Assembly (NCBI GenBank): GCA_964402565.1
Contig: CAYOCJ010000001.1
Location: 416,079-480,078, forward strand
Direction: 5' to 3'
Length of the DNA stretch: 64,000 bases
Origin: an uncultured Gammaproteobacteria bacterium
Lineage (GTDB): Bacteria; Patescibacteriota; Patescibacteriia; UBA1558; 2-01-FULL-52-15
Positions within the stretch are counted from its first letter, which is position 1. The number at the start of each line of letters is the position of its first letter. A program made the translations under genes and the position numbers. The notes beneath the pieces are model-generated. The model had not been told where the DNA came from and ran no database searches. It worked only from the letters and a program-made list of their open reading frames with translations. This document shows, piece by piece, positions 1 to 64,000 of this stretch.

Positions 1-833
1 AGATCATCTTTAAAAAGTTGCAATTACCGTTAAAGAAACCGAACCTGAAACCATGGGCCCAGCTGGTACGCCGCGTGCATGCAAAGAAGAATTCGGTAAA
101 GATAGCTTTGGTCGGGAAATATACTGAAAACACTGATGCCTATATCAGCGTCATCGAAGCATTGAAATCAGCCTGTTATCACAGCAATGTCGATCTCGAG
201 CTTTTATGGGTTGCTGCTGTCGGCCTTGAAAAAAAGGATAAAACCGAATTTGCAAAATTAAAGAAGGCGCAAGGTATTGTAGTACCGGGTGGTTTCGGAG
301 GGCGCGGTATCGAGGGAAAGATCATTGCTGCTGAGTATGCCCGCGAGAATAAGATTCCGTATCTCGGATTGTGCCTGGGCATGCAGATCGCGACCATTGA
401 ATTTGCGCGTCATGCTGCAGGGCTTGCCGGGGCAAATTCGACTGAATTCGATGAGAAGACAAAATATCCGGTCATTCACATTTTGCCAGGCCAGGAATCA
501 ATAGAGGATAAGGGCGGCACGTTGCGTCTTGGATCGTACCCATGCATTTTAGACAGAAAATCGATCAGTTATAAAGCATATGGCAAACGCCGCATTGATG
601 AACGGCATCGGCACCGTTATGAGTTCAATATGGAGTACCGGGAGCTGCTCGAGAAAAAGGGGTATCTCATTGCAGGCATTTCACCTGACAAAAAACTTGT
701 CGAGATCATGGAGCTGAAAGGACATCCATTCTTCGTCGCATCACAATTCCACCCTGAATTCAAATCAAGGCCGCTCAGGCCGCATCCCTTGTTCTGGGAG
801 TTTGTAAAAACAATTACCAGGCTTGCAAAATAA
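1..833 (+). CDS. pyrG: CTP synthase, C-terminal glutamine amidotransferase half (5'-partial; gene starts upstream of window)
   Basis: Reading frame is open from the window edge. Linker KIALVGKY, the GATase class-I nucleophile motif GLCLGMQ and the HPEF region are present. The synthetase domain is missing, so the gene is truncated at the window edge. Confidence 0.85.
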   Translation, partial: IIFKKLQLPLKKPNLKPWAQLVRRVHAKKNSVKIALVGKYTENTDAYISVIEALKSACYHSNVDLELLWVAAVGLEKKDKTEFAKLKKAQGIVVPGGFGGRGIEGKIIAAEYARENKIPYLGLCLGMQIATIEFARHAAGLAGANSTEFDEKTKYPVIHILPGQESIEDKGGTLRLGSYPCILDRKSISYKAYGKRRIDERHRHRYEFNMEYRELLEKKGYLIAGISPDKKLVEIMELKGHPFFVASQFHPEFKSRPLRPHPLFWEFVKTITRLAK

Positions 834-852
834 ATGTGGGAATTAACCCATG

Positions 853-886
853 AAAAATACCACCAACTGAAGTTGATGGTATTTTT
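853..886 (+). terminator. intrinsic terminator after pyrG (A-tract/15-bp stem/T-tract, bidirectional-type)
   Basis: aaaaataccaccaac-tgaa-gttgatggtattttt is an inverted repeat with one mismatch. It ends in a T-run 20 nt after the pyrG stop. Confidence 0.55.
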
Positions 887-1026
887 CATGGCTGGCTTGG
901 AGGGACTATGTACGAACTGTTAGATGGGAGGACATGTTCCCTTATCCGAGCGTAGATTTGCAGCAGATGCAGGATTTACTGACGCTTGCTCGCTAATATC
1001 GTAGCATTTTCAAGCCCTTCTTGGGT

Positions 1027-1054
1027 AGGCGCTCAATGCGCCGATTTTTTATTT
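1027..1054 (+). terminator. GC hairpin + T-run (second terminator-like element in pyrG-distal noncoding region)
   Basis: ggcgc-tcaat-gcgcc followed by gattttttatttt. It sits ~190 bp downstream of the pyrG stop and no convincing CDS lies between. Confidence 0.4.
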
Positions 1055-1355
1055 TGGGTGGTGGGTGTATGGGAATCGCGCCCGCGACTTTTCGCGGGGA
1101 CACCCTCACCAAGTTGGTATATTCCTGGGCTAAACCTTTCTTAGCTATAGGTATAGGTAATACAAAAGGGTGTATACGGATTGTAAGTGAATAGCATGGG
1201 AGTAGTAACAAAATAACTGCATGCTATCCAATACTACATGTATGTATCTGTCTTTTCATGTCGATTGATAACAAAAAACATGAAGTAGCATGACAAGGGG
1301 GTATCACCCTGTCTCTCTTGCAGAGTTTCGGCAGAGGAAAGTCAGAGCTTGCAGA

Positions 1356-1808
1356 CTAACTCCGCTTGGCTTGTTCTTTCTTCAGTCGTCGCCAGTCGTA
1401 GAAATCTATCTTCTTATTCTCTTCAACAAGAAAGACGTAGAGGTTTAGCTTATCTGCAACATTATAAGGCAACCGTCTTACTATCAAATCACGGAAGTTA
1501 GCTGGGAATCCGACACCGTATTTATAGCCGTATTTGTAGCCACGCTTTCCATCACTCTTCATCCGAGTGATTATTTGTCCAAGTGCCAGGTTGAAGTTTA
1601 CTTCACGATGCGAACGTGGATATTTCGCAGTTTTTGAAGCGTCACCCTTACACTCAATAAGCCAGTAGCGAGCGAACTTGTTGTTCCGCACTTTGATGTC
1701 CACGCCGTGCTCAGTCAGACCTTTACTTCGAAGGTTTCGGCTCCATCCTTTTCTGAATAGATACTCAATGATGTTGTCTTGAACAAACTTTTCTGTGAGT
1801 AATTTCAT
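1356..1808 (-). CDS. standalone PD-(D/E)xK nuclease-domain protein resembling the HsdR N-terminal (Mrr-cat-like) domain
   Basis: 150 aa. GVDIKV ... LIECKGD matches the D...ExK catalytic core. The N-terminal xxL(F)RKGW motif parallels LLQKSGW at the N-terminus of the adjacent HsdR. There is a 5-nt gap to the upstream hsdMS stop, so it is probably co-transcribed. Confidence 0.6.
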   Translation of the reverse strand: MKLLTEKFVQDNIIEYLFRKGWSRNLRSKGLTEHGVDIKVRNNKFARYWLIECKGDASKTAKYPRSHREVNFNLALGQIITRMKSDGKRGYKYGYKYGVGFPANFRDLIVRRLPYNVADKLNLYVFLVEENKKIDFYDWRRLKKEQAKRS

Positions 1809-1813
1809 GGTAA

Positions 1814-4231
1814 TTATTCACCCCAAATATCTACTATCTTCTTCTTTATCTTGTCTTCGTAAATATCAATCATTTTTCTTGCAGATAATGCGTGTGCTTG
1901 TTCATCTTTTACTTGGGCAACGATTCTTTTTTGAACCTCCAGGCTTGGTAGAGGGATAGAGAGGTGCTTTAGTGCGTTTCCATTGAATTGAGGTTGTACT
2001 CCGCCAGTCACTAATACTTTTGCCTGATTCCAATAATCACTCGTTTGAGCAAATGCCCAATAATACTCTGGAAGAATCTTGGTCGTGTCGAGAATAAGAC
2101 GAATAAGGAATGAAGCAAACACTGCGGGATATTCTTCGCTAAAAATCATTGTCTTACCGTATGTTGCTCCCGTGCGAGCAACCAAGACGTCACCTGCATG
2201 TAATTGATATGGTTGTGATGCTTTAGTGATATTCACATATTTTTCGCCGTCTGCCCTCAAGTGTCCGTCGTTGCTGATGTCAGTAATTCGGATGTATCGA
2301 GCATCTCCTTTAGATTTTGCTGTTTCAGTGTATCCATATTCCATTTTGGCAATCTCGCCCAACTTCTTCCTTTCCCATGACGCATCAAATCCTATAGATG
2401 GCTTGTGATGTTCAATAACTTGATTAGCTCCGTCAATAACTTTCTGATAACTATCGAACTCTGCAATAATTTGCCTCTGCACATCAATTGGAGGTACGGG
2501 AATCCTAATTTTCGCCAAATCTTTTGGGTAAACATGAGGTTGTCCACCGCCTTGTTGGAAACTGTACAGATATTCCTGTTTTGCTTTTAGTAGGTAATAA
2601 GCAAAACGAGTCAATAAAATTGCTTCGTTTTTTGACTGAATCGTTGTGCAATCAGAAGCAAAGATTGGCTCAGAGAAGTAATTTACGAATCCTGCATATG
2701 CACCAGACGCACTTACTGTTATCACATTTCCAGCTCGATTCGAGACATCGTGGTAATAAGCAGGTTGCTGTCCACCAGCAATCACAGGAACGTTACCGCT
2801 CGCGGTCTGCTTTTTTGTAATCGCACTACCTTTTCTAACTTCACACAAATCATTTATCGCTACGTCGTCCCACTGTCTATTCACAATTTTTAGTGGGAGG
2901 TACTTTTCTCCAGTGAGATTAGATTCGTCATTATCTGCAATTTTCTTTTTGCTTATCGTCCAAGCAAATAAGTTATCCTTTTTTATGGAGATTCTTTTTT
3001 TGTTCAATATCGATTCCTTGTGGGCTTTCAGTATCTCAAGTGCGTGTGGTAAGTCGTTTTTGTCTATAGGTTTTCTTTGTGCGCCCAAATCAAAACCATC
3101 GTTGAGAACTTTCAAGAAAAGTATCTCCTTCGATTGTTTTGATAACTGATTGTCGAAGAACAGTATGCTGGTTTTGACTCCCGCATATGGATTGAATACG
3201 CCGCCTGGCAAAGATACAACAGCGTAAAGTCCATCTGCGACAAGCAACTTGCGCAATTGTTTATATGCACCAGCAGACTGGAAAATAACTCCTTCAGGAA
3301 CGATAATGCCCGCACGTCCTTTGTTGTTGAGATGTTCCATTATGTAATCAACAAACAAAACTTCGGCGCGGTTCGCTTGCACCATAAAACGTTTGTGAGG
3401 TCGAATGCCACCTTTCGGACTCATAAACGGAGGATTTGCCATCATTACATCAAAACGTTCATTCCAGCGTTCGTCACTCGTGAGAGTATCGTATTCGTGA
3501 ATACTGGGACTTGGTGAGCCATGCAAGTACATGTTTACGAGAGAAAGTTTGACCATATCTGGTGAAATATCGTACCCAGTAAGATTACTCATCAAGCGTT
3601 TCTTTTCGTCTGGCGTGAGCCGTTTCTTCTCGTTTGCTTTCAGAATATGTTTGTAGGCAGAAATAAGAAACCCTGCCGTGCCGCAAGCTGGGTCAAGGAT
3701 AGTTTCATCTTTTTTGGGGTCTATTACTTCAACAATAAAATCGATAATGTGGCGCGGTGTGCGAAATTGCCCTGCTTCACCTTGAGACCCCAAAATTGAA
3801 AGTAAGTATTCAAAAGCATCGCCCAAGTTTTCGCTGTGGTCGTATGAAAATCCGTTTATCTCCTTCAAGAAAAGGTTGAGTGTTTGCGGGTCACGGTATG
3901 GTAAGTAGGCATCCTTGAAGACATCACGGAAGAGTTGCGGCAGATGGGGGTTGGTGGACATCTTTCTAATTGCTTCCTCATAAAGATTCAAGCGTTCTTG
4001 TCCGCCAAGTTTCGCATCCATCAATTTACTCCAACTGTATTTACCAAATCCATTCGTGAAGAATTGTGTCTTGCCTTTTGGTAGAGAAGCGGATTGCAAA
4101 TCCATATCATCCATAAACTTATAGATGAGTGCAGTTGTAATCTGTTCAACTTGCGCTTTTGGGTCAGGAACTTTACCCACGAGAATATCCCGCGCTGTAT
4201 CAATTTTTCGTTTTGTTTCTTGTGTCAACAT
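1814..4231 (-). CDS. hsdM: Type I-like restriction-modification methyltransferase fused to specificity subunit (HsdM::HsdS single polypeptide, 805 aa)
   Basis: HsdM N-domain, SAM motif DPACGTAGFL and N6-adenine motif IV NPPF. The C-terminal ~400 aa carries two target-recognition domains separated by HsdS-type conserved central and C-terminal repeats (GGQPHVYPKDLAKIRIPVPP ... GGVQPQFNGNALKHLSIPLP). It is a continuous ORF. Confidence 0.85.
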   Translation of the reverse strand: MLTQETKRKIDTARDILVGKVPDPKAQVEQITTALIYKFMDDMDLQSASLPKGKTQFFTNGFGKYSWSKLMDAKLGGQERLNLYEEAIRKMSTNPHLPQLFRDVFKDAYLPYRDPQTLNLFLKEINGFSYDHSENLGDAFEYLLSILGSQGEAGQFRTPRHIIDFIVEVIDPKKDETILDPACGTAGFLISAYKHILKANEKKRLTPDEKKRLMSNLTGYDISPDMVKLSLVNMYLHGSPSPSIHEYDTLTSDERWNERFDVMMANPPFMSPKGGIRPHKRFMVQANRAEVLFVDYIMEHLNNKGRAGIIVPEGVIFQSAGAYKQLRKLLVADGLYAVVSLPGGVFNPYAGVKTSILFFDNQLSKQSKEILFLKVLNDGFDLGAQRKPIDKNDLPHALEILKAHKESILNKKRISIKKDNLFAWTISKKKIADNDESNLTGEKYLPLKIVNRQWDDVAINDLCEVRKGSAITKKQTASGNVPVIAGGQQPAYYHDVSNRAGNVITVSASGAYAGFVNYFSEPIFASDCTTIQSKNEAILLTRFAYYLLKAKQEYLYSFQQGGGQPHVYPKDLAKIRIPVPPIDVQRQIIAEFDSYQKVIDGANQVIEHHKPSIGFDASWERKKLGEIAKMEYGYTETAKSKGDARYIRITDISNDGHLRADGEKYVNITKASQPYQLHAGDVLVARTGATYGKTMIFSEEYPAVFASFLIRLILDTTKILPEYYWAFAQTSDYWNQAKVLVTGGVQPQFNGNALKHLSIPLPSLEVQKRIVAQVKDEQAHALSARKMIDIYEDKIKKKIVDIWGE

Positions 4232-4233
4232 AA

Positions 4234-6750
4234 TTACATGTATGCGTTTAGAGAAACGTAGTCCTTCACGTATTCTGGTATGCGCTCAATCCAGCCATTT
4301 AGTTCCTGGAGGTCAGCAAATGTGAGTTTTGGATTGGTTGCAAGTCGGGTGTATTCTCCCTTTTCGATAATGTCTCTGATTTCGTTGTCAGTAATATACG
4401 CCTTCAAGTAGTTCTTGATTGGCATAACATATTTATTTTCGGGTTTATTGATGGCAACGAATTGCTCAAACTCATTTTCAAGCAAGTCGTCCTTTGATTT
4501 GAAGTTAGTGATGCCGCCGAATGCCTTTTCAATAAACTCGCGGATGCCGATACGACGGTCTGCTTTCACTGATTTACGCAACTTCTCCAGGCTGAAATAA
4601 TCTTCGGGCTTATTGAAGATATTGTCTTTCACGTAGTTCTCGATGGTTGCCAAGTCTCCCTCTTCGTATTTTTGCTTGATGAACGAATCTTCTTTGACTA
4701 CCGCTTCAAACCTTTCGAAAAGTTTTCGGTCTATTTTCATCCCTTCAACACCCACTGCTGTTTCAGAAAACGTCTTGAGAGGGTCAGGTTGAGTGATAAT
4801 GATTTCATCAATGTTCACACCTTCGCCACCCTCTTCACCTCCAGTACCTATCTTTGGTGGAAGTCGCAAAACTTCATCATAGTCATACTTCTCTTCAAAG
4901 TATTCACAGTTAGCAAAGAAATCAAAAAGCTTGAACTTATCTTTTGGCACAGAAGCGGTCTCAAGCTCTCCATCATCTTTTTGTTGATGATTGAAGGTGT
5001 ATTTACGCGTACCTCGTCCTTTTATTTGAATAAAATCAGTTGGCGAGAATATAGGGCGCATTAGGCACACGTTCAAAATATCCTCACAATCATATCCAGT
5101 AGTCATCATCCCCACAGTTACACAAACACGAGTTTTGCTTGAAAGATAACCTTCAAGAAACTTAGAGTGTCCGTTGAGGTTATTGTTTGCAAAACTGATA
5201 GTGAAGGATTGTGCATCTGAAATGTTTGAGCTGACTTGCACGGCAAAATCCGAGTTATATTTCCCAGGATAAAGTTGTTCGGCAAACTGGTTGAGTATCT
5301 GAGTAACTTTTGAAGCGTGTTTTTGGCTTACACAGAACACAATGGTTTTCCCAATTTCTCCAGTAATGGGGTCTTTGATTGCATTCTCAACAAAAGTTTT
5401 GCAGAAAATCTGATTAGTCTTATCAGAAAAAAACTTTCTCTCAAAATCTGTATGGAAGAAGGATTGCTCTTCTTCTTTTCCTTCCTCGTCTTCAACCATC
5501 ATCGCGTAACCCTTTTCTGAAAGAAGCTCTGTGGTTATTTCTGTGCGAGCATCAGCAACCACTGGATTTACCAGATAGCCATCTTTGACTCCATCAAGCA
5601 ACGTGTAGCGAAAAGTTGGCTCGCCAGTTTCGCAACCAAAAGTTTTATATGTATCAAAAAGCTGGCGACGTTCCCACGCACGAGGGTCTTTGGAGTTCAA
5701 TTTTTCTGGGTCTATACCTTTCAGATAGTTTTTTGGTGTTGCTGTAAGACCAAGCTTATAGCCCACAAAGTATTCGAACACCGCACGACTGTTGCCACCA
5801 ATAGAACGATGGGCTTCGTCGGAAATAAGAAGGTCAAAATCCGTTGGAGAAAAAAGTTTCTGATACTTATTATTGAAAGAAAGACTTTGAACAGTAGAGA
5901 CGACAATTTCCGCCTTGCGCCAGTCATCCTTATTCTCTTTATAGACGACAGCAGTGTAATCCTTCGAGAGCCATTTCTTGAAGTTCTTTGCTGCCTGGTC
6001 TTCCAGTTCAAGACGGTCAACGAGGAATAAGATGCGCTTGGCATTCCCTGACTTCAAGAACAATTTGATGACTGCTGCCGAAACCAGCGTTTTGCCCGTC
6101 CCTGTTGCCATTTCAAATAGGAAACGGTCATTGCCACCTCCTGCGGCTTCCTGAAGGGCTTTTATGGCACGTAGCTGGTATGGGCGAAGTAGTTTTAGTC
6201 CTTCCGCATCAATAAAACTTTGCTTTTGAGAGTCATCTGACCATCGAGGGTCGTTTTGATAATCCGCTTTCTGCGTAAGTGCAATGTAGTCACTTTCAAC
6301 TTGCTCTTCTGCTAATCGTTTTGAATCAGGTTTGAATGCTTCAAAATGCTGGAGTGAGTCTGGTGTTGGAAATTGAATAATAACAGTAGGATTGCCGCGC
6401 TCTAAATCCCAGAAGTAATGCAAATTGCCGTTTGAAAGAATAACAAAGCGTACATTGAGTGATTGCGCATAGCGCCGCGCCTGTTCTTTTCCATCAAGAG
6501 GGTCTTTGTCTTCAGACTTTGCCTCAAGCACCACATACGGAAAGCCCTTATCGTCGGAAAGAAGAAAATCTATAAATCCGTTCTTGGTTTTTTCGAAGTT
6601 ATTACCAAGTTCATCAATTCCTGGTTTAGTCAGTTTTACGTTTGGCTCAAGAGTGATGTTTGCCTTACCATTTTCGTCGTCGAAAAACCTCCAGCCTGAC
6701 TTCTGGAGAAGGTCATTTATTTTTATTCGTGCTTTAGCTTCTTTTTGCAT
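4234..6750 (-). CDS. hsdR: Type I restriction enzyme R subunit-like protein (N-terminal PD-(D/E)xK nuclease + SF2 helicase), short 838-aa form
   Basis: N-terminal nuclease motif IDFLL..VVLEAKS. Helicase motif I MATGTGKT, motif II LISDEAHR and motif VI QIKGRGTRK. The C-terminal helical region and the 3-nt gap to hsdMS suggest co-transcription. Confidence 0.85.
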   Translation of the reverse strand: MQKEAKARIKINDLLQKSGWRFFDDENGKANITLEPNVKLTKPGIDELGNNFEKTKNGFIDFLLSDDKGFPYVVLEAKSEDKDPLDGKEQARRYAQSLNVRFVILSNGNLHYFWDLERGNPTVIIQFPTPDSLQHFEAFKPDSKRLAEEQVESDYIALTQKADYQNDPRWSDDSQKQSFIDAEGLKLLRPYQLRAIKALQEAAGGGNDRFLFEMATGTGKTLVSAAVIKLFLKSGNAKRILFLVDRLELEDQAAKNFKKWLSKDYTAVVYKENKDDWRKAEIVVSTVQSLSFNNKYQKLFSPTDFDLLISDEAHRSIGGNSRAVFEYFVGYKLGLTATPKNYLKGIDPEKLNSKDPRAWERRQLFDTYKTFGCETGEPTFRYTLLDGVKDGYLVNPVVADARTEITTELLSEKGYAMMVEDEEGKEEEQSFFHTDFERKFFSDKTNQIFCKTFVENAIKDPITGEIGKTIVFCVSQKHASKVTQILNQFAEQLYPGKYNSDFAVQVSSNISDAQSFTISFANNNLNGHSKFLEGYLSSKTRVCVTVGMMTTGYDCEDILNVCLMRPIFSPTDFIQIKGRGTRKYTFNHQQKDDGELETASVPKDKFKLFDFFANCEYFEEKYDYDEVLRLPPKIGTGGEEGGEGVNIDEIIITQPDPLKTFSETAVGVEGMKIDRKLFERFEAVVKEDSFIKQKYEEGDLATIENYVKDNIFNKPEDYFSLEKLRKSVKADRRIGIREFIEKAFGGITNFKSKDDLLENEFEQFVAINKPENKYVMPIKNYLKAYITDNEIRDIIEKGEYTRLATNPKLTFADLQELNGWIERIPEYVKDYVSLNAYM

Positions 6751-6779
6751 TGTTCATTTTCATCTTCATTGTGGTGAGC

Positions 6780-6965
6780 CTACTTTCTCTTCTTCTTCCG
6801 AAAGCTGGACTCAATAAAGCCGTCGAGGTCTTCTTTACGAAAACGCCAACGACCTATCCACGCTGCTTTTATTTTTTCTTCGTGAAGATAACGGAACAAA
6901 GTCCGCTCTCCAACGTCGAGATATTTAGCAGCTTCCTGCAAAGTCAGAAACTCTTTTCTTTTCAT
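6780..6965 (-). CDS. small helix-turn-helix DNA-binding protein, excisionase/AlpA (HTH_17)-like; candidate controller or recombination directionality factor
   Basis: 61 aa. LTLQEAAKYLDVGERTLFRYLHEEKI is a typical Xis/AlpA-family HTH. It is the first gene of the minus-strand operon and ends 29 nt upstream of the hsdR start. Confidence 0.55.
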   Translation of the reverse strand: MKRKEFLTLQEAAKYLDVGERTLFRYLHEEKIKAAWIGRWRFRKEDLDGFIESSFRKKKRK

Positions 6966-7042
6966 ACTTTGTAATACTTATAGTGTAGCCGTTTTTTGAC
7001 ATCATGGCAAGAAATGGCAAGTTCTGATAAAATGATTTTACG

Positions 7043-7756
7043 ATGTATATGGGAATGACTTTAGAAGAAAAAGATGCTTTGCTCGCCAGTGTTATTGAAG
7101 AACACTATGCGACTCAAAAACATAATCCTACCTGTGTGCCTGTTGTCCATCTTCGAGACAAAGGTTTTGATGTTTCTGATACTCGCAATGGTTTGTGGCG
7201 TCTAAAAGAAAAAGGTGTGGTAAAAAGTTATCAACACGGCTGGGGTTTTCTTGAGCTTCAGAACAGTAAAAAGGTTTTTGTAAGGACAAGAACTGAAGAG
7301 CCTGATGACGGTAGCGACGATTTTGAGGCATACAGCGTTGAAATTGATACTAAAAAGCTTGAGCACACTGCATCCCAAAAACCAAACAGAGCGGCAAAAA
7401 AAGAAGTAGTTGATTTTGATACTCTAAATGCCGCTATTCACTTCGGAAAGAAGCATTACACATTCCAAAAAGGACGTGATAATCAAGTACGCTTGAAATT
7501 GTTTAGAGACCTCTGGGAGAGAAGAGAGGTCATCTATAATAATAAAGTAACGAGAAAAGGAGAACCCTTCCCTCCAGGTGCAATAGCCACACGAATTGGC
7601 TTGGTTGATAGTGCGCAAGGTTTTGAAAGAAACAAGGAAGCAAAGAGCAAGTTGGACACACTAATAAAAAACCTGGAGACAAACCTTCAAAGAGGAGGTA
7701 TTCCAATACGCATATACAAAAGAGGTGGAATCAAACTAATAGCAGGCGCGAAATAA
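7043..7756 (+). CDS. hypothetical protein (island cargo)
   Basis: 237-aa ORF with a good coding look and no recognisable motifs. It is followed by a terminator. Confidence 0.5.
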   Translation: MYMGMTLEEKDALLASVIEEHYATQKHNPTCVPVVHLRDKGFDVSDTRNGLWRLKEKGVVKSYQHGWGFLELQNSKKVFVRTRTEEPDDGSDDFEAYSVEIDTKKLEHTASQKPNRAAKKEVVDFDTLNAAIHFGKKHYTFQKGRDNQVRLKLFRDLWERREVIYNNKVTRKGEPFPPGAIATRIGLVDSAQGFERNKEAKSKLDTLIKNLETNLQRGGIPIRIYKRGGIKLIAGAK

Positions 7757-7768
7757 GCTTCAAATAGA

Positions 7769-7800
7769 GCACCCCCGAATAGACGGGAGTGTTTTGTTTT
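7769..7800 (+). terminator. intrinsic terminator after ORF 7043-7756
   Basis: gcaccccc-gaataga-cgggagtg stem with one mismatch, followed by ttttgtttt. A second hairpin gggtgca-ttattt-tgcaccc lies at 7814-7833. Confidence 0.5.
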
Positions 7801-7868
7801 GTGGAAAAAATAAGGGTGCATTATTTTGCACCCCTCTTCCAAATAAGACACTCAGTCAGAATGTGTGC

Positions 7869-8111
7869 ATGGAAGATAGAAATGTAGAAGTAAGCGATTT
7901 GGGTCTGGCGTCGCTCTTGGCGACACTCCAGTTTGAGTTGGTCGGTCTGGAGCGCGTGAATACGAAGCGCATAAACTTCGTCTTCAAATACGCTGACGGA
8001 ATCCAAAGAGTTATAGATGATTTTTGGGCTGATGCCAAAGTAACTGTGCAAGCACAGAGTCTTTTTCATACACAAAAAACACTCAAGAATCGTCTTTACG
8101 CCCTCAAGTAG
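7869..8111 (+). CDS. small hypothetical protein (island cargo; first of three tightly coupled small ORFs)
   Basis: The ORF track gives 7794-8111, but the 5' part overlaps the terminator hairpins. The internal Met at 7869 (MEDRNVEV...) is the preferred start. The stop abuts the next ATG. Confidence 0.4.
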   Translation: MEDRNVEVSDLGLASLLATLQFELVGLERVNTKRINFVFKYADGIQRVIDDFWADAKVTVQAQSLFHTQKTLKNRLYALK

Positions 8112-8270
8112 ATGGAACTCACAGATGTACAACTCAAGCTACTTCGAGAGCCGTTTGAGGAAGCAGGGGCACTCAAAGGACTTACCTATGAAGAAATAAA
8201 AAAACTTCTTGAAGAGATTGCAGAAGTGTACATCGTATTGGCTAACGAAAATCTGCTTGCAAAGAAATGA
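8112..8270 (+). CDS. 52-aa helical hypothetical protein (island cargo)
   Basis: The ATG follows the previous stop directly. The stop overlaps the next gene's ATG (ATGA), so it is translationally coupled on both sides. It is below the ORF-track size cutoff. Confidence 0.35.
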   Translation: MELTDVQLKLLREPFEEAGALKGLTYEEIKKLLEEIAEVYIVLANENLLAKK

Positions 8271-8866
8271 ATATGAAAAAGAAAACGAAAATCCCACTCT
8301 ATACAACTGAAGTAGAACCTGAAGACTATACACCGTTTTCAATGGTGTTCGCCTCCGTTTGGAAAGCCTACGATGCAGGTGAAATCAATCCTGAAAAGCT
8401 ACTGCTTTTTCTCAACCTCTATCGAGGTGTGAACCCCCACAACGGGTATGGATTTACGAGTTATGCCGAGCTGTGCCTACGTCTCAAACGAAGGTCAACA
8501 AAACTGGACGAGAATGCAATGAATAAGCTCATGGTGTCATTGCGAGATGATAACCACCTTGTGTGGTTTCCCCAGCATAGCGGAAGCAGAGAGTTTCCTT
8601 ACGTTTTAGCAAAGTTCAAGTTGGCTCAAATAAACAGCAAGGACAAGGAGAAATGGATAGACATCAAGCAGTATTTTCAGAGCAAAAATCAGAGCATCAG
8701 CAGAGCTTATGAACCTTCTTTACCCAGCACTCCACCAGAACCTCCACCGAGGCAACCTATGTCAGAGCAGAGGTTAGAAAGGTCGAATGGTGAATCAATT
8801 ACAAGCATAAAAGAGGATTTGGATAGACGTTATGGCAGACCTCCCCAGACGAATACCGAGTCATAG
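8267..8866 (+). CDS. hypothetical protein (island cargo; Pro-rich acidic C-terminal tail)
   Basis: 199-aa ORF coupled to the upstream small ORF. No recognisable catalytic motif. Confidence 0.5.
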   Translation: MNMKKKTKIPLYTTEVEPEDYTPFSMVFASVWKAYDAGEINPEKLLLFLNLYRGVNPHNGYGFTSYAELCLRLKRRSTKLDENAMNKLMVSLRDDNHLVWFPQHSGSREFPYVLAKFKLAQINSKDKEKWIDIKQYFQSKNQSISRAYEPSLPSTPPEPPPRQPMSEQRLERSNGESITSIKEDLDRRYGRPPQTNTES

Positions 8867-8894
8867 ACATAGACAGATTCGATTATAAAAAATT

Positions 8895-9209
8895 ATGAAA
8901 TCGACTAATCGTTTCCAAATAAGTGAAAGGCATCCGAGCGAATATCCAATAAACAACAACGAAGATGCTCACTGTGTTGATATAGCTCTCGCACTCGGAG
9001 AATCGGATATGAGGTATATCCTTGCACGTCGGCAGCAACTTGGGATGCAGGCAATCAGTGAAGCATACTCGGTTGTGAAGGATGAGATTCGCAAAGGAAA
9101 ATGCCAGTCTCCTGGAAGGCTCTTCAACTACTTGCTTACTCAAAAACTCGAAGAAAAGAAAAAGTCTAAATCTCTGGGGTCAAGAGAACCGCCAATAGAC
9201 GATGGTTGA
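8895..9209 (+). CDS. hypothetical protein (island cargo)
   Basis: 104-aa ORF, no motifs recognised. Confidence 0.4.
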   Translation: MKSTNRFQISERHPSEYPINNNEDAHCVDIALALGESDMRYILARRQQLGMQAISEAYSVVKDEIRKGKCQSPGRLFNYLLTQKLEEKKKSKSLGSREPPIDDG

Positions 9210-9331
9210 CCCCATGTAAGTTATGTTCTTTGCACCTTGATAACTGGACTTGCCACAACCTGCCATAGTGCTATACTTATATTGCTACCTACAAGTTTGA
9301 ATATGTGCACGGGGTCTCTGCTTTTTTAGCT

Positions 9332-9395
9332 CCAATTGTGGGCGAAAAGGGGCAGTCGAGACCTCCGCAATTGGTTGCCTCGTGCAATTCAATCT
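9332..9395. promoter_or_regulatory. repeated CAATTG-type motifs / imperfect inverted repeat in the 260-bp intergenic region upstream of the recombinase gene pair
   Basis: ccaattgtgg (9332-9341) and ccgcaattgg (9365-9374) form a 10-bp imperfect inverted repeat. A third tgcaattcaat copy follows. This is a candidate operator or recombination site. Confidence 0.3.
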
Positions 9396-9469
9396 TGTGG
9401 GTAGCAGGCTCCTCGGCTGTCCCTTTTCGTGTTTATAAATAACCAGGGACGGGTCGGAGCGAATAAGTT

Positions 9470-9945
9470 ATGGCAACGCTACCACCCACATGCACGTCTC
9501 ACGGATACAAAGATAGCTCTGGAAAAACCCAGGTCGTGTTTAGTTCGGATTGCTACTATCCAGGAAGTAACTGCATCCTCACAAACGACCAGTGTGTCTC
9601 TACATTCAAAGAAACTGGTTGCAAGGGTGGAGATGGACAGTATGCGTGTGCGCAAGCCTATTACCTCAAGCAACAAAGCCAGGTAAAGCCACAAGCTCAA
9701 CCTGTGATAATTACAAATACTGGTCAAGAAAATGCGGAGTTGAAAACACAACTTCAAGAAATGCAGAAACAAATCGAGACGTTACAGTCAAAACAAGCTA
9801 CGGCTACCACAACGGTGCCGCCAGCCCAAACTACACCCCTATTTGAAAACCCAGTCGTTCCATATTCGATTTTGGGAATACTCATAGTAGGAATCGTGGT
9901 GTTGATGAAGATGAAAATCATTACAATCTCATCTAACAAACAACC

Positions 9946-9949
<4 letters not shown>
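9470..9949 (+). CDS. Cys-rich, coiled-coil, C-terminally membrane-anchored hypothetical protein, translationally coupled to the serine recombinase
   Basis: 159 aa with 8 Cys in the first 60 residues, a Q/T-rich coiled coil and a C-terminal TM helix (ILGILIVGIVVLM). The stop overlaps the recombinase ATG (ATGA). Confidence 0.5.
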
Positions 9950-11567
<1,618 letters not shown>

Positions 11568-11654
11568 ATAAAACAGAATTACGATACTATGAATAGTACT
11601 GAGCGTCAATTCAACAGCTACAAAAAATAGTAACATTGTGGTATAGTACGCTAT

Positions 11655-13262
11655 ATGCAAATTTCAGAAAGCATTAAGGATTTGTATTTGCGATTGATTG
11701 CTATACAGCGGGCATTATATGTGCCTGAGGACGTGACCATAAACAAGATCAACGTCGACGATATCGTCTCGAAACTCGCTGTTCTCTACGAACGGATGCG
11801 GAATACGATGGATTATCAGGAAGACCACTTGCTGCGCCGTTTTGCTATCGAGCGGAATATCAAGCGGCGCTTGGTCCTGGAAAGCTTGTCGCCCAAGATC
11901 GCTCAATCGCTGATCGAAGAATTGATACGCAGCGGCTACATGGCTAATAATAGCGTGCCCGAGACCATCGTCATGCCCGTGAGCAATGTGATCAATAAGT
12001 ATGTCTATCTCATTGAACTGGTGCAGGATGATATCACCGATATTTCCGAGCGCAGGAAGATCGTGAATTGGATCGCCGAGGTCATGGCATGCGAGATCGA
12101 TCTGTTGCTGGTGCCTGAGATCCGCGTTGATGCTTTGATCGAAAGCCTGTACTCGATCGTTCGCGACAGGATCAAGATGCGCGGTGCGAATTTAAGCGAG
12201 CGCGAAAAGAATATCCAGCTCTACATTACCCTTCACAAAGAACTGGTGAAGTCGGACAACCCCATCATCTCCTATCATTTGCTGAATTTGTATTTCCCTG
12301 ACTGGCAGCATGCAGATAAAGAGCTGACTGAATTTGTCGCAAGCAAGATCGCAAGCGTGTATTATGGCATTCAGAATCATCTGGATAATCCGATCCGGAC
12401 AAAAATAGCGAAAAGCCTTAAAAAACAGATCGTTGTTTTTAAAGTTCTGCGCGAGCTTATAGCGATGCATGAAAATGATCTGGTAAATTTATTCGGAAAC
12501 CCTGAATTACTGGAGTCTGAAGCGCGGAAAGTTATCGAGCGGAATTACAAGATGACCAGGCGCAAATTGAGAAACAGCTCTTTGCGCGCTATCTTATATA
12601 TTTTCATTACCAAGGTTGCCTTGGCATTCTTGCTGGAGTATCCATATGACAAGTATGTGATCGGCCATGTGAACCAAGTAGCGTTATCGATCAATGTCAT
12701 TGTACCTCCGTTACTCATGTTCTTCATCACCTTGTCGGCTCGGCTGCCAGGGGTAACGAATACGCGTTTGATCATGGCCGAGCTAAAAAATGTCGTCTAC
12801 GGTGATCCGGGCGATGAGATCCTCTGTGAATTGAATGTGAAGCGCAAGCAGGGCCCTGTCTATTTTTTCATCGAGTACCTGTTCTACATGCTGCTCTATG
12901 GCTTGATATTCGGCATCATCATTTACTGGCTGAGCCTCCTGAAATTCAATCTCTTATCCGGCGGCATTTTTATCTTCTTCGTGACTGCAGTGAGCTTCTT
13001 CGGAACTCGCATACGCCAGCTTACCAAGGAATACTCGGTTGAGAATAAGCGCGAGGGTCTGATCGGGCTTATTACCATCTTTTTCTCGCTGCCGATCATT
13101 CGTGCCGGCCATTGGCTGTCCGTGAATATGCGGCGCATTAACTTATTCGTTTTCGTCATGGATTTTATCATAGAGGCGCCATTCAAGCTTGTGGTCGAGA
13201 TCATCGAAAGCTGGTTCGTTTTCCTGCGTGAAAAAAAGGAAGATACCTACAAGACAAGCTAG
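11655..13262 (+). CDS. hypothetical polytopic membrane protein (soluble N-terminal ~300 aa + C-terminal multi-TM region)
   Basis: 535-aa ORF, no motif recognised. A TATAGT -10 lies just upstream. Confidence 0.6.
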   Translation: MQISESIKDLYLRLIAIQRALYVPEDVTINKINVDDIVSKLAVLYERMRNTMDYQEDHLLRRFAIERNIKRRLVLESLSPKIAQSLIEELIRSGYMANNSVPETIVMPVSNVINKYVYLIELVQDDITDISERRKIVNWIAEVMACEIDLLLVPEIRVDALIESLYSIVRDRIKMRGANLSEREKNIQLYITLHKELVKSDNPIISYHLLNLYFPDWQHADKELTEFVASKIASVYYGIQNHLDNPIRTKIAKSLKKQIVVFKVLRELIAMHENDLVNLFGNPELLESEARKVIERNYKMTRRKLRNSSLRAILYIFITKVALAFLLEYPYDKYVIGHVNQVALSINVIVPPLLMFFITLSARLPGVTNTRLIMAELKNVVYGDPGDEILCELNVKRKQGPVYFFIEYLFYMLLYGLIFGIIIYWLSLLKFNLLSGGIFIFFVTAVSFFGTRIRQLTKEYSVENKREGLIGLITIFFSLPIIRAGHWLSVNMRRINLFVFVMDFIIEAPFKLVVEIIESWFVFLREKKEDTYKTS

Positions 13263-13263
13263 T

Positions 13264-14253
13264 ATGTTCAAAAAGAATACCATCACCACTATCGGCAGTA
13301 CTATGCGAGATGTATTCATCTATACTGACGCCGGCGTCGTGATCCCCAATACCGGCGATATGCTTCGGGCCGAATGGGTCGCATTCGAGCGGGCAGCAAA
13401 GCTCGACGTAAAAAAAATGGTTACGGCCTATGGCGGCGGCGCAGCAAACACCGCTGTAGCTTTTGCACGTTTCGGTTTGAAACCGTCAATTCTCACTGCT
13501 GTAGGCGACGATGCGGCAGGGCTGGATGCCATGATGCACTTGCGAAGAGAAGGGGTTTCATTGTCGCATGTGCAACATGTGAAACGTGCGCAAACAGGAA
13601 CGTCGATAATCCTGAATATTTCAGAACAGATGAGCCAAGTGGCTTTAGTTCATCGTGGTGCGTCTGCATCACTGCATATAAGCCAAGCAGTAGTGAAAGG
13701 CGTTAATTCACAATGGATATACCTCAGCGCACTTGGGGGTGCCTGGAAGCAGCCTCTGGAAGCGATAATGCATCGCGTCAAGCTAAAACGAATGAAGCTT
13801 GCCTGGAATCCAGGAGCAGAGCAAATTGCTGCAGGCCTCAGAGTTTTATCGGCTGCAATGCAACATACTGAAATTTTTTTGGTAAATCATGACGAAGCCT
13901 TGGAACTTGCTAAAGGCGCACATCTGGTTAAAGGGCCAACATCGGCCAGAACGCTTGCCCGCATGCTGAGTAGATATGGAGCGCATGCGACGGTGGTGAC
14001 GGATGGCCATAAAGGTGCGTATTTGCATATGGATAAGCGTACCTGGTATCAGCCTGCCAAGCTTGGAAAGACGGTGAATAAGACCGGCGCAGGCGATGCT
14101 TTTGGATCAGGGCTGGTCGCTGGCGTGATCCGCTTCAATGACATGAAGCGTGCCCTTAAACTAGCTGCGTATAACAGCCATTCAGTAGTAGGCAGCATCG
14201 GGGCAGAGACAGGGCTTTTGCATGTTCGAGATATACAACGTTTAAAAATATAA
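13264..14253 (+). CDS. PfkB/ribokinase-family carbohydrate (or nucleoside) kinase
   Basis: GGGAANTAVAFARFG N-terminal motif and TGAGDAFGSG anion-hole motif. Start chosen at the ATG at 13264 after the upstream stop. Confidence 0.8.
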   Translation: MFKKNTITTIGSTMRDVFIYTDAGVVIPNTGDMLRAEWVAFERAAKLDVKKMVTAYGGGAANTAVAFARFGLKPSILTAVGDDAAGLDAMMHLRREGVSLSHVQHVKRAQTGTSIILNISEQMSQVALVHRGASASLHISQAVVKGVNSQWIYLSALGGAWKQPLEAIMHRVKLKRMKLAWNPGAEQIAAGLRVLSAAMQHTEIFLVNHDEALELAKGAHLVKGPTSARTLARMLSRYGAHATVVTDGHKGAYLHMDKRTWYQPAKLGKTVNKTGAGDAFGSGLVAGVIRFNDMKRALKLAAYNSHSVVGSIGAETGLLHVRDIQRLKI

Positions 14254-16256
14254 TGGATTTAAAAAAACTATTTGAACCGAAGGCTATCGCCGTTATCGGC
14301 GCGTCTCGGGATAAAAAAAAGGTTGGCGGCAGTATTGTTGCGAACCTGCGAGACGGCAGGTTTACCGGCCGCGTATATCCGGTAAATCCAAAGTCGAAGA
14401 CAGTTCAGGGTCTAGCATCCTTCGCATCCGTTGAGGATATCCAGGGCGCGATAGATCTGGCTGTCATTGCCGTACCTGCGCCTATAGTTGCTGCAGTGCT
14501 GGCCAGTTGCGGAAAAAAGAAAATTCCTTTTGTGATCATCGTGACTGCCGGTTTTGGAGAAACAGGCACGGAAGGAAAAGCAGAGGAACGGCGTCTTGCA
14601 TCCATCGCAAAGAAATACCATATTACCATTGTCGGTCCGAATTGCCTCGGCATCATTGCGACAGGTTCGCGATTGAACGCGTCTTTCGCAGGACGAATGC
14701 CTCACTCTGGCGGCATCTCATGCATTTCGCAAAGCGGAGCTTTGTTAGTAAGCTTGATGGATTGGTCGCAGATGCGATCGCTTGGCATGCGGGATCTCAT
14801 AAGTATTGGAAACCAGGCTGGATTGTCTGAGATCGAAGTGCTTGATTACCTGGCTCATGACTCTGCTACTACGGTTGTGGGCATGTATATTGAGCAGATC
14901 AGCAATGGACCAGCATTCATGGCTGCGGTGGCTCGCTGTACGCGGAAGAAACCGGTTATTATTCTGAAGGCCGGAGTATCTGAAGCAGGCACGAAAGCCG
15001 TTTCTTCGCATACGGGAAGTCTTGCAGGCTCAGCTCGCGTGATGAGCGCGATGATCGAGCAGTCAGGTGCGATCCAAGCGTATGATGTAGAAGATTTCTT
15101 CAAACTATTGCAGTTATTCTCATACGGGCATGCGAATCATTCGCTTTCAACTGCTATTGTGACGAATGCAGGAGGTCCCGGAATCATAGCAACTGATCTT
15201 TTGAGCAGCACGAATCTGCATGTGTCGTCTTTTTCGGAAAGAACACTTGGTCGCTTGAAGCGGGCTTTGCCATCGAACGCATCAGTGCATAATCCTGTAG
15301 ATCTGGTTGGGGATGCTGATCTTGACCGATTCAAGAAAGTCTTTCGAATTCTGGAAGATGACGAATGCGGCATCATTTTCGTCATTGTGACACCGCAGCG
15401 AATGACGCCGGTCATGGACATTGCACGCTCTGTAGCATCATTTCAAAAAAGATCGAAGAAACAAATTATTGCATGCTTCATCGGCGGGACTATGGTTGCA
15501 AAAGCGAATGCATATCTGACGGAGCAAGGCGTCATGAATTTTAAGTACCCGCAAGACGCATTGCGCATACTTGCAGCAAGCAAAGGCAATGCAGGCACAT
15601 TCAAAAAAAACCAGTCGCGGGCAGTTTCCCATGCTGATGGCGATATGCACATGATGCCGTATGCACGTTTGCAAAGACTTCTGAAGAAGAAATTTCCTAT
15701 ACTTTCCGGCCGTATCATAACGAATGCTAAAGCTTTGCCGAAGAATGGGTATCCGGTAGCAATAAAGGTCCTTTCCTCGAAGGCCATTCATAAAGCTCGG
15801 TCTCAGGCGATTGCGTTGCATGTCCCGAGCCGTGAACGCGCTGCCACCGTCGTAAACCAATTTATAAAAAAATTCAAAGGCAAGGGCTTTGAAGGCATAC
15901 TTGTGCAGCCGATGGTTGATGAAGGCAAAGAATTTATAATGGGCTTTACTCGCGATTCGGTTGCGGGATTGACCTTGCTTTTCGGGATAGGAGGAACGCT
16001 GACCGAAGAACTAGGCGACACGATTTTGCATATTGGGCCTATCAAGAACGCGAAGGAGATAGGTGTCATGACGCGCAAACTTCGCCATGCGGAAGTTCTG
16101 CAAGGCGTTGATATGAAATTTATTACAGGACTAGTGAAAAAACTTTCCGATTTTGCAACATCGCATACTGACATTCAGTCGTTGGATTTTAATCCGGTGA
16201 GAGTATATGCCAAAGGAGGGGTAATCGTAGATGCACGTATCGTCATCAAAAAATAA
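14253..16256 (+). CDS. acetate--CoA ligase (ADP-forming) / NDP-forming acyl-CoA synthetase, fused alpha-beta
   Basis: CoA-binding Rossmann N-terminus (AVIGAS...VYPVNP), succinyl-CoA-synthetase-like domain and ATP-grasp C-terminal. 667 aa. Confidence 0.85.
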   Translation: MDLKKLFEPKAIAVIGASRDKKKVGGSIVANLRDGRFTGRVYPVNPKSKTVQGLASFASVEDIQGAIDLAVIAVPAPIVAAVLASCGKKKIPFVIIVTAGFGETGTEGKAEERRLASIAKKYHITIVGPNCLGIIATGSRLNASFAGRMPHSGGISCISQSGALLVSLMDWSQMRSLGMRDLISIGNQAGLSEIEVLDYLAHDSATTVVGMYIEQISNGPAFMAAVARCTRKKPVIILKAGVSEAGTKAVSSHTGSLAGSARVMSAMIEQSGAIQAYDVEDFFKLLQLFSYGHANHSLSTAIVTNAGGPGIIATDLLSSTNLHVSSFSERTLGRLKRALPSNASVHNPVDLVGDADLDRFKKVFRILEDDECGIIFVIVTPQRMTPVMDIARSVASFQKRSKKQIIACFIGGTMVAKANAYLTEQGVMNFKYPQDALRILAASKGNAGTFKKNQSRAVSHADGDMHMMPYARLQRLLKKKFPILSGRIITNAKALPKNGYPVAIKVLSSKAIHKARSQAIALHVPSRERAATVVNQFIKKFKGKGFEGILVQPMVDEGKEFIMGFTRDSVAGLTLLFGIGGTLTEELGDTILHIGPIKNAKEIGVMTRKLRHAEVLQGVDMKFITGLVKKLSDFATSHTDIQSLDFNPVRVYAKGGVIVDARIVIKK

Positions 16257-16287
16257 TCACCTTCGTCTGGGCGCGATCAAGTTTCTG

Positions 16288-16719
16288 ATGCTTGGTATGT
16301 TTCTGGTACCCGTTTTCTCTGCGATGGCGCAGGCAACAACAACACAGGATACATTGGATGCTGCGAAAGAGATCCTGGCAGCTCAGCAGCGAGTCACAGA
16401 GGCGCGGCAGGCTTTGGAAGCCGCAACTGCTCTCGCAACTGTTGACCAGAGCACAAAGCCGGAGAATATTTTCTCACTTTCAAACCCGAGTCTTTGGATA
16501 CTGGTAGCCATTTTGCTTGGCGTCCTGTTATTATTGCTTGCGATTCGCAGATCTATCCTCGAATCGTCCACCTATTTGGTAACAAGTCCGGTTCGTACTG
16601 TGCATCCTTCGCAAACTCAAAAAGTGAGCGATGCGGGTGCGCCGGATAAGGCACTTGTATATCCTGTAAAAGTTGTTAAAATAAAGGTACGTAAATTAAC
16701 GAAAACACATAGGGCCTAG
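16288..16719 (+). CDS. hypothetical secreted/membrane protein (signal peptide + central TM)
   Basis: Start placed at MLGMFLVPVFSAMA (signal-like). The ORF-track start 16231 overlaps the upstream gene. Confidence 0.5.
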   Translation: MLGMFLVPVFSAMAQATTTQDTLDAAKEILAAQQRVTEARQALEAATALATVDQSTKPENIFSLSNPSLWILVAILLGVLLLLLAIRRSILESSTYLVTSPVRTVHPSQTQKVSDAGAPDKALVYPVKVVKIKVRKLTKTHRA

Positions 16720-16720
16720 C

Positions 16721-17998
16721 ATGAAGCGTTTACCTTCACATTCTATCACTGATAACAGCGGCTTTACGTTGCTGGAGTTATTGATAGTTGTTGCGATTAT
16801 TGGCTTTCTATCGAGTGTTTCAATCGTTGCTCTAGGCACTTCACGGATCAAAAGCAGAGATACGCAGCGTAAATTTGATCAGCTCACGGTTTTGAAGGCC
16901 GCTGAGCTGTATACGAATGATTTTGGCGCACCGCCGACTCAGCTGTGCGTGGATAATAATCTAAATGATTCCAATCCTTGCAGTGCGAGCGGCGCTTTTT
17001 TGAACAGCTCACATGAAGATCTCATCCAGGGCAGTTCGCATGATGGGCTTTTTTCTACACCAAAGGCCTATGCGCAGATTTGTGCCCATCCGCCATGTGG
17101 CGGAAGGCCGGGCGAAGTTTTGGAGGTGTGCCAATGCGGATCAGACTCGATAACATCCGCGTGTCAGGGAGTTTGTTCAGGCGGAGGACCTCCGCCGCCA
17201 CCGCCACCATCAGGACCGTATTGCGGGGACGATATATGCAATAATTTCGAAACCTACGGAACTTGTCCGAGTGATTGTACTAGTTGTAATAATAATAATG
17301 TTTGCGATGCAGGCGAGTCTCCGGCTTGCGGTGATTGTACGTGCAATGGTAATGGCATTTGCGAAGTGGCGAGAAATGAACGTTTATCGAATTGCAGCGA
17401 CTGCTCTCTGGGTAGTAGCGCAAATCCGCCCGCAACGTGCGGGAATGGAGTTTGTAATGCCGGCGAGACATATTATAACTGTAATGTGGGAGGCGTACAT
17501 GACTGCCTGGCGATCATGTGCAAGGACGCCAATGGAGTAGTTGATTCTTGCTGTGCAACGGGTACGAATTGTCCTGCTGGATATGTCGCGGGCGAAGGAT
17601 ACTATGGAGTATGCAATTACGACCGCTGTGAGCAAAAATATTTATTGCAGCCCCCGGCCTTTATCTGTTCTGCGAACGCTGACTGTGCTCCGGGAGCGTC
17701 GGCTGGCGTTACTACTCCGCAGCAAAAATTCGTCTCAAATCAATCGACCAACTGGCTGAAAGGACTTGAGCCATATATGGTATCGCGTCCGGTCGATCCG
17801 GGAGGACATGCTGATCCCAGATATAATGTGTACTATTGCAGCTCGCACCCAGATGTAGTCAAGGGCCATGCATTCTGCTGCTGGGTATCGCTAGAGCGCG
17901 AACAGGACAATTTCAATCCCTACAATGATATTGTAGATGCTCCGACGGGGAGCACCAGTGGAGAACTCGCGAAGTGGACTCCATTGTGCAAGCAATAA
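16721..17998 (+). CDS. type IV pilin-like protein with large Cys-rich-repeat C-terminal domain (candidate minor pilin/adhesin)
   Basis: Prepilin N-terminus G-FTLLELLIVVAIIG. A PPPPPPP linker is followed by at least four CxDxxCxxxE...CxxDC repeats resembling the Myxococcus-type cysteine-rich repeat. 40+ Cys overall. Confidence 0.8.
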   Translation: MKRLPSHSITDNSGFTLLELLIVVAIIGFLSSVSIVALGTSRIKSRDTQRKFDQLTVLKAAELYTNDFGAPPTQLCVDNNLNDSNPCSASGAFLNSSHEDLIQGSSHDGLFSTPKAYAQICAHPPCGGRPGEVLEVCQCGSDSITSACQGVCSGGGPPPPPPPSGPYCGDDICNNFETYGTCPSDCTSCNNNNVCDAGESPACGDCTCNGNGICEVARNERLSNCSDCSLGSSANPPATCGNGVCNAGETYYNCNVGGVHDCLAIMCKDANGVVDSCCATGTNCPAGYVAGEGYYGVCNYDRCEQKYLLQPPAFICSANADCAPGASAGVTTPQQKFVSNQSTNWLKGLEPYMVSRPVDPGGHADPRYNVYYCSSHPDVVKGHAFCCWVSLEREQDNFNPYNDIVDAPTGSTSGELAKWTPLCKQ

Positions 17999-18002
17999 TC
18001 TC

Positions 18003-19694
18003 ATGAAGCAGTTTTCAGTAAGACCTGCGGCACCGCAGGATTATATTCGGGAGTTCCCAGAATATTCTCCGGTGATCGTTCAGCTATTGTATAACCGGCA
18101 TTTGCAGGGCCAGGTTGCTGTCGATTCGTTCCTTGATCCCCAGTATCACGCATTGCATGACCCTTTTTTATTTCGAGATATGAAAAAGGCTTGTGCACGG
18201 GTCTACCAGGCGATACGTGATCATGAATGCATAGCTATTCATGGAGACTATGATGCAGACGGTGTGTCGGCATCTGCAATTTTGCAAAATACACTTGAAA
18301 AACTAGGGGCAAAAACCATTGTTTTTCTGCCGCATCGCGACAAGGATGGCTATGGGCTTAATCTAAAGACCGTAGATTATCTACATTCACAGACTGCGAA
18401 GCTGATCATTACCTGCGACTGCGGTATTAGTAATGCGCCTGAGATCGCTTATGCGAAAACATTAGGCCTCGACACCATTGTTACTGACCACCACCAGATA
18501 CCGGAGAAGATACCTGAGGCGGTTGCCATCATTCACCCGAAAGTAGCTGGCGAGGCCTATCCATTTAAATTGCTTGCCGGAGGAGGAGTGGCGTTCAAGC
18601 TTGCGCAAGGACTGCTGAAGAGCGAAGAATGCACATTGCTTGCAGATGAACGCGAAGCATTTGAAAAGTGGCTGCTCGATCTGGTGTCTATTTCAACCGT
18701 GGCCGATATGGTTGAATTGACCGGTGAAAATAGAATTTTAGTGAAGTATGGACTTTTCGTGATGTCAAAAAACAAGCGCCTTGGCCTGCAAAAGATGTTT
18801 TTACAGGCTCATATTGATCCGGACCATATCAGTACGCAGACCATTTCGTTTCAAATAGCACCGCGCATCAATGCGGCCGGACGCATGGATCATGCGAATG
18901 CCGCGCTTGTGCTGCTGCGTTCATCGAATCCGGCTGAGGCAGCAGAGTTAGCGCAGCTGCTTGAACAGCAAAATAAAGAAAGGCAGCGCGTCACTGACGG
19001 CATGTATCGGGAAGCCCTCGAGATGATGCAGGAGCAGGATCCGAATATGTTGATATTTTTCAATAAGAACTGGTCTGCAGGCCTGACCGGGCTGGTGGCC
19101 GGTAAATTATCAAAGGAGTTTGATAAACCGGTATTTGTGATGGGATATGACGGAGAGCGCATCGCAGGCTCGGGCAGAAGTCCTGACAGCATTTCTATCA
19201 TGGATGCGGTAAACACGGTTAAGCATCTGATGATGAGTTTTGGCGGACATCCGCAGGCATGCGGATTTCGTTTTTCAGAAGACAATTACAGCAACATTAG
19301 AGATGGTTTAGTTTCGTATTTTAAGACTCTGCCAAAAAGCGCCCCTGCAAGCATACAGTGGGCAGATGCTGAGATACGTTTTTCACAAATCACGTGGGAG
19401 CTTGCTGATCTTTTGCAGCACTTCGAACCTTTTGGGCAGGGAAATCCTGAGCCCTTGTTCCTGGTATCAGGCGTTATGATAAAAGATGTCAAACATGTTG
19501 GAAAAAAGTTGAACCATTTAAAAATGGTACTGATGCAGGATGACAAGACGATGCCGGCTATCGCTTTTGGAGTGCAGGATGCGTCATTAACAAGCGGCTC
19601 GCTTATCGATATCCTTTGTTCAGTGTCTATCAACCAGTGGAATGGAAATCGTGAACTGCAGCTGCAAGTGCAGCATATCAAGCCGCTCCGATGA
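18003..19694 (+). CDS. recJ: single-stranded-DNA-specific exonuclease RecJ
   Basis: DHH family motifs IAIHGDYDADG and VTDHHQIP, plus a DHHA1 region. Start at the ATG at 18003 avoids overlap with the upstream gene. Confidence 0.85.
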   Translation: MKQFSVRPAAPQDYIREFPEYSPVIVQLLYNRHLQGQVAVDSFLDPQYHALHDPFLFRDMKKACARVYQAIRDHECIAIHGDYDADGVSASAILQNTLEKLGAKTIVFLPHRDKDGYGLNLKTVDYLHSQTAKLIITCDCGISNAPEIAYAKTLGLDTIVTDHHQIPEKIPEAVAIIHPKVAGEAYPFKLLAGGGVAFKLAQGLLKSEECTLLADEREAFEKWLLDLVSISTVADMVELTGENRILVKYGLFVMSKNKRLGLQKMFLQAHIDPDHISTQTISFQIAPRINAAGRMDHANAALVLLRSSNPAEAAELAQLLEQQNKERQRVTDGMYREALEMMQEQDPNMLIFFNKNWSAGLTGLVAGKLSKEFDKPVFVMGYDGERIAGSGRSPDSISIMDAVNTVKHLMMSFGGHPQACGFRFSEDNYSNIRDGLVSYFKTLPKSAPASIQWADAEIRFSQITWELADLLQHFEPFGQGNPEPLFLVSGVMIKDVKHVGKKLNHLKMVLMQDDKTMPAIAFGVQDASLTSGSLIDILCSVSINQWNGNRELQLQVQHIKPLR

Positions 19695-20089
19695 ACTATA
19701 CACTCTTCACCGATGGAGGATCTCGCGGCAATCCGGGTCAGGCTGCTATAGGCGGAGTAATTTATGGAGATACCGCTGTGATCGCTGAGTATTCAGAGGC
19801 CATTGGCATCGCAACGAATAATCAGGCAGAGTACCGGTCGCTCATAGCCGGCCTGACATTGGCTTCGTATCACCATGTGCGCCGTCTTTCCTGCTATTTG
19901 GACAGCGAGCTTGTCGTGAAACAGCTTAACGGTGCGTATAAAATTAAAGATGCAGACATTCGGGCAAGGCACGATGAGATACAACGGCTCATAGTACAGT
20001 TCGATGCGCTCTCATTTACACATATACCCCGAGAAAAGAATGTACGTGCCGATGAGTTAGTAAATGCTGCACTTGACAAGAGTGTATAA
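19691..20089 (+). CDS. rnhA: ribonuclease HI
   Basis: LFTDGGSRGNPG...NNQAEYRSLIAGL...D..LV RNase H fold motifs. ATGA overlap with recJ. Confidence 0.85.
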   Translation: MNYTLFTDGGSRGNPGQAAIGGVIYGDTAVIAEYSEAIGIATNNQAEYRSLIAGLTLASYHHVRRLSCYLDSELVVKQLNGAYKIKDADIRARHDEIQRLIVQFDALSFTHIPREKNVRADELVNAALDKSV

Positions 20090-20141
20090 CTCTTGTTTTT
20101 TATACTCCTTAATGATATTGTTGTGTGGAAAAGGAAGCTCC

Positions 20142-21149
20142 ATGCAAACCAAAACATTCAACTGGCCTGACCTTGGCCATGACCTTCAGGCAAAATATAT
20201 ACAGCGCGGAATCACTGACAAAACTTTGGCGCATGCTTTCATATTGTACGGACCGAGCGGCATAGGAAAAGAAGTTTTTGCAAAAAACAGTGCAAATAGC
20301 ATTGTTTGTTCTGATGACCTGAACCGCCCCTGCGGACATTGCCAAAATTGCATTTCAGCAAAAGCCGGTTTACATCCTGATGTGCATAGTATCGCTCCGT
20401 CCGAAGACGGTTCCATAAGCGTCGATCAGATCCGCGACCTGAAACGAACGCTCTATTTTCATCCGGTCCTTTCATCGCAAAAAGTAGCAATCCTGTCGCA
20501 GGCACATACCATGACGATGACCGCGGCCAATGCTTTGCTCAAAATCCTTGAAGAACCTCCGAAAGGCGTTACGATCTTTTTGATCGCTGATACATTACAA
20601 CATATTCCGACTACAGTTCTCTCGCGCTGCCAGGTGATGCGCTTCACACCGGCTTCACGCGATACGCTCGAGCGGTCGCTCGACAGTCTCAGCGATGATG
20701 CGGAACTGAAAGCCATGATTGCGCACTACGCTCAGGGCCGCGTCATGATGGCCAAAGATATACTCAATGATTCGGCTACGCGATATACGGAGCGAACGGG
20801 AGAAATTATCGGTTTGCTCGAGTCATCGTTACTCGAACGCATGTTACAAGCACCTCAGCTTGCTCACTACGTGCAGGACGATAGTGAAACAGATATTGAT
20901 CAACGTACCGAAAAGGATTTTGCTTCATTGGACGTGCTTGAAACGCTGCTGCGCGATGTCATGCTTTTGCAGGCTGGCGTTACTCGCATCGCGAACACAG
21001 GTTTTGAAAGCCGGCTCAGGCGCATTGCTGATCGCATGCCGTTGTCACAGGCAAGGGGGTTGCTGCACGGTCTTTCAGAATTGCGCTTGAAACTCCGCAC
21101 CTATGCACAGGCCCAATTAGCATGGGAATATTTTTTTATTAATTCATAA
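20142..21149 (+). CDS. holB: DNA polymerase III delta-prime subunit
   Basis: AHAFILYGPSGIGKE degenerate Walker A and Zn module CGHCQNC. Start placed at MQTKTF. Confidence 0.8.
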   Translation: MQTKTFNWPDLGHDLQAKYIQRGITDKTLAHAFILYGPSGIGKEVFAKNSANSIVCSDDLNRPCGHCQNCISAKAGLHPDVHSIAPSEDGSISVDQIRDLKRTLYFHPVLSSQKVAILSQAHTMTMTAANALLKILEEPPKGVTIFLIADTLQHIPTTVLSRCQVMRFTPASRDTLERSLDSLSDDAELKAMIAHYAQGRVMMAKDILNDSATRYTERTGEIIGLLESSLLERMLQAPQLAHYVQDDSETDIDQRTEKDFASLDVLETLLRDVMLLQAGVTRIANTGFESRLRRIADRMPLSQARGLLHGLSELRLKLRTYAQAQLAWEYFFINS

Positions 21150-22270
21150 TGATTATGTACAGACGACTAGGGATACTTTTTATTGCATCATTGCTGCTCA
21201 GTGGCTGCATCTCGCTGAAAAGCTCGCAAAACAGCCAAGTTCCTGTTCTTCCCGCGGCTGGCTTGTTTAAAACTACGACTAAGGGAGAAACGTGGCTCCA
21301 AAAAGGTGATCTCTATACGGTCGGCGGCGTAGCGCAGAAAATAGCATACGGCGATATCATGTTCATCAAAGTAGACCCGCTTGATCCGAATGCGCTCTAT
21401 ATCGGCACCGATGCTGGCTTGTATTATTCATATAATCGCGGCGAAGGCTGGTTCCGGACGCTCGAAGGGAAAGGGCTGGTAAATGATATTGCAGTGGACC
21501 CGACAGATAAATGCACCATCTACGCTGCCATCAATATCTATGTGTATAAGACCACTGATTGCGCGAGAACATGGAATGCGATCCACTTTTCATCCCTCAC
21601 TGGCCAATTCTTCACCTCGATACTGGTTAGCAAGGCTGACAGTAATTTGATATTCCTCGGCGCATCAGATGGTGCGATGCTCTATTCAAAAAATGCCGGG
21701 GTTTCCTGGGAAGTATTTAAAGTATTTGACAGCACCATCATCACGCGCATGATGCAGCACCCGAAAGACCCAAAGAGCTTTTATGTCATGACGCCGCGCT
21801 ATGGCATCCAGGAAACCACCGATAATGGCGTTACCTGGAAGACCTTGCATGACCTGCCGGTCCGTTCGGCAGACGGCACTATCATGCAGCTCGCGCCCAA
21901 TACTCCGACGACATTAAAGGATTTGCCCGGTGCCCTGAAATTTTATGATCTGCAGTTTGACCCGTCGCAGAGCGATGGTTTGATTTATGCGAGCGGCTAT
22001 GGTATTTTCAGACTGATCAACGGCGAGTATTGGCAGGAAATTCAGATTTTGAGCAAGCCGCAAGCTGAAATCGTATATACCGTGACGCTTGACGCTACCG
22101 GAACAAACTTGTATTTCGCGACCAATGGAGCCTTTTACCGGTCAGAAAATGGCGGTAAAGACTGGAGTGTGAGAAAACTCCCCGCAACAGGCCAGCCTCG
22201 CTTCGTCGTCAGCGAACCTGATGCAGCCGGCGAACTCTATATCGGGTTTTATTCTCCGCCGAAGAAGTAA
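21149..22270 (+). CDS. lipoprotein with BNR/Asp-box (Ycf48/sortilin-like) beta-propeller repeats
   Basis: Lipobox LLSGC, and repeated S/T-x-D/N-x-G-x-T/S-W motifs (NRGEGW, TDCARTW, NAGVSW, DNGVTW, NGGKDW). Confidence 0.7.
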   Translation: MIMYRRLGILFIASLLLSGCISLKSSQNSQVPVLPAAGLFKTTTKGETWLQKGDLYTVGGVAQKIAYGDIMFIKVDPLDPNALYIGTDAGLYYSYNRGEGWFRTLEGKGLVNDIAVDPTDKCTIYAAINIYVYKTTDCARTWNAIHFSSLTGQFFTSILVSKADSNLIFLGASDGAMLYSKNAGVSWEVFKVFDSTIITRMMQHPKDPKSFYVMTPRYGIQETTDNGVTWKTLHDLPVRSADGTIMQLAPNTPTTLKDLPGALKFYDLQFDPSQSDGLIYASGYGIFRLINGEYWQEIQILSKPQAEIVYTVTLDATGTNLYFATNGAFYRSENGGKDWSVRKLPATGQPRFVVSEPDAAGELYIGFYSPPKK

Positions 22271-22281
22271 CGCTAACATCT

Positions 22282-22833
22282 ATGGAAGACATCCAAAGCA
22301 CCAAGGTAAAACTTGATGAATGCATCGCATACTTCAAGAATGATATCGCAACCCTGAGAACGGGCCGCGCGACTCCGTCGCTAGTCGAACATATCCAGAT
22401 CGAAGCCTATGGAGCCCGAACACCATTGATCCATATGGCAACTATAACAGCACCTGATCCTCGCACTATTCTTATTCAGCCATGGGACAAATCCCTGCTT
22501 AAGGATGTTGAGAAAGGGATCAGCCTTTCTGACCTTCATATCAATCCTGTTATCGATGGTGTGCTCATCCGATTGTCCTTGCCTCAGCTGACTGAGGAGA
22601 ATAGGAAAAACCTGGTTAAATTACTCCATCAAAAGGCAGAAGCTTGCAAGGTAACGATTCGGCAGCAGCGCGAAAAGGCGCGCAGTGATGTTACCCGTGC
22701 GAATGATGAAGGTACGCTGTCAGAAGACCAGAAATTTAAAATGCACAAACAGCTCGATGAAATGGTCAAAGAATATAATGACCAGGTGCACATGATCGAG
22801 GCAGAAAAAGAAAAAGAAATAATGACCATATAA
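22282..22833 (+). CDS. frr: ribosome recycling factor
   Basis: Full-length RRF similarity (LRTGRA...P.L...I.V..YG..TPL). Confidence 0.9.
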   Translation: MEDIQSTKVKLDECIAYFKNDIATLRTGRATPSLVEHIQIEAYGARTPLIHMATITAPDPRTILIQPWDKSLLKDVEKGISLSDLHINPVIDGVLIRLSLPQLTEENRKNLVKLLHQKAEACKVTIRQQREKARSDVTRANDEGTLSEDQKFKMHKQLDEMVKEYNDQVHMIEAEKEKEIMTI

Positions 22834-22834
22834 C

Positions 22835-23944
22835 ATGCTTGTATCCGTGATCAGTTTTATCGTTATTTTAGGGCTCCTGGTTTTTGTACATGAGCTGGGG
22901 CACTTTATCACTGCGAAGCGCATGGGTGTGCGCGTGGATGAGTTCGGCTTTGGCTTCCCGCCGCGCATCTTTGGCATACGCCGCAAGGGTACGCTGTACT
23001 CGCTTAACTGGATACCGCTGGGCGGCTTCGTAAAAATAAAGGGTGAAGCGGGAGAATTTGAAAATGACCCTGACAGTTTTTCCCATAAGAAAGCCTGGCA
23101 GAGGATCAGCATACTTTCTGCCGGAGTTTTCATGAACTTTATTCTGGCATTTGTGTTATTGTCTGTTGGGTTCATGATCGGCATGCCGCAAGAGCTCGGG
23201 GATGATGCTGCTTCGGCAACTGCCCGTGACATCCATATCTTAGTCATCGAGGTTGAGAAGGGAAGCCCTGCAGAGGCAGCGCATATGCAGGCGGGGGATA
23301 TTTTGCAGTCGCTTGACGGGAATTCATTTAATAATCCTGATGACGTGATTGCCTACATTCAAAATCATGCAAACTCCGCGATTTCGATCGACATCAAACG
23401 GGGAGCTGCGGACATACAGGAACGCGTCACACCGGCAAGCTATGGCAATCATCCAACTCCGCTTCTGGGAATCAAAATGGCCAGGACCGGAACGATTCAC
23501 TATGGTTTTTTTGAATCGTGGTCTCGGGGCGCTCAGGCGACGATCGTTTTGATCGGGCTTATTCTTGCTGCGTTTTGGGGATTATTGAGCAGCCTGCTGC
23601 ATGGTATTGGCGTCGGAGACCAGATCTCAGGACCCGTGGGCGTTGCTGTTTTGACCGGACAAGTTGCTCATCTGGGGCTGCCGTATTTGATAAATTTTGC
23701 AGCAATGCTTTCAATAAATTTAGGCATTCTCAACATTATCCCATTTCCTGCGCTCGATGGAGGACGAGTTCTCTTTGTTATTCTTGAAAAGATCAAAGGC
23801 AGGCCGATCAATGCCCGCGTCGAAGGGGTCTTCCATACTATTGGGTTCTCGCTGCTGATCTTGCTGGTGCTGGTGGTGACCTATCGCGACATCATGCACT
23901 ATGGTGCAGACATCCTTCGGAGCTTAAGAAATCTTGTGAGCTGA
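22835..23944 (+). CDS. rseP: RIP metalloprotease RseP (site-2 protease)
   Basis: HELGHF zinc motif in TM1, a PDZ domain, and a C-terminal LDGG region. Confidence 0.85.
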   Translation: MLVSVISFIVILGLLVFVHELGHFITAKRMGVRVDEFGFGFPPRIFGIRRKGTLYSLNWIPLGGFVKIKGEAGEFENDPDSFSHKKAWQRISILSAGVFMNFILAFVLLSVGFMIGMPQELGDDAASATARDIHILVIEVEKGSPAEAAHMQAGDILQSLDGNSFNNPDDVIAYIQNHANSAISIDIKRGAADIQERVTPASYGNHPTPLLGIKMARTGTIHYGFFESWSRGAQATIVLIGLILAAFWGLLSSLLHGIGVGDQISGPVGVAVLTGQVAHLGLPYLINFAAMLSINLGILNIIPFPALDGGRVLFVILEKIKGRPINARVEGVFHTIGFSLLILLVLVVTYRDIMHYGADILRSLRNLVS

Positions 23945-23945
23945 C

Positions 23946-24995
23946 ATGGCGCTTATCGGAAATCTCATTAACAGGAATTTCGGCAAGAATATCAGCATCG
24001 ATCTGGGCACGTCATCGGTGCTCATTTATGTTGCAGGCCAGGGCATCATCGTCAATGAACCGTCAGTTGTAGCTATCAATAACCGTACTGAGCAAATCCT
24101 TGCTGTGGGCAATGACGCAAAGGTCATGCTTGGAAAAACGCCAGCCTACATTACTATTTCTCGTCCGCTGATTGACGGGGTCATTTCTGATTTCGAGGTG
24201 ACTGAGAAAATGATCAAGCATTTTATCAATAAGATACAGAAAGAGCATTTTGCATTCATGCCCCGTGCGAAAGTCCTCATCGGCGTGCCATTGGATGTGA
24301 CGGAGGTCGAACGCAAGGCAGTAGAGGATGCGGTGATAGGCGCTGGTGCAAAGGAAGTCTATCTGATCGAGGAGCCAATGGCAGCAGCTATAGGCGCAGG
24401 TCTGCAGGTGCAGGAAGCGCAGGCAAATATGATCGTTGATATCGGCGGCGGCACAACAGATATTGCAGTGATTTCGCTCGGCGGCATTGTGACGTGGAAA
24501 TCTTTGAAATTAGCCGGTGAAAAATTGAATGATGTGATCGTACAGTATATTCGCGAGAAGTATAATATCCTGCTTGGAGAGAAAACGAGCGAAGAGGTCA
24601 AGATGCAGATCGGGTCAGTGCTCCCGCTGGAGGAGGAATTAGAAATGCTCATCCGTGGCAGAGACCTCCTGACCGGCTTGCCGAAAGAGATCACGATAAA
24701 TTCACAGGAAATTCGCGAGGCGATGTCACGCATGGTGAAATTGATCGTAGAGAACATCAAGGTTACGGTCGAGAATACGCCGCCAGAATTGGTTGCCGAT
24801 CTGTATCAACGGGGCATGGTCATTTCCGGGGGCGGCGCATTGCTGCGCAATATTGATAAGCTGATCGAGCGGGAAACGAGAATTCCTGTTCATGTAGCAA
24901 ATGACCCGTTAACGACAGTGGTACGGGGCGCTGGCTTAATACTTGAGGATCTGCAAAACTCGCGGGGCATGATCTTGCCTTCGTCTAAGAGATAA
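23946..24995 (+). CDS. mreB: rod shape-determining protein MreB
   Basis: Actin-fold phosphate-1 motif ISIDLGTSS and NEPSVVAI. Followed by mreC and mreD. Confidence 0.9.
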   Translation: MALIGNLINRNFGKNISIDLGTSSVLIYVAGQGIIVNEPSVVAINNRTEQILAVGNDAKVMLGKTPAYITISRPLIDGVISDFEVTEKMIKHFINKIQKEHFAFMPRAKVLIGVPLDVTEVERKAVEDAVIGAGAKEVYLIEEPMAAAIGAGLQVQEAQANMIVDIGGGTTDIAVISLGGIVTWKSLKLAGEKLNDVIVQYIREKYNILLGEKTSEEVKMQIGSVLPLEEELEMLIRGRDLLTGLPKEITINSQEIREAMSRMVKLIVENIKVTVENTPPELVADLYQRGMVISGGGALLRNIDKLIERETRIPVHVANDPLTTVVRGAGLILEDLQNSRGMILPSSKR

Positions 24996-25000
24996 GAGCT

Positions 25001-25747
25001 ATGGCTTCGAATTCACGCCGATATCCATGGATTGGCGGCATTGTGGCGCTGAGCATTGTCTGTATCATCCTATTGAATTTTTTTGTGGGCTGGCGCTGGG
25101 TCCCTGCTCAGTTTTTTATGTTTGAACAAAGCATGCGCGGCACGCTGCAGCCTGCTGCAGAAGATTGGAATACTGAACGTTCGCAGCTCTTGACGCAGGT
25201 CGCCCAATTGAAGGGGCTTGCAGACGAAAATGCTCATTTGCGCGATGAATTGCATTTTTTTGCAAAGAAAAAATATGCCTATACGATAGCGAATACGATC
25301 AGCCGCGACCCGCTGTCGTCATCATTGGTATACCTTGACGCAGGGAGTGACGACGGCGTTGCTGTCGGGCAGCCAGTGGTCATAGGAGACGGCATTTTGA
25401 TAGGAAAAATACTGAAGGTAAGCAATAAGAATGCTACTCTCGAGTTATTGACGAGCGACGGTGCGCGCATTGCCGTCAAAGGCCTGGATGATGCGAGCAC
25501 GAGCGGCGTTCTCAGAGGCACACTTGGCACAGGATCGCGGCTCGAGTATATCCGCGAAGTGCAGGCAGTCCCTGTCGGCACGGTTCTCGTCACCTCGGGC
25601 CTCGAACCATTAGTGCCGCAAGGCCTGGTCGTAGGCATGATAAAAAAAATCACCGAAAATGAAAATGCCCTTTTTGCATATGCGGATGTGCTTCCTGTGG
25701 CTGACCTGACTCAATTAAGCATCGTATCAGTGTTACGTGGCATATGA
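25001..25747 (+). CDS. mreC: rod shape-determining protein MreC
   Basis: N-terminal TM, coiled coil and beta-rich C-terminal. Position between mreB and mreD. Confidence 0.75.
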   Translation: MASNSRRYPWIGGIVALSIVCIILLNFFVGWRWVPAQFFMFEQSMRGTLQPAAEDWNTERSQLLTQVAQLKGLADENAHLRDELHFFAKKKYAYTIANTISRDPLSSSLVYLDAGSDDGVAVGQPVVIGDGILIGKILKVSNKNATLELLTSDGARIAVKGLDDASTSGVLRGTLGTGSRLEYIREVQAVPVGTVLVTSGLEPLVPQGLVVGMIKKITENENALFAYADVLPVADLTQLSIVSVLRGI

Positions 25748-26235
25748 AAGCGGCATCTATTTTTGTATTTTCATATTGTGCAGTGATGCTGTACTTTATT
25801 TTTTTGAATGCAACACCGTTTGCATGGTTTCCATTTGTTTTTATTTTGTTCGTACTTTTTTACCATTCTTCGCACTATGCCCACGGCTGGCTTATGGCTG
25901 TGATCATGGGGCTATTGCTGGACATTCATTTTCAGTTCATCGGGCCGTATCTTGGTATTTTCGTCCTTACTATGGTGGTGATCAAATGGACCCATGATCA
26001 CACCAGCTCGTGGCAGTCACTGCCAGCTGCCCTTATCGTGATGGGTGCAGCGAGCATATGGTATATCCTTGCACTTTTTACTGTGTCGGGTCTGATCAAC
26101 GGCTTCCAGCATTATTATGCGGGACCAGGGACCGTCTACGCGTTAATAAGCATGGTCATAGTAACCTGGTTCGCGCTTGTTATCGGCGTCATTGGTATTC
26201 GCAGCATGCGTAAAGCGCTCGGCTATGCGCGGTGA
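25744..26235 (+). CDS. mreD: rod shape-determining protein MreD (polytopic membrane)
   Basis: Small multi-TM protein following mreC with an ATGA overlap. Confidence 0.65.
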   Translation: MKAASIFVFSYCAVMLYFIFLNATPFAWFPFVFILFVLFYHSSHYAHGWLMAVIMGLLLDIHFQFIGPYLGIFVLTMVVIKWTHDHTSSWQSLPAALIVMGAASIWYILALFTVSGLINGFQHYYAGPGTVYALISMVIVTWFALVIGVIGIRSMRKALGYAR

Positions 26236-28126
26236 GAATCCGTTCAAAATTCACGAAGGTTCTATACAAGACCGAAAACTCGCCGGTTATAATGCCGGCA
26301 GAAGCTCGGGTGATAACCTGTTGTTCATGCCGGATTTTTCCGGTTGGCTCGGCAAGAACCTCAAAAATAAACACCTGCTCTACTTCTATCTTTTCGTAGG
26401 TCTTGTTTTTGCTACCCTGTTAACGCGGGTTTTGTATTTGCAGGGCGTGAAAGGTTCAGATTTCTTCGCGCTTGCAGAGAAAAATAGAATTAAAACCATA
26501 CGGTTAAAAGCCCCTCGCGGCATTTTATACGATCGTTACGAGCGGCCTTTGGTGAAGAATATTTCAACGTTTTCGGCGTACGTGAACCCACAGCTTTTGC
26601 AAAATGACGCGCAAGCGCAATCTCTTGAAACGTATATTCATGACAAATTTCCTGAAGCTTCCGAACGATTGCATCCGATGTTCCAAAATTACCGTCGCCA
26701 TGGACAAGAGGAGTTGATAGCTGAGGATATTCCTTATGAGACCGCAATGCAATTGTTGATCGCCTCGTCTGAGAATGCGGCATTGCAGGTAAGCTTCGTG
26801 CCGCGCAGAGATTATCTGATTGCTGATGGCCTGGCGCCTGCGCTCGGTTATGTCGGGAGTATCACTGCTGATGAGCTGAAGGATAATCCAAAATATGAGT
26901 TTAACGATGTCATCGGGAAGGCCGGCCTCGAGAAGCAATATGAGTCTGTTCTGAGAGGAAATGACGGTTTCCAGAAGATCGAAGTCGATGCCCTCGGCAG
27001 GGAAAAGGGGGAACTTGCCCTGACGGCACCCGAAAAGGGTACTGACATAGGCCTCACGATTGATGTGGATATTCAAAAAAAATTATTTGAAGTATTGAGC
27101 GATGCCAGCAAAGCAAATGGCGGCACGCCCGCTGCCGGCATCATTATGGTTCCAAATACCGGCGAGATCCTCGGTATCGCATCCGTTCCGTCATATGATC
27201 CGAATATATTTACCGGGACGGTCGAACCGGATGAATACAAAAAATTACTCGAAGATCCAAAGAAGCCTTTGTTTGCGCGCGCGATAGGAGGTGCCTATCC
27301 TGCAGGATCGGTTTTCAAACTAGCAATGGCAAGCGCTGCGCTTGAGGAAAAAGTTATCACCGATACGTTCACGGTCGTGAGTACCGGCGGCATTCGGCTC
27401 GGCGACCGGTTATTCCCCGACTGGAAACCAGGCGGCCATGGGGTTACAAACATCTATAAAGCGATCTCGGACTCGGTCAATACATTTTTTTACATTGTGG
27501 GAGGAGGATCTGATACGCGTCCGGGTTTAGGACCTGATCTCATCAATAAATATGCGCAGTTATTTGGATTCGGACATACGACCGGCATCGACCTGCCAGG
27601 CGAAGTTCCAGGCTTTGTTCCAAGCCGTGCATGGAAAGAGTCGCAAGGCGAGAAATGGTATCAGGGAGATACCTACAACTTATCGATAGGCCAAGGCGCA
27701 TTGACCGTGACCCCGCTTCAAATAGCGCGCTACACTTCATTTTTCGCCAGCAACGGGATTTTTAATACCCCGCATATCATGCGTGAGTATCAGCAAGGCG
27801 ATTCGAAAGTTGCCTACCGCTCTGCGCCTCAGGATGGATCATTCGTGTCGCCCGATACCATTCGTATTGTACGCCAGGGCATGCGTCGTACCATCACCGA
27901 TGGAACCGCGCGAAGCATGCAATCGGTCCATGTTGCAGTGGCGGGCAAAACTGGTACTGCACAATTTAATAGCAAGAAACAGCCGCATTCGTGGTTTACC
28001 GGCTTTGCACCATTCGACAAACCAGAAATAACGATCACCGTGCTCGTTGAAGAAGGCGGGGATAAGGGCTTTGCCGTGACTGCGGCGCGGCGCTTCCTGG
28101 AGTGGTATTTTAACGAACGATCCTAG
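26225..28126 (+). CDS. mrdA: penicillin-binding protein 2 (peptidoglycan D,D-transpeptidase)
   Basis: SxxK (GSVFK), SxN and KTGTA transpeptidase motifs. Start placed at MRGENP (26225); the ORF-track start 26177 overlaps mreD. Confidence 0.85.
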   Translation: MRGENPFKIHEGSIQDRKLAGYNAGRSSGDNLLFMPDFSGWLGKNLKNKHLLYFYLFVGLVFATLLTRVLYLQGVKGSDFFALAEKNRIKTIRLKAPRGILYDRYERPLVKNISTFSAYVNPQLLQNDAQAQSLETYIHDKFPEASERLHPMFQNYRRHGQEELIAEDIPYETAMQLLIASSENAALQVSFVPRRDYLIADGLAPALGYVGSITADELKDNPKYEFNDVIGKAGLEKQYESVLRGNDGFQKIEVDALGREKGELALTAPEKGTDIGLTIDVDIQKKLFEVLSDASKANGGTPAAGIIMVPNTGEILGIASVPSYDPNIFTGTVEPDEYKKLLEDPKKPLFARAIGGAYPAGSVFKLAMASAALEEKVITDTFTVVSTGGIRLGDRLFPDWKPGGHGVTNIYKAISDSVNTFFYIVGGGSDTRPGLGPDLINKYAQLFGFGHTTGIDLPGEVPGFVPSRAWKESQGEKWYQGDTYNLSIGQGALTVTPLQIARYTSFFASNGIFNTPHIMREYQQGDSKVAYRSAPQDGSFVSPDTIRIVRQGMRRTITDGTARSMQSVHVAVAGKTGTAQFNSKKQPHSWFTGFAPFDKPEITITVLVEEGGDKGFAVTAARRFLEWYFNERS

Positions 28127-28218
28127 CTTGACTTCGCACCGTTATTGCAGGCATACACAGTGCCGGGTTGACTGGGGTAGTAAAACCATATAGAGTTCAA
28201 CCATTACTAAGCGATCAC

Positions 28219-28677
28219 ATGGCAGATTCAATCATATTAACTTCACAGGGACTTGAGAAGTTAAAAAAAGAACTTGAGTATTTGAAAAAGGAAAAACGCG
28301 TTCAGGTATCTGAACGCATTCGTGTTGCAAAAGATTTTGGCGACCTTTCTGAGAATGCCGAGTATCATGAGGCGAAAGAGGAGCAAGCCTTCGTCGAAGG
28401 GCGGATCGCTGAGCTTGCTCAAATCATCAAGTCAGCACATGTCGCTGATCCGGTGCAAGGGACAGGAGTTAGTGTCGGCAGTACGGTCGTCGTCGACAAG
28501 AGCGGAACGCGAATGACATTTGAAATAGTCGGTGCGACCGAAGCAGATCCTACGGCCGGCAAGATCTCTCTTGAATCGCCGCTCGGACAGGCATTGCTAG
28601 GCAAAACGGTCGGCGAACAGGTCACTATCACTGCTCCGACCGGCCAGCTCGTTTATACTATTGAAGAAATCAGATAA
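28219..28677 (+). CDS. greA: transcription elongation factor GreA
   Basis: GDLSENAEYHEAKEEQ coiled-coil tip motif and FKBP-like C-domain. A TTGACT-17-TAGAGT promoter is upstream. Confidence 0.9.
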   Translation: MADSIILTSQGLEKLKKELEYLKKEKRVQVSERIRVAKDFGDLSENAEYHEAKEEQAFVEGRIAELAQIIKSAHVADPVQGTGVSVGSTVVVDKSGTRMTFEIVGATEADPTAGKISLESPLGQALLGKTVGEQVTITAPTGQLVYTIEEIR

Positions 28678-29690
28678 TGTTTATAAAGAAAATTGCGGTC
28701 GATCTGGGAACGACGTATACCCTGGTTCACGTGCCGAAGCGGGGTATTATTATCAATGAACCATCTGTTGTGGCTGTTTCAGCTATTGATAAACGCGTAC
28801 TTGCGGTGGGTGAAGAAGCGCGCGATATGATAGGCAGAACTCCTGATACAATCATTGCACGCCGTCCGCTCAAAGATGGTGTCATTGCAGATTATAAGAC
28901 CACCGAGAGCATGTTGAAATATTTCATCTCGAAAGCGACGGGTGGAGTACGTTTCTTCCGTCCTGAGGTCATGATCGCGGTTCCCGCAGGCATTACATCG
29001 ACAGAACGCCGTGCGGTCATCGATGCGACATTGAATGCCGGCGCGAAAGCAGCGTATATTATTAAGCAGCCGATCGCGGCAGCTATTGGCGCGGACATCC
29101 CGATCGGTTCAGCATCGGGCCATATGATCGTTGAGATCGGAGGCGGTACATCTGAAATCGCAGTTATTTCTTTGGGCGGTATTGTTTCGAATACTTCGGT
29201 GCGTATCGGAGGTACGCGGCTCGATGCGGCGATTCAGGAATACATCAAGCGAAAGTATAATCTTGCAATCGGCGAGCGTACTGCAGAGGATATTAAGATC
29301 AAGATCGGCTCAGCTATGTACGTGCCGAAAGATGAGAAGATGCAGATGGAGATCAAAGGCCGAGATATGATCTCTGGTTTGCCGAAAACAATGCTGGTAA
29401 CCTCTGATGATGTCACTGAAGCTCTGCAGAATGATTTGCAGGGTATCATCAATGCGGTGAAGACAGTGCTTTTTCACACGCCTCCGGAACTCTCAGCAGA
29501 TGTTATGGATAAGGGGATGGTATTGTCTGGCGGCACTTCACAACTTCGCAATATCGATAAGCTGCTTTCACAGGCGACGGGTGTCCCTGCCATGCTTGCG
29601 GACGATCCGATGCTTTGTGTGGCTCGTGGTACTGGCGTTGCCCTCGATAACCTTGAAGCATATAAGGTTAGTATTTTGTCAGCAAAGTAG
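28677..29690 (+). CDS. MreB-family actin-like protein (second paralog)
   Basis: IAVDLGTTYT, NEPSVVAV and EIGGGTSEIAVISLGGIV match MreB. It is clearly a paralog of 23946-24995. Confidence 0.85.
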   Translation: MFIKKIAVDLGTTYTLVHVPKRGIIINEPSVVAVSAIDKRVLAVGEEARDMIGRTPDTIIARRPLKDGVIADYKTTESMLKYFISKATGGVRFFRPEVMIAVPAGITSTERRAVIDATLNAGAKAAYIIKQPIAAAIGADIPIGSASGHMIVEIGGGTSEIAVISLGGIVSNTSVRIGGTRLDAAIQEYIKRKYNLAIGERTAEDIKIKIGSAMYVPKDEKMQMEIKGRDMISGLPKTMLVTSDDVTEALQNDLQGIINAVKTVLFHTPPELSADVMDKGMVLSGGTSQLRNIDKLLSQATGVPAMLADDPMLCVARGTGVALDNLEAYKVSILSAK

Positions 29691-29727
29691 ATTTGACAAA
29701 GCTGATAGCTTATTGTATAGTTTTAAA

Positions 29728-30094
29728 GCTTTAGTTATTTTGATGATCGCCGCGGTATTGGGTATACTGATACCGAGGAGGAAAGTCCGAACACCAATAT
29801 AAGAGTAGTCGATAACGTCGACCCTTCTGCATCCATAGTGCAGAAGAGGACCAGTGCAACAGAAAGTAAACCGCTCCGGCCTCGCGTCGGAGTAAGGGTG
29901 AAACCGTGAGGTAAGAGCTCACGCACGCATGCAGTGATGTATGCGTAGGGTAAACTCTACTCGGTGCAAAGCCAAATAGGCCCCGATCTTCGGGGCGGGT
30001 AGGCTGCTTGATCCTGCAGGCAACTGCAGGACTAGATAGATGATCATAGCTCTCGCAAGAGAGAACAGAATTCGGCTTATAGAATAATTGAAGC
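29728..30094 (+). ncRNA. rnpB: RNase P RNA, bacterial type A
   Basis: GAGGAGGAAAGTCCG (P4 5' strand), CCAGTGCAACAGAAAGTAAACCGC, AGTAAGGGTGAAACCGTGAGGTAAGAGCTCACG, GGGTAAACTCTACTCGGTGCAAAGCCAAATAGG and GGTAGGCTGCTTGA...CTAGATAGATGA...ACAGAATTCGGCTTAT align block-for-block with E. coli M1 RNA. P1 is paired by hand. No CDS in this region. Confidence 0.8.
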
Positions 30095-30103
30095 ATTGTT
30101 AGA

Positions 30104-31495
30104 ATGAAGAAAGTTGACCTTGTTACGAGTCTGTTTCTCGTAGCGCTCGACTATCTCATGCTGGTAGCTGCCGGCATGACCAGTTATGCGCTACGGTATC
30201 AGGGGTTTATCACGCAGTATCGTCCTGTTTTTTTTGATTATCCATTCAGCGAGTTTTTTCCACTACTCCTCGGCATTTCGGCTCTGGGAGTTTTTATTTT
30301 TGCACTGAGCGGGTCATATCGCATTACCAGCTCGCATACGCCTCTGGAAGTATTCTCGAAAGTCTTTCTCGGCGTTTCAACGACATTATTGGTCGTTATT
30401 GTCACGATCTTCCTGCAGCGGGAATATTTTTCTTCACGGTTTGTCATTATCCTTACATGGTTTTTGGCGATCGTATACACGATCATCGGACGCATGATCG
30501 TTTTTAAGCTTAAATCAATTTTTCTGCGATCAGGATACGGCACGCATGCACTTGTGTTATTGGGAGTACATAAGACGTCAGGGGATTTAGCCTCTTTCTT
30601 TCATGACAACCCGCAGCTGGGTTATCGAGTTACCGCCACCTTGTCCGGCTGGGATCAGGGAGCGCGGGACCGCATCATTGAGTTAAAAAGCCACGGAAGC
30701 GCGGATGAGATCCTGGAAACGCGGGAAGGTTTAGATCGTCAGGCGTTGGTTGACGTCATTAACTTTTGTCATGAGCAAAATCTTACGTTCCGCTATGTAC
30801 CAAGCTTATACCAGACAAAAATAAGCAATGTTGAAAGCGACAGCATAGCTGGGTATCCGATCCTGCAGGTACACCGCACGCCGCTGCATGGATGGGGCAG
30901 GGTCTATAAGCGTTTCGTTGATATTTTTATTTCGTCGATCGGACTTATCATTACGTTTCCGCTTTCTCTCTGCATCATGATCATCATACGCCTTGATTCT
31001 CCTGGTCCTTTTTTTGTCCGTTTACGACGCGTCGGCAGAGGAGACTCGACATTCATGTTGTATAAATTTCGTTCAATGATCGAAAATGCGCAGGAACTGA
31101 AGGGTTCTATGGAGTCTCTGAATGAGCGGAAAGACGGTCCTTTGTTCAAAGTAAAGAACGATCCGCGCGTGACCAGAGTCGGACGCTGGATCCGTAAAAC
31201 GAGCCTCGATGAGTTGCCGCAGCTTTGGAATGTGCTGCGCGGCGATATGAGCCTGGTCGGGCCTCGGCCGCATGAGCCGGAGGAAGTACAGCGGTATCGA
31301 GATGAAGACCGCGGGCTGCTGGCGATAAAACCCGGTATCACTGGTCTTGCGCAGGTGTCAGGCAGATCGAATTTACTGTTTTCCGAGGAAGTAGCGCTTG
31401 ATACCTACTATATAGAACACTGGTCCATGCGACTCGATTTTCAAATTCTGGTGAAAACGATCTTTGTCATTTTTAAATTCAGAGATGCCGCCTGA
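30104..31495 (+). CDS. polyprenyl-phosphate sugar phosphotransferase (WbaP/CpsE-type priming transferase)
   Basis: N-terminal multi-TM region, and the bacterial sugar-transferase C-domain with PRP and LAIKPGITGLAQV motifs. Confidence 0.85.
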   Translation: MKKVDLVTSLFLVALDYLMLVAAGMTSYALRYQGFITQYRPVFFDYPFSEFFPLLLGISALGVFIFALSGSYRITSSHTPLEVFSKVFLGVSTTLLVVIVTIFLQREYFSSRFVIILTWFLAIVYTIIGRMIVFKLKSIFLRSGYGTHALVLLGVHKTSGDLASFFHDNPQLGYRVTATLSGWDQGARDRIIELKSHGSADEILETREGLDRQALVDVINFCHEQNLTFRYVPSLYQTKISNVESDSIAGYPILQVHRTPLHGWGRVYKRFVDIFISSIGLIITFPLSLCIMIIIRLDSPGPFFVRLRRVGRGDSTFMLYKFRSMIENAQELKGSMESLNERKDGPLFKVKNDPRVTRVGRWIRKTSLDELPQLWNVLRGDMSLVGPRPHEPEEVQRYRDEDRGLLAIKPGITGLAQVSGRSNLLFSEEVALDTYYIEHWSMRLDFQILVKTIFVIFKFRDAA

Positions 31496-32585
31496 GACGC
31501 GCATAGCACTAGCCCATGATCATTTGTTCCAGCTGGGCGGCGCCGAACAAGTCCTTCGGGAATTCATCCAGCTGTACCCTGATGCGCCGCTCTATACGCT
31601 GGTGTGCGGTGAAGCAGCGCGGTCATTTTTGGCGCCTGCAGAACTGAACACTTCCTACCTGCAGCACGTGCCGGGCGGGATTCGTTTTTTTAAATGGTTC
31701 CTTCCGGTGATGCCCAGCGCCTGGGATCGGTTTGATTTCAGCCCGTATGATGTCGTTATCTCGTCTGCAACTGGATTTGTCAAAAGTATAGATACTAAAG
31801 GTGCGAAGCATGTATCATATTTTCATTCGCCAACGCGTTATTTATGGGGAGAGAATGATGCGTATTTGGATTCAGTCCGTGTCCCCTGGGCAGTCAAACA
31901 GTATTTGCAGCACCTGATCGCCGAGTTTCGTGTGCGCGATTATGAGGCTGCTCAAAGCGTGGATCATATCATCACGAATTCTAATTTCATCGCATCGCGG
32001 ATCAGAAAATATTACGGCCGCGAAAGCACTGTCATTTATCCGCCCATAGATGCGTCTCAATTTCACCTGAGCCAAGACATAGGTGATTATTATCTTATCG
32101 TTTCTCGTTTGCGCCCGTATAAACGTGTAGATTTGGCGATCGAGGCTTTTAACAATCTGAAGCTTCCGCTGGTCATTATTGGCGATGGAGAAGAGTACGG
32201 ACGCTTGAAGGCTATGTCAAAAAATACGATCCATTTTTTGGGAGAGGTCAGCGATGCGGAGCGAAACAAGTATATGGCGCGCTGTAAGGCATTTATTTAC
32301 CCTCAAGAAGAGGATTTCGGGATCTCAGCGGTCGAAGCAATGGCTTCGGGGCGGCCGGTCATTGCATTCAGAGGAGGCGGAGCCCTGGAAACCGTCACAC
32401 CTAGTTTGAATGGTTTTTTCTTCGATGAACAATCCTGGGAGTCGCTCGCCTACACGATTCTGAGAAAAGAATATGAGCAGTTATCACCGGCCGATATCCG
32501 CGCACAAGCGTTGCGCTTTGATCGATCGGTATTTCGAGATCGCATACAGCACTTTTTGAGTTCTGTCCTAGCCGAAAGCTTATGA
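31464..32585 (+). CDS. glycosyltransferase family 4
   Basis: GT-B fold with EDFGISAVEAMASGRPVIA (EX7E). Alternative start at 31485. Confidence 0.8.
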   Translation: MSFLNSEMPPETRIALAHDHLFQLGGAEQVLREFIQLYPDAPLYTLVCGEAARSFLAPAELNTSYLQHVPGGIRFFKWFLPVMPSAWDRFDFSPYDVVISSATGFVKSIDTKGAKHVSYFHSPTRYLWGENDAYLDSVRVPWAVKQYLQHLIAEFRVRDYEAAQSVDHIITNSNFIASRIRKYYGRESTVIYPPIDASQFHLSQDIGDYYLIVSRLRPYKRVDLAIEAFNNLKLPLVIIGDGEEYGRLKAMSKNTIHFLGEVSDAERNKYMARCKAFIYPQEEDFGISAVEAMASGRPVIAFRGGGALETVTPSLNGFFFDEQSWESLAYTILRKEYEQLSPADIRAQALRFDRSVFRDRIQHFLSSVLAESL

Positions 32586-33700
32586 ATATAGGTGTCGATA
32601 CACGATCAATTCTTGCAGGCCCGTCGACAGGAGTTGCGAACTATGTCTGGGGCCTTATCGACGGATTGGCTGAACTTGAGCGTAAACAGCTGCTGCCTGA
32701 CATGTATTACCTCTGCAGTATTGGAGTGCATAATGAGCAGCTGTTAAAGGATATTACCGGTCGACGCGTGCCATTTACCTATCAGCACAGGACACTTTCG
32801 AATAAGGTTCTGACGTTTCTGTGGCAGCTGAGCCGGTATCCCAGCATGCATCGCCTTTTTCCAAAGATCGATCTTTTTGTCTTGCCGAATATTGGCATGA
32901 TCCCACATCCATCCTCGGTGCCGTATGCAGTCGTAATCCATGACATTTCATTTGTGCACGCGCCACATTGGTATTCGCTAAAGAGGAGAGCGTGGCATCG
33001 CTTGGCGCGTTTTGAACGCTTGGTAAAAAATGCCACTTTCCTCGTCGCCGTATCGCAAGCTTCAGCTGACGCGCTTCTCGAGCGATACCCGGAACTCGAT
33101 CCGAACAAGATAGCCGTTATCCGGCCGGCAATGTCGATAACATCCCCAACGGCAAGCTCGCCTGCAGTCATAGACGTACCCAAAAAATATTTGCTGTATA
33201 TCGGAACCATTGAGCCAAGAAAAAACATTGAAGCCTGTATTCATGCGTATCGCTTGTTAGCAGCGCGGTATCCCGGGCTTGAACTGGTGCTCGCAGGACA
33301 GTATGGATGGAAGATGCGGAATTTTTTGAAAAAGGCCGCAAACAGCGCAGGTATTCGATGGCTGGAGTATGTCACTGATGAGGAAAAAAATTACTTGTAC
33401 CAACATGCTGCAATGCTCTTGTGGCCTTCCTTGTATGAAGGTTTCGGGTTTCCACCGCTTGAATCACTGCGCAATGGGACGCCGGTGGTTACGAGCTATC
33501 GTACATCCTTGCCTGAAGTGCTGGGTACAACGGTTTTCTATGTAAATCCATATAATGCCGGCGAACTTGCAGTAGTCATTGATTCGCTGCTTCGTGAAGC
33601 GGATATTTCGCTGTTCAAAAATGTCCCGGTACCGTATGCTGAGAGAACCTGGGAGCATGTTGCGGAAGAATTCTCGCAGGCAATTCATGCACATATATGA
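32582..33700 (+). CDS. glycosyltransferase family 4
   Basis: EGFGFPPLESLRNGTPVV EX7E motif. ATGA coupling to the previous gene. Confidence 0.8.
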   Translation: MNIGVDTRSILAGPSTGVANYVWGLIDGLAELERKQLLPDMYYLCSIGVHNEQLLKDITGRRVPFTYQHRTLSNKVLTFLWQLSRYPSMHRLFPKIDLFVLPNIGMIPHPSSVPYAVVIHDISFVHAPHWYSLKRRAWHRLARFERLVKNATFLVAVSQASADALLERYPELDPNKIAVIRPAMSITSPTASSPAVIDVPKKYLLYIGTIEPRKNIEACIHAYRLLAARYPGLELVLAGQYGWKMRNFLKKAANSAGIRWLEYVTDEEKNYLYQHAAMLLWPSLYEGFGFPPLESLRNGTPVVTSYRTSLPEVLGTTVFYVNPYNAGELAVVIDSLLREADISLFKNVPVPYAERTWEHVAEEFSQAIHAHI

Positions 33701-34839
33701 AAATTGGCATTGACGCGCGTTTTTATGGCGTCGTTTCTCAGGGTCTGGGGCGGTATTGCGAACAGCTGGTGACGCAGGTGACGGCCTTGGATCCTCACAA
33801 CGAATACGTCATCTTTGTTACCGCCGGGCATCGATTCGATATTGCATCAGCCAGAGTAACAATCGTTGAATGCAACTACCGCTGGTACGGATTCGCTGAA
33901 CAGTTCCGCTGGCCCTTTTTTTTGATGAAATACCGTTTAGATCTGATGCATTTCACGAGTTTTAATGTTCCGGTGCTCTATCGACGAAGGTTCGTAGTAA
34001 CGATACACGATCTCATTCTTATTCACTTTAAGAGCGCCCATGCAAGTACTTTGCACCCGCTCTATTTTGCTGCGAAGCGCTTGCTCTATCGATGGATCTT
34101 AAGCTCGGCAATTCATCGGGCAGATCGCATTTTAGCTGTATCGAATTTTACCGCTGATGATATACGTACAACTCTGAACAGTAAGAAAAAAATAGACGTC
34201 GCGTACCTGGGTTATGAGCTCACCACTCAGCCAAAGCATGACGACAACTCTACGCGACCTATGCAGCATCAACCTTATTTTCTCTATGTCGGAAATGCAT
34301 ATCCGCATAAAAACCTGGATTTTCTAATTAGCGCATTTGATCAGTGGCGTCAATCGCATTCGCAGTATCAATTAGTTCTCGTCGGAAAACACGATTATTT
34401 TTATCAACGATTGAAGGCTGGGCATATGGATGTCGAATGGATGCATTTGCCTGGGTACGTTACTGATCAAGAATTAGCTCATCTGTATCAAAATGCAGAG
34501 GCATATATTTTTCCTTCATTATACGAAGGTTTTGGAATTCCGCCGCTCGAAGCAATGCAGTTTGGGACGCCAGTGCTCGCCAGCAATGCATCCTGCCTCC
34601 CGGAGATACTGGGCGATGCAGCATTATATTTTGATCCGAACGATGCCGCCAGTCTGCATAAGGCGCTTGATCAATTAATAAGCGATGACCGCTTGCGAGC
34701 TGATTTGTCTTCATTGGGCCTAGAGCAGGTAAAAAAATATAGCTGGAGGCGCATGGGTGAGCAGGTTATCCAACTTTACGCAGAGCTCGAAAAACAGTAT
34801 ACTAGTAAGGACAAAAAGTATACTCATGCGCAGAGCTAA
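33697..34839 (+). CDS. glycosyltransferase family 4
   Basis: EGFGIPPLEAMQFGTPVLAS EX7E motif. ATGA coupling. Confidence 0.8.
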   Translation: MKIGIDARFYGVVSQGLGRYCEQLVTQVTALDPHNEYVIFVTAGHRFDIASARVTIVECNYRWYGFAEQFRWPFFLMKYRLDLMHFTSFNVPVLYRRRFVVTIHDLILIHFKSAHASTLHPLYFAAKRLLYRWILSSAIHRADRILAVSNFTADDIRTTLNSKKKIDVAYLGYELTTQPKHDDNSTRPMQHQPYFLYVGNAYPHKNLDFLISAFDQWRQSHSQYQLVLVGKHDYFYQRLKAGHMDVEWMHLPGYVTDQELAHLYQNAEAYIFPSLYEGFGIPPLEAMQFGTPVLASNASCLPEILGDAALYFDPNDAASLHKALDQLISDDRLRADLSSLGLEQVKKYSWRRMGEQVIQLYAELEKQYTSKDKKYTHAQS

Positions 34840-37537
34840 GAAAAAAAAATTCGATGATGCTGATATTTTTGCAATCGACCAGTATTCGGTTGTTTCAGAA
34901 GATAATACAGCTGCACAAGATGTCCTAGAGTCTCAACAAGAATCTGTATATCAGCAACCGCAAGAAGCAGTGAGTGAGCGCACTAAGGAAGCTCGCGAGC
35001 ATATCAATAGGCTGATCCTCCAGGATATCGCAGTATCACCTCGTGTACCTGAACCAGCTCAGGCTAACCCGCTTCCGGATGAGACACCGATCGCAGATGT
35101 GATCGTACCGGCTTCGAAACAAGAAATGGTGGCTCCTATTTATCGAGGCCATTCGTCAGCAAAACGCAAAGCTAAGCAAATCGAATCAGATGAAAAACCC
35201 TCGCAGTATGTGCTTGATCTGCGGAAGCATTTTTTGATAGAGAAATATAATTTAGATACCTTAGCCCAGCCTCGAGCGCGTTTTCGCCAGAAGTTAGGCA
35301 CGCTGTTCTCTACATTGCAGCACCGTGAGCGCATTCAGTGGCATTATCCTGACCAGAAGACTGCACGACAGAGTAAAGATTTTATTCACGCGACATTTGA
35401 ACATACACCTCAAGAAAGAGAGCTAGAAGACGTACAAGCGCCGGCTGAGGAGGCCATCGCAGAAGCAGAGCCGTTAGTTCAAGAGGCTGTACTTGCTTCA
35501 GCACAGGAGCCTGAGGCTTTCGAGATGCCGGTGCCATGGAAAATGCGCGTTTTTGCTGTCGGCACATTCTGGATCATTTTGGTGTTATTATTATCACCGA
35601 TACCGGTCATCACGTATGCATCGCGCTTTTCGGCAGACGGCAAATCGGTGGTATCAAGCGGTATGCTTGCATTCAGCAATCTCAAAGCAGGCGTTGCTGA
35701 CATTACGAACAGCGATTATACCCAGGCACAGGCATCGCTCGTTGATGCACAGAAAAATTTCAGTGAGATTTCACAGACGGTGGATTCGTATTCAGCCACT
35801 CTAACCGCCATCACTCATCTAGTGCCCGGCATTGGCAGCAAGGTCTCATTTGTGAAGGCGGTCGGCGAAATAGGGGAGCATGCTTCTGCAGTTGGTCTTT
35901 TGCTCGCAGATCCGCTGCGCAGAGATGGCAGCGGGCCTACGGCTACCGACACCCTCAAAAGCTTACAGACACATCTGGCAAGCATTGCAGATATTTTGGA
36001 ATCCTCTGAAAAGGATATTCAGCGTATCGACCTGAACTCGATCCCGCCGGAGTGGAAAGATCAATTCGCCTATGTACAGCAGCACTCAGATGAGTTTACC
36101 CGTACCTTACGGCGGGCGAGCAAGATGCTTGATGTTGCCATTCATATACTAGGATCGGATACATTGACCAGGTACTTGGTCGTTTTCCAAAACTCGCGAG
36201 AGCTTCGTCCAACCGGCGGTTTCATGGGAAGCTTTGCATTGATTGATTTTTCGAAAGGAACGCCGCTCTCCATTGATTTTCCTGGAGCAGGGACCTATGA
36301 CCTGGACGGAGGCTTCAAGCAGCACTTGCTGCCGCCGAAGCCGATCTCTGTCCTCAATGCAGAATGGCATATATGGGATAGCAATTGGTGGCCTGATTTT
36401 CCGACATCAGCAAAAAAGATTTCCTGGTTTTACCAGCAATCCGGGGGGAGGACTGTCGACGGCGTTATTGCGGTTAACTCAGATTTTGTCGTCGACTTGT
36501 TGAAACTTACCGGTCCGATCGAAATGCCGGAGTATGGCGTGACCGTCGATGCTGATTCATTCTACTCTGTCGTACAGAAAGAAGTGGAGGTCAATTATGA
36601 CAAAACTCTGAATCAGCCAAAGAAGATCCTGAAGGACCTTATGCCGAAATTAATTGACCGATTGAACGCATCGAGCGATTACCGGCAGATCCTGGCGGCG
36701 GTGACGCAGGCATTAGATCAGAAAGATATACAGATAGCAGCTCTTACTGATGCAGATACGCAGCAATTGATCGGTTCATTGGGCTGGGATGGAGCCCAGA
36801 ATTCAAATGCGAAGGATTATTTATCGGTCATCTCTACGAATATTGCCGGAGAGAAAAGCGACGCTGCCATTTATGAGACGATCGACCATCATGCAATTGT
36901 TGATGACGCCGGGACAGTCACAGTGACAACGACCGTAACCAAGGAGCACCATGCAGATCCGTCGGATAAGTTTGCCTATGTGACCAATGTTGATTATATG
37001 CGCTTTTATGTGCCATTAGGCAGCACCTTAGTACGCGCGAATGGCTTCAAGCAGCTCGACGAGTCATTGTTCAGGAAAAGCGATGAGCGGGCAGTAGAAG
37101 ACCAGGATTTGCTGTCAATTACGAGTTCTCCGGTAGTGGATGAAGCTACCGGAACTACCGTCGCTGACGAATTAGGTCATACGGTATTTGGGAACTGGAT
37201 GCAAGTTGAGCCAGGAGGCAAGTCTACTGTTTCTATAACCTATACCTTGCCCTTCAAGATAACGATCCCAGATAAGCAAGGAGTCAGCTGGTTAAGTTTG
37301 TGGGGTAAACCATCCCAGGAGGTAGACGCGTATAGTTTATTGGTACAACGCCAGTCAGGAAAAAAGAACACGATATTCAATTCATCTCTGGTGCTGCCGG
37401 ATACGTATTCTATCGTGTGGTCAGATGCCGTCGACCCAGATCATACAGGTACTACGCCGCATGTCTTTACCTACAGTAATGAATTAAATTTTGATACCTA
37501 TTACGCGCTTCTTGTGGCGCGCAAAGCCAAAGAGTGA
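34826..37537 (+). CDS. large membrane-anchored protein with extracytoplasmic DUF4012-like domain (tentative), glycan-cluster associated
   Basis: About 900 aa: an acidic/low-complexity N-terminal region, a single TM near aa 270, and a large C-terminal domain with the motif NSRELRPTGGFMGSF, recalled from DUF4012 proteins found next to polysaccharide genes. The family assignment is from memory and not verified. Confidence 0.7.
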   Translation: MRRAKKKKFDDADIFAIDQYSVVSEDNTAAQDVLESQQESVYQQPQEAVSERTKEAREHINRLILQDIAVSPRVPEPAQANPLPDETPIADVIVPASKQEMVAPIYRGHSSAKRKAKQIESDEKPSQYVLDLRKHFLIEKYNLDTLAQPRARFRQKLGTLFSTLQHRERIQWHYPDQKTARQSKDFIHATFEHTPQERELEDVQAPAEEAIAEAEPLVQEAVLASAQEPEAFEMPVPWKMRVFAVGTFWIILVLLLSPIPVITYASRFSADGKSVVSSGMLAFSNLKAGVADITNSDYTQAQASLVDAQKNFSEISQTVDSYSATLTAITHLVPGIGSKVSFVKAVGEIGEHASAVGLLLADPLRRDGSGPTATDTLKSLQTHLASIADILESSEKDIQRIDLNSIPPEWKDQFAYVQQHSDEFTRTLRRASKMLDVAIHILGSDTLTRYLVVFQNSRELRPTGGFMGSFALIDFSKGTPLSIDFPGAGTYDLDGGFKQHLLPPKPISVLNAEWHIWDSNWWPDFPTSAKKISWFYQQSGGRTVDGVIAVNSDFVVDLLKLTGPIEMPEYGVTVDADSFYSVVQKEVEVNYDKTLNQPKKILKDLMPKLIDRLNASSDYRQILAAVTQALDQKDIQIAALTDADTQQLIGSLGWDGAQNSNAKDYLSVISTNIAGEKSDAAIYETIDHHAIVDDAGTVTVTTTVTKEHHADPSDKFAYVTNVDYMRFYVPLGSTLVRANGFKQLDESLFRKSDERAVEDQDLLSITSSPVVDEATGTTVADELGHTVFGNWMQVEPGGKSTVSITYTLPFKITIPDKQGVSWLSLWGKPSQEVDAYSLLVQRQSGKKNTIFNSSLVLPDTYSIVWSDAVDPDHTGTTPHVFTYSNELNFDTYYALLVARKAKE

Positions 37538-37545
37538 CGTAGTTC

Positions 37546-39129
37546 ATGTTCAAAAAAGTTTTTCATACCTTAAATTCGACTATTGGCGGAGGTGCAATAC
37601 TTATCGCTTTTTTTGGTATTGCAAGCAAATTCGTCGGCCTCTATCGGGATCGTCTGTTTGCACATGCATTCGGCGCATCCCGGTTATCAGACATCTATTT
37701 TGCATCATTCAAGATCCCTGACCTTATCTTCAATATTTTAGTGCTTGGAGCTCTTACTTCTTCGTTCATACCTGTATTCCAGAAAGTATGGCACCGCAAT
37801 CCAAAGGAAGGCATTGCATTATCAAATGCTGTTCTGAATATCCTGCTGCTCTGTGTTATTATTTTCATTATTATACTGTGGTTAACCGCTGGCTGGTTCG
37901 TGCCATATCTGGTGCCGGGCTTTGCTGCTGAGGACATCGCGCAGACCGTAGTTATGTCGCGCTATCTGCTCTTGAGTTTGATTTTTTTTACTTCAAGCAA
38001 TTTATTGAGCGGCGTGCTCAATGCCTGGAAGCGTTTTTTTACTTTCGGGCTCAGCTCGGTGGTCTATAATGTTGGTATCATCCTCGGCATCGCATTCGGC
38101 TATCCCTGGTACGGCATGCCCGGCCTTGCCTGCGGTGTTGTGGGAGGATCAGTATTGCATTTTCTGGTACAGGCAATTGAAGCCTACCGCAACGGATGGC
38201 GGTATCAACCGATAGTCTTCTATGACGAGTCAGTAAAGAGAATCATCCGGCTCATGATCCCTCGCATGATAGGACTTGCCGGCAATCAGCTTGCAGTAGT
38301 CGTTGTGACGATTCTGGCTTCGACGCTCAGCGTAGGAAGCCTTGCTATTTTCAATTATGCGAATAATTTGCAGAGCATACCGGTTGGTATTTTTGGCATT
38401 TCACTTGCGGTAGCAGCCTTTCCTTATTTCAGCAAAACGCTTTCAGAAAACGATCCTGCCGCTTTCAAGCGCTTATTTTCATTGCAGTTCAGGCGCATCC
38501 TTTATTTTTTGATACCCATCTCGTTTACAACCTTATTGTTGCGCGCCCAGATCGTACGCGTGGTGCTCGGGACCGGTGCTTTCGACTGGAATGCAACCTG
38601 GTATACCGCACAAGCATTGGGATTTTTTTCCCTTTCCATCTGTGCTCAGGGCCTGATCCCGCTCCTTGCTAGGTCTTTTTATGCGCTGGAGGATACGGTA
38701 ACGCCGGTTCTCGTCAGTTTTATCGATATCATTGCAACCATAGGCCTTTCATTGCTTTTATTACCGAGTTTTGGCATACTCGGCTTAGTATGCGCTGATA
38801 GTATCGGCGCTATCAGCAATATGCTGGTTCTTTTCATGATTTTGCACCGTCGTTTCGGGGATTTACAGGACACCGAGCTCATGCGCTCATTGATCCGCAT
38901 TAGCTCGCTGAGCTTGATTGCAGGCGCCCTGATGTACCTCATGTTGCAGGTAACGGTGGCATTTGTCGACACCGCGACATTCCTAGGTATTTTCATTCAG
39001 GGTCTGGTATCGGGAAGTGTTGGTATTGCGGTGTATATTTTGCTTAGTATACTTCTTGGATTTGACGAAGTGCATGTTGTGAAAAAATATATTTTGAAAT
39101 TCATTAAACCTTTATTCCCACGAAACTAG
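37546..39129 (+). CDS. murJ: lipid II flippase MurJ/MviN (MOP superfamily)
   Basis: 14-TM protein with the typical MurJ N-terminus (FGIASKFVGLYRDRLFAHAFGAS). Confidence 0.85.
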   Translation: MFKKVFHTLNSTIGGGAILIAFFGIASKFVGLYRDRLFAHAFGASRLSDIYFASFKIPDLIFNILVLGALTSSFIPVFQKVWHRNPKEGIALSNAVLNILLLCVIIFIIILWLTAGWFVPYLVPGFAAEDIAQTVVMSRYLLLSLIFFTSSNLLSGVLNAWKRFFTFGLSSVVYNVGIILGIAFGYPWYGMPGLACGVVGGSVLHFLVQAIEAYRNGWRYQPIVFYDESVKRIIRLMIPRMIGLAGNQLAVVVVTILASTLSVGSLAIFNYANNLQSIPVGIFGISLAVAAFPYFSKTLSENDPAAFKRLFSLQFRRILYFLIPISFTTLLLRAQIVRVVLGTGAFDWNATWYTAQALGFFSLSICAQGLIPLLARSFYALEDTVTPVLVSFIDIIATIGLSLLLLPSFGILGLVCADSIGAISNMLVLFMILHRRFGDLQDTELMRSLIRISSLSLIAGALMYLMLQVTVAFVDTATFLGIFIQGLVSGSVGIAVYILLSILLGFDEVHVVKKYILKFIKPLFPRN

Positions 39130-39132
39130 CCA

Positions 39133-40908
39133 ATGCCATCTATTCGAAACTTTTGCATTATCGCGCATATAGATCACGGGAAATCAACGCTTGCTGACAG
39201 AATGATCGAGCTGACGCATACGGTCGCCGTTCGTGAGATGAAAAATCAGCTTCTGGATTCAATGGATCTTGAGCGGGAGCGGGGTATTACCATTAAGCTG
39301 CAGCCTGTTCGGATGCAATGGAAGGGCTATCAGCTGAATTTGATAGACACTCCGGGGCATATTGATTTTAACTATGAGGTGTCCAGATCATTGGCTGCTG
39401 TCGAAGGCGCTCTTCTGCTTGTTGATGCAACGCAGGGCATCGAAGCTCAAACATTGGCAAATTTATATTTAGCGCTCGAGCAGAATCTTTCTATCATTCC
39501 AGTGATCAACAAGATCGACCTGCCGGCAGCTGATGTGCCGAAAGTCCGGCGTGAGATAGCAGCTATACTCGGCTGCACCGAAGATGAGATTCTGACCATA
39601 TCAGCTAAAACTGGCCAGGGAGTCGAGGCTTTGCTTGACGCAGTTATTGAACGTATTCCAGAACCGAAGCAAAACCATGACGCAGAAAAATTGCAGGCAT
39701 TGATCTTTGATGCGCAATACAATGAGTTCAAGGGAGTCGTCATTTATGTCCGGCTATTCGGTGGCACCATCAAAAAAGGGGATAGCGTTCGTTTCCTGAA
39801 AAGCGGAACGTCAGCTGAGATCATAGAGGTTGGCTTCTTTACGCCGAAATGGCAGCCGACACAAACGCTTAATGCCGGTGAGATCGGATACCTCATCACG
39901 AACATAAAAAATATCGAAGAAACGAAGGTCGGAGATACGGTGGCATACGACGGCGTGCAGACCGATGAGTTGAAAGGATATCGGGAAATTTCACCGATGG
40001 TCTTCGCCGGTGTATACCCAGCTGAAGGGAATGACTATGAAAAGCTGCGAAAAGCGATTTTCAAGTTGAAGCTGAATGATGCAAGCCTCACCTTCACCCC
40101 TGACCACTCCGATGTACTCGGATTCGGATTTCGATGCGGTTTTTTGGGATTATTGCACATGGAAATCGTTCAGGAGCGGCTGCGGCGGGAATTCGACCTT
40201 CCGATCATCACGACAGCGCCGACGGTTGCCTACCATATTTATCTCAAATCCGGGAAGGATTCGTTTTTGACATCACCGGCCGCGCTTCCCGATGAAAATT
40301 TTATCGAACATATCGAGCAGCCGCTCGTTACCATCGATCTGATCACGCCGAAAGAGTATCTCGGCCCTCTGATGGATTATATTCAAAAAAAACGTGGAGT
40401 CTTTTTGCACACTGAATTTCTCGAGCAGACGCGAACGATCTTGAAATGCAAACTTCCGCTGACGAATATTATCGTTGATTTTTATGATAAGATAAAAAAT
40501 CTTTCCCAGGGGTATGCATCCTATACCTATGAGTTTGCCGGCTACGAATCATGCTCCGTCGTCAAACTGGATATTCTGGTCGCAGAGGAAAAAGTGCCGG
40601 CTTTGACGACGCTTGTGTTCAGAGATGAAGTCCAGTCCATAGGCCGCTCGATAGTCACCAAATTAAAAGACATTATTCCCCGTGCGCAATTTGTCATCAA
40701 GATCCAGGCGGCTGTCGGAGGTAAGATTATAGCTTCTGAGCGCCTGTCAGCGTTGCGCAAAGATGTCACAGCAAAATTGTATGGCGGCGATGTAACCCGG
40801 AAGCGGAAGCTACTCGAAAAGCAAAAAAAGGGAAAGAAAAAAATGGCTTCCTTTGGAGCTGTGGAAATCCCGCAGAATGCGTACTTGGCGATTTTGAAAC
40901 GCGAGTGA
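39133..40908 (+). CDS. lepA: elongation factor 4
   Basis: IRNFCIIAHIDHGKSTLADR G1 motif and LepA-specific C-terminal domain. Confidence 0.95.
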   Translation: MPSIRNFCIIAHIDHGKSTLADRMIELTHTVAVREMKNQLLDSMDLERERGITIKLQPVRMQWKGYQLNLIDTPGHIDFNYEVSRSLAAVEGALLLVDATQGIEAQTLANLYLALEQNLSIIPVINKIDLPAADVPKVRREIAAILGCTEDEILTISAKTGQGVEALLDAVIERIPEPKQNHDAEKLQALIFDAQYNEFKGVVIYVRLFGGTIKKGDSVRFLKSGTSAEIIEVGFFTPKWQPTQTLNAGEIGYLITNIKNIEETKVGDTVAYDGVQTDELKGYREISPMVFAGVYPAEGNDYEKLRKAIFKLKLNDASLTFTPDHSDVLGFGFRCGFLGLLHMEIVQERLRREFDLPIITTAPTVAYHIYLKSGKDSFLTSPAALPDENFIEHIEQPLVTIDLITPKEYLGPLMDYIQKKRGVFLHTEFLEQTRTILKCKLPLTNIIVDFYDKIKNLSQGYASYTYEFAGYESCSVVKLDILVAEEKVPALTTLVFRDEVQSIGRSIVTKLKDIIPRAQFVIKIQAAVGGKIIASERLSALRKDVTAKLYGGDVTRKRKLLEKQKKGKKKMASFGAVEIPQNAYLAILKRE

Positions 40909-40909
40909 T

Positions 40910-41011
40910 CTAGAATCGATTACCGACGCCGGCGGTAAATACCAGCATGGAGAGAATGACCAAAAGTGACAGAATTGCCCACGCAACTTGAATTACTTTT
41001 TTCTTTTTCAT
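40910..41011 (-). CDS. possible 33-aa single-TM small protein
   Basis: MKKKKVIQVAWAILSLLVILSMLVFTAGVGNRF. Sits in the lepA-downstream gap. Below the ORF-track cutoff and speculative. Confidence 0.2.
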   Translation of the reverse strand: MKKKKVIQVAWAILSLLVILSMLVFTAGVGNRF

Positions 41012-41020
41012 AGGTATAGT

Positions 41021-41479
41021 ATGCCCGACAATGTAGCAGGAAGCAAGATGCCGCTGGCAGAGGTGTATCGATGCACTGGCCGCAGGCCGAACAGTATTCT
41101 TCTGTATGTGAGCGCTCTTGGCGCTTTCTGTGTGCTGTTTTTTCTCTTAACTCGTGCGATCCAGCTTTCAAGGCAGACGATTCTTTTATGGCTTATTACT
41201 GGAGCATCTTTGCTGTACCTCGTGAGCCTGCGTTCACGCCCAAGTATGGACTATGTCATTACGAGCGATGCAATCAGCGCATACCTGCATGGCAGAAGGA
41301 GAGCGTTGTGGATGATCGAGCGCGCCGATATCATCTCTGCTCGCATAGAGCGCAATGCGATTCACATACATATTCCAAAAAAAACATACGTAGTGTATAC
41401 TGGCTCTACATCGTTCATTTTTCTCGAAAAAATGAAGCCGGTGAACATCTTAGATGCTTCTGCGCATGAAAACGAATAA
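41021..41479 (+). CDS. hypothetical membrane protein (2 TM + small cytoplasmic domain)
   Basis: Start placed at MPDNVAG after a TATAGT -10. The ORF-track start is 40988. Confidence 0.5.
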   Translation: MPDNVAGSKMPLAEVYRCTGRRPNSILLYVSALGAFCVLFFLLTRAIQLSRQTILLWLITGASLLYLVSLRSRPSMDYVITSDAISAYLHGRRRALWMIERADIISARIERNAIHIHIPKKTYVVYTGSTSFIFLEKMKPVNILDASAHENE

Positions 41480-41858
41480 ACCAACTGTGCTATCGTTTAT
41501 TTTGCAATCAAGGATATTTTTTTTGGTGCTTGTTTGCCTTGTTATCGTTAGCGGTGTTCGATTAAGCAATGAAATTGCACGCCGTATGGCCATCGCTTCA
41601 CAGATACATGCATTGCGCGATCAGGTAGATAAGCTTCGCGGGGAACGGGATTCGTTATCATACCTTATGACCACATTGTCATCTGATGCCTATATAGAGG
41701 ACGCTGCCCGAAAAAAGCTCAATATGGCAAAGACAGGCGAAAAAGTTGTGGTCATTCCTGAAGAAAAGCCTGCTGCGACAAACGTGGCTCATGCACCAGA
41801 ACAAAGTTCAAATATTGATCTCTGGTGGAACTATTTTTTTGAAGTTCATGCGAATTAG
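41454..41858 (+). CDS. FtsB/DivIC-like septum formation initiator (single TM + coiled coil)
   Basis: TM followed by IHALRDQVDKLRGERDSL coiled coil and a DAYIEDAARKKLNM tail typical of FtsB/DivIC. Alternative start at 41466. Confidence 0.6.
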   Translation: MLLRMKTNKPTVLSFILQSRIFFLVLVCLVIVSGVRLSNEIARRMAIASQIHALRDQVDKLRGERDSLSYLMTTLSSDAYIEDAARKKLNMAKTGEKVVVIPEEKPAATNVAHAPEQSSNIDLWWNYFFEVHAN

Positions 41859-42717
41859 AAAGCGTTTTATTATCGGATCATTGATAGGCGCGATCTTCCT
41901 TTTTTTAGTCGTTCCGCTTGTCTGGCTGTATACGGCGCCAAAGCAGAATACAATGACGATAGCGTTTGCAAGGACATTACGGCTTCCGTTTGCCCGTGTG
42001 AATGGTTTTTCTGTCACGCTATCGCAGGTATTAGATGATGTAGAGCTGATCAAACATTTCGAAGGGACTGATATCTCGTTGACCGATGAACAGGTACGTT
42101 CAAAAGTATGGGATCATATTCGAGAGGAGTATGGCATACGCAAGTTAGCCTCTGAGCAAAGTATTACCTGGACGAGCAATGAGGTAGAGGATTTTTTTAA
42201 GACTTTTTTGACATCCAATGAATTGGAAATAAGCGACTTGCAGCATACGATCCCGAACTTTAATGAGACGTATTTTAAAGAACATACGATACTGCCGATG
42301 TTGCTTCATCAAAAAATTGCAAAAAAAATGCTCCTTGCCGCAGATAACGATGCTGCCCGCGAAGCGACACAATTGCGCGAACAAGTTCAAAAGGATCCAT
42401 CGCAATTCGACGCTATCATACAGAAGCGTGCAGATGAACAGCATATCGCAGATGCGGGTTCTACGGTTTTGCTCAGCGCAGCGACGCTGGCGCCTGATGA
42501 GGTAAGTTTGCTGAAAGGTATTGCGGTTGGCGGCATTTCACCGATCATTGCGCGTGAAGATGGCTACCGGATTTATAAGGTCACTTCGCATTTTACACAG
42601 CCGGAGGAGGCGTGGCAGGTGAAGGAGCTCTTTGTACCGGCATCGTTATACGACGAAGCACTCGCGAAGATAACGAGTGCGCATGATGAGAAGGTATATA
42701 TTAAAGGTGTACTTTGA
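41848..42717 (+). CDS. membrane-anchored peptidyl-prolyl isomerase / foldase (SurA-N-like + parvulin-like; PrsA/PpiD-type)
   Basis: N-terminal TM, a chaperone-like helical domain and a C-terminal degenerate PpiC region (GGISPIIAREDGYRIYKV). The internal ATG at 41848 is preferred over the TTG at 41746. Confidence 0.6.
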   Translation: MRIRKRFIIGSLIGAIFLFLVVPLVWLYTAPKQNTMTIAFARTLRLPFARVNGFSVTLSQVLDDVELIKHFEGTDISLTDEQVRSKVWDHIREEYGIRKLASEQSITWTSNEVEDFFKTFLTSNELEISDLQHTIPNFNETYFKEHTILPMLLHQKIAKKMLLAADNDAAREATQLREQVQKDPSQFDAIIQKRADEQHIADAGSTVLLSAATLAPDEVSLLKGIAVGGISPIIAREDGYRIYKVTSHFTQPEEAWQVKELFVPASLYDEALAKITSAHDEKVYIKGVL

Positions 42718-42737
42718 GACCTGGGCTTGAAATGGTG

Positions 42738-42813
42738 TGGAGCCGCCGGTGGGAATCGAACCCACGACCTACGGTTTACGATACCGTCGCTCTACCGACT
42801 GAGCTACAGCGGC
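42738..42813 (-). tRNA. tRNA-Thr (anticodon CGT)
   Basis: Hand-folded: acceptor GCCGCUG/CGGCGGC, D-arm GCUC-AGUCGGUA-GAGC, anticodon stem ACGGU with loop AUCGUAA, T-arm GUGGG-UUCGAUU-CCCAC, discriminator U, CCA. Confidence 0.85.
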
Positions 42814-42938
42814 GCGATCCAATTTTCACCAACAGAGCATAAACTTATTTTTGGGCTACGTCAACAGTTTCCCTCGCGATAAAAATAGCGTATACTACTA
42901 GCGTGAACGTTTTGTACGAAAAAAATTGAACCAGAACA

Positions 42939-43619
42939 ATGGTTAAAACCTATAATTTAACTAAAACGTACGCGAGCGATACCACAGCGCTGCGTGATGT
43001 CAGCATTGCTATTGAGCCGGGTGAATTCGTGTCCATCGTCGGCCAGAGCGGCAGTGGAAAATCAACATTGGTAAAAATTCTGATGGCAGAGGAACGCCCT
43101 TCGAAAGGCGAGGTAGTGATCGGTGGTTGGAATATTACTCATGTCCGAAAACATGAAATACCTATACTCCGGAAACAGATCGGCGTCATTTTTCAGGACT
43201 ATCAGCTACTTCCCAAGAAAACAGCCTTTGAAAATGTAAGTTTCGCATTGGAAGTGTGCGGTTATAAGCGGAAAGAAATTCGGACGATCGTCACGCAAGT
43301 CCTCAATCTCGTCAATTTGAAGGATCAGATGAAGAAGTTCCCGCATCAGCTTTCAGGCGGGGAAAAGCAGCGTGTAGCTATAGCGCGAAGCCTGGTGCAC
43401 CGTCCGAAACTTTTGATGGCTGATGAACCAACCGGCAACCTCGATGCTATTAATACCCGGGAGATCATCGATCTATTGCTGAAGATCAACAGTTTCGGTA
43501 CGACCGTATTATTGGTTACACATGACCGTGAAGTAGTGAATGGTTTGCGGAAACGGGTTATTACGCTCGACAATGGCTATGTGATCAGCGATCAGGTAAA
43601 AGGGAAATACATACTATGA
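42939..43619 (+). CDS. ftsE: cell division ATP-binding protein FtsE
   Basis: ABC ATPase with Walker A GQSGSGKST, signature LSGGEKQR and Walker B LLMADEP. Paired with ftsX. Confidence 0.9.
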   Translation: MVKTYNLTKTYASDTTALRDVSIAIEPGEFVSIVGQSGSGKSTLVKILMAEERPSKGEVVIGGWNITHVRKHEIPILRKQIGVIFQDYQLLPKKTAFENVSFALEVCGYKRKEIRTIVTQVLNLVNLKDQMKKFPHQLSGGEKQRVAIARSLVHRPKLLMADEPTGNLDAINTREIIDLLLKINSFGTTVLLVTHDREVVNGLRKRVITLDNGYVISDQVKGKYIL

Positions 43620-44533
43620 GATTTTCATTTCTCAGAATTATACGATACGCATTTCAGAATTTTTTCAGAAACTTTTGGCTCTCTGTTGCTACGCTTTCGG
43701 TGATCATTATTTTACTATTCTTCGTGAATGTGATTATCGTGATGAACCAAGTCAAAACTTCTCTCTTAACAGCGGTAGATCAGAAGATAGATATATCATT
43801 GTTTTTCAAACAAGAGGTCCCGCAGGCCGATGTCCTGAAGATTGAGGATGAGTTGAATGCAAATCCACTCGTCAGTAAGGTCGAAGTCATATCTCCTGAT
43901 GCAGGGCTTGAGCAGCTCAAGAGCAAGCATCCTGATCTGGGCGATAAAATATTACCGGCCCTGGGTTCGAATCCGCTCGGCTATACGCTGAAAGTCAGCG
44001 CAAAAGAACTTGACCAGTACCAGCCTCTTCTCGAGTCAATAAAGAATAATCAAGGCTATGTTTCGAAACTCGATAATCCGCCAGCCCTCTTTGATTCTGA
44101 GCAATTCACCTCGGCCGCAAGCAAGCTGTCAGATCAGGTTAATACGGTCGCTATCATTTTAGCCGTGATCTTTTTCTTAGTGGCGCTCACTATCATGTTC
44201 AACAGCATTCGGGTCAGTATTTATACGCATCGTGAAGAGATCAGCATCATGAAGCTGGTTGGTGCCACGAATCGCTTTATCCGCATGCCGTATATTTTAG
44301 AGTCAATACTGTATTCCGTTATATCGGTCTCTGTCAGCATTGGCATACTGTATATTGTCCTGGGTTTTGTGCAGCCATACGTGGATCGTTTCATGGGCGA
44401 CCTGCTGCATGTCGATCTGGTCGGTTTTTATCAGTCTCAGTCTCTGGTAATATTTGGATCACAATTCATAGCCATCACCTTGCTGACCATTATAAGCACC
44501 ACCTTAGCACTGCGCCGCTACTTGCGGGCGTGA
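43616..44533 (+). CDS. ftsX: cell division permease FtsX
   Basis: N-terminal TM, periplasmic domain and a C-terminal 3-TM FtsX fold. ATGA coupling with ftsE. Confidence 0.85.
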   Translation: MRFSFLRIIRYAFQNFFRNFWLSVATLSVIIILLFFVNVIIVMNQVKTSLLTAVDQKIDISLFFKQEVPQADVLKIEDELNANPLVSKVEVISPDAGLEQLKSKHPDLGDKILPALGSNPLGYTLKVSAKELDQYQPLLESIKNNQGYVSKLDNPPALFDSEQFTSAASKLSDQVNTVAIILAVIFFLVALTIMFNSIRVSIYTHREEISIMKLVGATNRFIRMPYILESILYSVISVSVSIGILYIVLGFVQPYVDRFMGDLLHVDLVGFYQSQSLVIFGSQFIAITLLTIISTTLALRRYLRA

Positions 44534-44560
44534 TGGCCTACAACAGGTTATTTAATCGTA

Positions 44561-44590
44561 AGAAAAAACCGGCTATGCGCCGGTTTTTTC
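44561..44590. terminator. bidirectional intrinsic terminator shared by ftsX (+) and rpmA (-)
   Basis: aaaaaa-ccggc-tatgc-gccgg-tttttt. The rpmA stop codon lies in the loop. Confidence 0.6.
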
Positions 44591-44863
44591 TGGAAGTACA
44601 TCTGCGTACTTCGTAGGACGTATCGCGCCATTGAAGCGCTTTCGTTTGAGCGATCGAAATTTTACAATACCTGCAACTTTTGCGAAAAGAGTGTCATCAG
44701 ACCCTCTGCGTACGTTTTTTCCTGCTCGAATTTTCGTACCGCGCTGTCTGACTATGATCGATCCTGCTTGTGCCACTTCTCCTGCATAGAGTTTAACGCC
44801 AAGACGTTGACCTTGCGAATCGCGTCCATACGAGGTTGATCCGGCTGCTTTTTTATGTGCCAT
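44573..44863 (-). CDS. rpmA: 50S ribosomal protein L27
   Basis: [24 protein letters not shown]...RQRGTK is a canonical L27. Confidence 0.95.
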
Positions 44864-44927
44864 ACACTGTGTTCAATGGTTAATGCGAAAGGAGTATACC
44901 CAGAATATGCACTTCTGTCAATATTCT

Positions 44928-45518
44928 CTATTCAAATCTCCTGAGAACGGCCTTTACAACTCCCTGGATAGCAGGATTAGTCACATAGATAGGACCCATG
45001 GACGCATTTGCCGGCTGCAATCGGATGCGGTTCTTTTCGCGGTAGTATTTTTTTAGCGTTGCGAATGCATTATCGAGTAATGCAACGACTATCTGGCCAT
45101 TCGTTGGATAAAAATTGCGCTCTACAATGACATAGTCGCCATCAAGGATGCCTTCTTCGATCATCGAGGTCCCTTTCACCTTCAAAACGAAACAATTGCT
45201 CGATGGTACCAAACTTTCAGGCACCGCAACTGTTTCACGGTCTTCTATGGCTTCGATAGGCTCTCCAGCTGCTATCAAACCGACCAGCGGCAGCATGACG
45301 CTTCTTTCGGTATAACTTGACTCTATTGGTTCAAGATGAGGGGTTTTTTTAAGCATATGTTTTTGTTTAAGGTTGCGAATATGTTGATGGATGGTCGCAG
45401 GGGATGAAAGGCCTAACGTACGCATGATGTCACGTACCGTAGGTGAGTGGCCCTGGGACGCATAAAAATCAAGAATTGCCTGATATACGTCATTTTGTTT
45501 GCGGGTCAATGGTGCCAT
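44928..45518 (-). CDS. lexA: LexA repressor (S24 peptidase)
   Basis: Winged-helix N-domain. Cleavage-site/S24 motifs (..AG.P.. ; GDYVIVERN ; ...K..). Confidence 0.85.
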   Translation of the reverse strand: MAPLTRKQNDVYQAILDFYASQGHSPTVRDIMRTLGLSSPATIHQHIRNLKQKHMLKKTPHLEPIESSYTERSVMLPLVGLIAAGEPIEAIEDRETVAVPESLVPSSNCFVLKVKGTSMIEEGILDGDYVIVERNFYPTNGQIVVALLDNAFATLKKYYREKNRIRLQPANASMGPIYVTNPAIQGVVKAVLRRFE

Positions 45519-45534
45519 ATAAGCAGTATATACC

Positions 45535-45550
45535 GAACAAAAAACGAACG
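45535..45550. promoter_or_regulatory. direct repeat CGAAC-N6-CGAAC in the lexA/nifU-like divergent promoter region (candidate LexA operator)
   Basis: ccgaacaaaaaacgaac lies 17 nt upstream of the lexA start codon. No palindromic GAAC-N4-GTTC box was seen. Confidence 0.25.
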
Positions 45551-45598
45551 CAAGTAGCCTGGATTGATTTTTAGTCTAGAGTCAACTACTATAAGTAT

Positions 45599-45829
45599 AT
45601 GCGAAAGAAAATTGAAGCCGTACTTGATCGTATACGCCCTGCGCTTGATGCACATGGAGGCGATGTCGAACTCCTCAAGGTCAGCATGAAAGAAAAAACG
45701 GCTTATATTAAATTTGTCGGCACATGCGACCACTGTGCCATATCCGAAGTAACGCTGAAGTATCTCGTTGAGCGCGAAGTGCATGCGACATGCCCTGAGA
45801 TCACTTCGGTTGTTGCGGTCCAAGCATGA
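45599..45829 (+). CDS. NifU-like (Nfu-type) Fe-S cluster scaffold domain protein
   Basis: 76 aa with the CxxC motif GTCDHCAIS and typical Nfu C-terminal domain residues. Confidence 0.75.
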   Translation: MRKKIEAVLDRIRPALDAHGGDVELLKVSMKEKTAYIKFVGTCDHCAISEVTLKYLVEREVHATCPEITSVVAVQA

Positions 45830-45850
45830 ATGCGTAACTGAACTCCAGGT

Positions 45851-46216
45851 ATGTTTAACGGCAAACAACTTCTTCTTTTTTATCGAGAGCGGACCGTGTT
45901 CATTTTTTTTAATGCTGCAATTTTCTTTTTATGCGTAAGTGTTATTTGGATACTTGCGGTGATACAGCCGAGAACAGAATCCATAGCGCTGCACTATGAC
46001 ATTTTTTTTGGCATTGATCGCATCGGCAGCTGGTTCGAATTACTGTATACGGCCGGTGCAATCTGTGCATGCATTTTGGTGAATGCATACATTGCGTATT
46101 ATATTTTTGCGAAAGACAAATACTTGAGCTACTATTTGCTGCTCCTTGGCTCTATAGCATCGTTTATTTTTCTTCTGTATCTGATGAGCCTTACCTTGTT
46201 CGCCTTACCTATATGA
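45851..46216 (+). CDS. hypothetical small membrane protein (3 TM) preceding mraY
   Basis: 121-aa hydrophobic ORF. Its stop overlaps the mraY start. Confidence 0.45.
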   Translation: MFNGKQLLLFYRERTVFIFFNAAIFFLCVSVIWILAVIQPRTESIALHYDIFFGIDRIGSWFELLYTAGAICACILVNAYIAYYIFAKDKYLSYYLLLLGSIASFIFLLYLMSLTLFALPI

Positions 46217-47274
46217 GCAACTTCGAAGTAATAAAGATATTCGGTTTGACGACGATCAGTTTTATTTTGGCAGTACTTTGGACGCCGCTGCTCAGCCATT
46301 TTTTGTATAAGTATCGCCTGGGCAAATCTATCAGGAATGACGGTACAACACCGGTATACAGCAAGCTGCATTTGCATAAGCAGGGTACACCATCGATGGG
46401 AGGCATTTTAATTTGGGTGACGACGCTCGTCATTACACTGTTTTTTTCGTATCTTTCACAGCTGAGTTTTCTTCCGGATTGGCTGAGATCGCTTAATTTC
46501 CTTACCCGGGGAGAGACGTTATTGCCCCTCGGCGTCTTCGTGGCTTCAGCACTCGTCGGCCTGCTTGATGATTGGTTCAATATCACCCACCAGGGATCTG
46601 GTAAAGGCGGCGGACTCAAGATGAAGCATCGATTATTAATTTTTGCATTAATTGCCTTAGTAGGCGCATGGTGGTTCTATTTTAAGCTTAAATGGGATGT
46701 GATTCACATTCCATTCGTCGGTACCTATGGCATTGGCTGGTGGTATATTCCATTTTTCATTTTTGTCATTGTTGCCACGGCTTTCTCGGTTAACGAAATT
46801 GACGGGCTTGATGGATTGGCAGCCGGAGTATTATTGTCATCCTTTGCAAGTCTGGGCGCATTTGCATTCATGCAGGGAAATTATAATTTGGTCACTTTTT
46901 GCGGCGTCATCGTGGGATCCTTGCTTGCCTTTCTCTGGTTCAATATTCCGCCTGCTCGGTTCTTTATGGGTGATACGGGCGCGATGTCATTAGGCGTTAG
47001 CTTAGGTATTATCGCGTTACTTACTCATGCCGAGTTTTTCTTGCCGATTATAGCCCTGCCTCTGGTCATTGAGTCAGGATCTGTAATCCTGCAGATGATC
47101 TCGAAAAAGATCTTTAAAAAGAAGATTTTCATCTCATCGCCTTTGCATCATCACCTCGAAGCACTCGGCTGGTCTGAAAGCAAAATTGTGATGCGTTTTT
47201 GGGTCATTTCCGGGGTCATGTCAGTGGTGGGCCTTATTTTAGCTCTGATGGACAGAAGTTTGCGGCTTTTGTAA
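46213..47274 (+). CDS. mraY: phospho-N-acetylmuramoyl-pentapeptide transferase
   Basis: Polytopic protein with GLLDDW and the PLHHHLE (HHH) motif. In a dcw context before ftsW. Confidence 0.85.
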   Translation: MSNFEVIKIFGLTTISFILAVLWTPLLSHFLYKYRLGKSIRNDGTTPVYSKLHLHKQGTPSMGGILIWVTTLVITLFFSYLSQLSFLPDWLRSLNFLTRGETLLPLGVFVASALVGLLDDWFNITHQGSGKGGGLKMKHRLLIFALIALVGAWWFYFKLKWDVIHIPFVGTYGIGWWYIPFFIFVIVATAFSVNEIDGLDGLAAGVLLSSFASLGAFAFMQGNYNLVTFCGVIVGSLLAFLWFNIPPARFFMGDTGAMSLGVSLGIIALLTHAEFFLPIIALPLVIESGSVILQMISKKIFKKKIFISSPLHHHLEALGWSESKIVMRFWVISGVMSVVGLILALMDRSLRLL

Positions 47275-47285
47275 CGGCACGTTCT

Positions 47286-48476
47286 ATGTTCAAAAAAAAT
47301 AAAAATCGCCAATTTCCGCGCGCTGGTTCTGGAAATTTTTTCAAAAGGCTTTTCTCGAGGACACACCGCATAGAACACCACGCACCTGATTATACATTGC
47401 TCGGAACCACACTAGTACTGCTCTTTGTCGGCCTTATTACGCTGTCATCAGCTACGTCCATTTTGTCGTTTCAGGAAACGAGCGGCACTTATTATTTTTT
47501 GAGGCGACAGCTGACTCACGGCGTTCTGCCCGGGCTCCTGGCCATGTTCATTTTGTATCGTATCCCGTATCGCAAATATCTGGGATTCACGTCATTATTT
47601 TTATTCGCTGTCTATGCGCTGCTGCTCGTCGTATTCGTTCCTTCGCTGCATCCGGCAGGGTACCCGACAAAAAGCTGGATCGATATCGGATTCACGACCA
47701 TTCAGACCAGCGAAATCGCAAAATTGTTTTTTATTCTATGGCTCGCAGGCTGGTGCACGACGCGGCATGCCTCAATACGGAGTTTAACGGTTACCAGCAT
47801 TCCATTTTTTTTGATAACTGCCAGCATAGCAGGCCTTCTGATGCTGCAGCCGGACGCAGGAACCATGATTTTATTTATGGGCATCGCGATGTGCATGTTT
47901 TTTGTTGCCCAGGGTAATTTGCTCCACATTCTGTTCGCCACCGGATTGGGTTCGCTCATTATTATCCCGGTTATATTGAGGGCTCCGTACCGATTTCAGC
48001 GGCTGACGAGTTTCCTGCACCCAAGTGCTGACACGCAGGGCGCAGGGTATCAGATCTATCAAGCATTGATCGCGCTTGGTTCTGGCTCATGGTTCGGCCT
48101 TGGCATCGGGCGCTCGCAACAAAAGTTTTATTTTGTGCCGGAAGTGGAAAGCGATTCGATATTCGCCATCATAGGCGAAGAGCTTGGCTTCATTATTTCA
48201 GCGATCTTGCTGATTTTATTCGTTTCGCTTTTTTTGCGCGGGATCCGCATAGCGAGAAATGCTCCTGACAGATACGGCGCGCTCGTTGCATGGGGGGTCA
48301 CGCTCCTGATAACGCTTCAGGTCGTCGTCAATGTCGGCGCTATCGTCGGCCTCCTGCCGCTCACTGGGATTCCCTTGCCGTTTATCAGCTTAGGTGGTAC
48401 GAATATCGTTGTCTTGCTTGCCGGACTTGGCATTTTGCTGAATATTTCAACCTATACGAAAGAACAACATGGTTAG
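47286..48476 (+). CDS. ftsW: SEDS-family peptidoglycan glycosyltransferase FtsW/RodA (FtsW by context)
   Basis: 10-TM SEDS protein between mraY and murG. Start at the ATG at 47286. Confidence 0.8.
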   Translation: MFKKNKNRQFPRAGSGNFFKRLFSRTHRIEHHAPDYTLLGTTLVLLFVGLITLSSATSILSFQETSGTYYFLRRQLTHGVLPGLLAMFILYRIPYRKYLGFTSLFLFAVYALLLVVFVPSLHPAGYPTKSWIDIGFTTIQTSEIAKLFFILWLAGWCTTRHASIRSLTVTSIPFFLITASIAGLLMLQPDAGTMILFMGIAMCMFFVAQGNLLHILFATGLGSLIIIPVILRAPYRFQRLTSFLHPSADTQGAGYQIYQALIALGSGSWFGLGIGRSQQKFYFVPEVESDSIFAIIGEELGFIISAILLILFVSLFLRGIRIARNAPDRYGALVAWGVTLLITLQVVVNVGAIVGLLPLTGIPLPFISLGGTNIVVLLAGLGILLNISTYTKEQHG

Positions 48477-50841
48477 GATTTTGCTCTCAGGCGGAGGAAC
48501 GCTTGGGTCAGTGTCGCCGCTTATTGCTATCAAAGAATCGGTTCCTGAGGCTGATTATTTATTTGTCGGGACAAAAAATGGTATTGAGCGTTCCTTCGTC
48601 AAGCGTTTTGGCATACGCTATAAATATATCGGCACCGTAAAGTTCAGGCGCTATCTCTCTTTCGCCAATCTCATAGATCTGGTGAAAATGCCATTCGTAT
48701 TTTTTCAGGCGCTGACCATAGTCATCAGGTATCGGCCGCATATCATTTTGACGTCGGGAAGCTTCGTCTCTGTGCCGGTCGCGTACGCCGGCAAATTATG
48801 CGGCTGTACTATTTTCATTCATCAGCAGGATGCGCAGGTAGGCCTGGCAAACCGCATGATCATGTGGATCGCAAGGGTCATCACGACAACCTTCGAAGAA
48901 CAGGTCAAGTCATTTTCGTTACAAAAGACCCATTGGACAGGCAATCCGATTCGTCCGTTAGAGCAAAAAAATATTGCTGAAGAGGATCTCATACTGGTAC
49001 TGGGCGGCAGCAGCGGAGCGCATGGGCTGAATGCCGCAATGGGCGAGGTGCTCCCGAATTTTAGCGAACGGTATGAGATCGTACATGTACTTGGCAGTCG
49101 AAATTTTTTCCAGCGACTGAGCCTGGGGAAAAAATATAACGCCGTGCAATTTCTTGATGCTGAATACGCCGACGTGCTTCAACGAGCGCGTGTTGTTGTT
49201 ACGCGAGCCGGCATGTCGACATTGACTGAACTGGCGCACTATAAAAAAGCGACCTTAGTCATACCGATGCCGGATACGCATCAGGTTCCCAATGCACAAT
49301 TTTTTGCAAACCACGAAGCTGTGGTGTATGTGCCGCAGATGGATCGGAGGATGCAGATTGTTGAGCTTGAGAAAATGCTGACCGATTCGAAGAGGCGATC
49401 GTCTTTGGGCAAAGCGCTGCATAAGCTGTTTCCTGATGATGCAAATGTGCGCTATGCAAAACTATTGCGTTCATACTTTCCCGCTGATCAGCATGCGGTG
49501 AAGACAGCTTACTTTGTCGGCATCGGGGGCATCGGCATATCGGCTGTTGCTGAACAGTTCATTGAAGATGGGTATGCGGTCATCGGTTCAGATCTCAGGC
49601 CGACACAGGTGACCAAACAATTAGAATCACGCGGCGCTCGAATTTTTTATGATCATCGAAAGGAAAATGTACCTGCGACGCTTGAAGTGCTCATCTATTC
49701 GACAGCAGTGCCGATCACCAATGAGGAAATAGTGGAAGCGCAGCATCGGCACATTGCTGTGTATTCGTATAAGGACTACCTTGGTGAAATATCAAAAAAA
49801 TACACGACGGTCGCTATTTCAGGCACACATGGCAAAACAACGACCACCGCTCTTACCGGTCTAATGCTGAAAGAGGGCGGTCTGGACCCAACGATTATTG
49901 TCGGGTCATTCGTCCCGCAACTCGGCAATATGAATTATCATGCAGGCAAGGGCGGCATTTTGGTCGTTGAAGCAGATGAGTACCGATCGGATATGCTGAG
50001 GCTGCATCCGACGATCGCTGTCGTGACCAATATCGATAAGGACCACCTTGATTTTTATAAAGACATAAACGATATTACTGAGCATTTCCGATCATTCATT
50101 CACCTCGTACCTTCTGATGGCATGGTCATTCTGAACGGAGATGATAGTCGCTTGAGGAAGATAGCCTCAGCTCACGCAACGACATATGGTCTGTCTGAAA
50201 ACGTCGATTATCAGGCTACGAAGCTCAGCCTCGGCAATGGCGTGCAGCATTTTTCGGTACTCGAGAAAAAAAAGCTCTTAGGCTCATTTGAACTGCATGT
50301 CCCAGGAGAATTCAATGTATTGAACGCGCTTGCCGGGATTGCAGTTGCGCGACGTTTTCAAATACCGCTTGCCTCGATACAAAAAAGCGTTCAGTCTTTT
50401 AAAGGTACGTGGAGGCGATTCGAATATATCGGCAATTTTAATGAAGCGAAGGTCTTTACCGACTATGCGCATCATCCGACCGCTATACACGCAACGTTGA
50501 CGGCGGCAAAATCATTTTATCCGAAGCACCGGCTGGTGGTGGTATTTCAGCCGCACTCGTATGACCGCACTGACAAGCTCTTCAACGAATTTTTGGATGC
50601 GTTCCGGGAAGCCGACATGTTGAGGCTCGTAGATGTATACGATGTTGCCGGCCGAGATACAGCAAAAAAAGCAAATTCAAAAGATCTGATTGCACACCTC
50701 TCGCATCCGGCTTCAAAATATATTGGTTCGCTCGATGAGCTGCGGGCCGACCTCGAGAAAGAAATTACACAGCATGATATACTGGTAATCATGGGCGCGG
50801 GTGATATCGACGCCTTTGCACGATCATTGGTCACCACATGA
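48469..50841 (+). CDS. murG: bifunctional MurG (lipid II GlcNAc transferase) - MurC (UDP-MurNAc--L-Ala ligase) fusion protein
   Basis: MurG region at aa 1-345 (LLSGGGTLGSVSPLIAI, GGSSGAHGLN, TRAGMSTLTEL). MurC region at aa 350-790 (YFVGIGGIGISAVAEQ, AISGTHGKTTTTAL). Continuous ORF of 790 aa. Confidence 0.85.
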   Translation: MVRILLSGGGTLGSVSPLIAIKESVPEADYLFVGTKNGIERSFVKRFGIRYKYIGTVKFRRYLSFANLIDLVKMPFVFFQALTIVIRYRPHIILTSGSFVSVPVAYAGKLCGCTIFIHQQDAQVGLANRMIMWIARVITTTFEEQVKSFSLQKTHWTGNPIRPLEQKNIAEEDLILVLGGSSGAHGLNAAMGEVLPNFSERYEIVHVLGSRNFFQRLSLGKKYNAVQFLDAEYADVLQRARVVVTRAGMSTLTELAHYKKATLVIPMPDTHQVPNAQFFANHEAVVYVPQMDRRMQIVELEKMLTDSKRRSSLGKALHKLFPDDANVRYAKLLRSYFPADQHAVKTAYFVGIGGIGISAVAEQFIEDGYAVIGSDLRPTQVTKQLESRGARIFYDHRKENVPATLEVLIYSTAVPITNEEIVEAQHRHIAVYSYKDYLGEISKKYTTVAISGTHGKTTTTALTGLMLKEGGLDPTIIVGSFVPQLGNMNYHAGKGGILVVEADEYRSDMLRLHPTIAVVTNIDKDHLDFYKDINDITEHFRSFIHLVPSDGMVILNGDDSRLRKIASAHATTYGLSENVDYQATKLSLGNGVQHFSVLEKKKLLGSFELHVPGEFNVLNALAGIAVARRFQIPLASIQKSVQSFKGTWRRFEYIGNFNEAKVFTDYAHHPTAIHATLTAAKSFYPKHRLVVVFQPHSYDRTDKLFNEFLDAFREADMLRLVDVYDVAGRDTAKKANSKDLIAHLSHPASKYIGSLDELRADLEKEITQHDILVIMGAGDIDAFARSLVTT

Positions 50842-51761
50842 ATATTCAAGAACACGTCAGCTTAAAAGAATATACGACATTCCGGATCGGCGGGCCTGCC
50901 CGTTATTTTTGCATTGCACAATCCTCGCATGACGTTATTGAAGCATTACGGTGGGCACAAGAAAAAAAGATATCAACCTTTATACTTGGCGGCGGAAGCA
51001 ATCTGCTTTTTTCTGACGATGGTTTTAATGGGCTTGTCATAAAGCTGCAGATCAATTTTTTCGAGGTCAATGCTACCATGGTTACAGTCGGAGCGAGTGT
51101 GGTATTAGCTGAACTTATAGAGAAAACTCTGGCAGCTGGTTTAACAGGCCTTGAATTTGCCGCAGGTATTCCTGGTGAGGTTGGTGGCGCGATAAGAGGG
51201 AATGCCGGCACGTATGGGGTGAGTATGGGCGATTGCATCGATGAGGTACTGGTGGTCAACCGAAGCACCTTGCAAGAGGAGCGAATAAAAGCGGCTGAGT
51301 GCGGCTTTGCATATCGGCACAGCAGTTTCAAAGAAAATGGGGATATCATTATTTCTGCCAAAATGCGCCTGTCACAGGGAGATGTCAGTGCGAGTAAAAA
51401 AATAATAGATGAACGTATTCAAGTGCGACATGAAAATCATCCTCTGGAGCCTTCGGCTGGATGCGTGTTTAAGAATATAGAGTTCTCTAAAATTGATGAA
51501 AACGACCTGGCAAAGCGCGGCGTTGACCTTGAGCAGTTCCGCAAATACCAGAAAATCCCGACCGGTTTCCTCGTTGAGCAACTTGGTTTGAAGGGCAAGA
51601 TGATAGGCGGTGCAGCAATCTCAGCGCGTCACGGCAACTACATTATCAATAATGGCACAGCGACATTTGAGGACGTGATCATTTTGATCAGCCTTATTAA
51701 ACAACAGGTGCGGGATGCATTTGGCATACAGCTTGAAGAGGAGATCCACGTCATTTCTTAG
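50838..51761 (+). CDS. murB: UDP-N-acetylenolpyruvoylglucosamine reductase
   Basis: FAD-binding PCMH domain (TFRIGGPARYF, ILGGGSNLL) and a MurB C-terminal domain. Confidence 0.9.
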   Translation: MNIQEHVSLKEYTTFRIGGPARYFCIAQSSHDVIEALRWAQEKKISTFILGGGSNLLFSDDGFNGLVIKLQINFFEVNATMVTVGASVVLAELIEKTLAAGLTGLEFAAGIPGEVGGAIRGNAGTYGVSMGDCIDEVLVVNRSTLQEERIKAAECGFAYRHSSFKENGDIIISAKMRLSQGDVSASKKIIDERIQVRHENHPLEPSAGCVFKNIEFSKIDENDLAKRGVDLEQFRKYQKIPTGFLVEQLGLKGKMIGGAAISARHGNYIINNGTATFEDVIILISLIKQQVRDAFGIQLEEEIHVIS

Positions 51762-51804
51762 ATAGTATTGATTTTTATCTCATAGACTGGTACAGTTTCG
51801 TCCT

Positions 51805-52152
51805 ATGGATTACCAAGTATATAGCAAAAATCTCGATATCACGGATAGTTTGCGCGAATATCTCGACATGAAGCTTGCGCATGTCGATAAATTAAGCGTA
51901 TCACCCATAGCATGCCGTGTGGACTTAAGCAGAGATCAGCATCATCGAAAGGGCGAAATCTTTCGCGTTGAGATCAATATGAACGTACCGGGGAGGCTTC
52001 TCAGGATCGTTGAACAGCATTCTGATGTCAGGGCAGCTATTGATCTTGCTACTGATAAGCTGGTGCGGCAATTGCAAAAATTCAAAGGAAAAAAGATCGA
52101 CACAAAACGAAGGCTCGACCGCTTCATGAAAACATTTGGACGCGGAGAATGA
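51805..52152 (+). CDS. hpf: ribosome hibernation promoting factor (short HPF/RaiA)
   Basis: Sigma-54 modulation protein/S30EA family signature (ITDSLREY...KLAHVDK...). Confidence 0.85.
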   Translation: MDYQVYSKNLDITDSLREYLDMKLAHVDKLSVSPIACRVDLSRDQHHRKGEIFRVEINMNVPGRLLRIVEQHSDVRAAIDLATDKLVRQLQKFKGKKIDTKRRLDRFMKTFGRGE

Positions 52153-52171
52153 TCTCCGTTAGAACGATACC

Positions 52172-54994
52172 ATGTCAGTACTAACGAAACTATTCGGCGA
52201 CGCTAATAAGCGTTTTTTAAATAAGCTCACTGAAGAAGTGGGAAAGATTTCTGCATTGGAAGAAAAATACACCGCATTTTCCGATGAAGCCCTGCGTGAG
52301 CAAACAACAGTGTTGAAAAAGCGAATCGTGGAACATGTCGAAAAGATTAAGGATGACCTGCACTCGCTTGAAAATACGATCCGTCTTACCGTTTCCGAGG
52401 ACGAAAAAAATCGGCTCAAACGGGAGCATATCGCACTAAGCAACTCAGCGTTGGATGATTGCATCCCCGATGCATTTGCCTTAGTGCGCGAAGTAGGGCG
52501 CAGAACATTGCAACAGAGGCATTTTGATGTGCAGCTGATGGGAGGCATTGTATTGCACCAGGGCCAAGTAGCTGAAATGAAAACGGGAGAAGGTAAGACC
52601 CTTACGTCTACCCTGGCTGTGTATTTAAATGCACTGAGAGGCAAAGGCGTGCATGTGGTAACCGTCAATGACTACCTTGCGAGACGCGACGCAATATGGA
52701 TGGGCCAGATTTTTTATTTTTTGGGCCTTTCCGTCGGAATCATTATCCATGATGCGTCCTACCTCTATGACCCGACCGCAACCACAAAAAAGGAAGATGC
52801 GGACCGGGATCAGGGTGTCAAGCTCGAAATGGAATATTTGCGTGAGGTTGACCGCAAAACAGCCTATGCTGCTGATATCACCTATGGAACAAATAATGAA
52901 TTCGGTTTTGATTATCTCCGCGACAATATGGTCCAGCATATGGACCAGAAAGTTCAGCGTGATCTGCATTTTGCCATCATCGACGAAGTCGACAGCATTT
53001 TGATCGATGAAGCGCGCACACCGCTCATTATTTCTGCGCCGGACGCAAAATCGACGGATAAGTACTATCAATTCGCTCAGATCGTAGAAGGACTGAGCAT
53101 CAAGGATGATTATGTGGTCGACGAGAAAGACCGCGCAGCTACGCTGACCGAGGCCGGTATCGCGAAAGTAGAAAAGATCCTGGGAGTCGAGAATATCTAT
53201 GTTGAACAGGGCATTCAGACAGTGCATCACATTGAGCAAGCGTTGAAGGCAAAGGCTTTATTTACGAGAGATAAGGATTACGCGATCAAGGATGGCGAAG
53301 TCGTGATAGTTGATGAATTCACCGGCCGCATGCTGCCTGGCCGCCGCTATTCAGAGGGCTTGCATCAGGCTATTGAGGCTAAAGAGGGGCTTACCATACA
53401 GCGTGAGAGCAAGACCATGGCAACCATAACCTTCCAGAATTACTTTCGATTATATTCCAAAATTGCCGGTATGACCGGTACAGCAGAAACAGAGGCTGAA
53501 GAGCTTGCGAAGATCTATAACCTTGACGTGACCACGATACCGACGAATAAGACCATGGTCCGCAAAGACCTGTCCGACAGGATCTATAAGAGCGAAGCAG
53601 GCAAATTCAAAGCAGTGGTCGAGGAAATCAAGCAGCGCACAGCAACCGGCCAGCCGGTTCTCGTCGGCACCATCTCGATCGAAAAAAATGAATTCTTGGG
53701 TTCGCTCCTTGAGCATGAAGGTTTGAAGTTCAATATTTTGAACGCAAAACAGCATGAACGAGAAGCTGAAACCATAGCGCAGGCAGGCAGCCTGAGTGCG
53801 ATCACGATAGCCACAAACATCGCCGGAAGAGGAGTCGACATCAAACTCGGAGGATCGCCATTCAATCAAGATGCATTCGACAAGATCGTAGCCTTAGGAG
53901 GACTGCATGTGATCGGAACTGAGCGCCATGAGTCTCGTCGTATCGATAATCAGTTGCGCGGACGTGCCGGCCGGCAAGGGGAACCTGGCTCGACGCAATT
54001 TTATGTTTCACTGGATGATGACCTGATGCGCATCTTCGGGGCAGAGCGCGTCAAAGCAGTTATGAAAAGCTGGCCCGAGGATGCTCCGATCGAGAATGCA
54101 TTCATTTCTAAGTCGATCGAATCCGCACAGAAGCGCGTCGAGGGCCATAATTTCGACATACGCAAGCACCTGGTCGAGTATGATGATGTGATCAATAAGC
54201 AGCGTACGCTTATTTACTCGAAGCGAGACCAGCTATTAGGCATCGGAGCCGAAGCCGCAGACGCTGAACTTCAAAATCTCGCGCAGCAAGAGATTAAAAG
54301 TGAAATAGAGGACGCTGTCTATTTTCATACGCAAACCGATGAGCGATCATCGTGGAAGATATCGGAGCTTATTGATTCCCTCAGGATTCTTTTGCAAAGC
54401 GATGCGTCCCAGGAAAAGGAAATGAAAGCTTTGCTCGAAGGAGGTATGCCTGCGGCTGCACGCGAAAAGGCCATTGATTTTTGCACCAAGCGCGCTGAGG
54501 AGCGGCTTGCGTCCCTCGCCGGGCAGGTTCAAAAGCAATTAACGACACCCGACCAGGCGCATCCTTTCAATGAGATCGTCAGGACATTGAATATACGGAG
54601 TATTGATATGCTGTGGGTCGATCACCTGGAGACGATTAATTATCTGCGCACCGGCATAGGCCTTCGCGGTTATGGACAACGGGACCCGCTTGTCGAGTAT
54701 AAGCGCGAGTCTAAGGACTTGTTTAATCGCCTGCTGGCTGATATTCGCAAGCAATTCGTGTATTCATTGATGAGCGTAACGGTTGGGACTCCGACGAAAT
54801 TGCAGTCCGGTCAGCATCAACATCTCCATGTCCAGGAGCAAAAGGCCAACTTGCAGGCATTTTCTGATGAAGAAGAACCTGAGCGCCAGAAGGTCATCTC
54901 AAAGCTGAAGAATGAACAGGGAGAGAAAATCGGCCGAAATGACTTATGTTTTTGCGGTTCTGGGAAAAAGTATAAGAAATGCCATGGGGCGTAA
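52172..54994 (+). CDS. secA: preprotein translocase ATPase SecA
   Basis: DEAD motor domains (MKTGEGKTL, DEVDSILIDEA). C-terminal zinc finger CFCGSGKKYKKCHG. Confidence 0.95.
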   Translation: MSVLTKLFGDANKRFLNKLTEEVGKISALEEKYTAFSDEALREQTTVLKKRIVEHVEKIKDDLHSLENTIRLTVSEDEKNRLKREHIALSNSALDDCIPDAFALVREVGRRTLQQRHFDVQLMGGIVLHQGQVAEMKTGEGKTLTSTLAVYLNALRGKGVHVVTVNDYLARRDAIWMGQIFYFLGLSVGIIIHDASYLYDPTATTKKEDADRDQGVKLEMEYLREVDRKTAYAADITYGTNNEFGFDYLRDNMVQHMDQKVQRDLHFAIIDEVDSILIDEARTPLIISAPDAKSTDKYYQFAQIVEGLSIKDDYVVDEKDRAATLTEAGIAKVEKILGVENIYVEQGIQTVHHIEQALKAKALFTRDKDYAIKDGEVVIVDEFTGRMLPGRRYSEGLHQAIEAKEGLTIQRESKTMATITFQNYFRLYSKIAGMTGTAETEAEELAKIYNLDVTTIPTNKTMVRKDLSDRIYKSEAGKFKAVVEEIKQRTATGQPVLVGTISIEKNEFLGSLLEHEGLKFNILNAKQHEREAETIAQAGSLSAITIATNIAGRGVDIKLGGSPFNQDAFDKIVALGGLHVIGTERHESRRIDNQLRGRAGRQGEPGSTQFYVSLDDDLMRIFGAERVKAVMKSWPEDAPIENAFISKSIESAQKRVEGHNFDIRKHLVEYDDVINKQRTLIYSKRDQLLGIGAEAADAELQNLAQQEIKSEIEDAVYFHTQTDERSSWKISELIDSLRILLQSDASQEKEMKALLEGGMPAAAREKAIDFCTKRAEERLASLAGQVQKQLTTPDQAHPFNEIVRTLNIRSIDMLWVDHLETINYLRTGIGLRGYGQRDPLVEYKRESKDLFNRLLADIRKQFVYSLMSVTVGTPTKLQSGQHQHLHVQEQKANLQAFSDEEEPERQKVISKLKNEQGEKIGRNDLCFCGSGKKYKKCHGA

Positions 54995-55196
54995 AAAAAG
55001 AGCCGGCAGTTTAAATCTGTCGGACTCTCAAGACTGGAGCGCTTTGCGCCCAGCACCATCGCTCCTTTGATGGCCCTCATGCAGGAATGTTATACAAACC
55101 TACACGATCATGAGGGTTATAGCAGAGGTCTTTTGTACTGTCAAGGCAATAAAACCCTTGAAATAATTAGAAACACCTGCTACTATAGTCATCGTT

Positions 55197-56909
55197 ATGA
55201 ATAAGTATCGAGTTGAGTCAACTAGACGCAGAATGTCATCCCGGACGCAGGTCCGGCTTAGTTTATTGGCCATCGTGCTCTTGGCTGGTTTTTTTTCGCT
55301 CATCGCCTGGCCGAATTTGCCGGCAGGTTTCCCCGCATCTGCATATTTTAATAAATTTTCTCCGCATCTTGGACTAGATCTGCAGGGAGGTACGCACTTG
55401 GTATATCAGGCAGACCTTTCCAATATTGATTCATCTGAAAAGAATTCAGCGATCGAAGGAGCTCGAGATGTCATTGAACGCCGCGTCAATACCTTAGGCG
55501 TTGCTGAACCGGTCGTTGAAACCGCAAATCAGGCTGGCAATGCCCGCATCATTGTCGAGCTGGCAGGCATTAAAGATGTTAATCAGGCTATCAAACTGAT
55601 CGGTGATACGCCTTTGCTTGAATTTAAGGAAACATCTGATCAAAAGGCAACATCCACTCAGCCGACAGCCGATCAGATTTCAGCTGTAACAAAGGCGAAT
55701 CAGGAAAAAGAAAAGCTCGCAAAGGAACTTATTGCACGATTGAACAAAGGTGAATCCTTTGATGAGCTGGCGAAAAAATATTCTGAGGATACATCGAAGG
55801 ATAAAGGCGGCGATCTTGGTTTCGTGACCAAAGGTGTCTTTACGCCGCTCTTCGAGAAGGCGATCTTTGACGAAATGAAGGTCGGAGAATTGCGCCAGAC
55901 ACCTCTAAAAACGGAATTCGGATACCATGTGATCAAAAAGTTAGAGGAGCGGACCAATGATAAGGGCGAGAAAGAAGTGCGTGCGGCTCACATTCTCTTG
56001 AAGACGGCTTCTATAGCTCCGGCGACCACCGATATACAGTGGGTCAATACTCAGCTCTCAGGCAAGAACTTGAAGCGTGCGCAGGTTACTTTTAGTTATC
56101 AGGCAAATGAGCCGCAGGTTAGTTTGATGTTCGACAGCGAGGGCGCTGACCTCTTCAAAACGATCACTGAACGCAATATTGGAAAGCAAGTCGGCATTTT
56201 TCTGGATGGTTCAGTTATTTCAGCGCCGACTGTGCAAACAGCTATTACCGGAGGTCAGGCGGTTATCACGGGGAATTTCGGTCTTAAGGAAGCTAAGCTT
56301 TTGGCGCAGCGCTTAAACGCTGGTGCATTGCCGGTGCCGATCTCTTTGATCAATCAACAGACCATCGGCGCTAGCCTTGGCCAGGATTCGCTGCAACGCA
56401 GTTTGCAGGCAGGCCTGATCGGCTTTATTTTGGTGGCTTTGTTTATGATTCTGTATTATCGATTGCCAGGCGTTCTCTCAGTATTGGCTTTGGCTTTGTA
56501 TGCCATTATCACGCAGGGGCTGTTTGAAATCATCCCAGTAACGCTGACATTAGCCGGTGTAGCTGGTTTTATTCTTTCTGTAGGTATGGCGGTCGACGCG
56601 AACGTGCTGATCTTCGAACGTGTCAAAGAGGAATTACGCTCCGGAAGCAGCTATCTGCAGGCAGTAGAGGATGGTTTCAAGCGAGCATGGTCATCGATTC
56701 GCGACTCGAATGTATCGAGCCTTATCACCTGTGCGATTTTGTATTGGTTCGGTTCTTCAATTATCCGGGGTTTTGCCGTCACATTGGCCTTAGGCATTCT
56801 CGTGAGTATGTTCTCGGCTATCAATGTGACTCGAACCTTCCTGCGTATTATCATCAAACGGCAGTTCATACAGAAGAGCTGGTTATTCGGAATTAGAAAG
56901 AATTCATAA
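55197..56909 (+). CDS. secD: protein translocase subunit SecD with an embedded parvulin-like (PpiC-type) segment in the periplasmic domain
   Basis: GLDLQGGTHLVYQ SecD motif and a C-terminal 6-TM SecD region. Residues ~165-270 carry GGDLGF....FGYHVIKK and a following AAHILLK, which are hallmarks of parvulin rotamases. Confidence 0.85.
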   Translation: MNKYRVESTRRRMSSRTQVRLSLLAIVLLAGFFSLIAWPNLPAGFPASAYFNKFSPHLGLDLQGGTHLVYQADLSNIDSSEKNSAIEGARDVIERRVNTLGVAEPVVETANQAGNARIIVELAGIKDVNQAIKLIGDTPLLEFKETSDQKATSTQPTADQISAVTKANQEKEKLAKELIARLNKGESFDELAKKYSEDTSKDKGGDLGFVTKGVFTPLFEKAIFDEMKVGELRQTPLKTEFGYHVIKKLEERTNDKGEKEVRAAHILLKTASIAPATTDIQWVNTQLSGKNLKRAQVTFSYQANEPQVSLMFDSEGADLFKTITERNIGKQVGIFLDGSVISAPTVQTAITGGQAVITGNFGLKEAKLLAQRLNAGALPVPISLINQQTIGASLGQDSLQRSLQAGLIGFILVALFMILYYRLPGVLSVLALALYAIITQGLFEIIPVTLTLAGVAGFILSVGMAVDANVLIFERVKEELRSGSSYLQAVEDGFKRAWSSIRDSNVSSLITCAILYWFGSSIIRGFAVTLALGILVSMFSAINVTRTFLRIIIKRQFIQKSWLFGIRKNS

Positions 56910-56912
56910 CGT

Positions 56913-57833
56913 ATGAGAAACCTTCATATCATCGAAAAACGCAAATTTTGGTACACGCTATCGCTGATTATTACCATTGGCGCGGTTATATCATTATCCG
57001 TCTTTGGCTTTAAATACGGCCTGGATTTTACGGGCGGGAGTTTGATGGAATTAGAGTATTCAAAATCGCGGCCGGCGAATGATACGGTAGTCAATTTCCT
57101 AAAAAAACAGGGCCTCGAAAATGTGCGTGTCCAGCCAAGCGGTGATAAGGGAGTCATTATGCGCTTGCCGGAAGTGAATGAAGAAAAGCATCAGCAGCTG
57201 CTGAAAGCATTCGCCGATGATGCAAAAAACATCGAGGCTGATGACACTGTGAATGAGTTGCGCTTTGAATCCTTTGGTCCGAGCTTGGGCAGCGAACTGA
57301 AGCGCCAGTCGATCTATGCAGTACTCTTAGTTCTCGCAGCTATTATTGCGTATCTTGCCTATGCGTTTCGTAAAGTATCGCACCCGGTGGCATCGTGGAA
57401 ATTTGGCACCGTTGCTGTCATTGCTTTGATTCATGATGTTCTTGTTTTGGTCGGCGTATTTTCACTGCTTGGCCATTTCTATGGAACAGAGATAGATAGC
57501 CTGTTTATCACCGCCCTCTTAACACTGCTCGGGTTCTCAGTGCACGATACCATTGTTACCATGGACCGTATCAGAGAAAATTTGTTCAAGCATCAGGATG
57601 AAACATTCGAAATGGTCGTGAACCGGAGCATTAATGAGACCATGTCGCGCTCCATAAACACCTCTTTGACTACATTATTTGCTGTGACTGCTATTTTTCT
57701 GTACGGAGGATCGTCTATACATGATTTCAGCCTTGCCTTAATGGTCGGTATTATCGTTGGCACCTATTCTTCTATCTTCATTGCTGCGCCACTGCTTGCT
57801 ACCTGGTATAAGTTCGATCGTAGAAAGAGCTAA
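56913..57833 (+). CDS. secF: protein translocase subunit SecF
   Basis: SecF architecture and motifs. Adjacent to secD. Confidence 0.9.
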   Translation: MRNLHIIEKRKFWYTLSLIITIGAVISLSVFGFKYGLDFTGGSLMELEYSKSRPANDTVVNFLKKQGLENVRVQPSGDKGVIMRLPEVNEEKHQQLLKAFADDAKNIEADDTVNELRFESFGPSLGSELKRQSIYAVLLVLAAIIAYLAYAFRKVSHPVASWKFGTVAVIALIHDVLVLVGVFSLLGHFYGTEIDSLFITALLTLLGFSVHDTIVTMDRIRENLFKHQDETFEMVVNRSINETMSRSINTSLTTLFAVTAIFLYGGSSIHDFSLALMVGIIVGTYSSIFIAAPLLATWYKFDRRKS

Positions 57834-57857
57834 TATTAGCTTAATATATTTTGTATT

Positions 57858-57882
57858 TTGGGCCTTTTGGCCTCTTTTTTTG
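57858..57882 (+). terminator. intrinsic terminator after secF
   Basis: ggcc-tttt-ggcc followed by tctttttttg. Confidence 0.55.
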
Positions 57883-57904
57883 TTTATAGAAACTCTGCTG
57901 TCCC

Positions 57905-57941
57905 TATAATGCTTGACTAAATTTATTAATTATGCTATATT
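57905..57941 (+). promoter_or_regulatory. sigma-70-type promoter(s) upstream of the 57975 gene
   Basis: TATAAT at 57905-57910, and TTGACT (57913-57918), a 17-nt spacer, then TATATT (57936-57941). Confidence 0.5.
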
Positions 57942-57974
57942 TGGCGCATAAATTAAACAGTAGACCACGAGCAT

Positions 57975-59081
57975 ATGTCTCAGTCAATATTAGACCAAGT
58001 CTTGTCATCACAGAAACAATCAGCAATCTCACGTTTTGACGCTGCAGAAACAGCTTCAAAGCTTTTTGGCATACTGAATGAGCGCGAGCAAGATATTATC
58101 CAGAAGCGATATGGCTTGCACGGTAAAGATAAAAGTACGCTCGAAGAGATCGGAAAGAGCTATGCGGTGACCCGCGAGCGAATACGGCAGGTCGAAAATA
58201 CATCACTGAAGCGAATTCGCGAGTCTTTTAATGAAACAATATTAAAAGAGCTCGAGTATTTGATCCAGAATATACTTGAAGATCATGGTGATATCATGTC
58301 TGAAAGTAAACTGGTTAAAATGCTGCTTGCAGCAGAGGATGAGAAGTCTAGTGACGGCGCTTTGGTCCGTTTCTTGCTCAACCAGCTGCTTACTGACCGT
58401 TTGGAATCGGTCAAAGACTCAGATACGACATACAAAGCTTGGTCGCTACCGGGTGCAGACTGGGAAACCTACGATCATATCGTCAAACAATTGATAGATA
58501 TTATCGATACGCATGGAGAGCCATTAGCACTTGAAGCTTTGCTGAGCCATGCTCGCGATCAGATCAAGCTCGAGAATGAGATGCATCAGAATTTCGAGAA
58601 TATTATCATGAATTATCTGGATGTAACCAAGAAGATCGAAGAGAATAAATTCAATGAGTGGGGTTTGTCGCACTGGAACAGTATCAAGCCGCGCCGCATG
58701 AATGACAAGATCTATATGATCATGAAGCGCGAGAATAAGCCGATGCACTTCGTTGAGATCGCTAAAAAGATAAATGAGGCTGGCTTTGATACACGCGTTG
58801 CGTACCCTGCGACCATCCATAATGAGCTTATCCTTGACGATAAGTATGTTCTGGTCGGCAGAGGTATTTATGCTCTCAAAGAATGGGGTTATAAACCGGG
58901 CGTGGTCCTGGATGTTATCAAGGACACCATCCGAAAGAGTCCGAAACCGCTGACTCGTGACGGCATTATTGATGAAGTACTCAAGAATCGCATGGTCAAG
59001 CGGAGTACGGTTATACTCGCATTGATGAATAAGAAGCATTTTTCGAAAAATGCTGACGGAACATACGCAATAGCTGAGTAA
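57975..59081 (+). CDS. sigma-70 region-4 HTH + C-terminal HARE-HTH-like domain protein (putative transcription factor)
   Basis: N-terminus STLEEIGKSYAVTRERIRQVENTSLKRIR is a sigma region 4.2 HTH. C-terminus MHFVEIAKKINEAGF...VLVGRGIYALKEW matches the HARE-HTH / RpoE-delta N-domain pattern. No sigma region 2 is present. Confidence 0.6.
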   Translation: MSQSILDQVLSSQKQSAISRFDAAETASKLFGILNEREQDIIQKRYGLHGKDKSTLEEIGKSYAVTRERIRQVENTSLKRIRESFNETILKELEYLIQNILEDHGDIMSESKLVKMLLAAEDEKSSDGALVRFLLNQLLTDRLESVKDSDTTYKAWSLPGADWETYDHIVKQLIDIIDTHGEPLALEALLSHARDQIKLENEMHQNFENIIMNYLDVTKKIEENKFNEWGLSHWNSIKPRRMNDKIYMIMKRENKPMHFVEIAKKINEAGFDTRVAYPATIHNELILDDKYVLVGRGIYALKEWGYKPGVVLDVIKDTIRKSPKPLTRDGIIDEVLKNRMVKRSTVILALMNKKHFSKNADGTYAIAE

Positions 59082-59140
59082 GTTTTTCTGCTGCTTCACG
59101 CATTTACTGGCGTGCGGTACAATACAAATACAAAGAAATC

Positions 59141-60658
59141 ATGAACGCCTGGTTCGAACAAATTACCGTTTTTTTTGTTGAGCTTTCTACCAAGAATCCA
59201 CTGTCTATCATGTGGATTTTATTTCTTAAAGGAGGCTGGGTCATTGTCATGATCGGCTTGCTTCGGCTGTGGTGGCTGATGCGTTTATATTCGCTGCAAA
59301 CCAAGTACAGCAAAACCATCACGTATACCATGCTTGCCATAGATATTCCGAAGGCCAGCGAACAAACGCCGAAAGCCATGGAACAGGTGTTCGCTACTAT
59401 ATCTGGGGCGCATGCAGACTTCAACAAAAAAGAAATTTATCTGAAGGGAATGTACCAATTGTCATTTTCTTTCGAGATCATCAGTATTGACGGGTATATT
59501 CAGTTTTTGATTCGAACGCCATCGGTATTCCGAGATCTGATCGAAGGCGCGATCTATGCCCATTATCCCGACGCTGAGATCACGGAAGTGTATGATTATA
59601 CGACCGATATACCGACTAATTTCCCCAATGATAGATTCAACCTCTGGGGCGCTGAGATCGAAACTGCAGCAAATGAGGCGCTGCCGCTACGTACGTACGA
59701 GTCTTTCGAGGATAAATTGTCGCAAGAACTGAAAGACCCGCTGGCCGGCGTGCTCGAAACCATGAGCCGCATTCAAAAAGGAGAGCAAGTCTGGCTTCAG
59801 ATCATCGTGAAGCCGACGGACACCGCATGGGCGAAAAAATGCATCGCATATGCTCATAAGCTAGCCGGCAAGAAAACTGAGACCAAAAGCAGCAAATCCT
59901 GGTACTCGCCAATTTTGGGTTTTCTCTATGGCATGTTCGATGATTGGATATCATGGATGCCTGGCTCAAAAGTCGAATCGAAAAATGATAACGGGCTGGA
60001 TTTTAAAGTATTGAACCTCACACCGGGTGAACGCGCTACCATTGAAGCGGTGGAGCGGAAAGCTTCAAAGATAGGCTTCGTTTGCAAAATTCGACTCATG
60101 TATCTTTCTCCTCACGAGCAATTTTCCGCGAAGCGCGTTGTCTCCGCAGTATTCGGCGGTATGAAGCAATTCGGAGACCTCAGCTCAAATGCGTTGAAGC
60201 CCAATAAGCGGACAAAGACACAGGCAGTGTATTTCAGGCCAGAACAGCGCGCAGATGCACGGAGACGGAGGATCATGGGCAATTACAAAGCGCGCTCGTG
60301 GTTTAACGGATCAAAATACTTCATTTTGAATACTGAAGAACTTGCAACACTCTATCATTTCCCGTCGATCACGGTGACTACACCGTACTTGAAACGCACC
60401 GAGGCAAAAAAGAGCGACGCGCCTTCTCAATTGCCTTCCAGTGCTGAAGAGGTCATGGTGCAAGAAGAGAGCAACCTTAAGCAGCAGCTTGAAGGCTTAT
60501 CGCTCGATAATAGCTACTACGAAAAATTATACGCGAAAGGACCTGTTGAAAAACCCAAGCAAAAAGCGACGCTCAGTACTCCCGAAAAACAGCAGCCAGG
60601 TACACCAGCAATCGAGTCGAGTGACGGTGTCCCGCATAATTTACCGATACTGCAATGA
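59141..60658 (+). CDS. membrane-anchored hypothetical protein (2 N-terminal TM + ~430-aa soluble domain), coupled to T4CP-like ATPase
   Basis: 505-aa ORF with no motif recognised. Stop/start ATGA overlap with the downstream ATPase gene. Confidence 0.6.
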   Translation: MNAWFEQITVFFVELSTKNPLSIMWILFLKGGWVIVMIGLLRLWWLMRLYSLQTKYSKTITYTMLAIDIPKASEQTPKAMEQVFATISGAHADFNKKEIYLKGMYQLSFSFEIISIDGYIQFLIRTPSVFRDLIEGAIYAHYPDAEITEVYDYTTDIPTNFPNDRFNLWGAEIETAANEALPLRTYESFEDKLSQELKDPLAGVLETMSRIQKGEQVWLQIIVKPTDTAWAKKCIAYAHKLAGKKTETKSSKSWYSPILGFLYGMFDDWISWMPGSKVESKNDNGLDFKVLNLTPGERATIEAVERKASKIGFVCKIRLMYLSPHEQFSAKRVVSAVFGGMKQFGDLSSNALKPNKRTKTQAVYFRPEQRADARRRRIMGNYKARSWFNGSKYFILNTEELATLYHFPSITVTTPYLKRTEAKKSDAPSQLPSSAEEVMVQEESNLKQQLEGLSLDNSYYEKLYAKGPVEKPKQKATLSTPEKQQPGTPAIESSDGVPHNLPILQ

Positions 60659-62382
60659 CAAACGATTCCATAACAGTATTTGCCTCTACTAATTTCCGCA
60701 ATCGCCAGCAGCGATTCGGCATTAAGGCTGATGATCGTCGCCGGCATATGTATTTGATCGGTAAAACCGGCATGGGCAAGTCTGAAATGCTGAAGAATAT
60801 GGCAATTCAGGATATTCGCAATGGTCATGGCGTTGCTGTGGTCGATCCTCACGGCGACATGGTAGAAACGGTCCTGCGTTTCGTGCCGCGCGAACGGATC
60901 AATGATGTGGTGTATTTCAATCCGTCCGACCTTGATTTCCCGATCGCATTCAATGTACTTGAAAAAGTATCACTAGAGCAGCGCCATTTAGTTGCGTCAG
61001 GCCTGATAGGCGTTTTCAAAAAGATCTGGGCCGACTCCTGGGGGCCTCGTCTCGAATACGTCCTGCACAATGCAATCTCTGCGTTGCTGGAGTATCCCGG
61101 CTCGACCTTACTGAGTATTATGCGAATGCTCACGGATAAGGCTTTCCGCAAGCGCGTCGTTGAAAAGATCAATGACCCCGTCGTAAAAGCATTCTGGGTG
61201 GAGGAGTATTCGAAATATCCTGACCGGTTCCAGGCTGAAGCGATCGCACCGATCCAAAACAAAGTCGGACGATTCCTCACATCTGCTCTCATGAGAAATA
61301 TTGTAGGACAGGTCGCTTCATCGATCAACGTCCGTGAGATGATGGATAATCAGAAGATCTTTCTTATTAATTTGTCAAAAGGACGCGTCGGAGAAGATAA
61401 TTCGGCCTTGCTCGGTGCTCTGCTGATCACAAAAATGCAGCTTGCTGCAATGAGCCGTGTCGATATACCCGAAAAAGATCGTAAAGATTTTTATTTGTAT
61501 GTTGACGAGTTTCAAAATTTTGCCACCGAAAGTTTTGCCGGTATTCTGTCTGAAGCCAGAAAGTATCGCCTGAATCTAATTTTGGCACACCAATATATTG
61601 CGCAGCTCGTGCATGATGGCAATAGTACGGTTCGCGATGCGGTATTCGGCAACGTAGGCACCTTGGTTACATTCAGAGTCGGTGCTGCTGACGCTGAATT
61701 TATGGAACCGGAGTTTATGCCGGCTTTGACACAGGAGGACCTGGTCAACTTACCGAAGTATCAGATCTATTTGAAACTTATGATCGATGGCGTTACCTCG
61801 AATGCTTTTTCAGCATCGACTTTGCCACCGTATGAGCCGCCGGCTGATGCGGCTGAAATCGTTGATAAGGTTATTAAAGTTTCTCGCGAACGATACGCAA
61901 AACCTCGCGAGGTGATTGAGGACAAAATCATTCGCTGGGCCGAAAATACCGGCGATGACCAGCCGAAGGCCAGCCACGATACCCAATCAACACAAGCTGC
62001 CGCGCCGAGGGTTTATGAAGCAGGCGGGTCCCGTGACCGATCAACTTCAGATATAAAGGCTCCGAAAGGTGATGCGAAACTATTCGATGCTACCTGTTCT
62101 AACTGCGGCAAGAAAACAACCACGAAATTTAAACCCGATCCCAAGCGGCCCGTATACTGCCCTGAATGCCTGCAAAAGGTTAAAGCTGGCCTGCTGCAAC
62201 CTGCTCCAGTACAAGCTGCTGCACCGATTCCAAAGGAAGTCTCTTTGATGGAGGCTATTTCATCTCATCAACAAAAGAGACCTGTAAAGACAGATGATTT
62301 GGTAGGCTCGCTCGACGATAAGCCCGCAAATCGCCTGCTCCAGCCGAACCAAGTTATACACCTAAGCGATAGTAAAAACTGA
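60655..62382 (+). CDS. FtsK/HerA-superfamily P-loop ATPase most similar to type IV coupling proteins (TraD/VirD4-like), no TM segments, C-terminal zinc ribbon
   Basis: Walker A GKTGMGKSE followed by VAVVDPHGD, Walker B FYLYVDEFQNF, and RKYRLNLILAHQYIAQL, a T4CP-like arginine finger/Q motif. C-terminal CSNCG...CPEC zinc ribbon. Confidence 0.7.
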   Translation: MTNDSITVFASTNFRNRQQRFGIKADDRRRHMYLIGKTGMGKSEMLKNMAIQDIRNGHGVAVVDPHGDMVETVLRFVPRERINDVVYFNPSDLDFPIAFNVLEKVSLEQRHLVASGLIGVFKKIWADSWGPRLEYVLHNAISALLEYPGSTLLSIMRMLTDKAFRKRVVEKINDPVVKAFWVEEYSKYPDRFQAEAIAPIQNKVGRFLTSALMRNIVGQVASSINVREMMDNQKIFLINLSKGRVGEDNSALLGALLITKMQLAAMSRVDIPEKDRKDFYLYVDEFQNFATESFAGILSEARKYRLNLILAHQYIAQLVHDGNSTVRDAVFGNVGTLVTFRVGAADAEFMEPEFMPALTQEDLVNLPKYQIYLKLMIDGVTSNAFSASTLPPYEPPADAAEIVDKVIKVSRERYAKPREVIEDKIIRWAENTGDDQPKASHDTQSTQAAAPRVYEAGGSRDRSTSDIKAPKGDAKLFDATCSNCGKKTTTKFKPDPKRPVYCPECLQKVKAGLLQPAPVQAAAPIPKEVSLMEAISSHQQKRPVKTDDLVGSLDDKPANRLLQPNQVIHLSDSKN

Positions 62383-62389
62383 GAAAAAG

Positions 62390-62398
62390 TGATATAAT
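62390..62398 (+). promoter_or_regulatory. extended -10 promoter (TGaTATAAT) for the pilin gene
   Basis: tgatataat lies 68 nt upstream of the pilin ATG, directly after the ATPase stop. Confidence 0.45.
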
Positions 62399-62413
62399 CT
62401 AGTAAACCTACGA

Positions 62414-62436
62414 TATCCACTGGAATAATGTGGATA
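62414..62436. promoter_or_regulatory. perfect 7-bp inverted repeat TATCCAC-N9-GTGGATA between pilin promoter and start codon (candidate operator)
   Basis: Seen directly in the sequence. Positioned +15 to +40 relative to the putative -10. Confidence 0.35.
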
Positions 62437-62465
62437 ACTAGGACTAAGTATATATATAACAAAAC

Positions 62466-62981
62466 ATGAAATTACAAAGCAAAAAGGGATTTACGCTTAT
62501 CGAACTTATCATCGTTGTAGCCATCATTGGTTTATTGGCAGCAGCTTTATTCGTAGCTATTGACCCTGCAAAGCGCGTGGGTGACGCCCGTGACGCGCGT
62601 CGCTATGCTGACGTAACTTCTGTTTTGAACGCTATTTTACAATATACGGTTGACGCTAACGGATTGCCAACGCCAGTTGCTAATATGACTCCCGGCAACT
62701 ACTATGTCATAGCACAAGGCCAAGGACAGCTCACCAGCGGTGCAACCAGCGACAATGCTGATTGTGTGGAACTTCTCGGCACCAGCGGAGCTCAATCGAA
62801 CTACGGACAAATCAATCTTTGGACTGCTCTGACCGATAAGTATATAGCGACCATGCCTGTTGATCCATCGCAGACCGCAAGCAGTACTGGCTATTACATC
62901 AAGAAGAGCTCGAGTAATAGAATTTTGGTCGGATCTTGTCTGAAGTCGAATTCTACGAACTCGATTGAAGTGCAGAGATAA
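62466..62981 (+). CDS. type IV pilin (major-pilin-like, 171 aa)
   Basis: Prepilin leader plus G-FTLIELIIVVAIIGLLAA N-methylation domain, with a C-terminal Cys pair (CVELLG...GSC). Confidence 0.85.
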   Translation: MKLQSKKGFTLIELIIVVAIIGLLAAALFVAIDPAKRVGDARDARRYADVTSVLNAILQYTVDANGLPTPVANMTPGNYYVIAQGQGQLTSGATSDNADCVELLGTSGAQSNYGQINLWTALTDKYIATMPVDPSQTASSTGYYIKKSSSNRILVGSCLKSNSTNSIEVQR

Positions 62982-63004
62982 GTGCAATACATTTACACTT
63001 GAAC

Positions 63005-63031
63005 AAAAACCTTCTACTCAAGAAGGTTTTT
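63005..63031 (+). terminator. intrinsic terminator after pilin gene
   Basis: aaaaaccttct-actca-agaagg-ttttt. Confidence 0.6.
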
Positions 63032-63048
63032 GATTTAGAAAAGCTCAG

Positions 63049-64000
63049 ATGAATTTGTCGAGTACACGAAGCAAGGCAGCATTTGATCTATGGACATTAT
63101 TGCCCTTGTTTTTCATACTCGTCTCAGTATACCTCTATTTGCCGGCGATTCATTACCCATTTATTTGGGACGACGAAGCTCAGGTAGTTAATAATGAATT
63201 GATCCGTCATGCGTCGAACCTGCCGCGCCTCTTATTGGGTCCGACATTTGATGTGGGAGGAGGAGTACTTGCCGGGGCTTATTGGAGACCCTTAGTCGTT
63301 ATTTCAAACTTCATCAATTACCAGATCTGGGGTGAGAATCCTGCAGGATTCCGCTTGTATCAGCTCGGGTTGCATTGCGCAGTCATACTGCTGCTTTTTA
63401 TTCTCATCAAACAACTGGCAGAACTCTTTCAAGTCGCTCAATCAAAGGAGTTGGCGCTGCTGGTGACGTCGCTCTATGCCGTACAGCCAGTACATGTCGA
63501 ATCGGTCATTTACATCGGCAGCATAGGCGAGGTCCTCTATACCTTATTTTCGATCGCTGCTCTTATTTTTTTTACAAAAAGCTTATTGATTTCTGATCAA
63601 AAAAAGCAGCTGAATTTTGAAATTGTATTTTTTATTCTTACAGGCATCGCGCTGCTAGCCAAAGAAAGCGCTGTCGTCGTTTTTTTGATCGCAGCTTTTT
63701 TGGGCTACGTCGCACATCGTAAAGGATCCCGCTTTTGGCTTCGCTATATAACCGGCGCTTCAGCAACTGTCGGTGTGTATGCATTCCTGCGCTTATTCAT
63801 CGCACATGTTGTTTTTATCAAAGATTACGGTTCGTATATATCCAGTGCGTCCTTGTATGAACGGCTGCTGACCGTGCCGTATGTCATTTTGTCATATATC
63901 GTCAAGCTGACCGTGCCGGTGCGCCTGGTCATCTATGAGAATAAGGTCGTTCATAGCCCGCTCGATCCTGCGTTTTGGCTATATGGAACTGGCGTTTTGG
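63049..64000 (+). CDS. GT-C superfamily membrane glycosyltransferase (PMT/ArnT-like), 3'-partial
   Basis: ORF open to the window end, so it is not in the ORF track. First periplasmic loop carries the DE catalytic motif (FIWDDEAQVVNN), followed by YWRPL and multiple TM helices. Confidence 0.55.
   Translation, partial: MNLSSTRSKAAFDLWTLLPLFFILVSVYLYLPAIHYPFIWDDEAQVVNNELIRHASNLPRLLLGPTFDVGGGVLAGAYWRPLVVISNFINYQIWGENPAGFRLYQLGLHCAVILLLFILIKQLAELFQVAQSKELALLVTSLYAVQPVHVESVIYIGSIGEVLYTLFSIAALIFFTKSLLISDQKKQLNFEIVFFILTGIALLAKESAVVVFLIAAFLGYVAHRKGSRFWLRYITGASATVGVYAFLRLFIAHVVFIKDYGSYISSASLYERLLTVPYVILSYIVKLTVPVRLVIYENKVVHSPLDPAFWLYGTGVL

Follow-up and report, generated by a model that had tools for sequence, protein, structure and literature searches.

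A 150-aa predicted PD-(D/E)xK nuclease encoded at the end of a Type I restriction operon is a portable resident of defence islands

Standalone Mrr-like nucleases are common in defence islands, and in the immigration control region of E. coli mrr lies next to hsdRMS. The gene described here recalls that arrangement, as its family also adjoins Type I restriction-modification (R-M) genes, and its 150-aa product resembles Mrr_cat (PF04471) in having a PD-(D/E)xK core in which an N-terminal helix is followed by D...(E/Q)xK. It differs from Mrr in consisting of the core only, without the N-terminal winged-helix DNA-binding domain, and from Mrr_cat in giving no match to the profile. The second close system is XisH (PF08814; 2INB, 2OKF), a standalone protein of about 140 aa that shares GW, ExK and ALGQ motifs with the nuclease protein; both XisH and the family described here occur in elements that large serine recombinases mobilise. 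Unlike XisH, the protein studied here is non-cyanobacterial, lacks an XisI partner and is encoded by a gene that is dispensable in sister elements, and in the HMMER alignment an Asn of XisH stands opposite D37, the XisH Asp following a few residues later. A third system is the nuclease domain of HsdR itself (HSDR_N/HSDR_N_2), which belongs to the same superfamily, keeps the same motif order (a helix with E and GW, then D, ExK and Q) and is encoded in the same operon. The nuclease protein nevertheless shows no significant similarity to that domain, has no motor domain and differs from it in loop lengths. The fourth is NOV_C (DUF3883, PF13020), which matches the nuclease protein below threshold and also matches a part of its relatives. 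NOV_C is a PD-(D/E)xK family of unknown function that usually occurs joined to other domains, ATPases and helicases among them (PMC3424549); the present family is standalone.

The nuclease gene occupies positions 1356..1808 on the minus strand of the window (the whole 64,000-nucleotide stretch of DNA that was analysed) and starts with ATG. We verified this reading frame and all of the motif strings that the original prediction had quoted, namely KFVQDNIIEYLFRKGW (residues 7-22), GVDIKV (35-40) and LIECKGD (50-56) in the nuclease protein, and ARIKINDLLQKSGW (7-20), FIDFLL (59-64) and VLEAKS (74-79) in HsdR. The protein is strongly basic, with a pI of 10.1 and 34 K+R against 16 D+E. Its gene is the last of a minus-strand operon in the order HTH_17, hsdR, hsdM::S and nuclease gene, with which it would be co-transcribed. 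The 61-aa HTH_17 gene (6780..6965, minus strand), an ORF of excisionase/MerR-like type, has homologues that head cargo operons in five other loci (L002, L005, L132, L134 and L135). HsdR (4234..6750, minus strand, 838 aa) is of the EcoAI-like Type I kind, with matches to ResIII (7e-40), HSDR_N_2 (2e-7) and HSDR_N (3e-6) in Pfam and to restrict_EcoAI (4e-73) in NCBIfam. Only 2 bp separate hsdR from hsdM::S (1814..4231, minus strand, 805 aa), which encodes an HsdM::HsdS fusion comprising an N6-adenine methyltransferase and two target-recognition domains (Pfam N6_Mtase 6e-55 and Methylase_S 6e-44; PADLOC MTase_I 5e-101), and 5 bp separate the stop of the latter from the start of the nuclease gene.

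Modelling predicts that the nuclease protein is a minimal PD-(D/E)xK fold with an intact active site. The AlphaFold model, obtained with an alignment of 79 diverse sequences, reached a pLDDT of 93.3 and a pTM of 0.88 and has an alpha-beta-beta-beta-alpha-beta core (helices 6-19 and 64-80; strands 22-28, 38-42, 48-53 and 95-102); it supersedes an earlier model from a shallow alignment, with a pLDDT of only 74. In the model D37 lies just before strand 2 and the E52/K54 pair where strand 3 ends, and the putative active site is made up of these residues together with E6 and, on helix 2, Q78 and R82. The same residues and G77 are at least 90% conserved among the 79 diverse members, whose identity falls to as low as 25%, and a regular-expression search found the D...ExK pattern retained in nearly all of the representatives of clusters at 50% identity that cover the region. 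The informative Foldseek matches in the PDB were PD-(D/E)xK nucleases throughout: the top two were both XisH structures, 2inb (E 4e-4) and 2okf, with a TM of 0.50-0.56 and a probability of 1.0 for XisH, and further matches included EndoMS, VRR-NUC, a tRNA-splicing endonuclease, the FokI cleavage domain, N.BspD6I and Hjc. The original prediction had staked itself on two points, a predicted PD-(D/E)xK fold and conservation of the putative catalytic residues in homologues, and both the model with its nuclease matches and the conservation of D37, E52 and K54 bear it out. The core takes up all 150 aa of the protein, and the model contains no DNA-binding or modification-reader domain. There is thus no evident basis for discrimination between self and non-self, which argues against a restriction enzyme acting by itself.

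The likeness between the two nucleases of the operon had originally been taken to imply a duplicated or split nuclease module. Part of this likeness stands, as the strings are present in both proteins and the D-to-E spacing is 15 residues in each. Specific similarity, on the other hand, was not found: BLASTP of the nuclease protein against HsdR gave E=1 without aligning the quoted motifs, and when the family profile was compared by hhalign with a profile of the HsdR N-terminal domain, built from an alignment of four sequences, the probability was 2.1% over 35 columns that cover the first helix (E...GW) only. The remaining spacings differ as well (W-to-D 15 residues in the nuclease protein and 41 in HsdR; K-to-Q 24 and 12). 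Judged from these comparisons, the shared motifs appear to be the generic PD-(D/E)xK pattern of an N-terminal helix with Glu and GW, then D and ExK, and not a mark of specific kinship. HsdR, moreover, carries an SF2 motor and a nuclease motif of its own, D61, E76-A-K78 and Q90xxxY94, of which D61, E76, K78, Q90 and Y94 are invariant in the four-sequence alignment of the N-terminal region. Since HsdR retains these residues, the Type I enzyme is not short of a cleavage module. On the strength of the two comparisons and of this complete motif, we discarded the duplicated or split HsdR module.

We next consider the family as a whole. The nuclease protein has 413 close homologues, all of about 150 aa and 65-84% identical to it, and the few that are named by source carry Kaiserbacteria, Microgenomates group or Methylomirabilota labels. 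A profile search run exhaustively over 1.84 billion representatives (E<=1e-3) delimited a family of 274 clusters at 50% identity, nearly all of them standalone proteins of 130-160 aa and mostly from MAGs labelled Patescibacteria/CPR. Existing profiles capture this family poorly. In Pfam the sole match of the nuclease protein was to NOV_C (E 0.008, residues 6-74, 16.6 bits against a gathering threshold of 22.1), with no match to Mrr_cat at E<=1; NCBIfam and PHROGs gave no match above threshold, and PADLOC v2 returned only Aga_REase-TIR, below threshold at E 0.011. When the 79 members were scanned one by one against Pfam, the most frequent family was Mrr_cat, with weak matches in 24 (E<=0.1, best 1e-5), followed by NOV_C in 20, MTES_1575 in 6, UPF0102 in 5, VRR_NUC in 3, and HSDR_N and XisH (E 0.018) in 1 each; HSDR_N_2 matched none. 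The PADLOC scan of the same 79 relatives gave two stray matches at about 0.006 and otherwise nothing.

A minority of relatives are longer proteins, and among ten of these HARE-HTH is fused at the N or C terminus in seven and RAMA in one. Both domains have been suggested to recognise modified DNA in restriction enzymes, where they are joined to endonuclease domains (PMC4738411, PMC11037411). Going by their domain content, these fusions would represent the usual layout of Type IV restriction enzymes. An 81%-identical homologue is named automatically in UniRef as 'Restriction endonuclease type IV Mrr domain-containing protein'. Three roles had been proposed at the outset, a second cleavage module for the M::S protein, a Mrr-like Type IV nuclease and an anti-restriction decoy, and the weak Mrr_cat matches, the UniRef name and the reader fusions make the Mrr-like role the best fitting of them. 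We place the family, unannotated and uncharacterised as a group, between Mrr_cat and NOV_C, to which it is linked by sequence, and XisH, to which it is linked by structure and profile.

In order to describe the genomic context of the family, we drew on GTDB genomes and metagenomes for a non-redundant set of 126 loci. The nuclease protein recurs elsewhere at 65-88% identity, and blastn showed that the DNA shared between the window and most of the loci is limited to the gene itself (approximately 1420-1808). Only one locus (L009) also shares the Type I genes with the window, in the same three-gene arrangement and with an unconserved stretch inside the M::S gene (nt 2507-3036). Restriction enzymes seldom remain 65-88% identical over so many lineages, and we count this against a restriction role. 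A co-directional upstream neighbour lies within 50 bp of the nuclease gene in 26 of 44 GTDB loci. These neighbours are heterogeneous, and the notion that the upstream neighbour is always a methyltransferase was rejected, as methyltransferases or R-M proteins accounted for only about 9 of 32. Among the 73 loci of at least 8 kb, a methyltransferase was present in 43, a large serine recombinase in 30, HsdR or a Res helicase in 27, an HTH_17 gene in 21 and HsdS in 16. The presence of HsdR or a Res helicase in just 27 of them means that there is no consistent co-occurrence with hsdR/M/S. Seed searches found neither R-M nor recombinase markers in 24 of the 73, an observation that also weighs against a restriction role.

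The operons in which the gene is found illustrate this diversity. It follows an N6_N4 methyltransferase and a Type III ResIII gene, and precedes an OLD nuclease gene, in L008; it comes after HsdS and a CBASS system (SMODS and Cap15) in L015, after Type I genes, Schlafen-AlbA_2 and a Cas4-like protein gene in L017, and after hsdM, hsdS, a PIN protein gene, one more gene and hsdR in L041. Dam methyltransferase genes appear in two further operons, followed by DUF6996/6997/7226, the nuclease gene and AAA_13 in L001, and by an N6_N4 methyltransferase gene and the nuclease gene in L003. In L030 the order is RhuM, one more gene and the nuclease gene. Other loci have Shedu, KAP NTPase or STAND ATPase genes close by, and in some the gene adjoins only a tRNA and a serine recombinase. 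A scan of viral contigs found the gene in one locus only, so that phages do not typically carry it. The gene behaves as a cassette, and its neighbourhoods are those of a defence-island resident and not of a dedicated subunit.

This pattern bears on two further proposals. A methyltransferase gene lies immediately upstream in 7 loci and, as noted above, in the vicinity in 43 of the 73 long ones, as would be expected if the protein were a Type II restriction endonuclease protected by the adjacent methyltransferase. However, a protein that remains 65-88% identical is found beside Type I systems with swapped target-recognition domains, Type III systems, and Dam and N4/N6 methyltransferases, and many loci have no methyltransferase at all. 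Because the types and specificities of these methyltransferases vary, they could not all protect the sites of an enzyme with one fixed cleavage specificity, and a Type II enzyme matched to its own methyltransferase was rejected for this reason. A catalytically dead anti-restriction decoy, the last of the three roles proposed at the outset, is contradicted by the near-invariant catalytic residues. We regard a Type II enzyme or a decoy as extremely improbable.

The operon of the window is part of a mobile element. Divergent from it on the plus strand are six backbone genes (7043..9949), encoding proteins of 237, 105 (DUF5659-like), 52, 199, 104 and 159 aa, and a gene for a 526-aa large serine recombinase (9946..11526, plus strand), an ORF whose homologues have Resolvase and Recombinase domains. 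The last approximately 33 nt of the recombinase gene overlap the 3′ end of a tRNA-Gln(UUG) gene (11494..11567, minus strand; ARAGORN, with an Rfam tRNA score of 65.6 bits), and the island ends there. The tRNA-Gln gene is likely to be the attachment site of the element. The island has a GC content of approximately 40-44%, as compared with 46-50% in the flanks. At its left end we found neither a displaced tRNA-Gln fragment nor direct repeats, and a search of positions 1-13000 with Rfam detected the tRNA only, the 520-bp gap downstream of the nuclease gene containing no known RNA. The element that houses the nuclease operon, mobilised by a large serine recombinase at tRNA-Gln, measures approximately 10 kb.

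Four sister elements (L132-L135) have recombinases 60-74% identical to that of the window and the same backbone, with differing cargo. Common to all four are the HTH_17 gene (annotated in L132, L134 and L135, and detected by tblastn in L133), the 237-aa gene, the DUF5659 gene and the 52-aa gene; the conservation of p237, p105 and p52 was established by tblastn, and DUF5659 is annotated in L133 and L134 as well as in L001. The overlap of the recombinase gene with tRNA-Gln recurs in L132, L133 and L134, and in L135 the tRNA was not found. The nuclease gene is absent from all four by tblastn, and we therefore excluded it as an obligatory backbone gene of the recombinase element. One of the four, L132, has an 87%-identical HsdR and a 55%-identical M::S, after which a 60-aa ORF and an SMC-like ATPase gene stand in place of any nuclease gene. 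Since the same Type I genes occur there without it, the gene is dispensable to the Type I system as well as to the element.

These results can be set against the idea that M::S recruits the protein, as a split or duplicated module of HsdR, to give the Type I enzyme an accessory subunit or a second subunit for cleavage. The tight spacing of the operon in the window (5 bp and 2 bp gaps), the retention of the three-gene arrangement in L009 and the position of the gene between hsdS and hsdR within a Type I operon in L026 are all consistent with such a subunit. Nonetheless, the protein has no specific similarity to the HsdR N-terminal domain, HsdR has its own D/ExK/QxxxY motifs, the gene follows unrelated systems in most loci, and the same HsdR and M::S occur in L132 unaccompanied by it. 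A Type I subunit is accordingly very unlikely in our view, and the second cleavage module for M::S that had been suggested from the sequence finds no backing in a gene that accompanies many unrelated systems and is missing from the sister Type I locus.

The association with serine recombinases raises another question, namely whether the family serves the element instead of defending its host. XisF, the recombinase that excises the fdxN element, is a large serine recombinase, and the nuclease could be an XisH-like accessory of its own recombinase element, working with the recombinase as XisH and XisI do with XisF, in the control of excision or directionality or in element maintenance. Excision of the fdxN element requires xisH and xisI (PMC4874684), and recombination directionality factors have many different folds (PMC12286644); both facts agree with such a role. 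The structural evidence does so too, as XisH provides the top Foldseek matches given above, and it also heads the PDB sequence matches, at E 0.07 by hmmsearch. An hhalign comparison of the family profile with an XisH alignment of low diversity gave a probability of 72.5% and an E of 3e-5 over 106 columns, with shared ALGQ, ExK and GW. That the closest solved relative is tied genetically to serine-recombinase excision, and not to restriction, is a further observation that we count against a restriction role.

The genomic evidence for an accessory role lies mainly in the arrangement of recombinase and tRNA genes. Serine recombinases are found in the flanks of 30 of the 73 long loci, and where a recombinase lies upstream its orientation is divergent in 14 of 14 cases. 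In 7-8 loci the nuclease gene abuts a convergent recombinase gene (<=4 bp), many of these genes lying directly after a tRNA; the proteins of this subgroup are approximately 50-56% identical to that of the window, and it includes Saccharibacteria-labelled MAGs. A tRNA, mostly tRNA-Ser, lies 39-160 bp upstream of the nuclease gene in 12 loci, counting all those within 350 bp, and identity within the family correlates with identity of the recombinases (r=0.59). Against this, the four sister elements, which share the recombinase clade and backbone (and, in L132-L134, the tRNA-Gln site), lack the nuclease gene, which suggests that a recombinase of the window type does not need it. Pfam scans of upstream and downstream neighbours revealed no XisI-like partner, Pfam XisH matches just one of the 79 family members, and the excisionase-type HTH_17 gene of the window is a more conventional candidate for a directionality factor. 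The HARE-HTH and RAMA fusions of relatives point to restriction, and defence cargo often adjoins att sites and integrases regardless. We consider an XisH-like accessory unlikely on balance, although it is the chief rival to the reading that we favour. A related, broader proposal is that the family is an unrecognised and widely transferred sister group of XisH, a reader-less nuclease kept near att that would cooperate with the recombinase or in the life cycle of the element, for example in excision control or in the processing of the element's DNA, and would be more than one further restriction enzyme. The order is tRNA, gene and recombinase in the abutting loci, and in the window the gene lies at the far end of the cargo operon. 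We put this proposal forward as a doubtful one, which, if true, would give a first handle on the biochemistry of XisH.

RNA may also be considered as a substrate. A toxin of the PD-(D/E)xK fold that targets RNA, or that acts in abortive infection or addiction, could stabilise the island or kill infected cells. The fold includes RNases, and both tRNA-splicing endonucleases and a CdiA-CT toxin are listed among the Foldseek matches of the model; the best phmmer match in the PDB, a weak one, is the decapping nuclease Rai1; and the protein is extremely basic and encoded in a mobile island. However, we found no conserved antitoxin-like partner, adjacent small ORF or RNA, as the regions downstream of the gene are not conserved and that of the window gave no Rfam match. 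In addition, the fusion partners of relatives are proposed readers of DNA modification, and the canonical DNA-nuclease residues E-D-ExK-Q are present. A toxin is thus quite unlikely, in our estimation.

The explanation that we favour, with moderate confidence, is that the protein is an autonomous, core-only PD-(D/E)xK DNA endonuclease of a Mrr/NOV_C/XisH-like family, carried as portable cargo that ends defence operons in serine-recombinase elements. Here we infer a DNA substrate, autonomous action and a defence role, the last by guilt by association. The protein would be a minimal, very basic and Mg2+-dependent endonuclease, probably a homodimer by analogy with other minimal members of the fold, and its cassette would be inserted by recombination at the 3′ ends of defence operons of many kinds. 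Most likely it works alone and not as a Type I subunit, providing an additional nuclease, Type IV/Mrr-like in kind, for restriction or defence. An unregulated standalone nuclease would be expected to be toxic, and this counts against such an explanation. N6-adenine methyltransferases are frequent neighbours, so that an activity dependent on 6mA would be self-destructive; if the nuclease is modification-dependent, a target modification other than 6mA is more likely.

The Type I system is complete without the nuclease gene and there is consequently no split-nuclease architecture; the earlier idea of a split module was a tempting over-interpretation, which is corrected here. What emerges in its place is a well-defined, strongly conserved and unannotated family of core-only PD-(D/E)xK nucleases. 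This will not surprise a specialist, as a close homologue is already annotated automatically as an Mrr-domain protein. If the nuclease is an autonomous restriction module, few known ones would be as small, and one would have to ask how a protein of only 150 aa distinguishes foreign from host DNA. Its measurable kinship to XisH, in turn, offers a route to the biochemistry of the XisH family.

In the genomes with the sister elements L132 and L133, which lack the nuclease gene, the host order is ftsX - pyrG - tRNA-Gln - att/recombinase, with the same orientation throughout, whereas in the window the cargo end of the island, with the nuclease gene, adjoins pyrG (18-833, +), with the minus-strand tRNA-Gln at the other, recombinase end, at a distance of 10.6 kb. 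Given this difference in gene order, the block formed by tRNA-Gln plus the island appears to be inverted with respect to pyrG in the window (1-11700, compared with L132 and L133). Searches for a displaced piece of the tRNA and for long terminal repeats found neither. The final ~11 codons of the serine recombinase gene (ending WLGDRDSNPD-stop; 11494-11526) overlap the 3′ end of tRNA-Gln on the opposite strand. Overlaps of ~30 nt between the 3′ ends of recombinase and tRNA were also present in L132-L134 (tRNA-Gln) and in L001 (tRNA-Ser), a locus carrying a family gene. These overlaps mean that the recombinase C-terminus and the att site are intertwined.

In the sister elements L132-L135 (7100-9900), the DUF5659-like gene and the recombinase flank a replication gene, which encodes a Prim-Pol/PriCT_1/AAA_25 protein or a Toprim primase (567-741 aa), whereas the corresponding region of the window element (7043-9949) holds only small ORFs of 199, 104, and 159 aa. 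This difference in gene content suggests that the window element is a reduced derivative, possibly a non-replicative one.

The non-coding stretch of 520 bp that separates pyrG from the nuclease gene (834-1355) is long, given that the genome is compact. Two features stand out in it, a near-perfect, terminator-like 21-nt inverted repeat located 3′ of pyrG (848-891) and a GC-rich hairpin with a T-run behind it (1028-1052). No Rfam match was obtained within 834-1355, and conservation of this gap in other loci was not found.

Within the cargo operon, the HsdM::HsdS fusion (1814-4231) is far less conserved than its HsdR partner, with 55% and 87% identity, respectively, between L132 and the window. 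DNA similarity to L009, a Type I locus carrying a family gene, is absent at 2507-3036, inside the M::S gene. The divergence of the fusion is consistent with swapping of target-recognition domains within the fused gene.

The nuclease gene occurs in other arrangements elsewhere. L023, L024, L025, and L101-L104, among them loci from Saccharibacteria-labelled MAGs, have a compact module in which tRNA-Ser is followed by the nuclease gene and, no more than 4 bp from it, a convergent gene for a ~450-aa serine recombinase (for example, L024 9749-11797). Beyond this recombinase, L023 and L025 continue with Type I R-M genes. In L026 (9932-13234), the nuclease gene is inside a Type I operon, with hsdS, accompanied by a 295-aa gene without a Pfam family, on one side and hsdR on the other, a placement reminiscent of that of prrC within the prr locus.

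Two Type I loci, L009 and L029, combine the nuclease gene with a gene for a 785-797-aa protein that has no Pfam family. This companion, which is downstream of the nuclease gene in L009 (10450-12807) and upstream of it in L029 (5300-7693), may represent a further uncharacterised defence-island gene. Longer family relatives (P0147, P0150, P0155, P0176, P0153, P0163, P0187, and P0127) carry extra domains, either HARE-HTH at one or the other terminus or a C-terminal RAMA/DUF4357 region. These proteins make up a set of small reader-nuclease fusions with the look of uncharacterised Type IV restriction enzymes.

Follow-up and report, generated by a model that had tools for sequence, protein, structure and literature searches.

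A cysteine-rich type IV pilin with a translationally coupled membrane partner: a candidate modular pilin of a Patescibacteria-type bacterium

The window, by which we mean the whole 64-kb stretch of DNA analysed here, encodes a 425-aa type IV pilin with a head split by a disulfide-rich insert of ~250 residues. The insert lies where the αβ-loop would be, with helix α1 before it and the head after it. It is acidic, contains paired cysteines only, and comprises a variable cassette, two conserved short four-cysteine repeats, and a conserved eight-cysteine knot. The protein qualifies as a modular pilin in the sense of Raynaud et al. (2021), since it combines a pilin signature with a non-pilus module, here one that carries no database signature. 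It is a lineage-specific example of the known modular pilins of ultrasmall Patescibacteria-type bacteria. We consider it probable, though by no means assured, that it is a low-abundance pilus subunit displaying a swappable, disulfide-stabilised binding cassette, a function that we infer from its sequence.

Table 1. Features of the pilin gene and its upstream partner, in window coordinates.
Feature	Position	Strand	Basis or description
Partner gene, 162 aa, membrane protein	16231-16719	+	ORF and Shine-Dalgarno sequence; database gene calls of 162 aa
Cysteine-rich pilin gene (candidate modular type IV pilin)	16721-17998	+	425 aa plus stop
Class III (prepilin) leader peptide, aa 1-14, Gly14 last	16721-16762	+	PF07963 and TIGR02532 above cut-offs
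Mature N-terminus and helix α1, aa 15-72 (FTLLELLIVVAIIGFLSS…AAELYTNDFGAPP)	16763-16936	+	75% mean identity to orthologs
Variable cassette, aa 73-207 (16 Cys; linker G3-P7 at 17189-17209; R1, R2)	16937-17341	+	21% identity to orthologs
Repeat R1, aa 168-186	17222-17278	+	short four-cysteine repeat
Repeat R2, aa 189-206	17285-17338	+	short four-cysteine repeat
Conserved short four-cysteine repeats R3 and R4	17342-17506	+	invariant residues, HMM matches
Repeat R3, aa 208-228	17342-17404	+	short four-cysteine repeat
Repeat R4, aa 240-262	17438-17506	+	short four-cysteine repeat
Conserved eight-cysteine 'CC' knot, aa 267-322 (C…CC…C…GYYGVC…C…C…DC)	17519-17686	+	invariant cysteines in ortholog alignments
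Pilin head (β-sheet region), aa 326-425 (NWLxGLxxYxxxxPxDPG…YxxYYxSS…FCVWVSLE…WTxLC)	17696-17995	+	hhalign

The two pilin ends

The ORF is genuine, and the term 'pilin-like' used in the earlier note suits both ends of its product, helix α1 at the N-terminus and ~100 head-homologous residues at the C-terminus. The poly-Pro linker described there is a run of seven prolines (aa 157-163), while its estimate of more than 40 cysteines comes down to 36 on counting, all within the exported portion of the protein. The N-terminus, MKRLPSHSITDNSG/FTLLELLIVVAIIGFLSSV, has a short polar leader ending in glycine, phenylalanine at +1, glutamate at +5, and then ~20 hydrophobic residues of α1, with a G14/FTLLE junction. 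Two curated models recognise it above their cut-offs, PF07963 with 27.2 bits (cut-off 21.2) and TIGR02532 with 26.8 bits (cut-off 16.3), and it fits a PilFind-type regular expression. G14, F15, and E19 (G-1, F+1, and E+5) are unchanged across nine orthologs. The prepilin leader on which the earlier note had staked its reading is present. Residues 15-72 match α1 of solved pilins and pseudopilins, and α1 was predicted to be helical in both AF2 runs, that of the 425-aa pilin and that of a short form. PDB sequence and profile searches matched solved pilins along α1 only. None of the named pilin and pseudopilin equivalogs (GspG, GspH, GspJ, ComGC-GE, PilA_Myxo, and PpdD) matched over its full length at cut-off; their matches are confined to aa ~11-74 and reach 11-26 bits against cut-offs of 49-400.

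The C-terminal ~100 aa are homologous to ordinary Patescibacteria pilin heads, which identifies aa ~73-325 as an insertion between α1 and the head. When the head was aligned by hhalign with the heads of 97 canonical pilins, the probability was 91% (E 1.1e-6, score 36.8), compared with scores of at most 13.3 for the reversed and 30 column-shuffled controls; this profile homology covers aa ~320-389. The C-terminal ~100 aa are not a domain added on to the protein, and the head region is kept in short orthologs that lack the cassette. For the short form, AF2 gave a block-mean pLDDT of 71-86 in the C-terminal part, roughly aa 170-257; for the 425-aa pilin, with a nine-sequence alignment, pLDDT was 36.9, too low for use. 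The head contains a conserved cysteine pair, Cys386…Cys423. Paired extra cysteines occur on two adjacent predicted head strands in three family members (YYC…FCC in P0001, P0004, and P0017), and P0019 has a different pair. Mean identity to orthologs falls from 75% in α1 to 55% in the head, 50% in the knot, 46% in R3-R4, and 21% in the variable cassette. A scan for promoters and terminators returned counts equal to the shuffle expectation.

The cysteine-rich insert

The earlier note proposed at least four cysteine repeats, and four were recovered by an HMM built solely from the repeats of other proteins, with i-E values of 2e-6, 2e-5, 3e-3, and 2e-7 for R1 to R4, respectively. The whole pilin scored 17.5 on this HMM, and the highest score among 500 composition-matched shuffles was 8.3. 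The motif given for them, CxDxxCxxxE-N5-8-CxxDC, fits loosely, although as a regular expression it matched only R1; the consensus is better written as C-G-N-G-x-C-[DE]-x-G-E-[TN]-x3-C-x2-D-C. In R3 and R4, the residues C208, C214, E220, C225, D227, C228, C240, C245, E249, C254, D261, and C262 are invariant among orthologs. The variable-cassette segment ranges from 87 to 187 aa across the family. The pilin ectodomain is strongly acidic (pI 4.0-4.5), with just two lysine and arginine residues in the 135-aa cassette. No recent duplication of the repeats was found at the DNA level, and no other cysteine-repeat protein was found in the window. Searches of Pfam, NCBIfam, and the PDB gave no annotated relatives of the short repeat or the knot; the conserved cysteine region of 15 family members found nothing in Pfam, and the sole PDB match of the R3-knot profile was the RET cysteine-rich domain, which is not significant (E=2.8).

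The repeats had been assigned to a Myxococcus-type Cys-rich-repeat domain. TIGR02232 and PF13948/DUF4215, the 'Myxococcus cysteine-rich acidic repeat' (cut-offs 20.8 and 27 bits, respectively), gave no match at E<=10 to the whole pilin or to its isolated repeat region, and an HMM derived from the TIGR02232-type repeats of the orthologs scored -13.3 on the 425-aa pilin. Membership of either family is therefore rejected; the repeats of this protein match no Cys-rich repeat family, an outcome that the earlier note had itself listed as contrary to its claim. The likeness is that both kinds of repeat are acidic, Cys-rich, and begin CGNG…E. The pilin repeats, however, are ~18-23 aa long with the spacing C-x4-5-C-x7-10-C-x2-7-C, whereas the TIGR02232 model has 38 positions and the orthologs' long repeats have a C-to-C core of 27-29 aa with the spacing C-x10-11-C-x10-12-C-x3-C. 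In the pilin the second cysteine follows 4-5 residues past the first, which departs from the TIGR02232 spacing CGNG…E-C-DDGN…DGC-x3-C. Compared for a possible common origin by profile-profile alignment with hhalign, the short and long repeat types gave a probability of 34% (E 4e-4). Four orthologs (P0006, P0008, P0019, and P0025) carry true TIGR02232 repeats, scoring 34-114 bits, in the equivalent variable slot. The Myxococcus-type idea is right at the level of the family, not for the 425-aa pilin itself.

Partner gene, family and locus

The pilin is directly preceded by a gene for a small secreted or membrane protein, as noted earlier, the stop codon of which lies 1 nt before the pilin ATG. 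Its start, previously placed at 16288, is most likely 16231: 16231 has a strong Shine-Dalgarno sequence (AAAGGAGGGG) 9-11 nt ahead of it whereas 16288 has none, and orthologs of the partner have a longer, positively charged n-region that agrees with the upstream start. The predicted layout is a cleavable signal peptide (…VFSAMA/QA), an ectodomain of ~55 aa, a TM helix, and a basic cytoplasmic tail. By hydropathy the TM helix spans aa ~88-106, with SNPxLW just before it. The tail has a pI of 10.3 and ends in an invariant PVKxVKIKVRK, and K-V-I-K-V-R-K is invariant in partner alignments. A nucleotide-level cause of the conserved KIKVRK, such as an RBS or RNA element, was rejected because the codons vary synonymously. 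The ectodomain, by contrast, is variable: it has ~55 aa here, and in L009 it is a CARDB/TSP3-type domain of 300 aa. The partner family is clade-restricted, and searches of Pfam, NCBIfam, and the PDB found no relatives, with generic TM-helix matches the only PDB result.

The pilin family is small, with about 20 representatives among 1.84 billion proteins. Scanning GTDB representative genomes with N-terminal patterns found only one full-length relative; with such patterns, most hits were generic pilins. In every relative checked the pilin is a single-copy ortholog, lies just upstream of recJ, and is preceded by the partner gene, the stop and start codons being separated by 1 nt or the two ORFs sharing a few nucleotides. 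In L008 the two genes are one in-frame ORF, giving a fused version of 615 aa. Short orthologs (242-259 aa) share both terminal parts but lack most of the insert, and one of them occupies the same syntenic slot; in other orthologs the variable slot holds TIGR02232 repeats, an FN3 domain, or a HINT domain. Each of the 15 family members counted has an even number of cysteines. Of the genes for pilus machinery, none (pilB, pilC, pilD, pilM, or pilT) was found in the window, where the pilin gene lies amid housekeeping genes (RRF, RseP, MreB, and others, with recJ, rnhA, and holB right downstream). A canonical pilin of the ~170-aa class is encoded in the same window (62466-62981, 171 aa).

Proposed role and known systems

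In the scheme that we propose, α1 would insert the prepilin into the membrane, and a prepilin peptidase encoded elsewhere would cut the 14-residue leader after Gly14. An MdbA/VKOR-type system, such as has been reported as enriched in CPR bacteria, would oxidise the ectodomain, giving about 18 disulfides, with C386-C423 and C373-C387 expected among them. Helix α1, with its conserved Glu+5, would then carry the subunit into a type IV pilus as a low-abundance component, ordinary pilins such as the 171-aa protein forming the bulk of the filament. The rigid cassette would point outward, where it would bind a ligand on the surface of a host, a partner cell, or a substrate. This cassette may also be the site of evolutionary swapping, and the TIGR02232 repeats, FN3, or HINT found in its slot in orthologs suggest that ligand specificity has been retuned between lineages. 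The translationally coupled bitopic partner probably works alongside the pilin at the membrane, with a part in assembly, in retention, or in co-display. A role as tip adhesin or minor pilin, as first suggested in the earlier note, is plausible; neither the invariant Glu+5 nor the loop-insertion topology requires the protein to sit at the tip.

Alternatively, the protein might be a surface-displayed binding protein outside any filament, its class III signal peptide and α1 serving as an anchor only, as in the archaeal 'bindosome', and forming a complex with the upstream bitopic partner in which both present variable ectodomains. In its favour, every pilus cluster is distant from this orphan gene, which is strictly coupled to a membrane partner with a likewise variable ectodomain, and the L008 fusion is topologically consistent, the partner tail and the pilin leader both being cytoplasmic. 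Orphan minor-pilin genes are common, however, and the conservation of Glu+5 and of a complete pilin head, which filament packing would lead one to expect, would be needless for a mere anchor; we regard this alternative as rather unlikely. It is very unlikely that the protein is instead the major subunit of a thick, disulfide-armoured filament of its own in which each subunit bears a Cys-rich cassette in an exposed αβ-loop. An αβ-loop insertion should fit sterically along a filament, unlike C-terminally grafted modules, and both the conserved Glu+5 and the single-copy ortholog in every relative checked would agree with such a filament. Nevertheless, the major pilins that have been characterised are small proteins with high expression (PMC11623550, PMC8179133), the window also encodes a canonical pilin, and a cassette that varies so widely in length and is nearly absent from short orthologs is hard to square with a conserved filament lattice. 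Finally, a component of a competence (DNA-uptake) pilus, suggested by the constant place right upstream of recJ, rnhA, and holB in all relatives and by a TM7x pilin next to recA that was taken as a hint of DNA uptake (PMC11623550), is scarcely credible, given that the acidic ectodomain argues against DNA binding, that the NCBIfam ComG equivalog models reach α1 only and fall far below their cut-offs, and that adjacency to recJ is little informative when the whole block is housekeeping synteny.

The partner might have a more specific part to play. Pilin and partner, the latter with a swappable ectodomain, could form an undescribed two-gene surface module in which the tail PVKxVKIKVRK acts in cis with the cytoplasmic leader of the pilin. 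It could dock the prepilin onto the assembly platform or the peptidase, for instance, or serve as a lengthened pro-region that PilD removes, as in the natural 615-aa fusion. We hold this to be quite doubtful; were it true, it would amount to a new means of selecting the pilins that go into a type IV filament, tied to exchange of the αβ-loop cassette. The co-inherited partner, with its invariant cytoplasmic tail and its fusion in one genome, is in any case a lead on accessory-pilin handling. The practical value is mainly in annotation; the short four-cysteine repeat, the eight-cysteine knot, and the partner family have no Pfam or NCBIfam model.

Patescibacteria rely on other cells, and few mediators of that attachment have experimental support, type IV pili being among them (PMC11623550). 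For one uncultivated lineage, a pilin with a swappable, disulfide-armoured cassette as its exposed loop is a concrete candidate for the determinant of specificity. Such a protein is less unusual for a minimal organism than the earlier note had supposed: divergent pilins, MdbA/VKOR disulfide machinery, and Cys-rich exported proteins are reported as enriched in CPR bacteria (bioRxiv 10.1101/335083; PMC4736985), and the more than 1,200 modular pilins catalogued, with 264 architectures, include those of Candidatus Magasanikbacteria and Falkowbacteria (PMC8179133). The supplementary text of that catalogue, possibly incomplete, contained no architecture joining a pilin to TIGR02232 or DUF4215. The Peribacteria also have large exported proteins, extremely rich in cysteine and with a weak similarity to the Myxococcus repeat, for which rigidity or attachment has been proposed, but these average ~1,655 aa, carry Sec signal peptides, and are not pilins (PMC4736985).

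Modular pilins act as adhesins (PMC8179133). Those of Streptococcus sanguinis, PilB and PilC, likewise join a pilin module to a non-pilus module displayed by the filament and are far larger than major pilins of ~15 kDa (Raynaud et al. 2021, PMC8179133). In them the grafted module follows a small pilin module that is itself complete, whereas here ~250 aa lie between α1 and the head. Saccharibacteria have minor pilins with large accessory domains, of which PilX2 is needed for host binding, its deletion lowering binding (PMC11623550). Like the present protein, PilX1 and PilX2 of TM7x are candidate adhesins of a Patescibacteria episymbiont; they differ in having a C-terminal β-jelly-roll or β-propeller and in being encoded in pilus loci, whereas the present gene is an orphan and its product Cys-rich (PMC11623550). 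No sequence similarity to them was detected beyond α1. Precedent for a domain inserted inside the pilin module, not appended to it, comes from the GspK-type pseudopilins (described in PMC8179133). GspK belongs to the diderm T2SS, its insert is an α-domain within the β-sheet, and the GspK model had no match in the 425-aa pilin. GspK is also not known to have Glu+5, whereas the 425-aa pilin keeps it. The architecture described here would mean that modular pilins can arise by insertion into the pilin fold and not solely by C-terminal grafting.

Prepilin N-terminus and pilin architecture

The pilin gene encodes a protein beginning MKRLPSHSITDNSG/FTLLELLIVVAIIGFLSSV. This was described in the earlier note as a type IV prepilin N-terminus, and both PF07963 (27.2 bits, curated cut-off 21.2) and TIGR02532 (26.8 bits, curated cut-off 16.3) bear this out. 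Equivalog models for named pilins and pseudopilins cover just residues ~11-74 of the protein, at scores far under their cut-offs. Among 5.8 billion proteins, a word-indexed search picked out 11 full-length relatives (33-52% identity). Exhaustive phmmer searching of 1.84 billion cluster representatives gave 11,755 matches, nearly all to α1 only; the C-terminal part is shared by only about 20 (E<=1e-30 in 14). Alignment A1 and per-region identities were used to draw five segments in the pilin (see table).

Features of the window and segments of the 425-aa pilin (nucleotide positions unless marked aa)
Feature	Position	Strand	Remarks
Lower-GC block	1356-11567		GC 0.41-0.44 vs ~0.48 elsewhere
Fused HsdM+S	1814-4231	-	type I restriction-modification
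HsdR	4234-6750	-	type I restriction-modification
DUF5659 protein	7794-8111
Large serine recombinase	9946-11526		abuts tRNA-Gln
tRNA-Gln	11494-11567	-
535-aa protein	11655-13262		no Pfam match
Partner gene	16231-16719	+	162 aa
Pilin gene	16721-17998	+	425 aa
α1	aa 15-72		mean identity to orthologs 75%
Variable cassette	aa 73-207		mean identity 21%; 87-187 aa in orthologs
G3-P7 linker	aa 154-163
R1, short 4-Cys repeat	aa 168-186
R2, short 4-Cys repeat	aa 189-206
R3, short 4-Cys repeat	aa 208-228
R4, short 4-Cys repeat	aa 240-262
R3-R4 segment	aa 208-262		mean identity 46%; every Cys invariant
8-Cys 'CC' knot	aa 267-322		mean identity 50%
C-terminal region	aa 326-425		mean identity 55%
Block with VirD4/TrwB-like ATPase	59141-62981		begins with 505-aa membrane protein, no Pfam match
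VirD4/TrwB-like coupling ATPase	60655-62382		C-terminal treble-clef zinc finger; precedes 171-aa pilin
Canonical type IV pilin	62466-62981		171 aa; adjoins VirD4-like ATPase

The C-terminal region carries the pattern NWL.GL..Y....P.DPG…Y..YY.SS…FCVWVSLE, which parallels the consensus W…Y…LP.DP…Y.Y…Y.L…LE of 97 ordinary pilins (~170 aa) drawn from the same search. With α1 cut from both, hhalign matches the region to these pilins with a probability of 91% (E 1.1e-6, score 36.8), against scores <=13.3 in controls with the alignment reversed or its columns shuffled (30 shuffles). By pattern and profile match, the last ~100 aa are not a novel appended domain. Independent support for this region as the pilin head comes from short relatives of 242-259 aa (P0021, P0023, P0024, P0159, and P0160), which share α1 and the C-terminal region and connect them by no more than a Gly linker plus a 6-Cys mini-knot; the source of the short form is a groundwater metagenome. 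The protein is therefore a pilin with a ~250-aa insertion at the α1-to-head connection, which, judged from sequence, occupies the αβ-loop position. The AF2 model of the full protein had a pLDDT of 36.9, too low to be used; that of the short P0021 reached a pLDDT of 69 (pTM 0.60), with α1 predicted to span 16-67 and confident strands near the C-terminus at 205-207, 218-223, and 251-256. Foldseek returned no match in the PDB (best E 2.2). Support for the predicted pilin fold of the head comes from profile homology, not from a structural match.

Cysteines and the variable cassette

The protein contains 36 cysteines, fewer than the more than 40 first reported, and every one lies past residue 75. 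The count is even in all 15 family members counted (8, 10, 22, 28, 30, 30, 30, 30, 34, 34, 36, 36, 40, 44, and 46), and extra lineage-specific cysteines come in pairs. One such pattern, YYC…FCC, is restricted to P0001, P0004, and P0017 and lies on two segments predicted by AF2 to be neighbouring strands; on these segments P0019 has a different Cys pair. C386 and C423, invariant in alignment A1, are reminiscent of the disulfide loop at the C-terminus of type IVa pilins. The exported part of the pilin is acidic (pI 4.0-4.5). MdbA-like oxidoreductase/VKOR pairs are reported to be enriched in CPR and have been proposed to fold pilins (bioRxiv 10.1101/335083).

The short repeats follow the consensus C-G-N-G-x-C-[DE]-x-G-E-[TN]-x3-C-x2-D-C, for which no model was found among the Pfam and NCBIfam models searched. 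An HMM built solely from copies in other proteins, to avoid circularity, recovers all four (i-E 2e-6, 2e-5, 3e-3, and 2e-7), with a full-sequence score of 17.5 vs <=8.3 across 500 composition-matched shuffles. R1-R4 lack similarity at the DNA level, indicating that the repeats are old. The RET cysteine-rich domain contains a non-significant look-alike of the repeat. The Myxococcus-type identity assigned earlier fails for this protein: neither TIGR02232 nor PF13948/DUF4215 matches the whole protein or its isolated 105-aa repeat region at E<=10, and an HMM of the orthologs' long, TIGR02232-type repeats scores -13.3. Profile-profile comparison of short and long repeats gave an ambiguous 34%. The assignment does hold at family level, as true TIGR02232 repeats (34-114 bits) occupy the equivalent region of orthologs P0006, P0008, P0019, and P0025.

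Elsewhere in the family, the variable slot holds extra short repeats, TIGR02232 repeats, FN3 (P0007), or PT-HINT (P0012, P0158). The intein-like PT-HINT domain of P0158/P0012 (NCBI MEK7584331.1; aa ~126-263) starts with SFTGDT and ends with LLVHN followed by Lys; since the +1 nucleophile is missing, it looks like a bacterial-intein-like domain predicted to self-cleave rather than splice. Cleavage there would part α1 from the head. Tandem arrays of the same short 4-Cys repeat are also present in P0013 and P0014, unrelated signal-anchored non-pilin proteins from JGI and Logan metagenomes (five copies caught by regular expression), which makes the repeat a mobile surface-protein module.

The partner gene and the locus

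The small secreted/membrane protein noted upstream of the pilin is a real ORF, encoding a signal peptide and a TM helix. Its start is most likely 16231 rather than 16288 as first placed: a Shine-Dalgarno sequence, AAAGGAGGGG, lies 9-11 nt 5' of 16231, none lies 5' of 16288, and public gene calls give 162 aa. The partner opens with a cleavable Sec signal peptide and an ectodomain of ~55 aa; a conserved SNPxLW motif then leads into the TM helix, which is followed by an RR motif and a ~55-aa basic tail (pI 10.3) with an invariant K-x-V-x-I-K-V-R-K end. From genome to genome, the codons of the KIKVRK motif differ by synonymous changes (ata/att, aag/aaa, gta/gtg/gtt/gtc, cgt/agg/aga/cga), so constraint acts on the peptide and not on an RNA or RBS element. 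With 8-14 clusters, the family of the partner is just as restricted as that of the pilin, and it has no relatives in Pfam, NCBIfam, or the PDB.

The partner stop codon lies 1 nt ahead of the pilin ATG. In one relative (L008, 1961-3808) the two form a single in-frame ORF with no intervening stop codon (P0007, 615 aa), and a good Shine-Dalgarno, GGGAGGGG, stands before the internal pilin ATG. Such a fusion makes topological sense, as both the partner tail and the pilin leader lie in the cytoplasm. In a short-form genome (L009, 4723-5979) the partner is 418 aa, with a large ectodomain of TSP3-type Ca-binding repeats, and retains the SNPMFW-TM motif and a …KPVKIKVRKINIKK end (…PVKIKVRK tail). The acyl-CoA synthetase gene is absent from L009.

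Downstream, the most likely start of recJ is 18003, 5 nt past the pilin stop codon. Every relative examined has the pilin immediately upstream of recJ-rnhA-holB, which identifies these pilins as a single-locus ortholog group inherited vertically within one clade; NCBI labels one ortholog 'Patescibacteria group bacterium'. On this 633-kb contig, its neighbours in the window encode an ADP-forming acyl-CoA synthetase, PfkB, RecJ, RNase H, HolB, RRF, RseP, MreBCD, PBP2, MurJ, FtsW, MraY, SecA, and SecDF. No pilus machinery genes lie within the 64 kb. The block with the VirD4/TrwB-like ATPase and the 171-aa pilin may be part of the conjugation-like T4SS of Patescibacteria (PMC12102498). The lower-GC block, which includes several small ORFs without assigned identity, is probably an integrated mobile element. 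The 535-aa protein beside it keeps its syntenic position (534-535 aa) in relatives whose loci reach that far upstream.

Proposed function and known pilins

The protein is probably a modular type IV pilin exposing an exchangeable disulfide-rich binding cassette, the best-supported reading. The prepilin, which carries the expected motif, would be processed by PilD and oxidised, its cysteines being paired, then join the pilus via the conserved α1, with Glu+5 retained, likely as a minor subunit. Given the split-pilin architecture, the rigid, acidic cassette would be exposed as a binding surface and, variable as it is among orthologs, would be exchanged between lineages. That the protein instead serves as a surface anchor, acting with the partner and never entering a filament, is rather unlikely. 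The gene pair is conserved and the partner may have some role, though a functional module of the two that affects how pilins are selected or processed is a still more doubtful proposal. It is very unlikely that a dedicated filament has this protein as its major subunit. The adjacent recJ hints at DNA uptake, but such a role is highly improbable given the acidic pI of the exported part.

An extra module between α1 and head, a cassette of short 4-Cys repeats plus an 8-Cys knot, and a co-inherited partner with a KIKVRK tail were not found described in the literature searched. The earlier note considered such a protein unusual for a minimal gene set, but CPR are expected to have divergent pilins as well as surface proteins that are large, modular, and Cys-rich (PMC8179133; PMC4736985; bioRxiv 10.1101/335083), and its presence is thus no surprise. 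The pilin fits two concepts already in the literature, modular pilins (PMC8179133) and minor pilins with accessory domains in Saccharibacteria, where PilX2 adds to host binding (PMC11623550).

What the first reader, a model, noticed from the sequence alone, without database searches (positions are those of the whole stretch)
45851..51761. Condensed dcw cluster with a MurG-MurC fusion and no murD between mraY and ftsW
A single 790-aa ORF encodes complete MurG and MurC domains. The fusion couples the last cytoplasmic membrane step (lipid II synthesis) to the first Mur ligase, whereas they are normally separate adjacent genes. The absence of murD from its usual slot implies relocation.
Basis: seen in the sequence. 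Interest (0 to 1): 0.55.

Follow-up and report, generated by a model that had tools for sequence, protein, structure and literature searches.

The report
Conserved MurG–MurC fusion gene in Patescibacteria
One 790-residue gene in this candidate-phyla-radiation bacterium joins two cell-wall enzymes (MurG and MurC) that are normally separate neighbours; the fusion is real and conserved in a clade, but MurG–MurC fusions are already a known kind of protein.

Summary
ORF 48469-50841 (+) encodes a complete MurG (aa 1-335), a roughly 11-residue linker and a complete MurC (aa 347-790). The mraY stop and the ftsW start are 11 nt apart, so murD is not in its usual slot.

It is not a frameshift artefact:
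- The identical 790-aa product occurs in two independent assemblies.
- Sixteen clusters at 42-70% identity, from NCBI, ENA, JGI and Logan, keep one ORF.
- All four genome contexts checked have the order orf~120-mraY-ftsW-murG::murC-murB.

Both halves are equally conserved and keep their catalytic motifs. They fold with pLDDT 93.7 onto solved MurG and MurC structures. Unfused relatives have murG and murC overlapping by 11-20 nt in different frames, and have murD in the slot. A small indel is therefore the likely origin of the fusion, and the loss of murD from the slot is derived.

MurG-MurC chimeras are already described, mainly in Actinobacteria (Shirakawa 2023). This is an independent occurrence in a Komeilibacteria-like Patescibacteria clade, so a new member of a known kind.

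Where murD, murE and murF lie in this genome could not be determined. Relocation is the likely answer but is not shown. Interest is low to moderate.

The parts
45599..45829 (+). nifU-like small gene (76 aa). It precedes the cluster here and in relatives.
   Evidence: PF01106 E 1.8e-20. Same position in L001, L003 and L005.
45851..46216 (+). orf121: conserved hydrophobic protein (about three predicted membrane helices, by eye) of unknown function. Its stop overlaps the mraY start (ATGA).
   Evidence: No Pfam or NCBIfam hit. An ORF of 100-121 aa with no Pfam hit lies in the same position in L001, L003, L004 and L005 (position only; sequences not compared). The sister-clade ORF (L007) is 28% identical, E 7e-11.
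46213..47274 (+). mraY (353 aa from ATG 46213; the mechanical ORF starts at 46069).
   Evidence: TIGR00445 217.5 bits, above the cut-off of 192. PF00953. Relatives' MraY proteins are 351-353 aa.
47286..48476 (+). ftsW/SEDS (396 aa from ATG 47286). It starts 11 nt after the mraY stop, so there is no murD slot.
   Evidence: PF01098 E 3.7e-86. TIGR02614 328 bits. Relatives have a 2- to 12-nt mraY-ftsW gap.
48469..49473 (+). MurG half of the fused gene (aa 1-335): GT28, GT-B fold.
   Evidence: PF03033 and PF04101. TIGR01133 186.5 bits when scanned alone. Residues for UDP-GlcNAc binding are invariant. The model matches P. aeruginosa MurG 3S2U with TMt 0.84.
49474..49506 (+). Junction or linker (aa 336-346, FPADQHAVKTA). 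It is variable in sequence and nearly constant in length, and has no conserved internal start codon.
   Evidence: linker identity 0-36% against 41-75% for the domains. pLDDT in this stretch is 82-88.
49507..50841 (+). MurC half of the fused gene (aa 347-790, plus stop).
   Evidence: TIGR01082 450.8 bits, above the cut-off of 335.1. The P-loop GTHGKTTT, EADE, DHLD, DYAHHPT and FQPH..RT motifs are invariant or nearly so. The model matches H. influenzae MurC 1P3D/1P31 with TMt 0.91.
50838..51761 (+). murB (307 aa). Its start overlaps the murG::murC stop by 4 nt.
   Evidence: NF010480 273.9 bits, above the cut-off of 259. PF01565 and PF02873.

Best explanation
The gene encodes a genuine bifunctional MurG-MurC protein. 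The N-terminal half is the peripheral-membrane glycosyltransferase that converts lipid I to lipid II. The C-terminal half is the ATP-dependent ligase that adds L-Ala to UDP-MurNAc.

Origin. The fusion arose within a Komeilibacteria-like lineage of Patescibacteria from adjacent murG and murC genes whose ends overlapped in different frames. A small indel removed the murG stop and read straight into murC. This produced a chimera with almost no linker, about 11 residues made from the old MurG tail and MurC head.

Function. Both activities are retained. The two reactions are not consecutive, so the gain is not substrate channelling. The fusion enforces 1:1 co-expression. It also tethers the first Mur ligase to MurG at the membrane, making permanent a MurG-scaffolded Mur enzyme assembly that other bacteria are thought to form transiently.

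murD. The same lineage lost murD from the ancestral mraY-murD-ftsW slot. murD (with murE and murF) is presumed to lie elsewhere in the genome.

Shown: the architecture, its conservation, the intact motifs, the folds, and the arrangement in unfused relatives. Inferred: the indel mechanism, the retained activities, the tethering and stoichiometry benefit, and the relocation of murD.
For: - Architecture and family scores.
- Not an artefact. The identical 790-aa product is in NCBI and Logan assemblies. An independent Logan contig from SRR12313480 calls a 790-residue MurG+MurC gene and is 100% identical over the 187 nt compared.
- Clade-level conservation. Sixteen fused clusters of 788-800 aa at 42-70% identity. 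All four genome contexts checked (L001, L003, L004, L005) have the order orf~120-mraY-ftsW-murG::murC-murB.
- Both halves are under similar constraint. MurG is 41-75% identical and MurC 43-67%, while the linker is 0-36% identical and keeps its length.
- Invariant catalytic and binding residues in both halves.
- AlphaFold2 gives mean pLDDT 93.7, pTM 0.77 and a linker pLDDT of 82-88. The halves superpose on solved MurC (TMt 0.91) and MurG (TMt 0.84).
- Unfused relatives. Kerfeldbacteria L006 has the same wider synteny, but murG and murC are separate and overlap by 20 nt in different frames. L028 overlaps by 11 nt. L021 overlaps by 14 nt.
- L007, L028, L029 and L011 all have murD between mraY and ftsW.
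- An NJ tree of the MurC domain puts the 16 fused proteins in one clade, next to unfused Patescibacteria MurC.
- Literature on MurG as a scaffold for Mur ligases and on known MurG-MurC chimeras: PMC6420597, PMC10214165.
Against: - No enzymatic, localisation or expression data exist.
- The MurG half scores below the TIGR01133 equivalog cut-off (186.5 against 250.25). It also has Ser where E. coli MurG has the G-loop His. Both features are shared with unfused Patescibacteria MurG.
- I could not read inter-domain contacts or the predicted aligned error (PAE, AlphaFold's estimate of how well the domains are positioned relative to each other) of the model. A fixed MurG-MurC geometry is therefore only suggested by pTM and linker pLDDT.
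- The rest of the genome was not visible. A second stand-alone murG or murC, or the absence of murD, murE and murF, cannot be excluded.
- The NJ tree has no support values, and actinobacterial chimeras were not included.
Confidence: 0.85

Rival explanations
1. Sequencing or assembly frameshift artefact: murG and murC are really two genes and a false indel merged them.
For: Unfused relatives have murG and murC overlapping by 11-20 nt, so a single-base error could merge them. At least one 'fused' database protein (P0036) looks like a frameshifted read-through.
Against: The identical 790-aa product is found in two independent assemblies. Sixteen divergent clusters from different projects keep one ORF with a length-conserved linker. 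All four genome contexts checked have the same gene order.
Confidence: 0.02
2. The fusion is real but one half is a decaying or repurposed domain. For example, the MurG half could be only a membrane anchor, with a functional stand-alone murG elsewhere in the genome.
For: The MurG half scores lowest of the Patescibacteria MurG proteins tested against TIGR01133 (186.5 bits). It lacks the G-loop His. The rest of the genome was not inspected.
Against: The MurG half is as conserved as the MurC half across the clade. The R246, E254, Q272, N275 and GGS-loop positions are invariant. The His-to-Ser/Pro change and the sub-threshold scores also occur in unfused MurG of relatives. The GT-B fold is confidently predicted. 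No second murG lies in the window or in the ±10 kb flanks of relatives.
Confidence: 0.07
3. The fused reading frame is transcribed as one mRNA, but MurC is also (or mainly) translated separately from an internal start. In that case the cell still has free MurC.
For: There is an in-frame GTG at Val344, just before the MurC domain.
Against: No ATG and no Shine-Dalgarno-like purine run precede it. No Met or other start-capable residue is conserved in the linker across the 16 fused proteins.
Confidence: 0.05

Closest known systems
MurG-MurC chimeras catalogued by Shirakawa et al. 2023 (PNAS, PMC10214165), mainly in Actinobacteria; also mentioned in Laddomada et al. 2019 (PMC6420597)
   Same: One polypeptide with MurG at the N-terminus and MurC at the C-terminus. 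The two genes are neighbours in the dcw cluster. The enzymes catalyse non-consecutive steps, so the proposed benefit is co-expression and complex stabilisation rather than channelling.
   Different: The host lineage is Patescibacteria/CPR. That paper excluded sequences from unidentified species and does not mention CPR. The nearest MurC relatives here are unfused Patescibacteria proteins, which points to an independent fusion. I did not align actinobacterial chimeras directly. No solved structure of any MurG-MurC chimera was found in the PDB.
MurE-MurF chimera of Bordetella pertussis (linker-less, head-to-tail; PDB 8F5D appeared as a weak match labelled 'Multifunctional fusion protein')
   Same: A natural Mur chimera with essentially no linker. 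It is evidence for physical association of Mur enzymes.
   Different: MurE and MurF are two paralogous ligases that catalyse consecutive steps. Here a GT-B glycosyltransferase is joined to a ligase from the opposite end of the pathway.
Unfused murG and murC of Kerfeldbacteria-like and other Patescibacteria relatives (L006, L007, L028)
   Same: Orthologous domains (MurC 40-44% identity, MurG 34-41%). Same neighbourhood (murJ-lepA ... ftsW-murG-murC-murB-hpf-secA-secDF). Same unusual GGGTLGS-type G-loop in MurG.
   Different: These are two genes with overlapping ends (11-20 nt) or with an inserted gene between them. L007, L028 and L029 keep murD between mraY and ftsW.
MurB-MurC fusion of Verrucomicrobium spinosum (PMC4803751) and MurC-Ddl of Chlamydia
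   Same: MurC fused to another peptidoglycan-precursor enzyme encoded next to it.
   Different: Different partner and different order. In this window murB is a separate gene that overlaps the fused gene by 4 nt.

Membership tests
[quoted passage not shown] | Score above the curated equivalog cut-off | tested here: met
   450.8 bits against a cut-off of 335.1, aa 348-787 covering model positions 3-448 of 449.
[quoted passage not shown] | Three-domain Mur ligase architecture with an ATP P-loop and the conserved acidic and His motifs | tested here: met
   PF01225, PF08245 and PF02875 are all present. G452, T453, G455, K456, T458-T460, E501, E504, H526, D528, D665, Y666, H668, H669, P670, Q694, P695, H696, R700 and T701 are invariant in the 18 fused proteins.
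[quoted passage not shown] | Fold matches solved MurC structures | tested here: met
   Foldseek against 1P31/1P3D/4HV4: TMt 0.91, rmsd 2.1-2.8 Å. The sequence match to 9IR5 and 2F00 has E 1e-85 to 1e-90.
[quoted passage not shown] | L-Ala-adding activity on UDP-MurNAc | not testable with these tools
   Needs an enzyme assay.
MurG (GT28, TIGR01133) | GT28 N- and C-terminal domains above the Pfam gathering scores | tested here: met
   PF03033 80.6 bits (GA 26.2). PF04101 78.8 bits (GA 22).
MurG (GT28, TIGR01133) | Score above the NCBIfam equivalog cut-off | tested here: not met
   183.5-186.5 bits against 250.25. Unfused MurG proteins of Patescibacteria relatives, sitting in the murG position, also fall below it (196.9, 232.6 and 249.6 bits). 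This reflects lineage divergence, not decay of the fused copy.
MurG (GT28, TIGR01133) | Conserved UDP-GlcNAc-binding residues of the C-domain (E. coli R261, E269, Q288/Q289, N292; numbering from my own knowledge) | tested here: met
MurG (GT28, TIGR01133) | First G-loop GGTGGH with the conserved His (E. coli H19; from my own knowledge) | tested here: not met
   The loop here is GGGTLGS. Within the fused clade the position is S, P, H or A. Unfused L007 has S and L006 has P. The substitution is lineage-wide and its effect on catalysis is unknown.
MurG (GT28, TIGR01133) | GT-B fold matching solved MurG | tested here: met
   3S2U (P. aeruginosa MurG with UDP-GlcNAc): TMt 0.84, rmsd 3.7 Å over 353 columns.
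Natural MurG-MurC chimera class (Shirakawa 2023) | Single ORF with MurG at the N-terminus and MurC at the C-terminus, both complete | tested here: met
Natural MurG-MurC chimera class (Shirakawa 2023) | Common descent with the actinobacterial chimeras | tested here: inconclusive
   All of the nearest non-clade MurC hits that carry a taxon name, or whose context I checked, are unfused Patescibacteria proteins at 40-44% identity, and the 16 fused proteins form their own clade. Two other fused proteins fall elsewhere in the tree or in a different context: P0018 and Omnitrophota P0023. Actinobacterial chimeras were not retrieved or placed in the tree.
Canonical dcw cluster | Order mraY-murD-ftsW-murG-murC | tested here: not met
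   The mraY stop is at 47274 and the ftsW start at 47286. No Mur-ligase similarity exists anywhere in the window except the MurC half.
Canonical dcw cluster | Flanking mraZ-rsmH-ftsL-ftsI-murE-murF upstream and ddl-ftsQ-ftsA-ftsZ downstream | tested here: not met
   Upstream are lexA (-), L27 (-), ftsX, ftsE and divIC. Downstream are hpf, secA, secD and secF.

The most novel reading that the evidence does not exclude
This clade may offer a natural, rigid, membrane-tethered 'minimal Mur complex'. The near-linker-less junction is length-conserved and has pLDDT 82-88. It could lock MurC against MurG in a fixed geometry, pinning the first ligase step to the lipid II synthesis site in ultra-small cells.

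A more radical version is that the loss of murD from its slot reflects real absence or replacement of MurD in these genomes. That would imply an unusual stem-peptide pathway. My evidence excludes neither version, because I could not see the inter-domain confidence of the model or the rest of the genome.
Probability: 0.1. Interest if true: 0.55.

Novelty: new member of a known kind. Interest (0 to 1): 0.25.

Why it matters
It adds an independent, clade-wide example from the Candidate Phyla Radiation to the known MurG-MurC chimeras. The same two non-consecutive enzymes have been fused repeatedly: here, in another Patescibacteria lineage (P0018), in an Omnitrophota MAG (P0023), and in Actinobacteria according to the literature. 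That recurrence is comparative evidence that MurG and MurC interact physically or need matched dosage, which supports the idea of a MurG-scaffolded Mur complex.

The protein is short-linkered and confidently modelled, and no MurG-MurC chimera structure was found in the PDB, so it could be a good structural target.

For annotation, relatives are named only 'MurC' in NCBI and JGI. The MurG function of these genomes can therefore be missed in pathway reconstructions.

Tried and rejected
**Locating murD, murE and murF.**
- tblastn of three MurD proteins and one other Mur ligase against the window and the relatives' flanks found only the MurC half.
- The search for homologous proteins with the sister-clade MurD, and with its nearest 50%-cluster representative P0246, gave no hit on a contig of 633,461 bp. 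That is the longest contig on record for P0001 and probably the window's source.
- The search of protein representatives plus a cluster look-up of the top 10 representatives found nothing either.
- Only the best 120-150 hits are visible, so this is absence of evidence.

**Looking up the window's own genome.** The look-up of encoding contigs had no record for P0001. A window-edge protein found only a 20-kb Logan contig that lies inside the window.

**Genome-contig scan with the fused protein.** Among GTDB representatives only the 70% relative is truly fused. The 'full-length' matches L011, L021 and L025 are adjacent separate murG and murC genes that tblastn joined. L023 and L026 gave similar matches but I did not check their ORFs. 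The window's genome is not a representative.

**Other checks.**
- P0036, an 838-aa 'fused' protein, was rejected as a probable frameshift artefact because of its Gly/Arg/Pro-rich middle.
- Promoter and terminator scans of 44.5-52.3 kb gave nothing above shuffled expectation.
- The afdb50 fold library was unavailable, so other modelled chimeras could not be compared.
- Substrate channelling was rejected as the rationale. MurC's product is not MurG's substrate (pathway knowledge; also argued in PMC10214165).
Full report
**What is in the sequence.** The window has the gene content of a Candidate Phyla Radiation (Patescibacteria) genome. One relative of the fused protein is labelled Candidatus Komeilibacteria.

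The region 45.6-51.8 kb reads, all on the + strand:
- nifU-like, 45599-45829
- a hydrophobic 121-aa ORF, 45851-46216
- mraY, 46213-47274
- ftsW, 47286-48476
- a 790-aa ORF, 48469-50841
- murB, 50838-51761
- then hpf, secA, secD and secF

. The starts of mraY and ftsW were moved inward from the mechanical ORF starts. This matches the 351-353-aa and 387-399-aa orthologues of relatives. Consecutive genes overlap by 4-8 nt or are 11 nt apart, so this is probably one translationally coupled operon. A consensus promoter and terminator scan gave nothing above shuffled background.

**The fused ORF.**
- Pfam places GT28 N- and C-terminal domains at aa 4-307 and the three Mur-ligase domains at aa 348-778.
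- NCBIfam calls the C-terminal half MurC at equivalog level (450.8 bits, cut-off 335.1). The N-terminal half matches MurG best, at 183.5 bits, below the cut-off of 250.25.
- The sub-threshold MurG score is a property of the lineage. Three unfused Patescibacteria MurG proteins score 197-250 bits, also below the cut-off.
It is open in frame.

**Not an artefact.**
- The exact 790-aa sequence is recorded from two independent assemblies, NCBI and Logan.
- A 19,959-bp Logan contig from run SRR12313480 carries a gene call of 790 residues with MurG and MurC domains. It is identical to the window over the 187 nt I could compare.
- Sixteen clusters of 788-800 aa, at 42-70% identity and from NCBI, ENA, JGI and Logan, keep the single ORF.
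- The four whose contexts I fetched (70%, 52%, 43% and 42% identity) all show orf~120-mraY-ftsW-murG::murC-murB, with no murD within ±10 kb.
- Across the clade the MurG half (41-75% identity to the window protein) and the MurC half (43-67%) are equally conserved. The linker is free in sequence (0-36%) but varies in length by only a few residues. It has no conserved Met.

**Are both halves competent?** The MurC P-loop and the acidic, His and Arg motifs are invariant. In MurG, the positions aligned with E. coli R261, E269, Q288/289 and N292 are invariant. The E. coli numbering and sequence come from my memory.

One deviation stands out. The first G-loop is GGGTLGS rather than GGTGGH. The position of the E. 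coli His is S, P, H or A within the clade. It is also S or P in unfused relatives. So this is a Patescibacteria trait, not a consequence of the fusion.

AlphaFold2 on a 53-sequence alignment gives mean pLDDT 93.7, pTM 0.77 and no disordered segment. The linker has pLDDT 82-88. The model's halves match solved MurC (1P31/1P3D, TMt 0.91) and MurG (3S2U, TMt 0.84). No PDB chain covers both halves. I could not access PAE or coordinates, so a fixed inter-domain geometry is only suggested.

**How it arose.** A Kerfeldbacteria-labelled relative (L006) shares the wider synteny: DUF4012-murJ-lepA ... ftsW-murG-murC-murB-hpf ... secA ... secD(PPIase)-secF. Its murG and murC are separate and overlap by 20 nt, with murC one base out of frame relative to murG. 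Other relatives overlap by 11 nt (L028) or 14 nt (L021).

A small indel in such an overlap would remove the murG stop and give exactly the short linker seen here. This is an inference.

An NJ tree of the MurC domain puts the 16 fused proteins in one clade, beside an unfused Patescibacteria clade represented by L007 (no support values). Two other fused proteins are placed elsewhere: P0018, whose gene lies next to infA-rpsM, and Omnitrophota P0023. That suggests repeated independent fusions.

**murD.** L007, L028, L029 and L011 have murD between mraY and ftsW, sometimes with an extra gene inserted. Its absence from the fused clade's slot is therefore derived. L006 also lacks both mraY and murD next to ftsW.

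Where murD, murE and murF now lie could not be established (see Tried and rejected). The window encodes MurB, MurC, MraY, MurG, MurJ, FtsW, a class B PBP, MreB (two copies) and MreC. The organism therefore evidently makes peptidoglycan and needs MurD, MurE and MurF. Relocation is by far the likeliest reading, but it is an inference.

**Comparison with what is known.** MurG-MurC chimeras are an established class. Shirakawa et al. 2023 (PMC10214165) report them as about 9% of the Mur chimeras in UniProt, concentrated in Actinobacteria. They argue that, because the steps are non-consecutive, the fusion serves co-expression and complex stability. Laddomada et al. 2019 (PMC6420597) list the same fusion and show MurG acting as an oligomeric scaffold for Mur ligases. 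Neither the 2023 paper nor my literature searches mention a CPR example.

This is therefore a new member of a known kind, probably of independent origin.

**Verdict.** The functional reading is a bifunctional enzyme whose fusion gives tethering and matched stoichiometry rather than channelling. The claim that murD was relocated is plausible but unproven. Novelty is modest.

Noticed in passing
window 45851-46216 (+); also L001 7373-7738, L003 7430-7786, L004 7478-7780, L005 7408-7773, L007 4013-4360, L028 7855-8241, L029 6413-6799: A roughly 100-130-aa hydrophobic ORF with no Pfam or NCBIfam family sits immediately upstream of mraY, overlapping it by ATGA in the window. It occurs in both fused and unfused Patescibacteria relatives. 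The window and L007 copies are 28% identical, E 7e-11; the other copies were matched by position only. It may be an unnamed lineage-specific partner of MraY or of the divisome.
   Followed up: partly
window 48490-48513 (MurG aa 8-15); L006, L007: The first G-loop of MurG is GGGTLGS rather than GGTGGH. The His regarded as important in E. coli MurG (from my own knowledge) is S, P, A or H in these Patescibacteria, in fused and unfused proteins alike.
   Followed up: partly
window 55197-56909 (+); L001, L006: SecD carries an inserted PpiC-type peptidyl-prolyl isomerase (Rotamase) domain between its first periplasmic subdomain and the P1 head. The insertion is conserved in relatives.
   Followed up: no
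window 1-11600: The left end has lower GC (41-44% against 47-49%). It holds a type I restriction-modification system (hsdR 4234-6750; a fused hsdM/hsdS 1814-4231) and a large serine recombinase (9946-11526) whose 3' end overlaps a tRNA-Gln on the opposite strand (11494-11567). This is probably an integrated island.
   Followed up: no
L010, L011 (GCA_964422585.1 and another binchicken TPA MAG): The record titles say 'uncultured Gammaproteobacteria bacterium', but the gene content and protein similarities are Patescibacteria. The titles are evidently mislabelled.
   Followed up: no
P0340, P0372, P0281, P0311, P0388, P0352 (MurD relatives); L028 9289-11404: Other Mur chimeras appear among MurD homologues: Cu-oxidase_4 (YfiH/PgeF-like)-MurD fusions, which match the adjacent gene order mraY-Cu-oxidase_4-murD in L028; an alpha/beta-hydrolase-MurD; a GrpB-MurD; and two- and three-ligase polypeptides of 912 and 1330 aa.
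   Followed up: partly
P0036 (838 aa, ENA): A database 'MurG-MurC fusion' whose middle is a Gly/Arg/Pro-rich stretch typical of out-of-frame translation of GC-rich DNA. It is probably a frameshift artefact, a caution for automated counts of chimeras.
   Followed up: partly
window 23946-24995 and 28677-29690 (+): There are two MreB paralogues. Downstream of the first lie mreC, an unassigned 163-aa ORF (possibly mreD), a class B PBP and greA, and then the second. A 926-aa DUF4012 protein and four glycosyltransferase genes (a Bac_transf sugar transferase and three GT4 enzymes) lie just upstream of murJ.
   Followed up: no
window 59141-62382 (+); L001, L008, L030: A DUF8128 protein is followed by a TrwB/TraG-like coupling ATPase with a C-terminal zinc finger. 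The pair is conserved next to a sigma-70-region-4/HARE-HTH protein in the relative L001 (L030 is an independent assembly of the same organism); L008 shows only the DUF8128 gene, in a different context. This may be a conserved CPR DNA-uptake or secretion module.
   Followed up: no

What the first reader, a model, noticed from the sequence alone, without database searches (positions are those of the whole stretch)
55689..56006. Parvulin-like rotamase segment embedded in the periplasmic domain of SecD
Residues ~165-270 of SecD read GESFDELAKKYSEDTSKDKGGDLGFVTKGVF...TEFGYHVIKK...AAHILLK. This carries the GGDLG and FGYHxIK signatures of PpiC/parvulin PPIases, apparently with the HIL strand permuted to the end. 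A foldase module inside the translocon accessory subunit would couple export to prolyl isomerisation. A separate PrsA-like protein is also encoded at 41848-42717.
Basis: seen in the sequence. Interest (0 to 1): 0.55.

Follow-up and report, generated by a model that had tools for sequence, protein, structure and literature searches.

The report
SecD with a built-in, permuted parvulin foldase
The protein-export helper SecD of this candidate-phyla-radiation bacterium carries a rearranged prolyl-isomerase (parvulin) domain in its outward-facing loop, so the machine that pulls proteins out of the cell probably also helps fold them. The same fusion occurs in hundreds of related species.

Summary
The ORF at 55197-56909 is a true SecD (TIGR01129, 403 bits), followed by secF. 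Residues about 156-273 form a parvulin/PpiC domain (Pfam Rotamase_3, E 3e-22). It sits between the P1-base segment and the P1-head core, joined by two low-confidence linkers.

The domain is circularly permuted. It starts at helix alpha1, and the strand that is normally first (EVRAAHILLK, 259-269) follows beta4 as a hairpin. Moving that strand to the front raised the score against an independent canonical-parvulin HMM in 65 of 65 homologues, by about 9 bits over controls. A domain-only AlphaFold model is compact (pLDDT 95.6). The catalytic network D198/T239/H244/H265 is fully conserved (T or S at 239).

The fusion is not a one-off. All 120 listed protein clusters carry it, and at least 80 (possibly over 500) species-representative Patescibacteria genomes do too. 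About a third of those 80 have two parvulin units.

The most likely function is a tethered PrsA/SurA/PpiD-like foldase acting on chains captured by the P1 head. Activity is inferred, not shown. I found no paper describing the fusion or a permuted parvulin. I rate it a new variant of known kinds, of moderate to high interest.

The parts
55197..56909 (+). secD ORF (570 aa): TM1, large extracytoplasmic P1 loop carrying the parvulin insert, then TM2-6
   Evidence: ORF list. TIGR01129 secD 403.4 bits against a cut-off of 244.4. Pfam SecD_1st, SecDF_P1_head and SecD_SecF_C. phmmer to T. thermophilus SecDF 3aqp, E 3e-89. Foldseek of the full model to SecDF structures, E 1e-22 to 5e-25.
55239..55307 (+). 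TM1 (residues 15-37), which places everything up to about residue 394 outside the cytoplasm
   Evidence: Helix 15-37 in the AlphaFold model. The SecD topology, with P1 between TM1 and TM2, follows from homology to TtSecDF (PMC5974789).
55455..55637 (+). N-terminal segment of the P1 base (residues 87-147), ending in the LLEFKET strand
   Evidence: Pfam PF21760 SecD_1st, E 5e-18, profile 2-59 of 60. Aligns to TtSecDF 34 to about 126.
55641..55661 (+). Upstream flexible linker (residues 149-155)
   Evidence: pLDDT below 50 in the full-length model. This segment is variable in length and sequence among homologues.
55668..55955 (+). Parvulin core in the order alpha1-alpha2-alpha3-beta2-alpha4-beta3-beta4 (residues 158-253). 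Contains D198 (55788-55790), T239 (55911-55913) and H244 (55926-55928)
   Evidence: Rotamase_3 E 3e-22 and Rotamase E 3e-18. PrsA 4wo7 E 4e-18. Domain model pLDDT 95.6. Foldseek: 1zk6 81 columns at rmsd 1.3 A, 4wo7 86 columns at rmsd 2.4 A. D198 and H244 are invariant and position 239 is T or S in all 65 sequences.
55956..55970 (+). New beta4-to-beta1 turn (residues 254-258), the connection created by the permutation
   Evidence: Non-strand turn between E242-253 and E259-269. The wider alignment segment that contains it (reference residues 250-261) varies from 11 to 44 residues among homologues.
55971..56003 (+). Displaced beta1 strand KEVRAAHILLK (residues 259-269) carrying H265 (55989-55991)
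   Evidence: H265, I266 and L267 are invariant in 65 sequences. Moving it ahead of the core extends the Pfam match to profile positions 14-115 and raises the score to 88.2 bits, against 80.3 and 81.1. It adds 8.4-9.4 bits over four controls in 65 of 65 homologues with an independent HMM. It aligns to the beta1 of the next domain in SurA, EVHARHILLK. pLDDT is about 98 in the domain model.
56016..56030 (+). Downstream flexible linker (residues 274-278)
   Evidence: pLDDT below 50 in the full-length model.
56040..56372 (+). P1-head core and return to the base (residues 282-392)
   Evidence: Pfam PF22599 SecDF_P1_head, E 6.6e-32, on residues 285-380, covering profile positions 19-114 of 114. Aligns to TtSecDF from residue 160 onward.
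56379..56855 (+). TM2-TM6 (residues 395-553), including the conserved GMAVDANVLIFER motif with D467
   Evidence: SecD_SecF_C, E 1e-16. Helices in the model. D467 is invariant and aligns to the TM4 Asp of TtSecDF in 'gaavdgnvlsfer'.
56913..57833 (+). secF, 3 nt downstream of secD; the partner subunit
   Evidence: SecD_SecF_C E 2.6e-59 and Sec_GG E 1.2e-9. A terminator-like hairpin lies at 57860-57873.
52172..54994 (+). secA, immediately upstream (context: a secA-secD-secF cluster)
   Evidence: ORF. SecA Pfam domains are recorded on the identical contig.

Best explanation
This is a genuine SecD, the proton-driven accessory subunit of the Sec translocon, from a Patescibacteria (CPR) genome. A parvulin-type peptidyl-prolyl isomerase domain of about 118 residues has been inserted into its extracytoplasmic P1 loop. 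The insert lies between the P1-base segment and the P1-head core and is held by two flexible linkers. The parvulin is circularly permuted: the chain enters at helix alpha1 and runs to beta4. It then turns back as a hairpin to supply the strand that is normally the first one (beta1, with the HIL histidine). This leaves both ends of the domain together, as an insertion into a loop requires. The four residues of the parvulin catalytic hydrogen-bond network (Asp198, Thr239, His244, His265) are all conserved. Proposed mechanism: the P1 head captures the unfolded chain as it leaves SecYEG and swings under proton-motive force. The tethered parvulin binds the same chain next to the exit site and catalyses prolyl cis/trans isomerisation, and/or shields the chain. 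It would thus act as a built-in equivalent of PrsA, PpiD or SurA. Shown here: domain identities, the insertion site, the permuted order, residue conservation and clade-wide distribution. Inferred: enzymatic activity, hand-over of substrate, and the exact spatial slot of the displaced strand.
For: SecD identity comes, and parvulin identity. The insert lies between TtSecDF residues of about 127-151 and 160 and is flanked by linkers with pLDDT below 50. Evidence for the permutation: the Pfam match lacks profile positions 1-27. The artificial re-permuted and tandem constructs restore a contiguous full-length match, whereas a control strand does not. An HMM built from 200 non-SecD parvulin domains gives +10.7 bits over the core alone and +8.4 to +9.4 bits over four controls, positive in 65 of 65 homologues. 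The domain-only AlphaFold model has pLDDT 95.6 and pTM 0.87, with strands 242-253 and 259-269 forming a hairpin. The rest of the core superimposes on PrsA parvulin at 1.3 A over 81 columns. Beta3 occupies the other side of beta4, so the hairpin partner can only fill the beta1 slot between beta4 and beta2 (inference). Conservation: D198, H244, H265, I266 and L267 are invariant and position 239 is T or S in 65 sequences of 54-85% identity. Distribution: all 120 listed clusters have SecD plus Rotamase domains, and the 80 best of at least 522 matches in species-representative genomes span the junction. Functional plausibility from the literature: the P1 head contacts precursor proteins (PMC5974789). 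AlphaFold models put the two parvulin domains of SurA on the SecDF P1 head, and SurA binds the holo-translocon (PMC9987972). PrsA-like PPIC lipoproteins form a folding dome on SecDF-SecYEG in Mycoplasma (bioRxiv 10.1101/2025.04.25.650208 and 10.1101/2024.09.05.611430).
Against: I had no model coordinates and no permutation-aware structural aligner, so the strand's place in the sheet is deduced, not measured. No activity data exist. The parvulin domains of PpiD and SurA P1 are known to be catalytically inactive yet useful (background knowledge), and the two parvulin histidines may serve partly structural roles, so their conservation does not prove catalysis. The position of the parvulin relative to the P1 head and to SecYEG is not reliably predicted (full-length pTM 0.54). 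In the two-parvulin relatives one unit has lost its histidines, which shows the scaffold can persist without catalysis. Many record titles in the genome collection are unreliable, so the exact taxonomic limits are uncertain.
Confidence: 0.72

Rival explanations
1. The embedded parvulin is a non-catalytic substrate-binding (holdase) or docking module. It would enlarge the polypeptide-capture surface of the P1 head, like the inactive parvulin of PpiD or SurA P1, without isomerising prolines.
For: In the two-parvulin relatives the outer unit has lost the beta4 His in 29 of 31 sequences, and the trailing-strand His in 22 of 31, yet it is retained. The free-standing PrsA-like protein in this window also has a degenerate parvulin. 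The P1 head itself is a promiscuous binder of unfolded chains (PMC5974789).
Against: In the single-parvulin form found here, all four catalytic-network residues are 100% conserved across 65 sequences, as are the substrate-pocket residues L207 and F219 (63 of 65 each). In the two-parvulin forms one unit always keeps both histidine positions. This suggests selection to keep one catalytically competent site per SecD.
Confidence: 0.22
2. The trailing HIL strand is only a leftover of a lost second parvulin domain, or part of the linker or P1 head. On this reading the parvulin is simply truncated, lacks beta1 and is not permuted.
For: The sequence beta4-short linker-EV..HILLK is exactly what occurs at the junction of tandem parvulin domains in SurA and in B. 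fragilis PPIase 8hm4. Two-parvulin SecDs exist.
Against: A useless remnant would not keep H265, I266 and L267 invariant. The domain-only model, built without the P1 head, folds the strand into the domain at pLDDT of about 98 and pTM 0.87. A low-confidence linker (274-278) separates the strand from the head. A parvulin sheet without beta1 would leave beta2 unpaired.
Confidence: 0.05
3. The fusion is an artefact: an assembly chimera or a frameshift-joined secD and prsA.
For: None found.
Against: The ORF is uninterrupted. The identical protein occurs on three contigs from independent assemblies. The same architecture is found in all 120 listed clusters and in 80 of 80 fetched loci from different species-level genomes.
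Confidence: 0.01

Closest known systems
Canonical SecD / SecDF (Thermus thermophilus SecDF, PDB 3AQP, 5YHF; Deinococcus SecDF 5XAM, 5XAP)
   Same: TM1-P1-TM2-6 layout, P1-base and P1-head subdomains, the conserved TM4 Asp motif, and an adjacent SecF. E 3e-89 by sequence and E of about 1e-22 to 5e-25 by fold.
   Different: The canonical proteins have only about 30 residues (Tt 127-159) where this protein has about 135 residues that include a whole parvulin domain. No PPIase domain is present in any solved SecDF.
PrsA (Bacillus subtilis lipoprotein foldase, PDB 4WO7, 1ZK6)
   Same: It is the closest parvulin by sequence (E 4e-18, 48-51% identity over the core) and by fold (rmsd 1.3-2.4 A). It is an extracytoplasmic, membrane-tethered foldase of monoderm bacteria that acts on Sec substrates.
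   Different: PrsA is a separate lipoprotein whose parvulin has the canonical order (beta1 first) and is inserted in an NC chaperone domain. Here there is no NC domain, the strand order is permuted, and the carrier is SecD. NCBIfam PrsA models score far below their cut-offs (68 against 361).
SurA with SecDF-containing holo-translocon (E. coli)
   Same: SurA carries parvulin domains, and AlphaFold models place its P1 and P2 parvulin domains on the SecDF P1 head. Binding of SurA to the holo-translocon was shown biochemically (PMC9987972). The SurA P1-to-P2 junction sequence matches the beta4-to-beta1 junction here.
   Different: The SurA interaction is non-covalent and involves a soluble periplasmic chaperone of diderm bacteria. 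Here the parvulin is covalently built into SecD.
PpiD-YfgM at SecYEG (E. coli)
   Same: A membrane-anchored, parvulin-containing chaperone stationed at the translocon exit that promotes translocation (PMC9643414).
   Different: PpiD is a separate single-pass protein with a SurA-like chaperone module and an inactive parvulin, and it binds SecY. Here the catalytic residues are intact and the carrier is SecD.
Mycoplasma pneumoniae 'dome' complex (Mpn444/436/489 PrsA-like lipoproteins on SecDF-SecYEG)
   Same: A genome-reduced, outer-membrane-less bacterium couples PPIC-domain foldases physically to SecDF at the translocon exit. Substrate density contacts the active PPIC domain (bioRxiv 10.1101/2025.04.25.650208; 10.1101/2024.09.05.611430).
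   Different: The Mycoplasma system is a non-covalent assembly of very large lipoproteins. The CPR solution is a single small domain spliced into SecD itself.

Membership tests
SecD (TIGR01129 / Pfam SecD_1st + SecDF_P1_head + SecD_SecF_C) | Score above the curated family cut-off | tested here: met
   TIGR01129 scores 403.4 bits against a cut-off of 244.4. TIGR00916 scores 237 against 148.6. All three Pfam domains score above their gathering thresholds.
SecD (TIGR01129 / Pfam SecD_1st + SecDF_P1_head + SecD_SecF_C) | Six TM helices with a large loop (P1) between TM1 and TM2, and an RND-like fold | tested here: met
   AlphaFold model: helix 15-37, then TM helices spanning 395-553. Foldseek top hits are SecDF structures, followed by RND pumps.
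SecD (TIGR01129 / Pfam SecD_1st + SecDF_P1_head + SecD_SecF_C) | Conserved proton-pathway Asp in TM4, and a partner SecF | tested here: met
   D467 is invariant and aligns to the Asp of Tt 'gaavdgnvlsfer'. secF starts 3 nt downstream.
SecD (TIGR01129 / Pfam SecD_1st + SecDF_P1_head + SecD_SecF_C) | PMF-dependent stimulation of translocation | not testable with these tools
   Requires biochemistry or genetics.
Parvulin / PpiC-type PPIase (Pfam PF00639, PF13616) | HMM score above the gathering threshold | tested here: met
   Rotamase_3 scores 79.7 bits against 22.5. Rotamase scores 67.0 against 21.7.
Parvulin / PpiC-type PPIase (Pfam PF00639, PF13616) | Parvulin fold (four-stranded antiparallel sheet packed by four helices) | tested here: met
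   Domain model pLDDT 95.6. Foldseek: 1zk6 TMt 0.79 at rmsd 1.3 A; 4wo7 and 8hm3/8hm4 at rmsd 2.2-2.7 A.
Parvulin / PpiC-type PPIase (Pfam PF00639, PF13616) | Canonical sequential order beta1-alpha1-alpha2-alpha3-beta2-alpha4-beta3-beta4 | tested here: not met
   Profile positions 1-27 are unmatched at the N-terminal side. The beta1-like strand lies after beta4. The fold is the same but the connectivity is permuted.
Parvulin / PpiC-type PPIase (Pfam PF00639, PF13616) | Catalytic network: His (beta1), Asp or Cys, Thr or Ser, His (beta4), corresponding to Pin1 H59, C113, T152 and H157 | tested here: met
   H265, D198, T/S239 and H244 are conserved in 65 of 65 sequences. The mapping to Pin1 numbering is by my own alignment from memory of the Pin1 and PrsA sequences.
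Parvulin / PpiC-type PPIase (Pfam PF00639, PF13616) | Measured peptidyl-prolyl isomerase activity | not testable with these tools
   Needs a protease-coupled or NMR exchange assay on the purified domain.
PrsA foldase (NCBIfam NF002846 and related) | Lipoprotein with an N- and C-terminal chaperone domain flanking the parvulin; score above the equivalog cut-off | tested here: not met
   Best PrsA model scores 67.9 bits against a cut-off of 361, and only the parvulin part aligns. No NC domain is present; the flanks are SecD P1.
SurA / PpiD-type chaperones | SurA_N-type chaperone module attached to the parvulin(s) | tested here: not met
   No SurA_N or Trigger_C hit on SecD. The SurA model scores 48.5 bits against a cut-off of 394.

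The most novel reading that the evidence does not exclude
Across much of the Patescibacteria, SecD is a combined translocation motor and foldase. It carries a naturally circularly permuted, catalytically competent parvulin, and in roughly a third of species it also carries a second, canonical parvulin (possibly nested in the permuted one), which gives a SurA-like P1+P2 pair. On this reading the fusion is a 'Rosetta-stone' proof that the SecDF P1 head and parvulin chaperones form one functional unit at the translocon exit. It may also replace free PrsA/PpiD activity in these minimal cells.
Probability: 0.45. Interest if true: 0.72.

Novelty: new variant of a known kind. Interest (0 to 1): 0.6.

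Why it matters
How unfolded proteins are handed from the Sec channel to extracytoplasmic folding factors is an active question. SecDF has been proposed to recruit SurA through its P1 head (PMC9987972). PpiD sits at SecY (PMC9643414). Mycoplasma builds a PrsA-like dome on SecDF (bioRxiv 10.1101/2025.04.25.650208).

A covalent fusion of a parvulin to the SecD P1 region, conserved in a large bacterial radiation, is independent evolutionary evidence that these two activities belong together. It offers a compact, single-chain system in which to study coupling of PMF-driven pulling with prolyl isomerisation.

It is also, as far as I could find, the first natural circular permutation of the parvulin fold. 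Related one- and two-domain forms look like intermediates of the duplication-and-truncation route to permutation. In practical terms, thousands of database entries named only 'SecD' hide a PPIase domain that matters when the chaperone repertoire of CPR genomes is inferred.

Tried and rejected
- **8hm3/8hm4 as a possible solved permuted parvulin.** The top Foldseek hit (106-110 columns, TMq 0.72-0.75) made me ask whether a solved structure already has the permuted topology. I recovered its sequence through P0212. It is an ordinary SurA-like protein with a beta1 before its first parvulin and a second domain starting at 'RHILLK'. I therefore do not claim it is permuted. I could not determine why it aligns over more columns; a longer alpha1 is possible.
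- **Representative-library search with the insert alone.** It was dominated by proteins with 2-6 tandem parvulin domains, so it did not measure how many SecD clusters carry the insert. It did reveal the two-parvulin SecDs.
- **Organism names.** Cluster look-up gave none. Many genome record titles ('uncultured Gammaproteobacteria', 'Bathyarchaeia', 'Binatia', 'Lysobacteraceae') conflict with the CPR-type gene and were not trusted.
- **NJ tree of the SecD backbone.** It has no outgroup and is rough. It shows the two-parvulin forms in several clusters, but it cannot say which form is ancestral.
- **Literature searches.** Searches for a SecD-parvulin, SecD-PPIase or SecD-rotamase fusion and for 'parvulin' with 'circular permutation' found nothing relevant.
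- **Rejected readings.** These were an assembly artefact, an ordinary P1-head sequence and membership of PrsA, SurA or PpiD.
Full report
**What is at the coordinates.** Window 55689-56006 (+) is in frame with a 570-codon ORF at 55197-56909 and encodes its residues 165-270. The ORF lies between secA (52172-54994) and secF (56913-57833, only 3 nt downstream). A terminator-like hairpin follows secF at 57860-57873.

The ORF is a true SecD. TIGR01129 scores 403 bits against a cut-off of 244. Pfam finds SecD_1st (residues 87-147), SecDF_P1_head (285-380) and SecD_SecF_C (383-553). phmmer to T. thermophilus SecDF gives E 3e-89. The TM4 motif GMAVDANVLIFER, with the proton-pathway Asp (D467), is invariant in the family.

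**The insert is a parvulin.** Residues 163-251 hit Rotamase_3 (E 3.2e-22, 79.7 bits) and Rotamase (E 3e-18). The best solved relatives are B. subtilis PrsA (4wo7, E 4e-18), SurA and PpiC/Par10.

In the alignment to T. thermophilus SecDF, the flanks match Tt residues 34 to about 151 and 160-439. The extra material therefore sits where Thermus has only about 30 residues, at the boundary between the P1 base and the P1-head core. The P1_head profile is matched only from position 19.

A full-length AlphaFold model (pLDDT 82.5) shows a confident domain at 156-273. It is bracketed by two linkers with pLDDT below 50 (149-155 and 274-278), so it looks like a tethered module. Its orientation relative to the rest is not reliable (pTM 0.54). 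TM1 (15-37) precedes the loop, so the parvulin is on the outer face of the membrane.

**Is it permuted?** The Pfam match begins at profile position 28 of 116, so the N-terminal beta1 strand (the 'HIL' strand) is missing in front. A sequence EVRAAHILLK follows beta4 after a five-residue turn. I tested this in four ways.

- **Artificial constructs against Pfam.** Moving residues 256-270 in front of the core extended the Rotamase_3 match to profile positions 14-115 and raised the score to 88.2 bits. The core alone scored 80.3, and a control with an unrelated 15-mer scored 81.1. A head-to-tail duplicate of the insert gave a contiguous match to profile positions 8-115 across the junction.
- **An independent HMM.** I built an HMM from 200 canonical parvulin domains of non-SecD proteins and scored 65 SecD homologues. 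The re-permuted order gained 10.7 bits over the core alone. It gained 8.4-9.4 bits over four controls (next segment, upstream segment, reversed strand, shuffled strand). The gain was positive in 65 of 65 sequences, and the alignment then started at the beta1 positions of the model.
- **Conservation.** H265, I266 and L267 are invariant. So are D198 and H244, with T or S at position 239. Together these are the parvulin hydrogen-bond network, corresponding to Pin1 C113/H59/H157/T152 (mapping from my own knowledge). The alignment segment spanning the beta4-to-beta1 connection (reference residues 250-261) varies from 11 to 44 residues among homologues, as expected for a connection created by permutation.
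- **A domain-only model.** A model of residues 154-276 is compact and very confident (pLDDT 95.6, pTM 0.87), and strand 259-269 has pLDDT of about 98. The core superimposes on PrsA's parvulin at 1.3 A over 81 columns. Beta3 flanks beta4 on one side and 259-269 is hairpin-connected to beta4. The only place left for that strand is the beta1 slot between beta4 and beta2. This last step is a deduction, because I had no coordinates and no permutation-aware aligner.

**Where it came from.** phmmer aligns the insert contiguously to the first parvulin domain of SurA and on into the first strand of the second one (EVHARHILLK). B. fragilis PPIase 8hm4 has the same junction (GFHIIQLIEKRGDRINTRHILLK). An out-of-register piece of a tandem parvulin array, running from alpha1 of one unit through beta1 of the next, would give exactly the observed order. 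This is the classical duplication-and-truncation route to circular permutation. It is an inference.

**Distribution.**
- The 120 best protein clusters (54-100% identity) all carry SecD plus Rotamase Pfam domains. Where named, they are called only 'protein translocase subunit SecD' of Patescibacteria, Komeili-, Uhr-, Nomura- or Kuenenbacteria.
- I scanned one genome per species with an alignment spanning the parvulin/beta1/P1-head junction. It found at least 522 tblastn-confirmed stretches, some of which may be partial matches. The 80 best all cover the junction. Their titles include Buchanan-, Falkow-, Moran- and Magasanikbacteria and Parcubacteria, plus some implausible labels that I distrust.
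- Parsing those 80 loci with my own HMMs gave 51 SecDs with one parvulin and 29 with two.

**The two-parvulin forms.** I examined 31 such sequences, including P0251 and P0261.

| Element | His retained |
|---|---|
| First core, beta4 His | 2 of 31 |
| Middle strand (ASHILICY-like) | 29 of 31 |
| Second core, beta4 His | 31 of 31 |
| Trailing strand | 9 of 31 |

One catalytically intact unit is therefore always kept. The pattern suggests a canonical domain nested in, or following, a degenerate permuted one. In a rough NJ tree the two-parvulin forms fall in several clusters among the single forms.

**How it most likely works.** Published work shows that the SecDF P1 head contacts precursor proteins and swings between membrane-facing and upright forms, driven by proton flow (PMC5974789). 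Other work links SecDF to parvulin chaperones that act in trans:
- SurA binds the holo-translocon, and AlphaFold puts its two parvulin domains on the P1 head (PMC9987972).
- PpiD-YfgM sits at SecY (PMC9643414).
- In Mycoplasma, PrsA-like PPIC lipoproteins form a dome over SecDF-SecYEG in which substrate density touches the active PPIC domain (bioRxiv 10.1101/2025.04.25.650208; 10.1101/2024.09.05.611430).

Against that background, I read the CPR protein as a covalent version of the same partnership. A tethered, probably active parvulin meets the emerging chain at the P1 head and accelerates prolyl isomerisation and/or shields the chain. The main rival is a purely non-catalytic binding role. The degenerate units in two-parvulin relatives make this plausible, but strict conservation of the catalytic network in at least one unit per protein argues against it. 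An artefact is excluded.

**Comparison and novelty.** The host is a member of SecD, and the insert is a member of the parvulin family by HMM, fold and catalytic residues, but with non-canonical connectivity. It is not PrsA, SurA or PpiD, because their chaperone modules are absent and the family models fall far below their cut-offs.

The architecture is visible as precomputed Pfam hits in sequence databases. Six literature searches found no description of a SecD-parvulin fusion or of a circularly permuted parvulin. I therefore classify it as a new variant of known kinds. It should interest Sec-translocon and chaperone specialists as Rosetta-stone evidence, and as a compact experimental system. 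Interest 0.6.

Noticed in passing
L040, L049-L051, L053-L055, L057-L064, L066, L068-L074, L078-L083 (match at about 2501-2950 in most of these loci); proteins P0251 (686 aa) and P0261: About a third (29 of 80) of species-representative SecD-parvulin genes carry two parvulin units. The first core has almost always lost the beta4 His. The middle strand (ASHILICY-like) and the second core keep theirs. The trailing strand usually lacks His. This suggests an intact canonical parvulin nested in, or following, a degenerate permuted one, giving a SurA-like pair on SecD.
   Followed up: partly
Its parvulin is degenerate (GYRIYKV instead of GYHIIK, with no HIL strand). It is probably a non-catalytic chaperone, and no other intact parvulin was identified in the parts of this window that I examined.
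   Followed up: partly
proteins P0121-P0269, e.g. P0121 (430 aa, 4 units), P0122 (1039 aa, 5 units), P0207 (760 aa, 5 units): There is a large population of proteins made of 2-6 tandem parvulin domains, plus a family of about 660 aa with two parvulins at about 140-335. These outrank SecD in similarity to the insert and are possible donors of the out-of-register fragment. Their identity and taxonomy were not examined.
   Followed up: no
homologues P0074, P0075, P0081, P0103, P0105 (alignment A1, between reference residues 253 and 259): Some SecD homologues (the named one is Kuenenbacteria) carry acidic or Asn-rich expansions of about 20-33 extra residues exactly in the beta4-to-beta1 turn. This is the same place where the second parvulin sits in the two-domain forms.
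   Followed up: no
L005, L012, L013, L018, L009, L051 and others (record titles): Contigs carrying this CPR-type SecD are titled 'uncultured Gammaproteobacteria', 'Bathyarchaeia archaeon', 'Lysobacteraceae', 'Binatia' or 'Bdellovibrionales'. These are probably placeholder or mis-binned labels, so taxon names in this collection should not be used to claim spread outside Patescibacteria.
   Followed up: no
window 55641-56039, compared with PDB 5mg3_D and 3aqp_A: The stretch between the P1 base and the P1-head core varies in length between lineages. The point equivalent to query residue 301 is at about residue 174 in Thermus SecDF and residue 341 in E. coli SecD. This site therefore looks like a general hot spot for lineage-specific insertions in SecD.
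   Followed up: no
window 57975-59081 (+) and 59141-60658 (+): Downstream of secF lie a 368-aa protein with a Sigma70_r4 domain (plus a faint HARE-HTH hit) and a 505-aa DUF8128 membrane protein. The same neighbours are recorded on the identical public contig. Promoter-like sites lie at 57883-57941.
   Followed up: no
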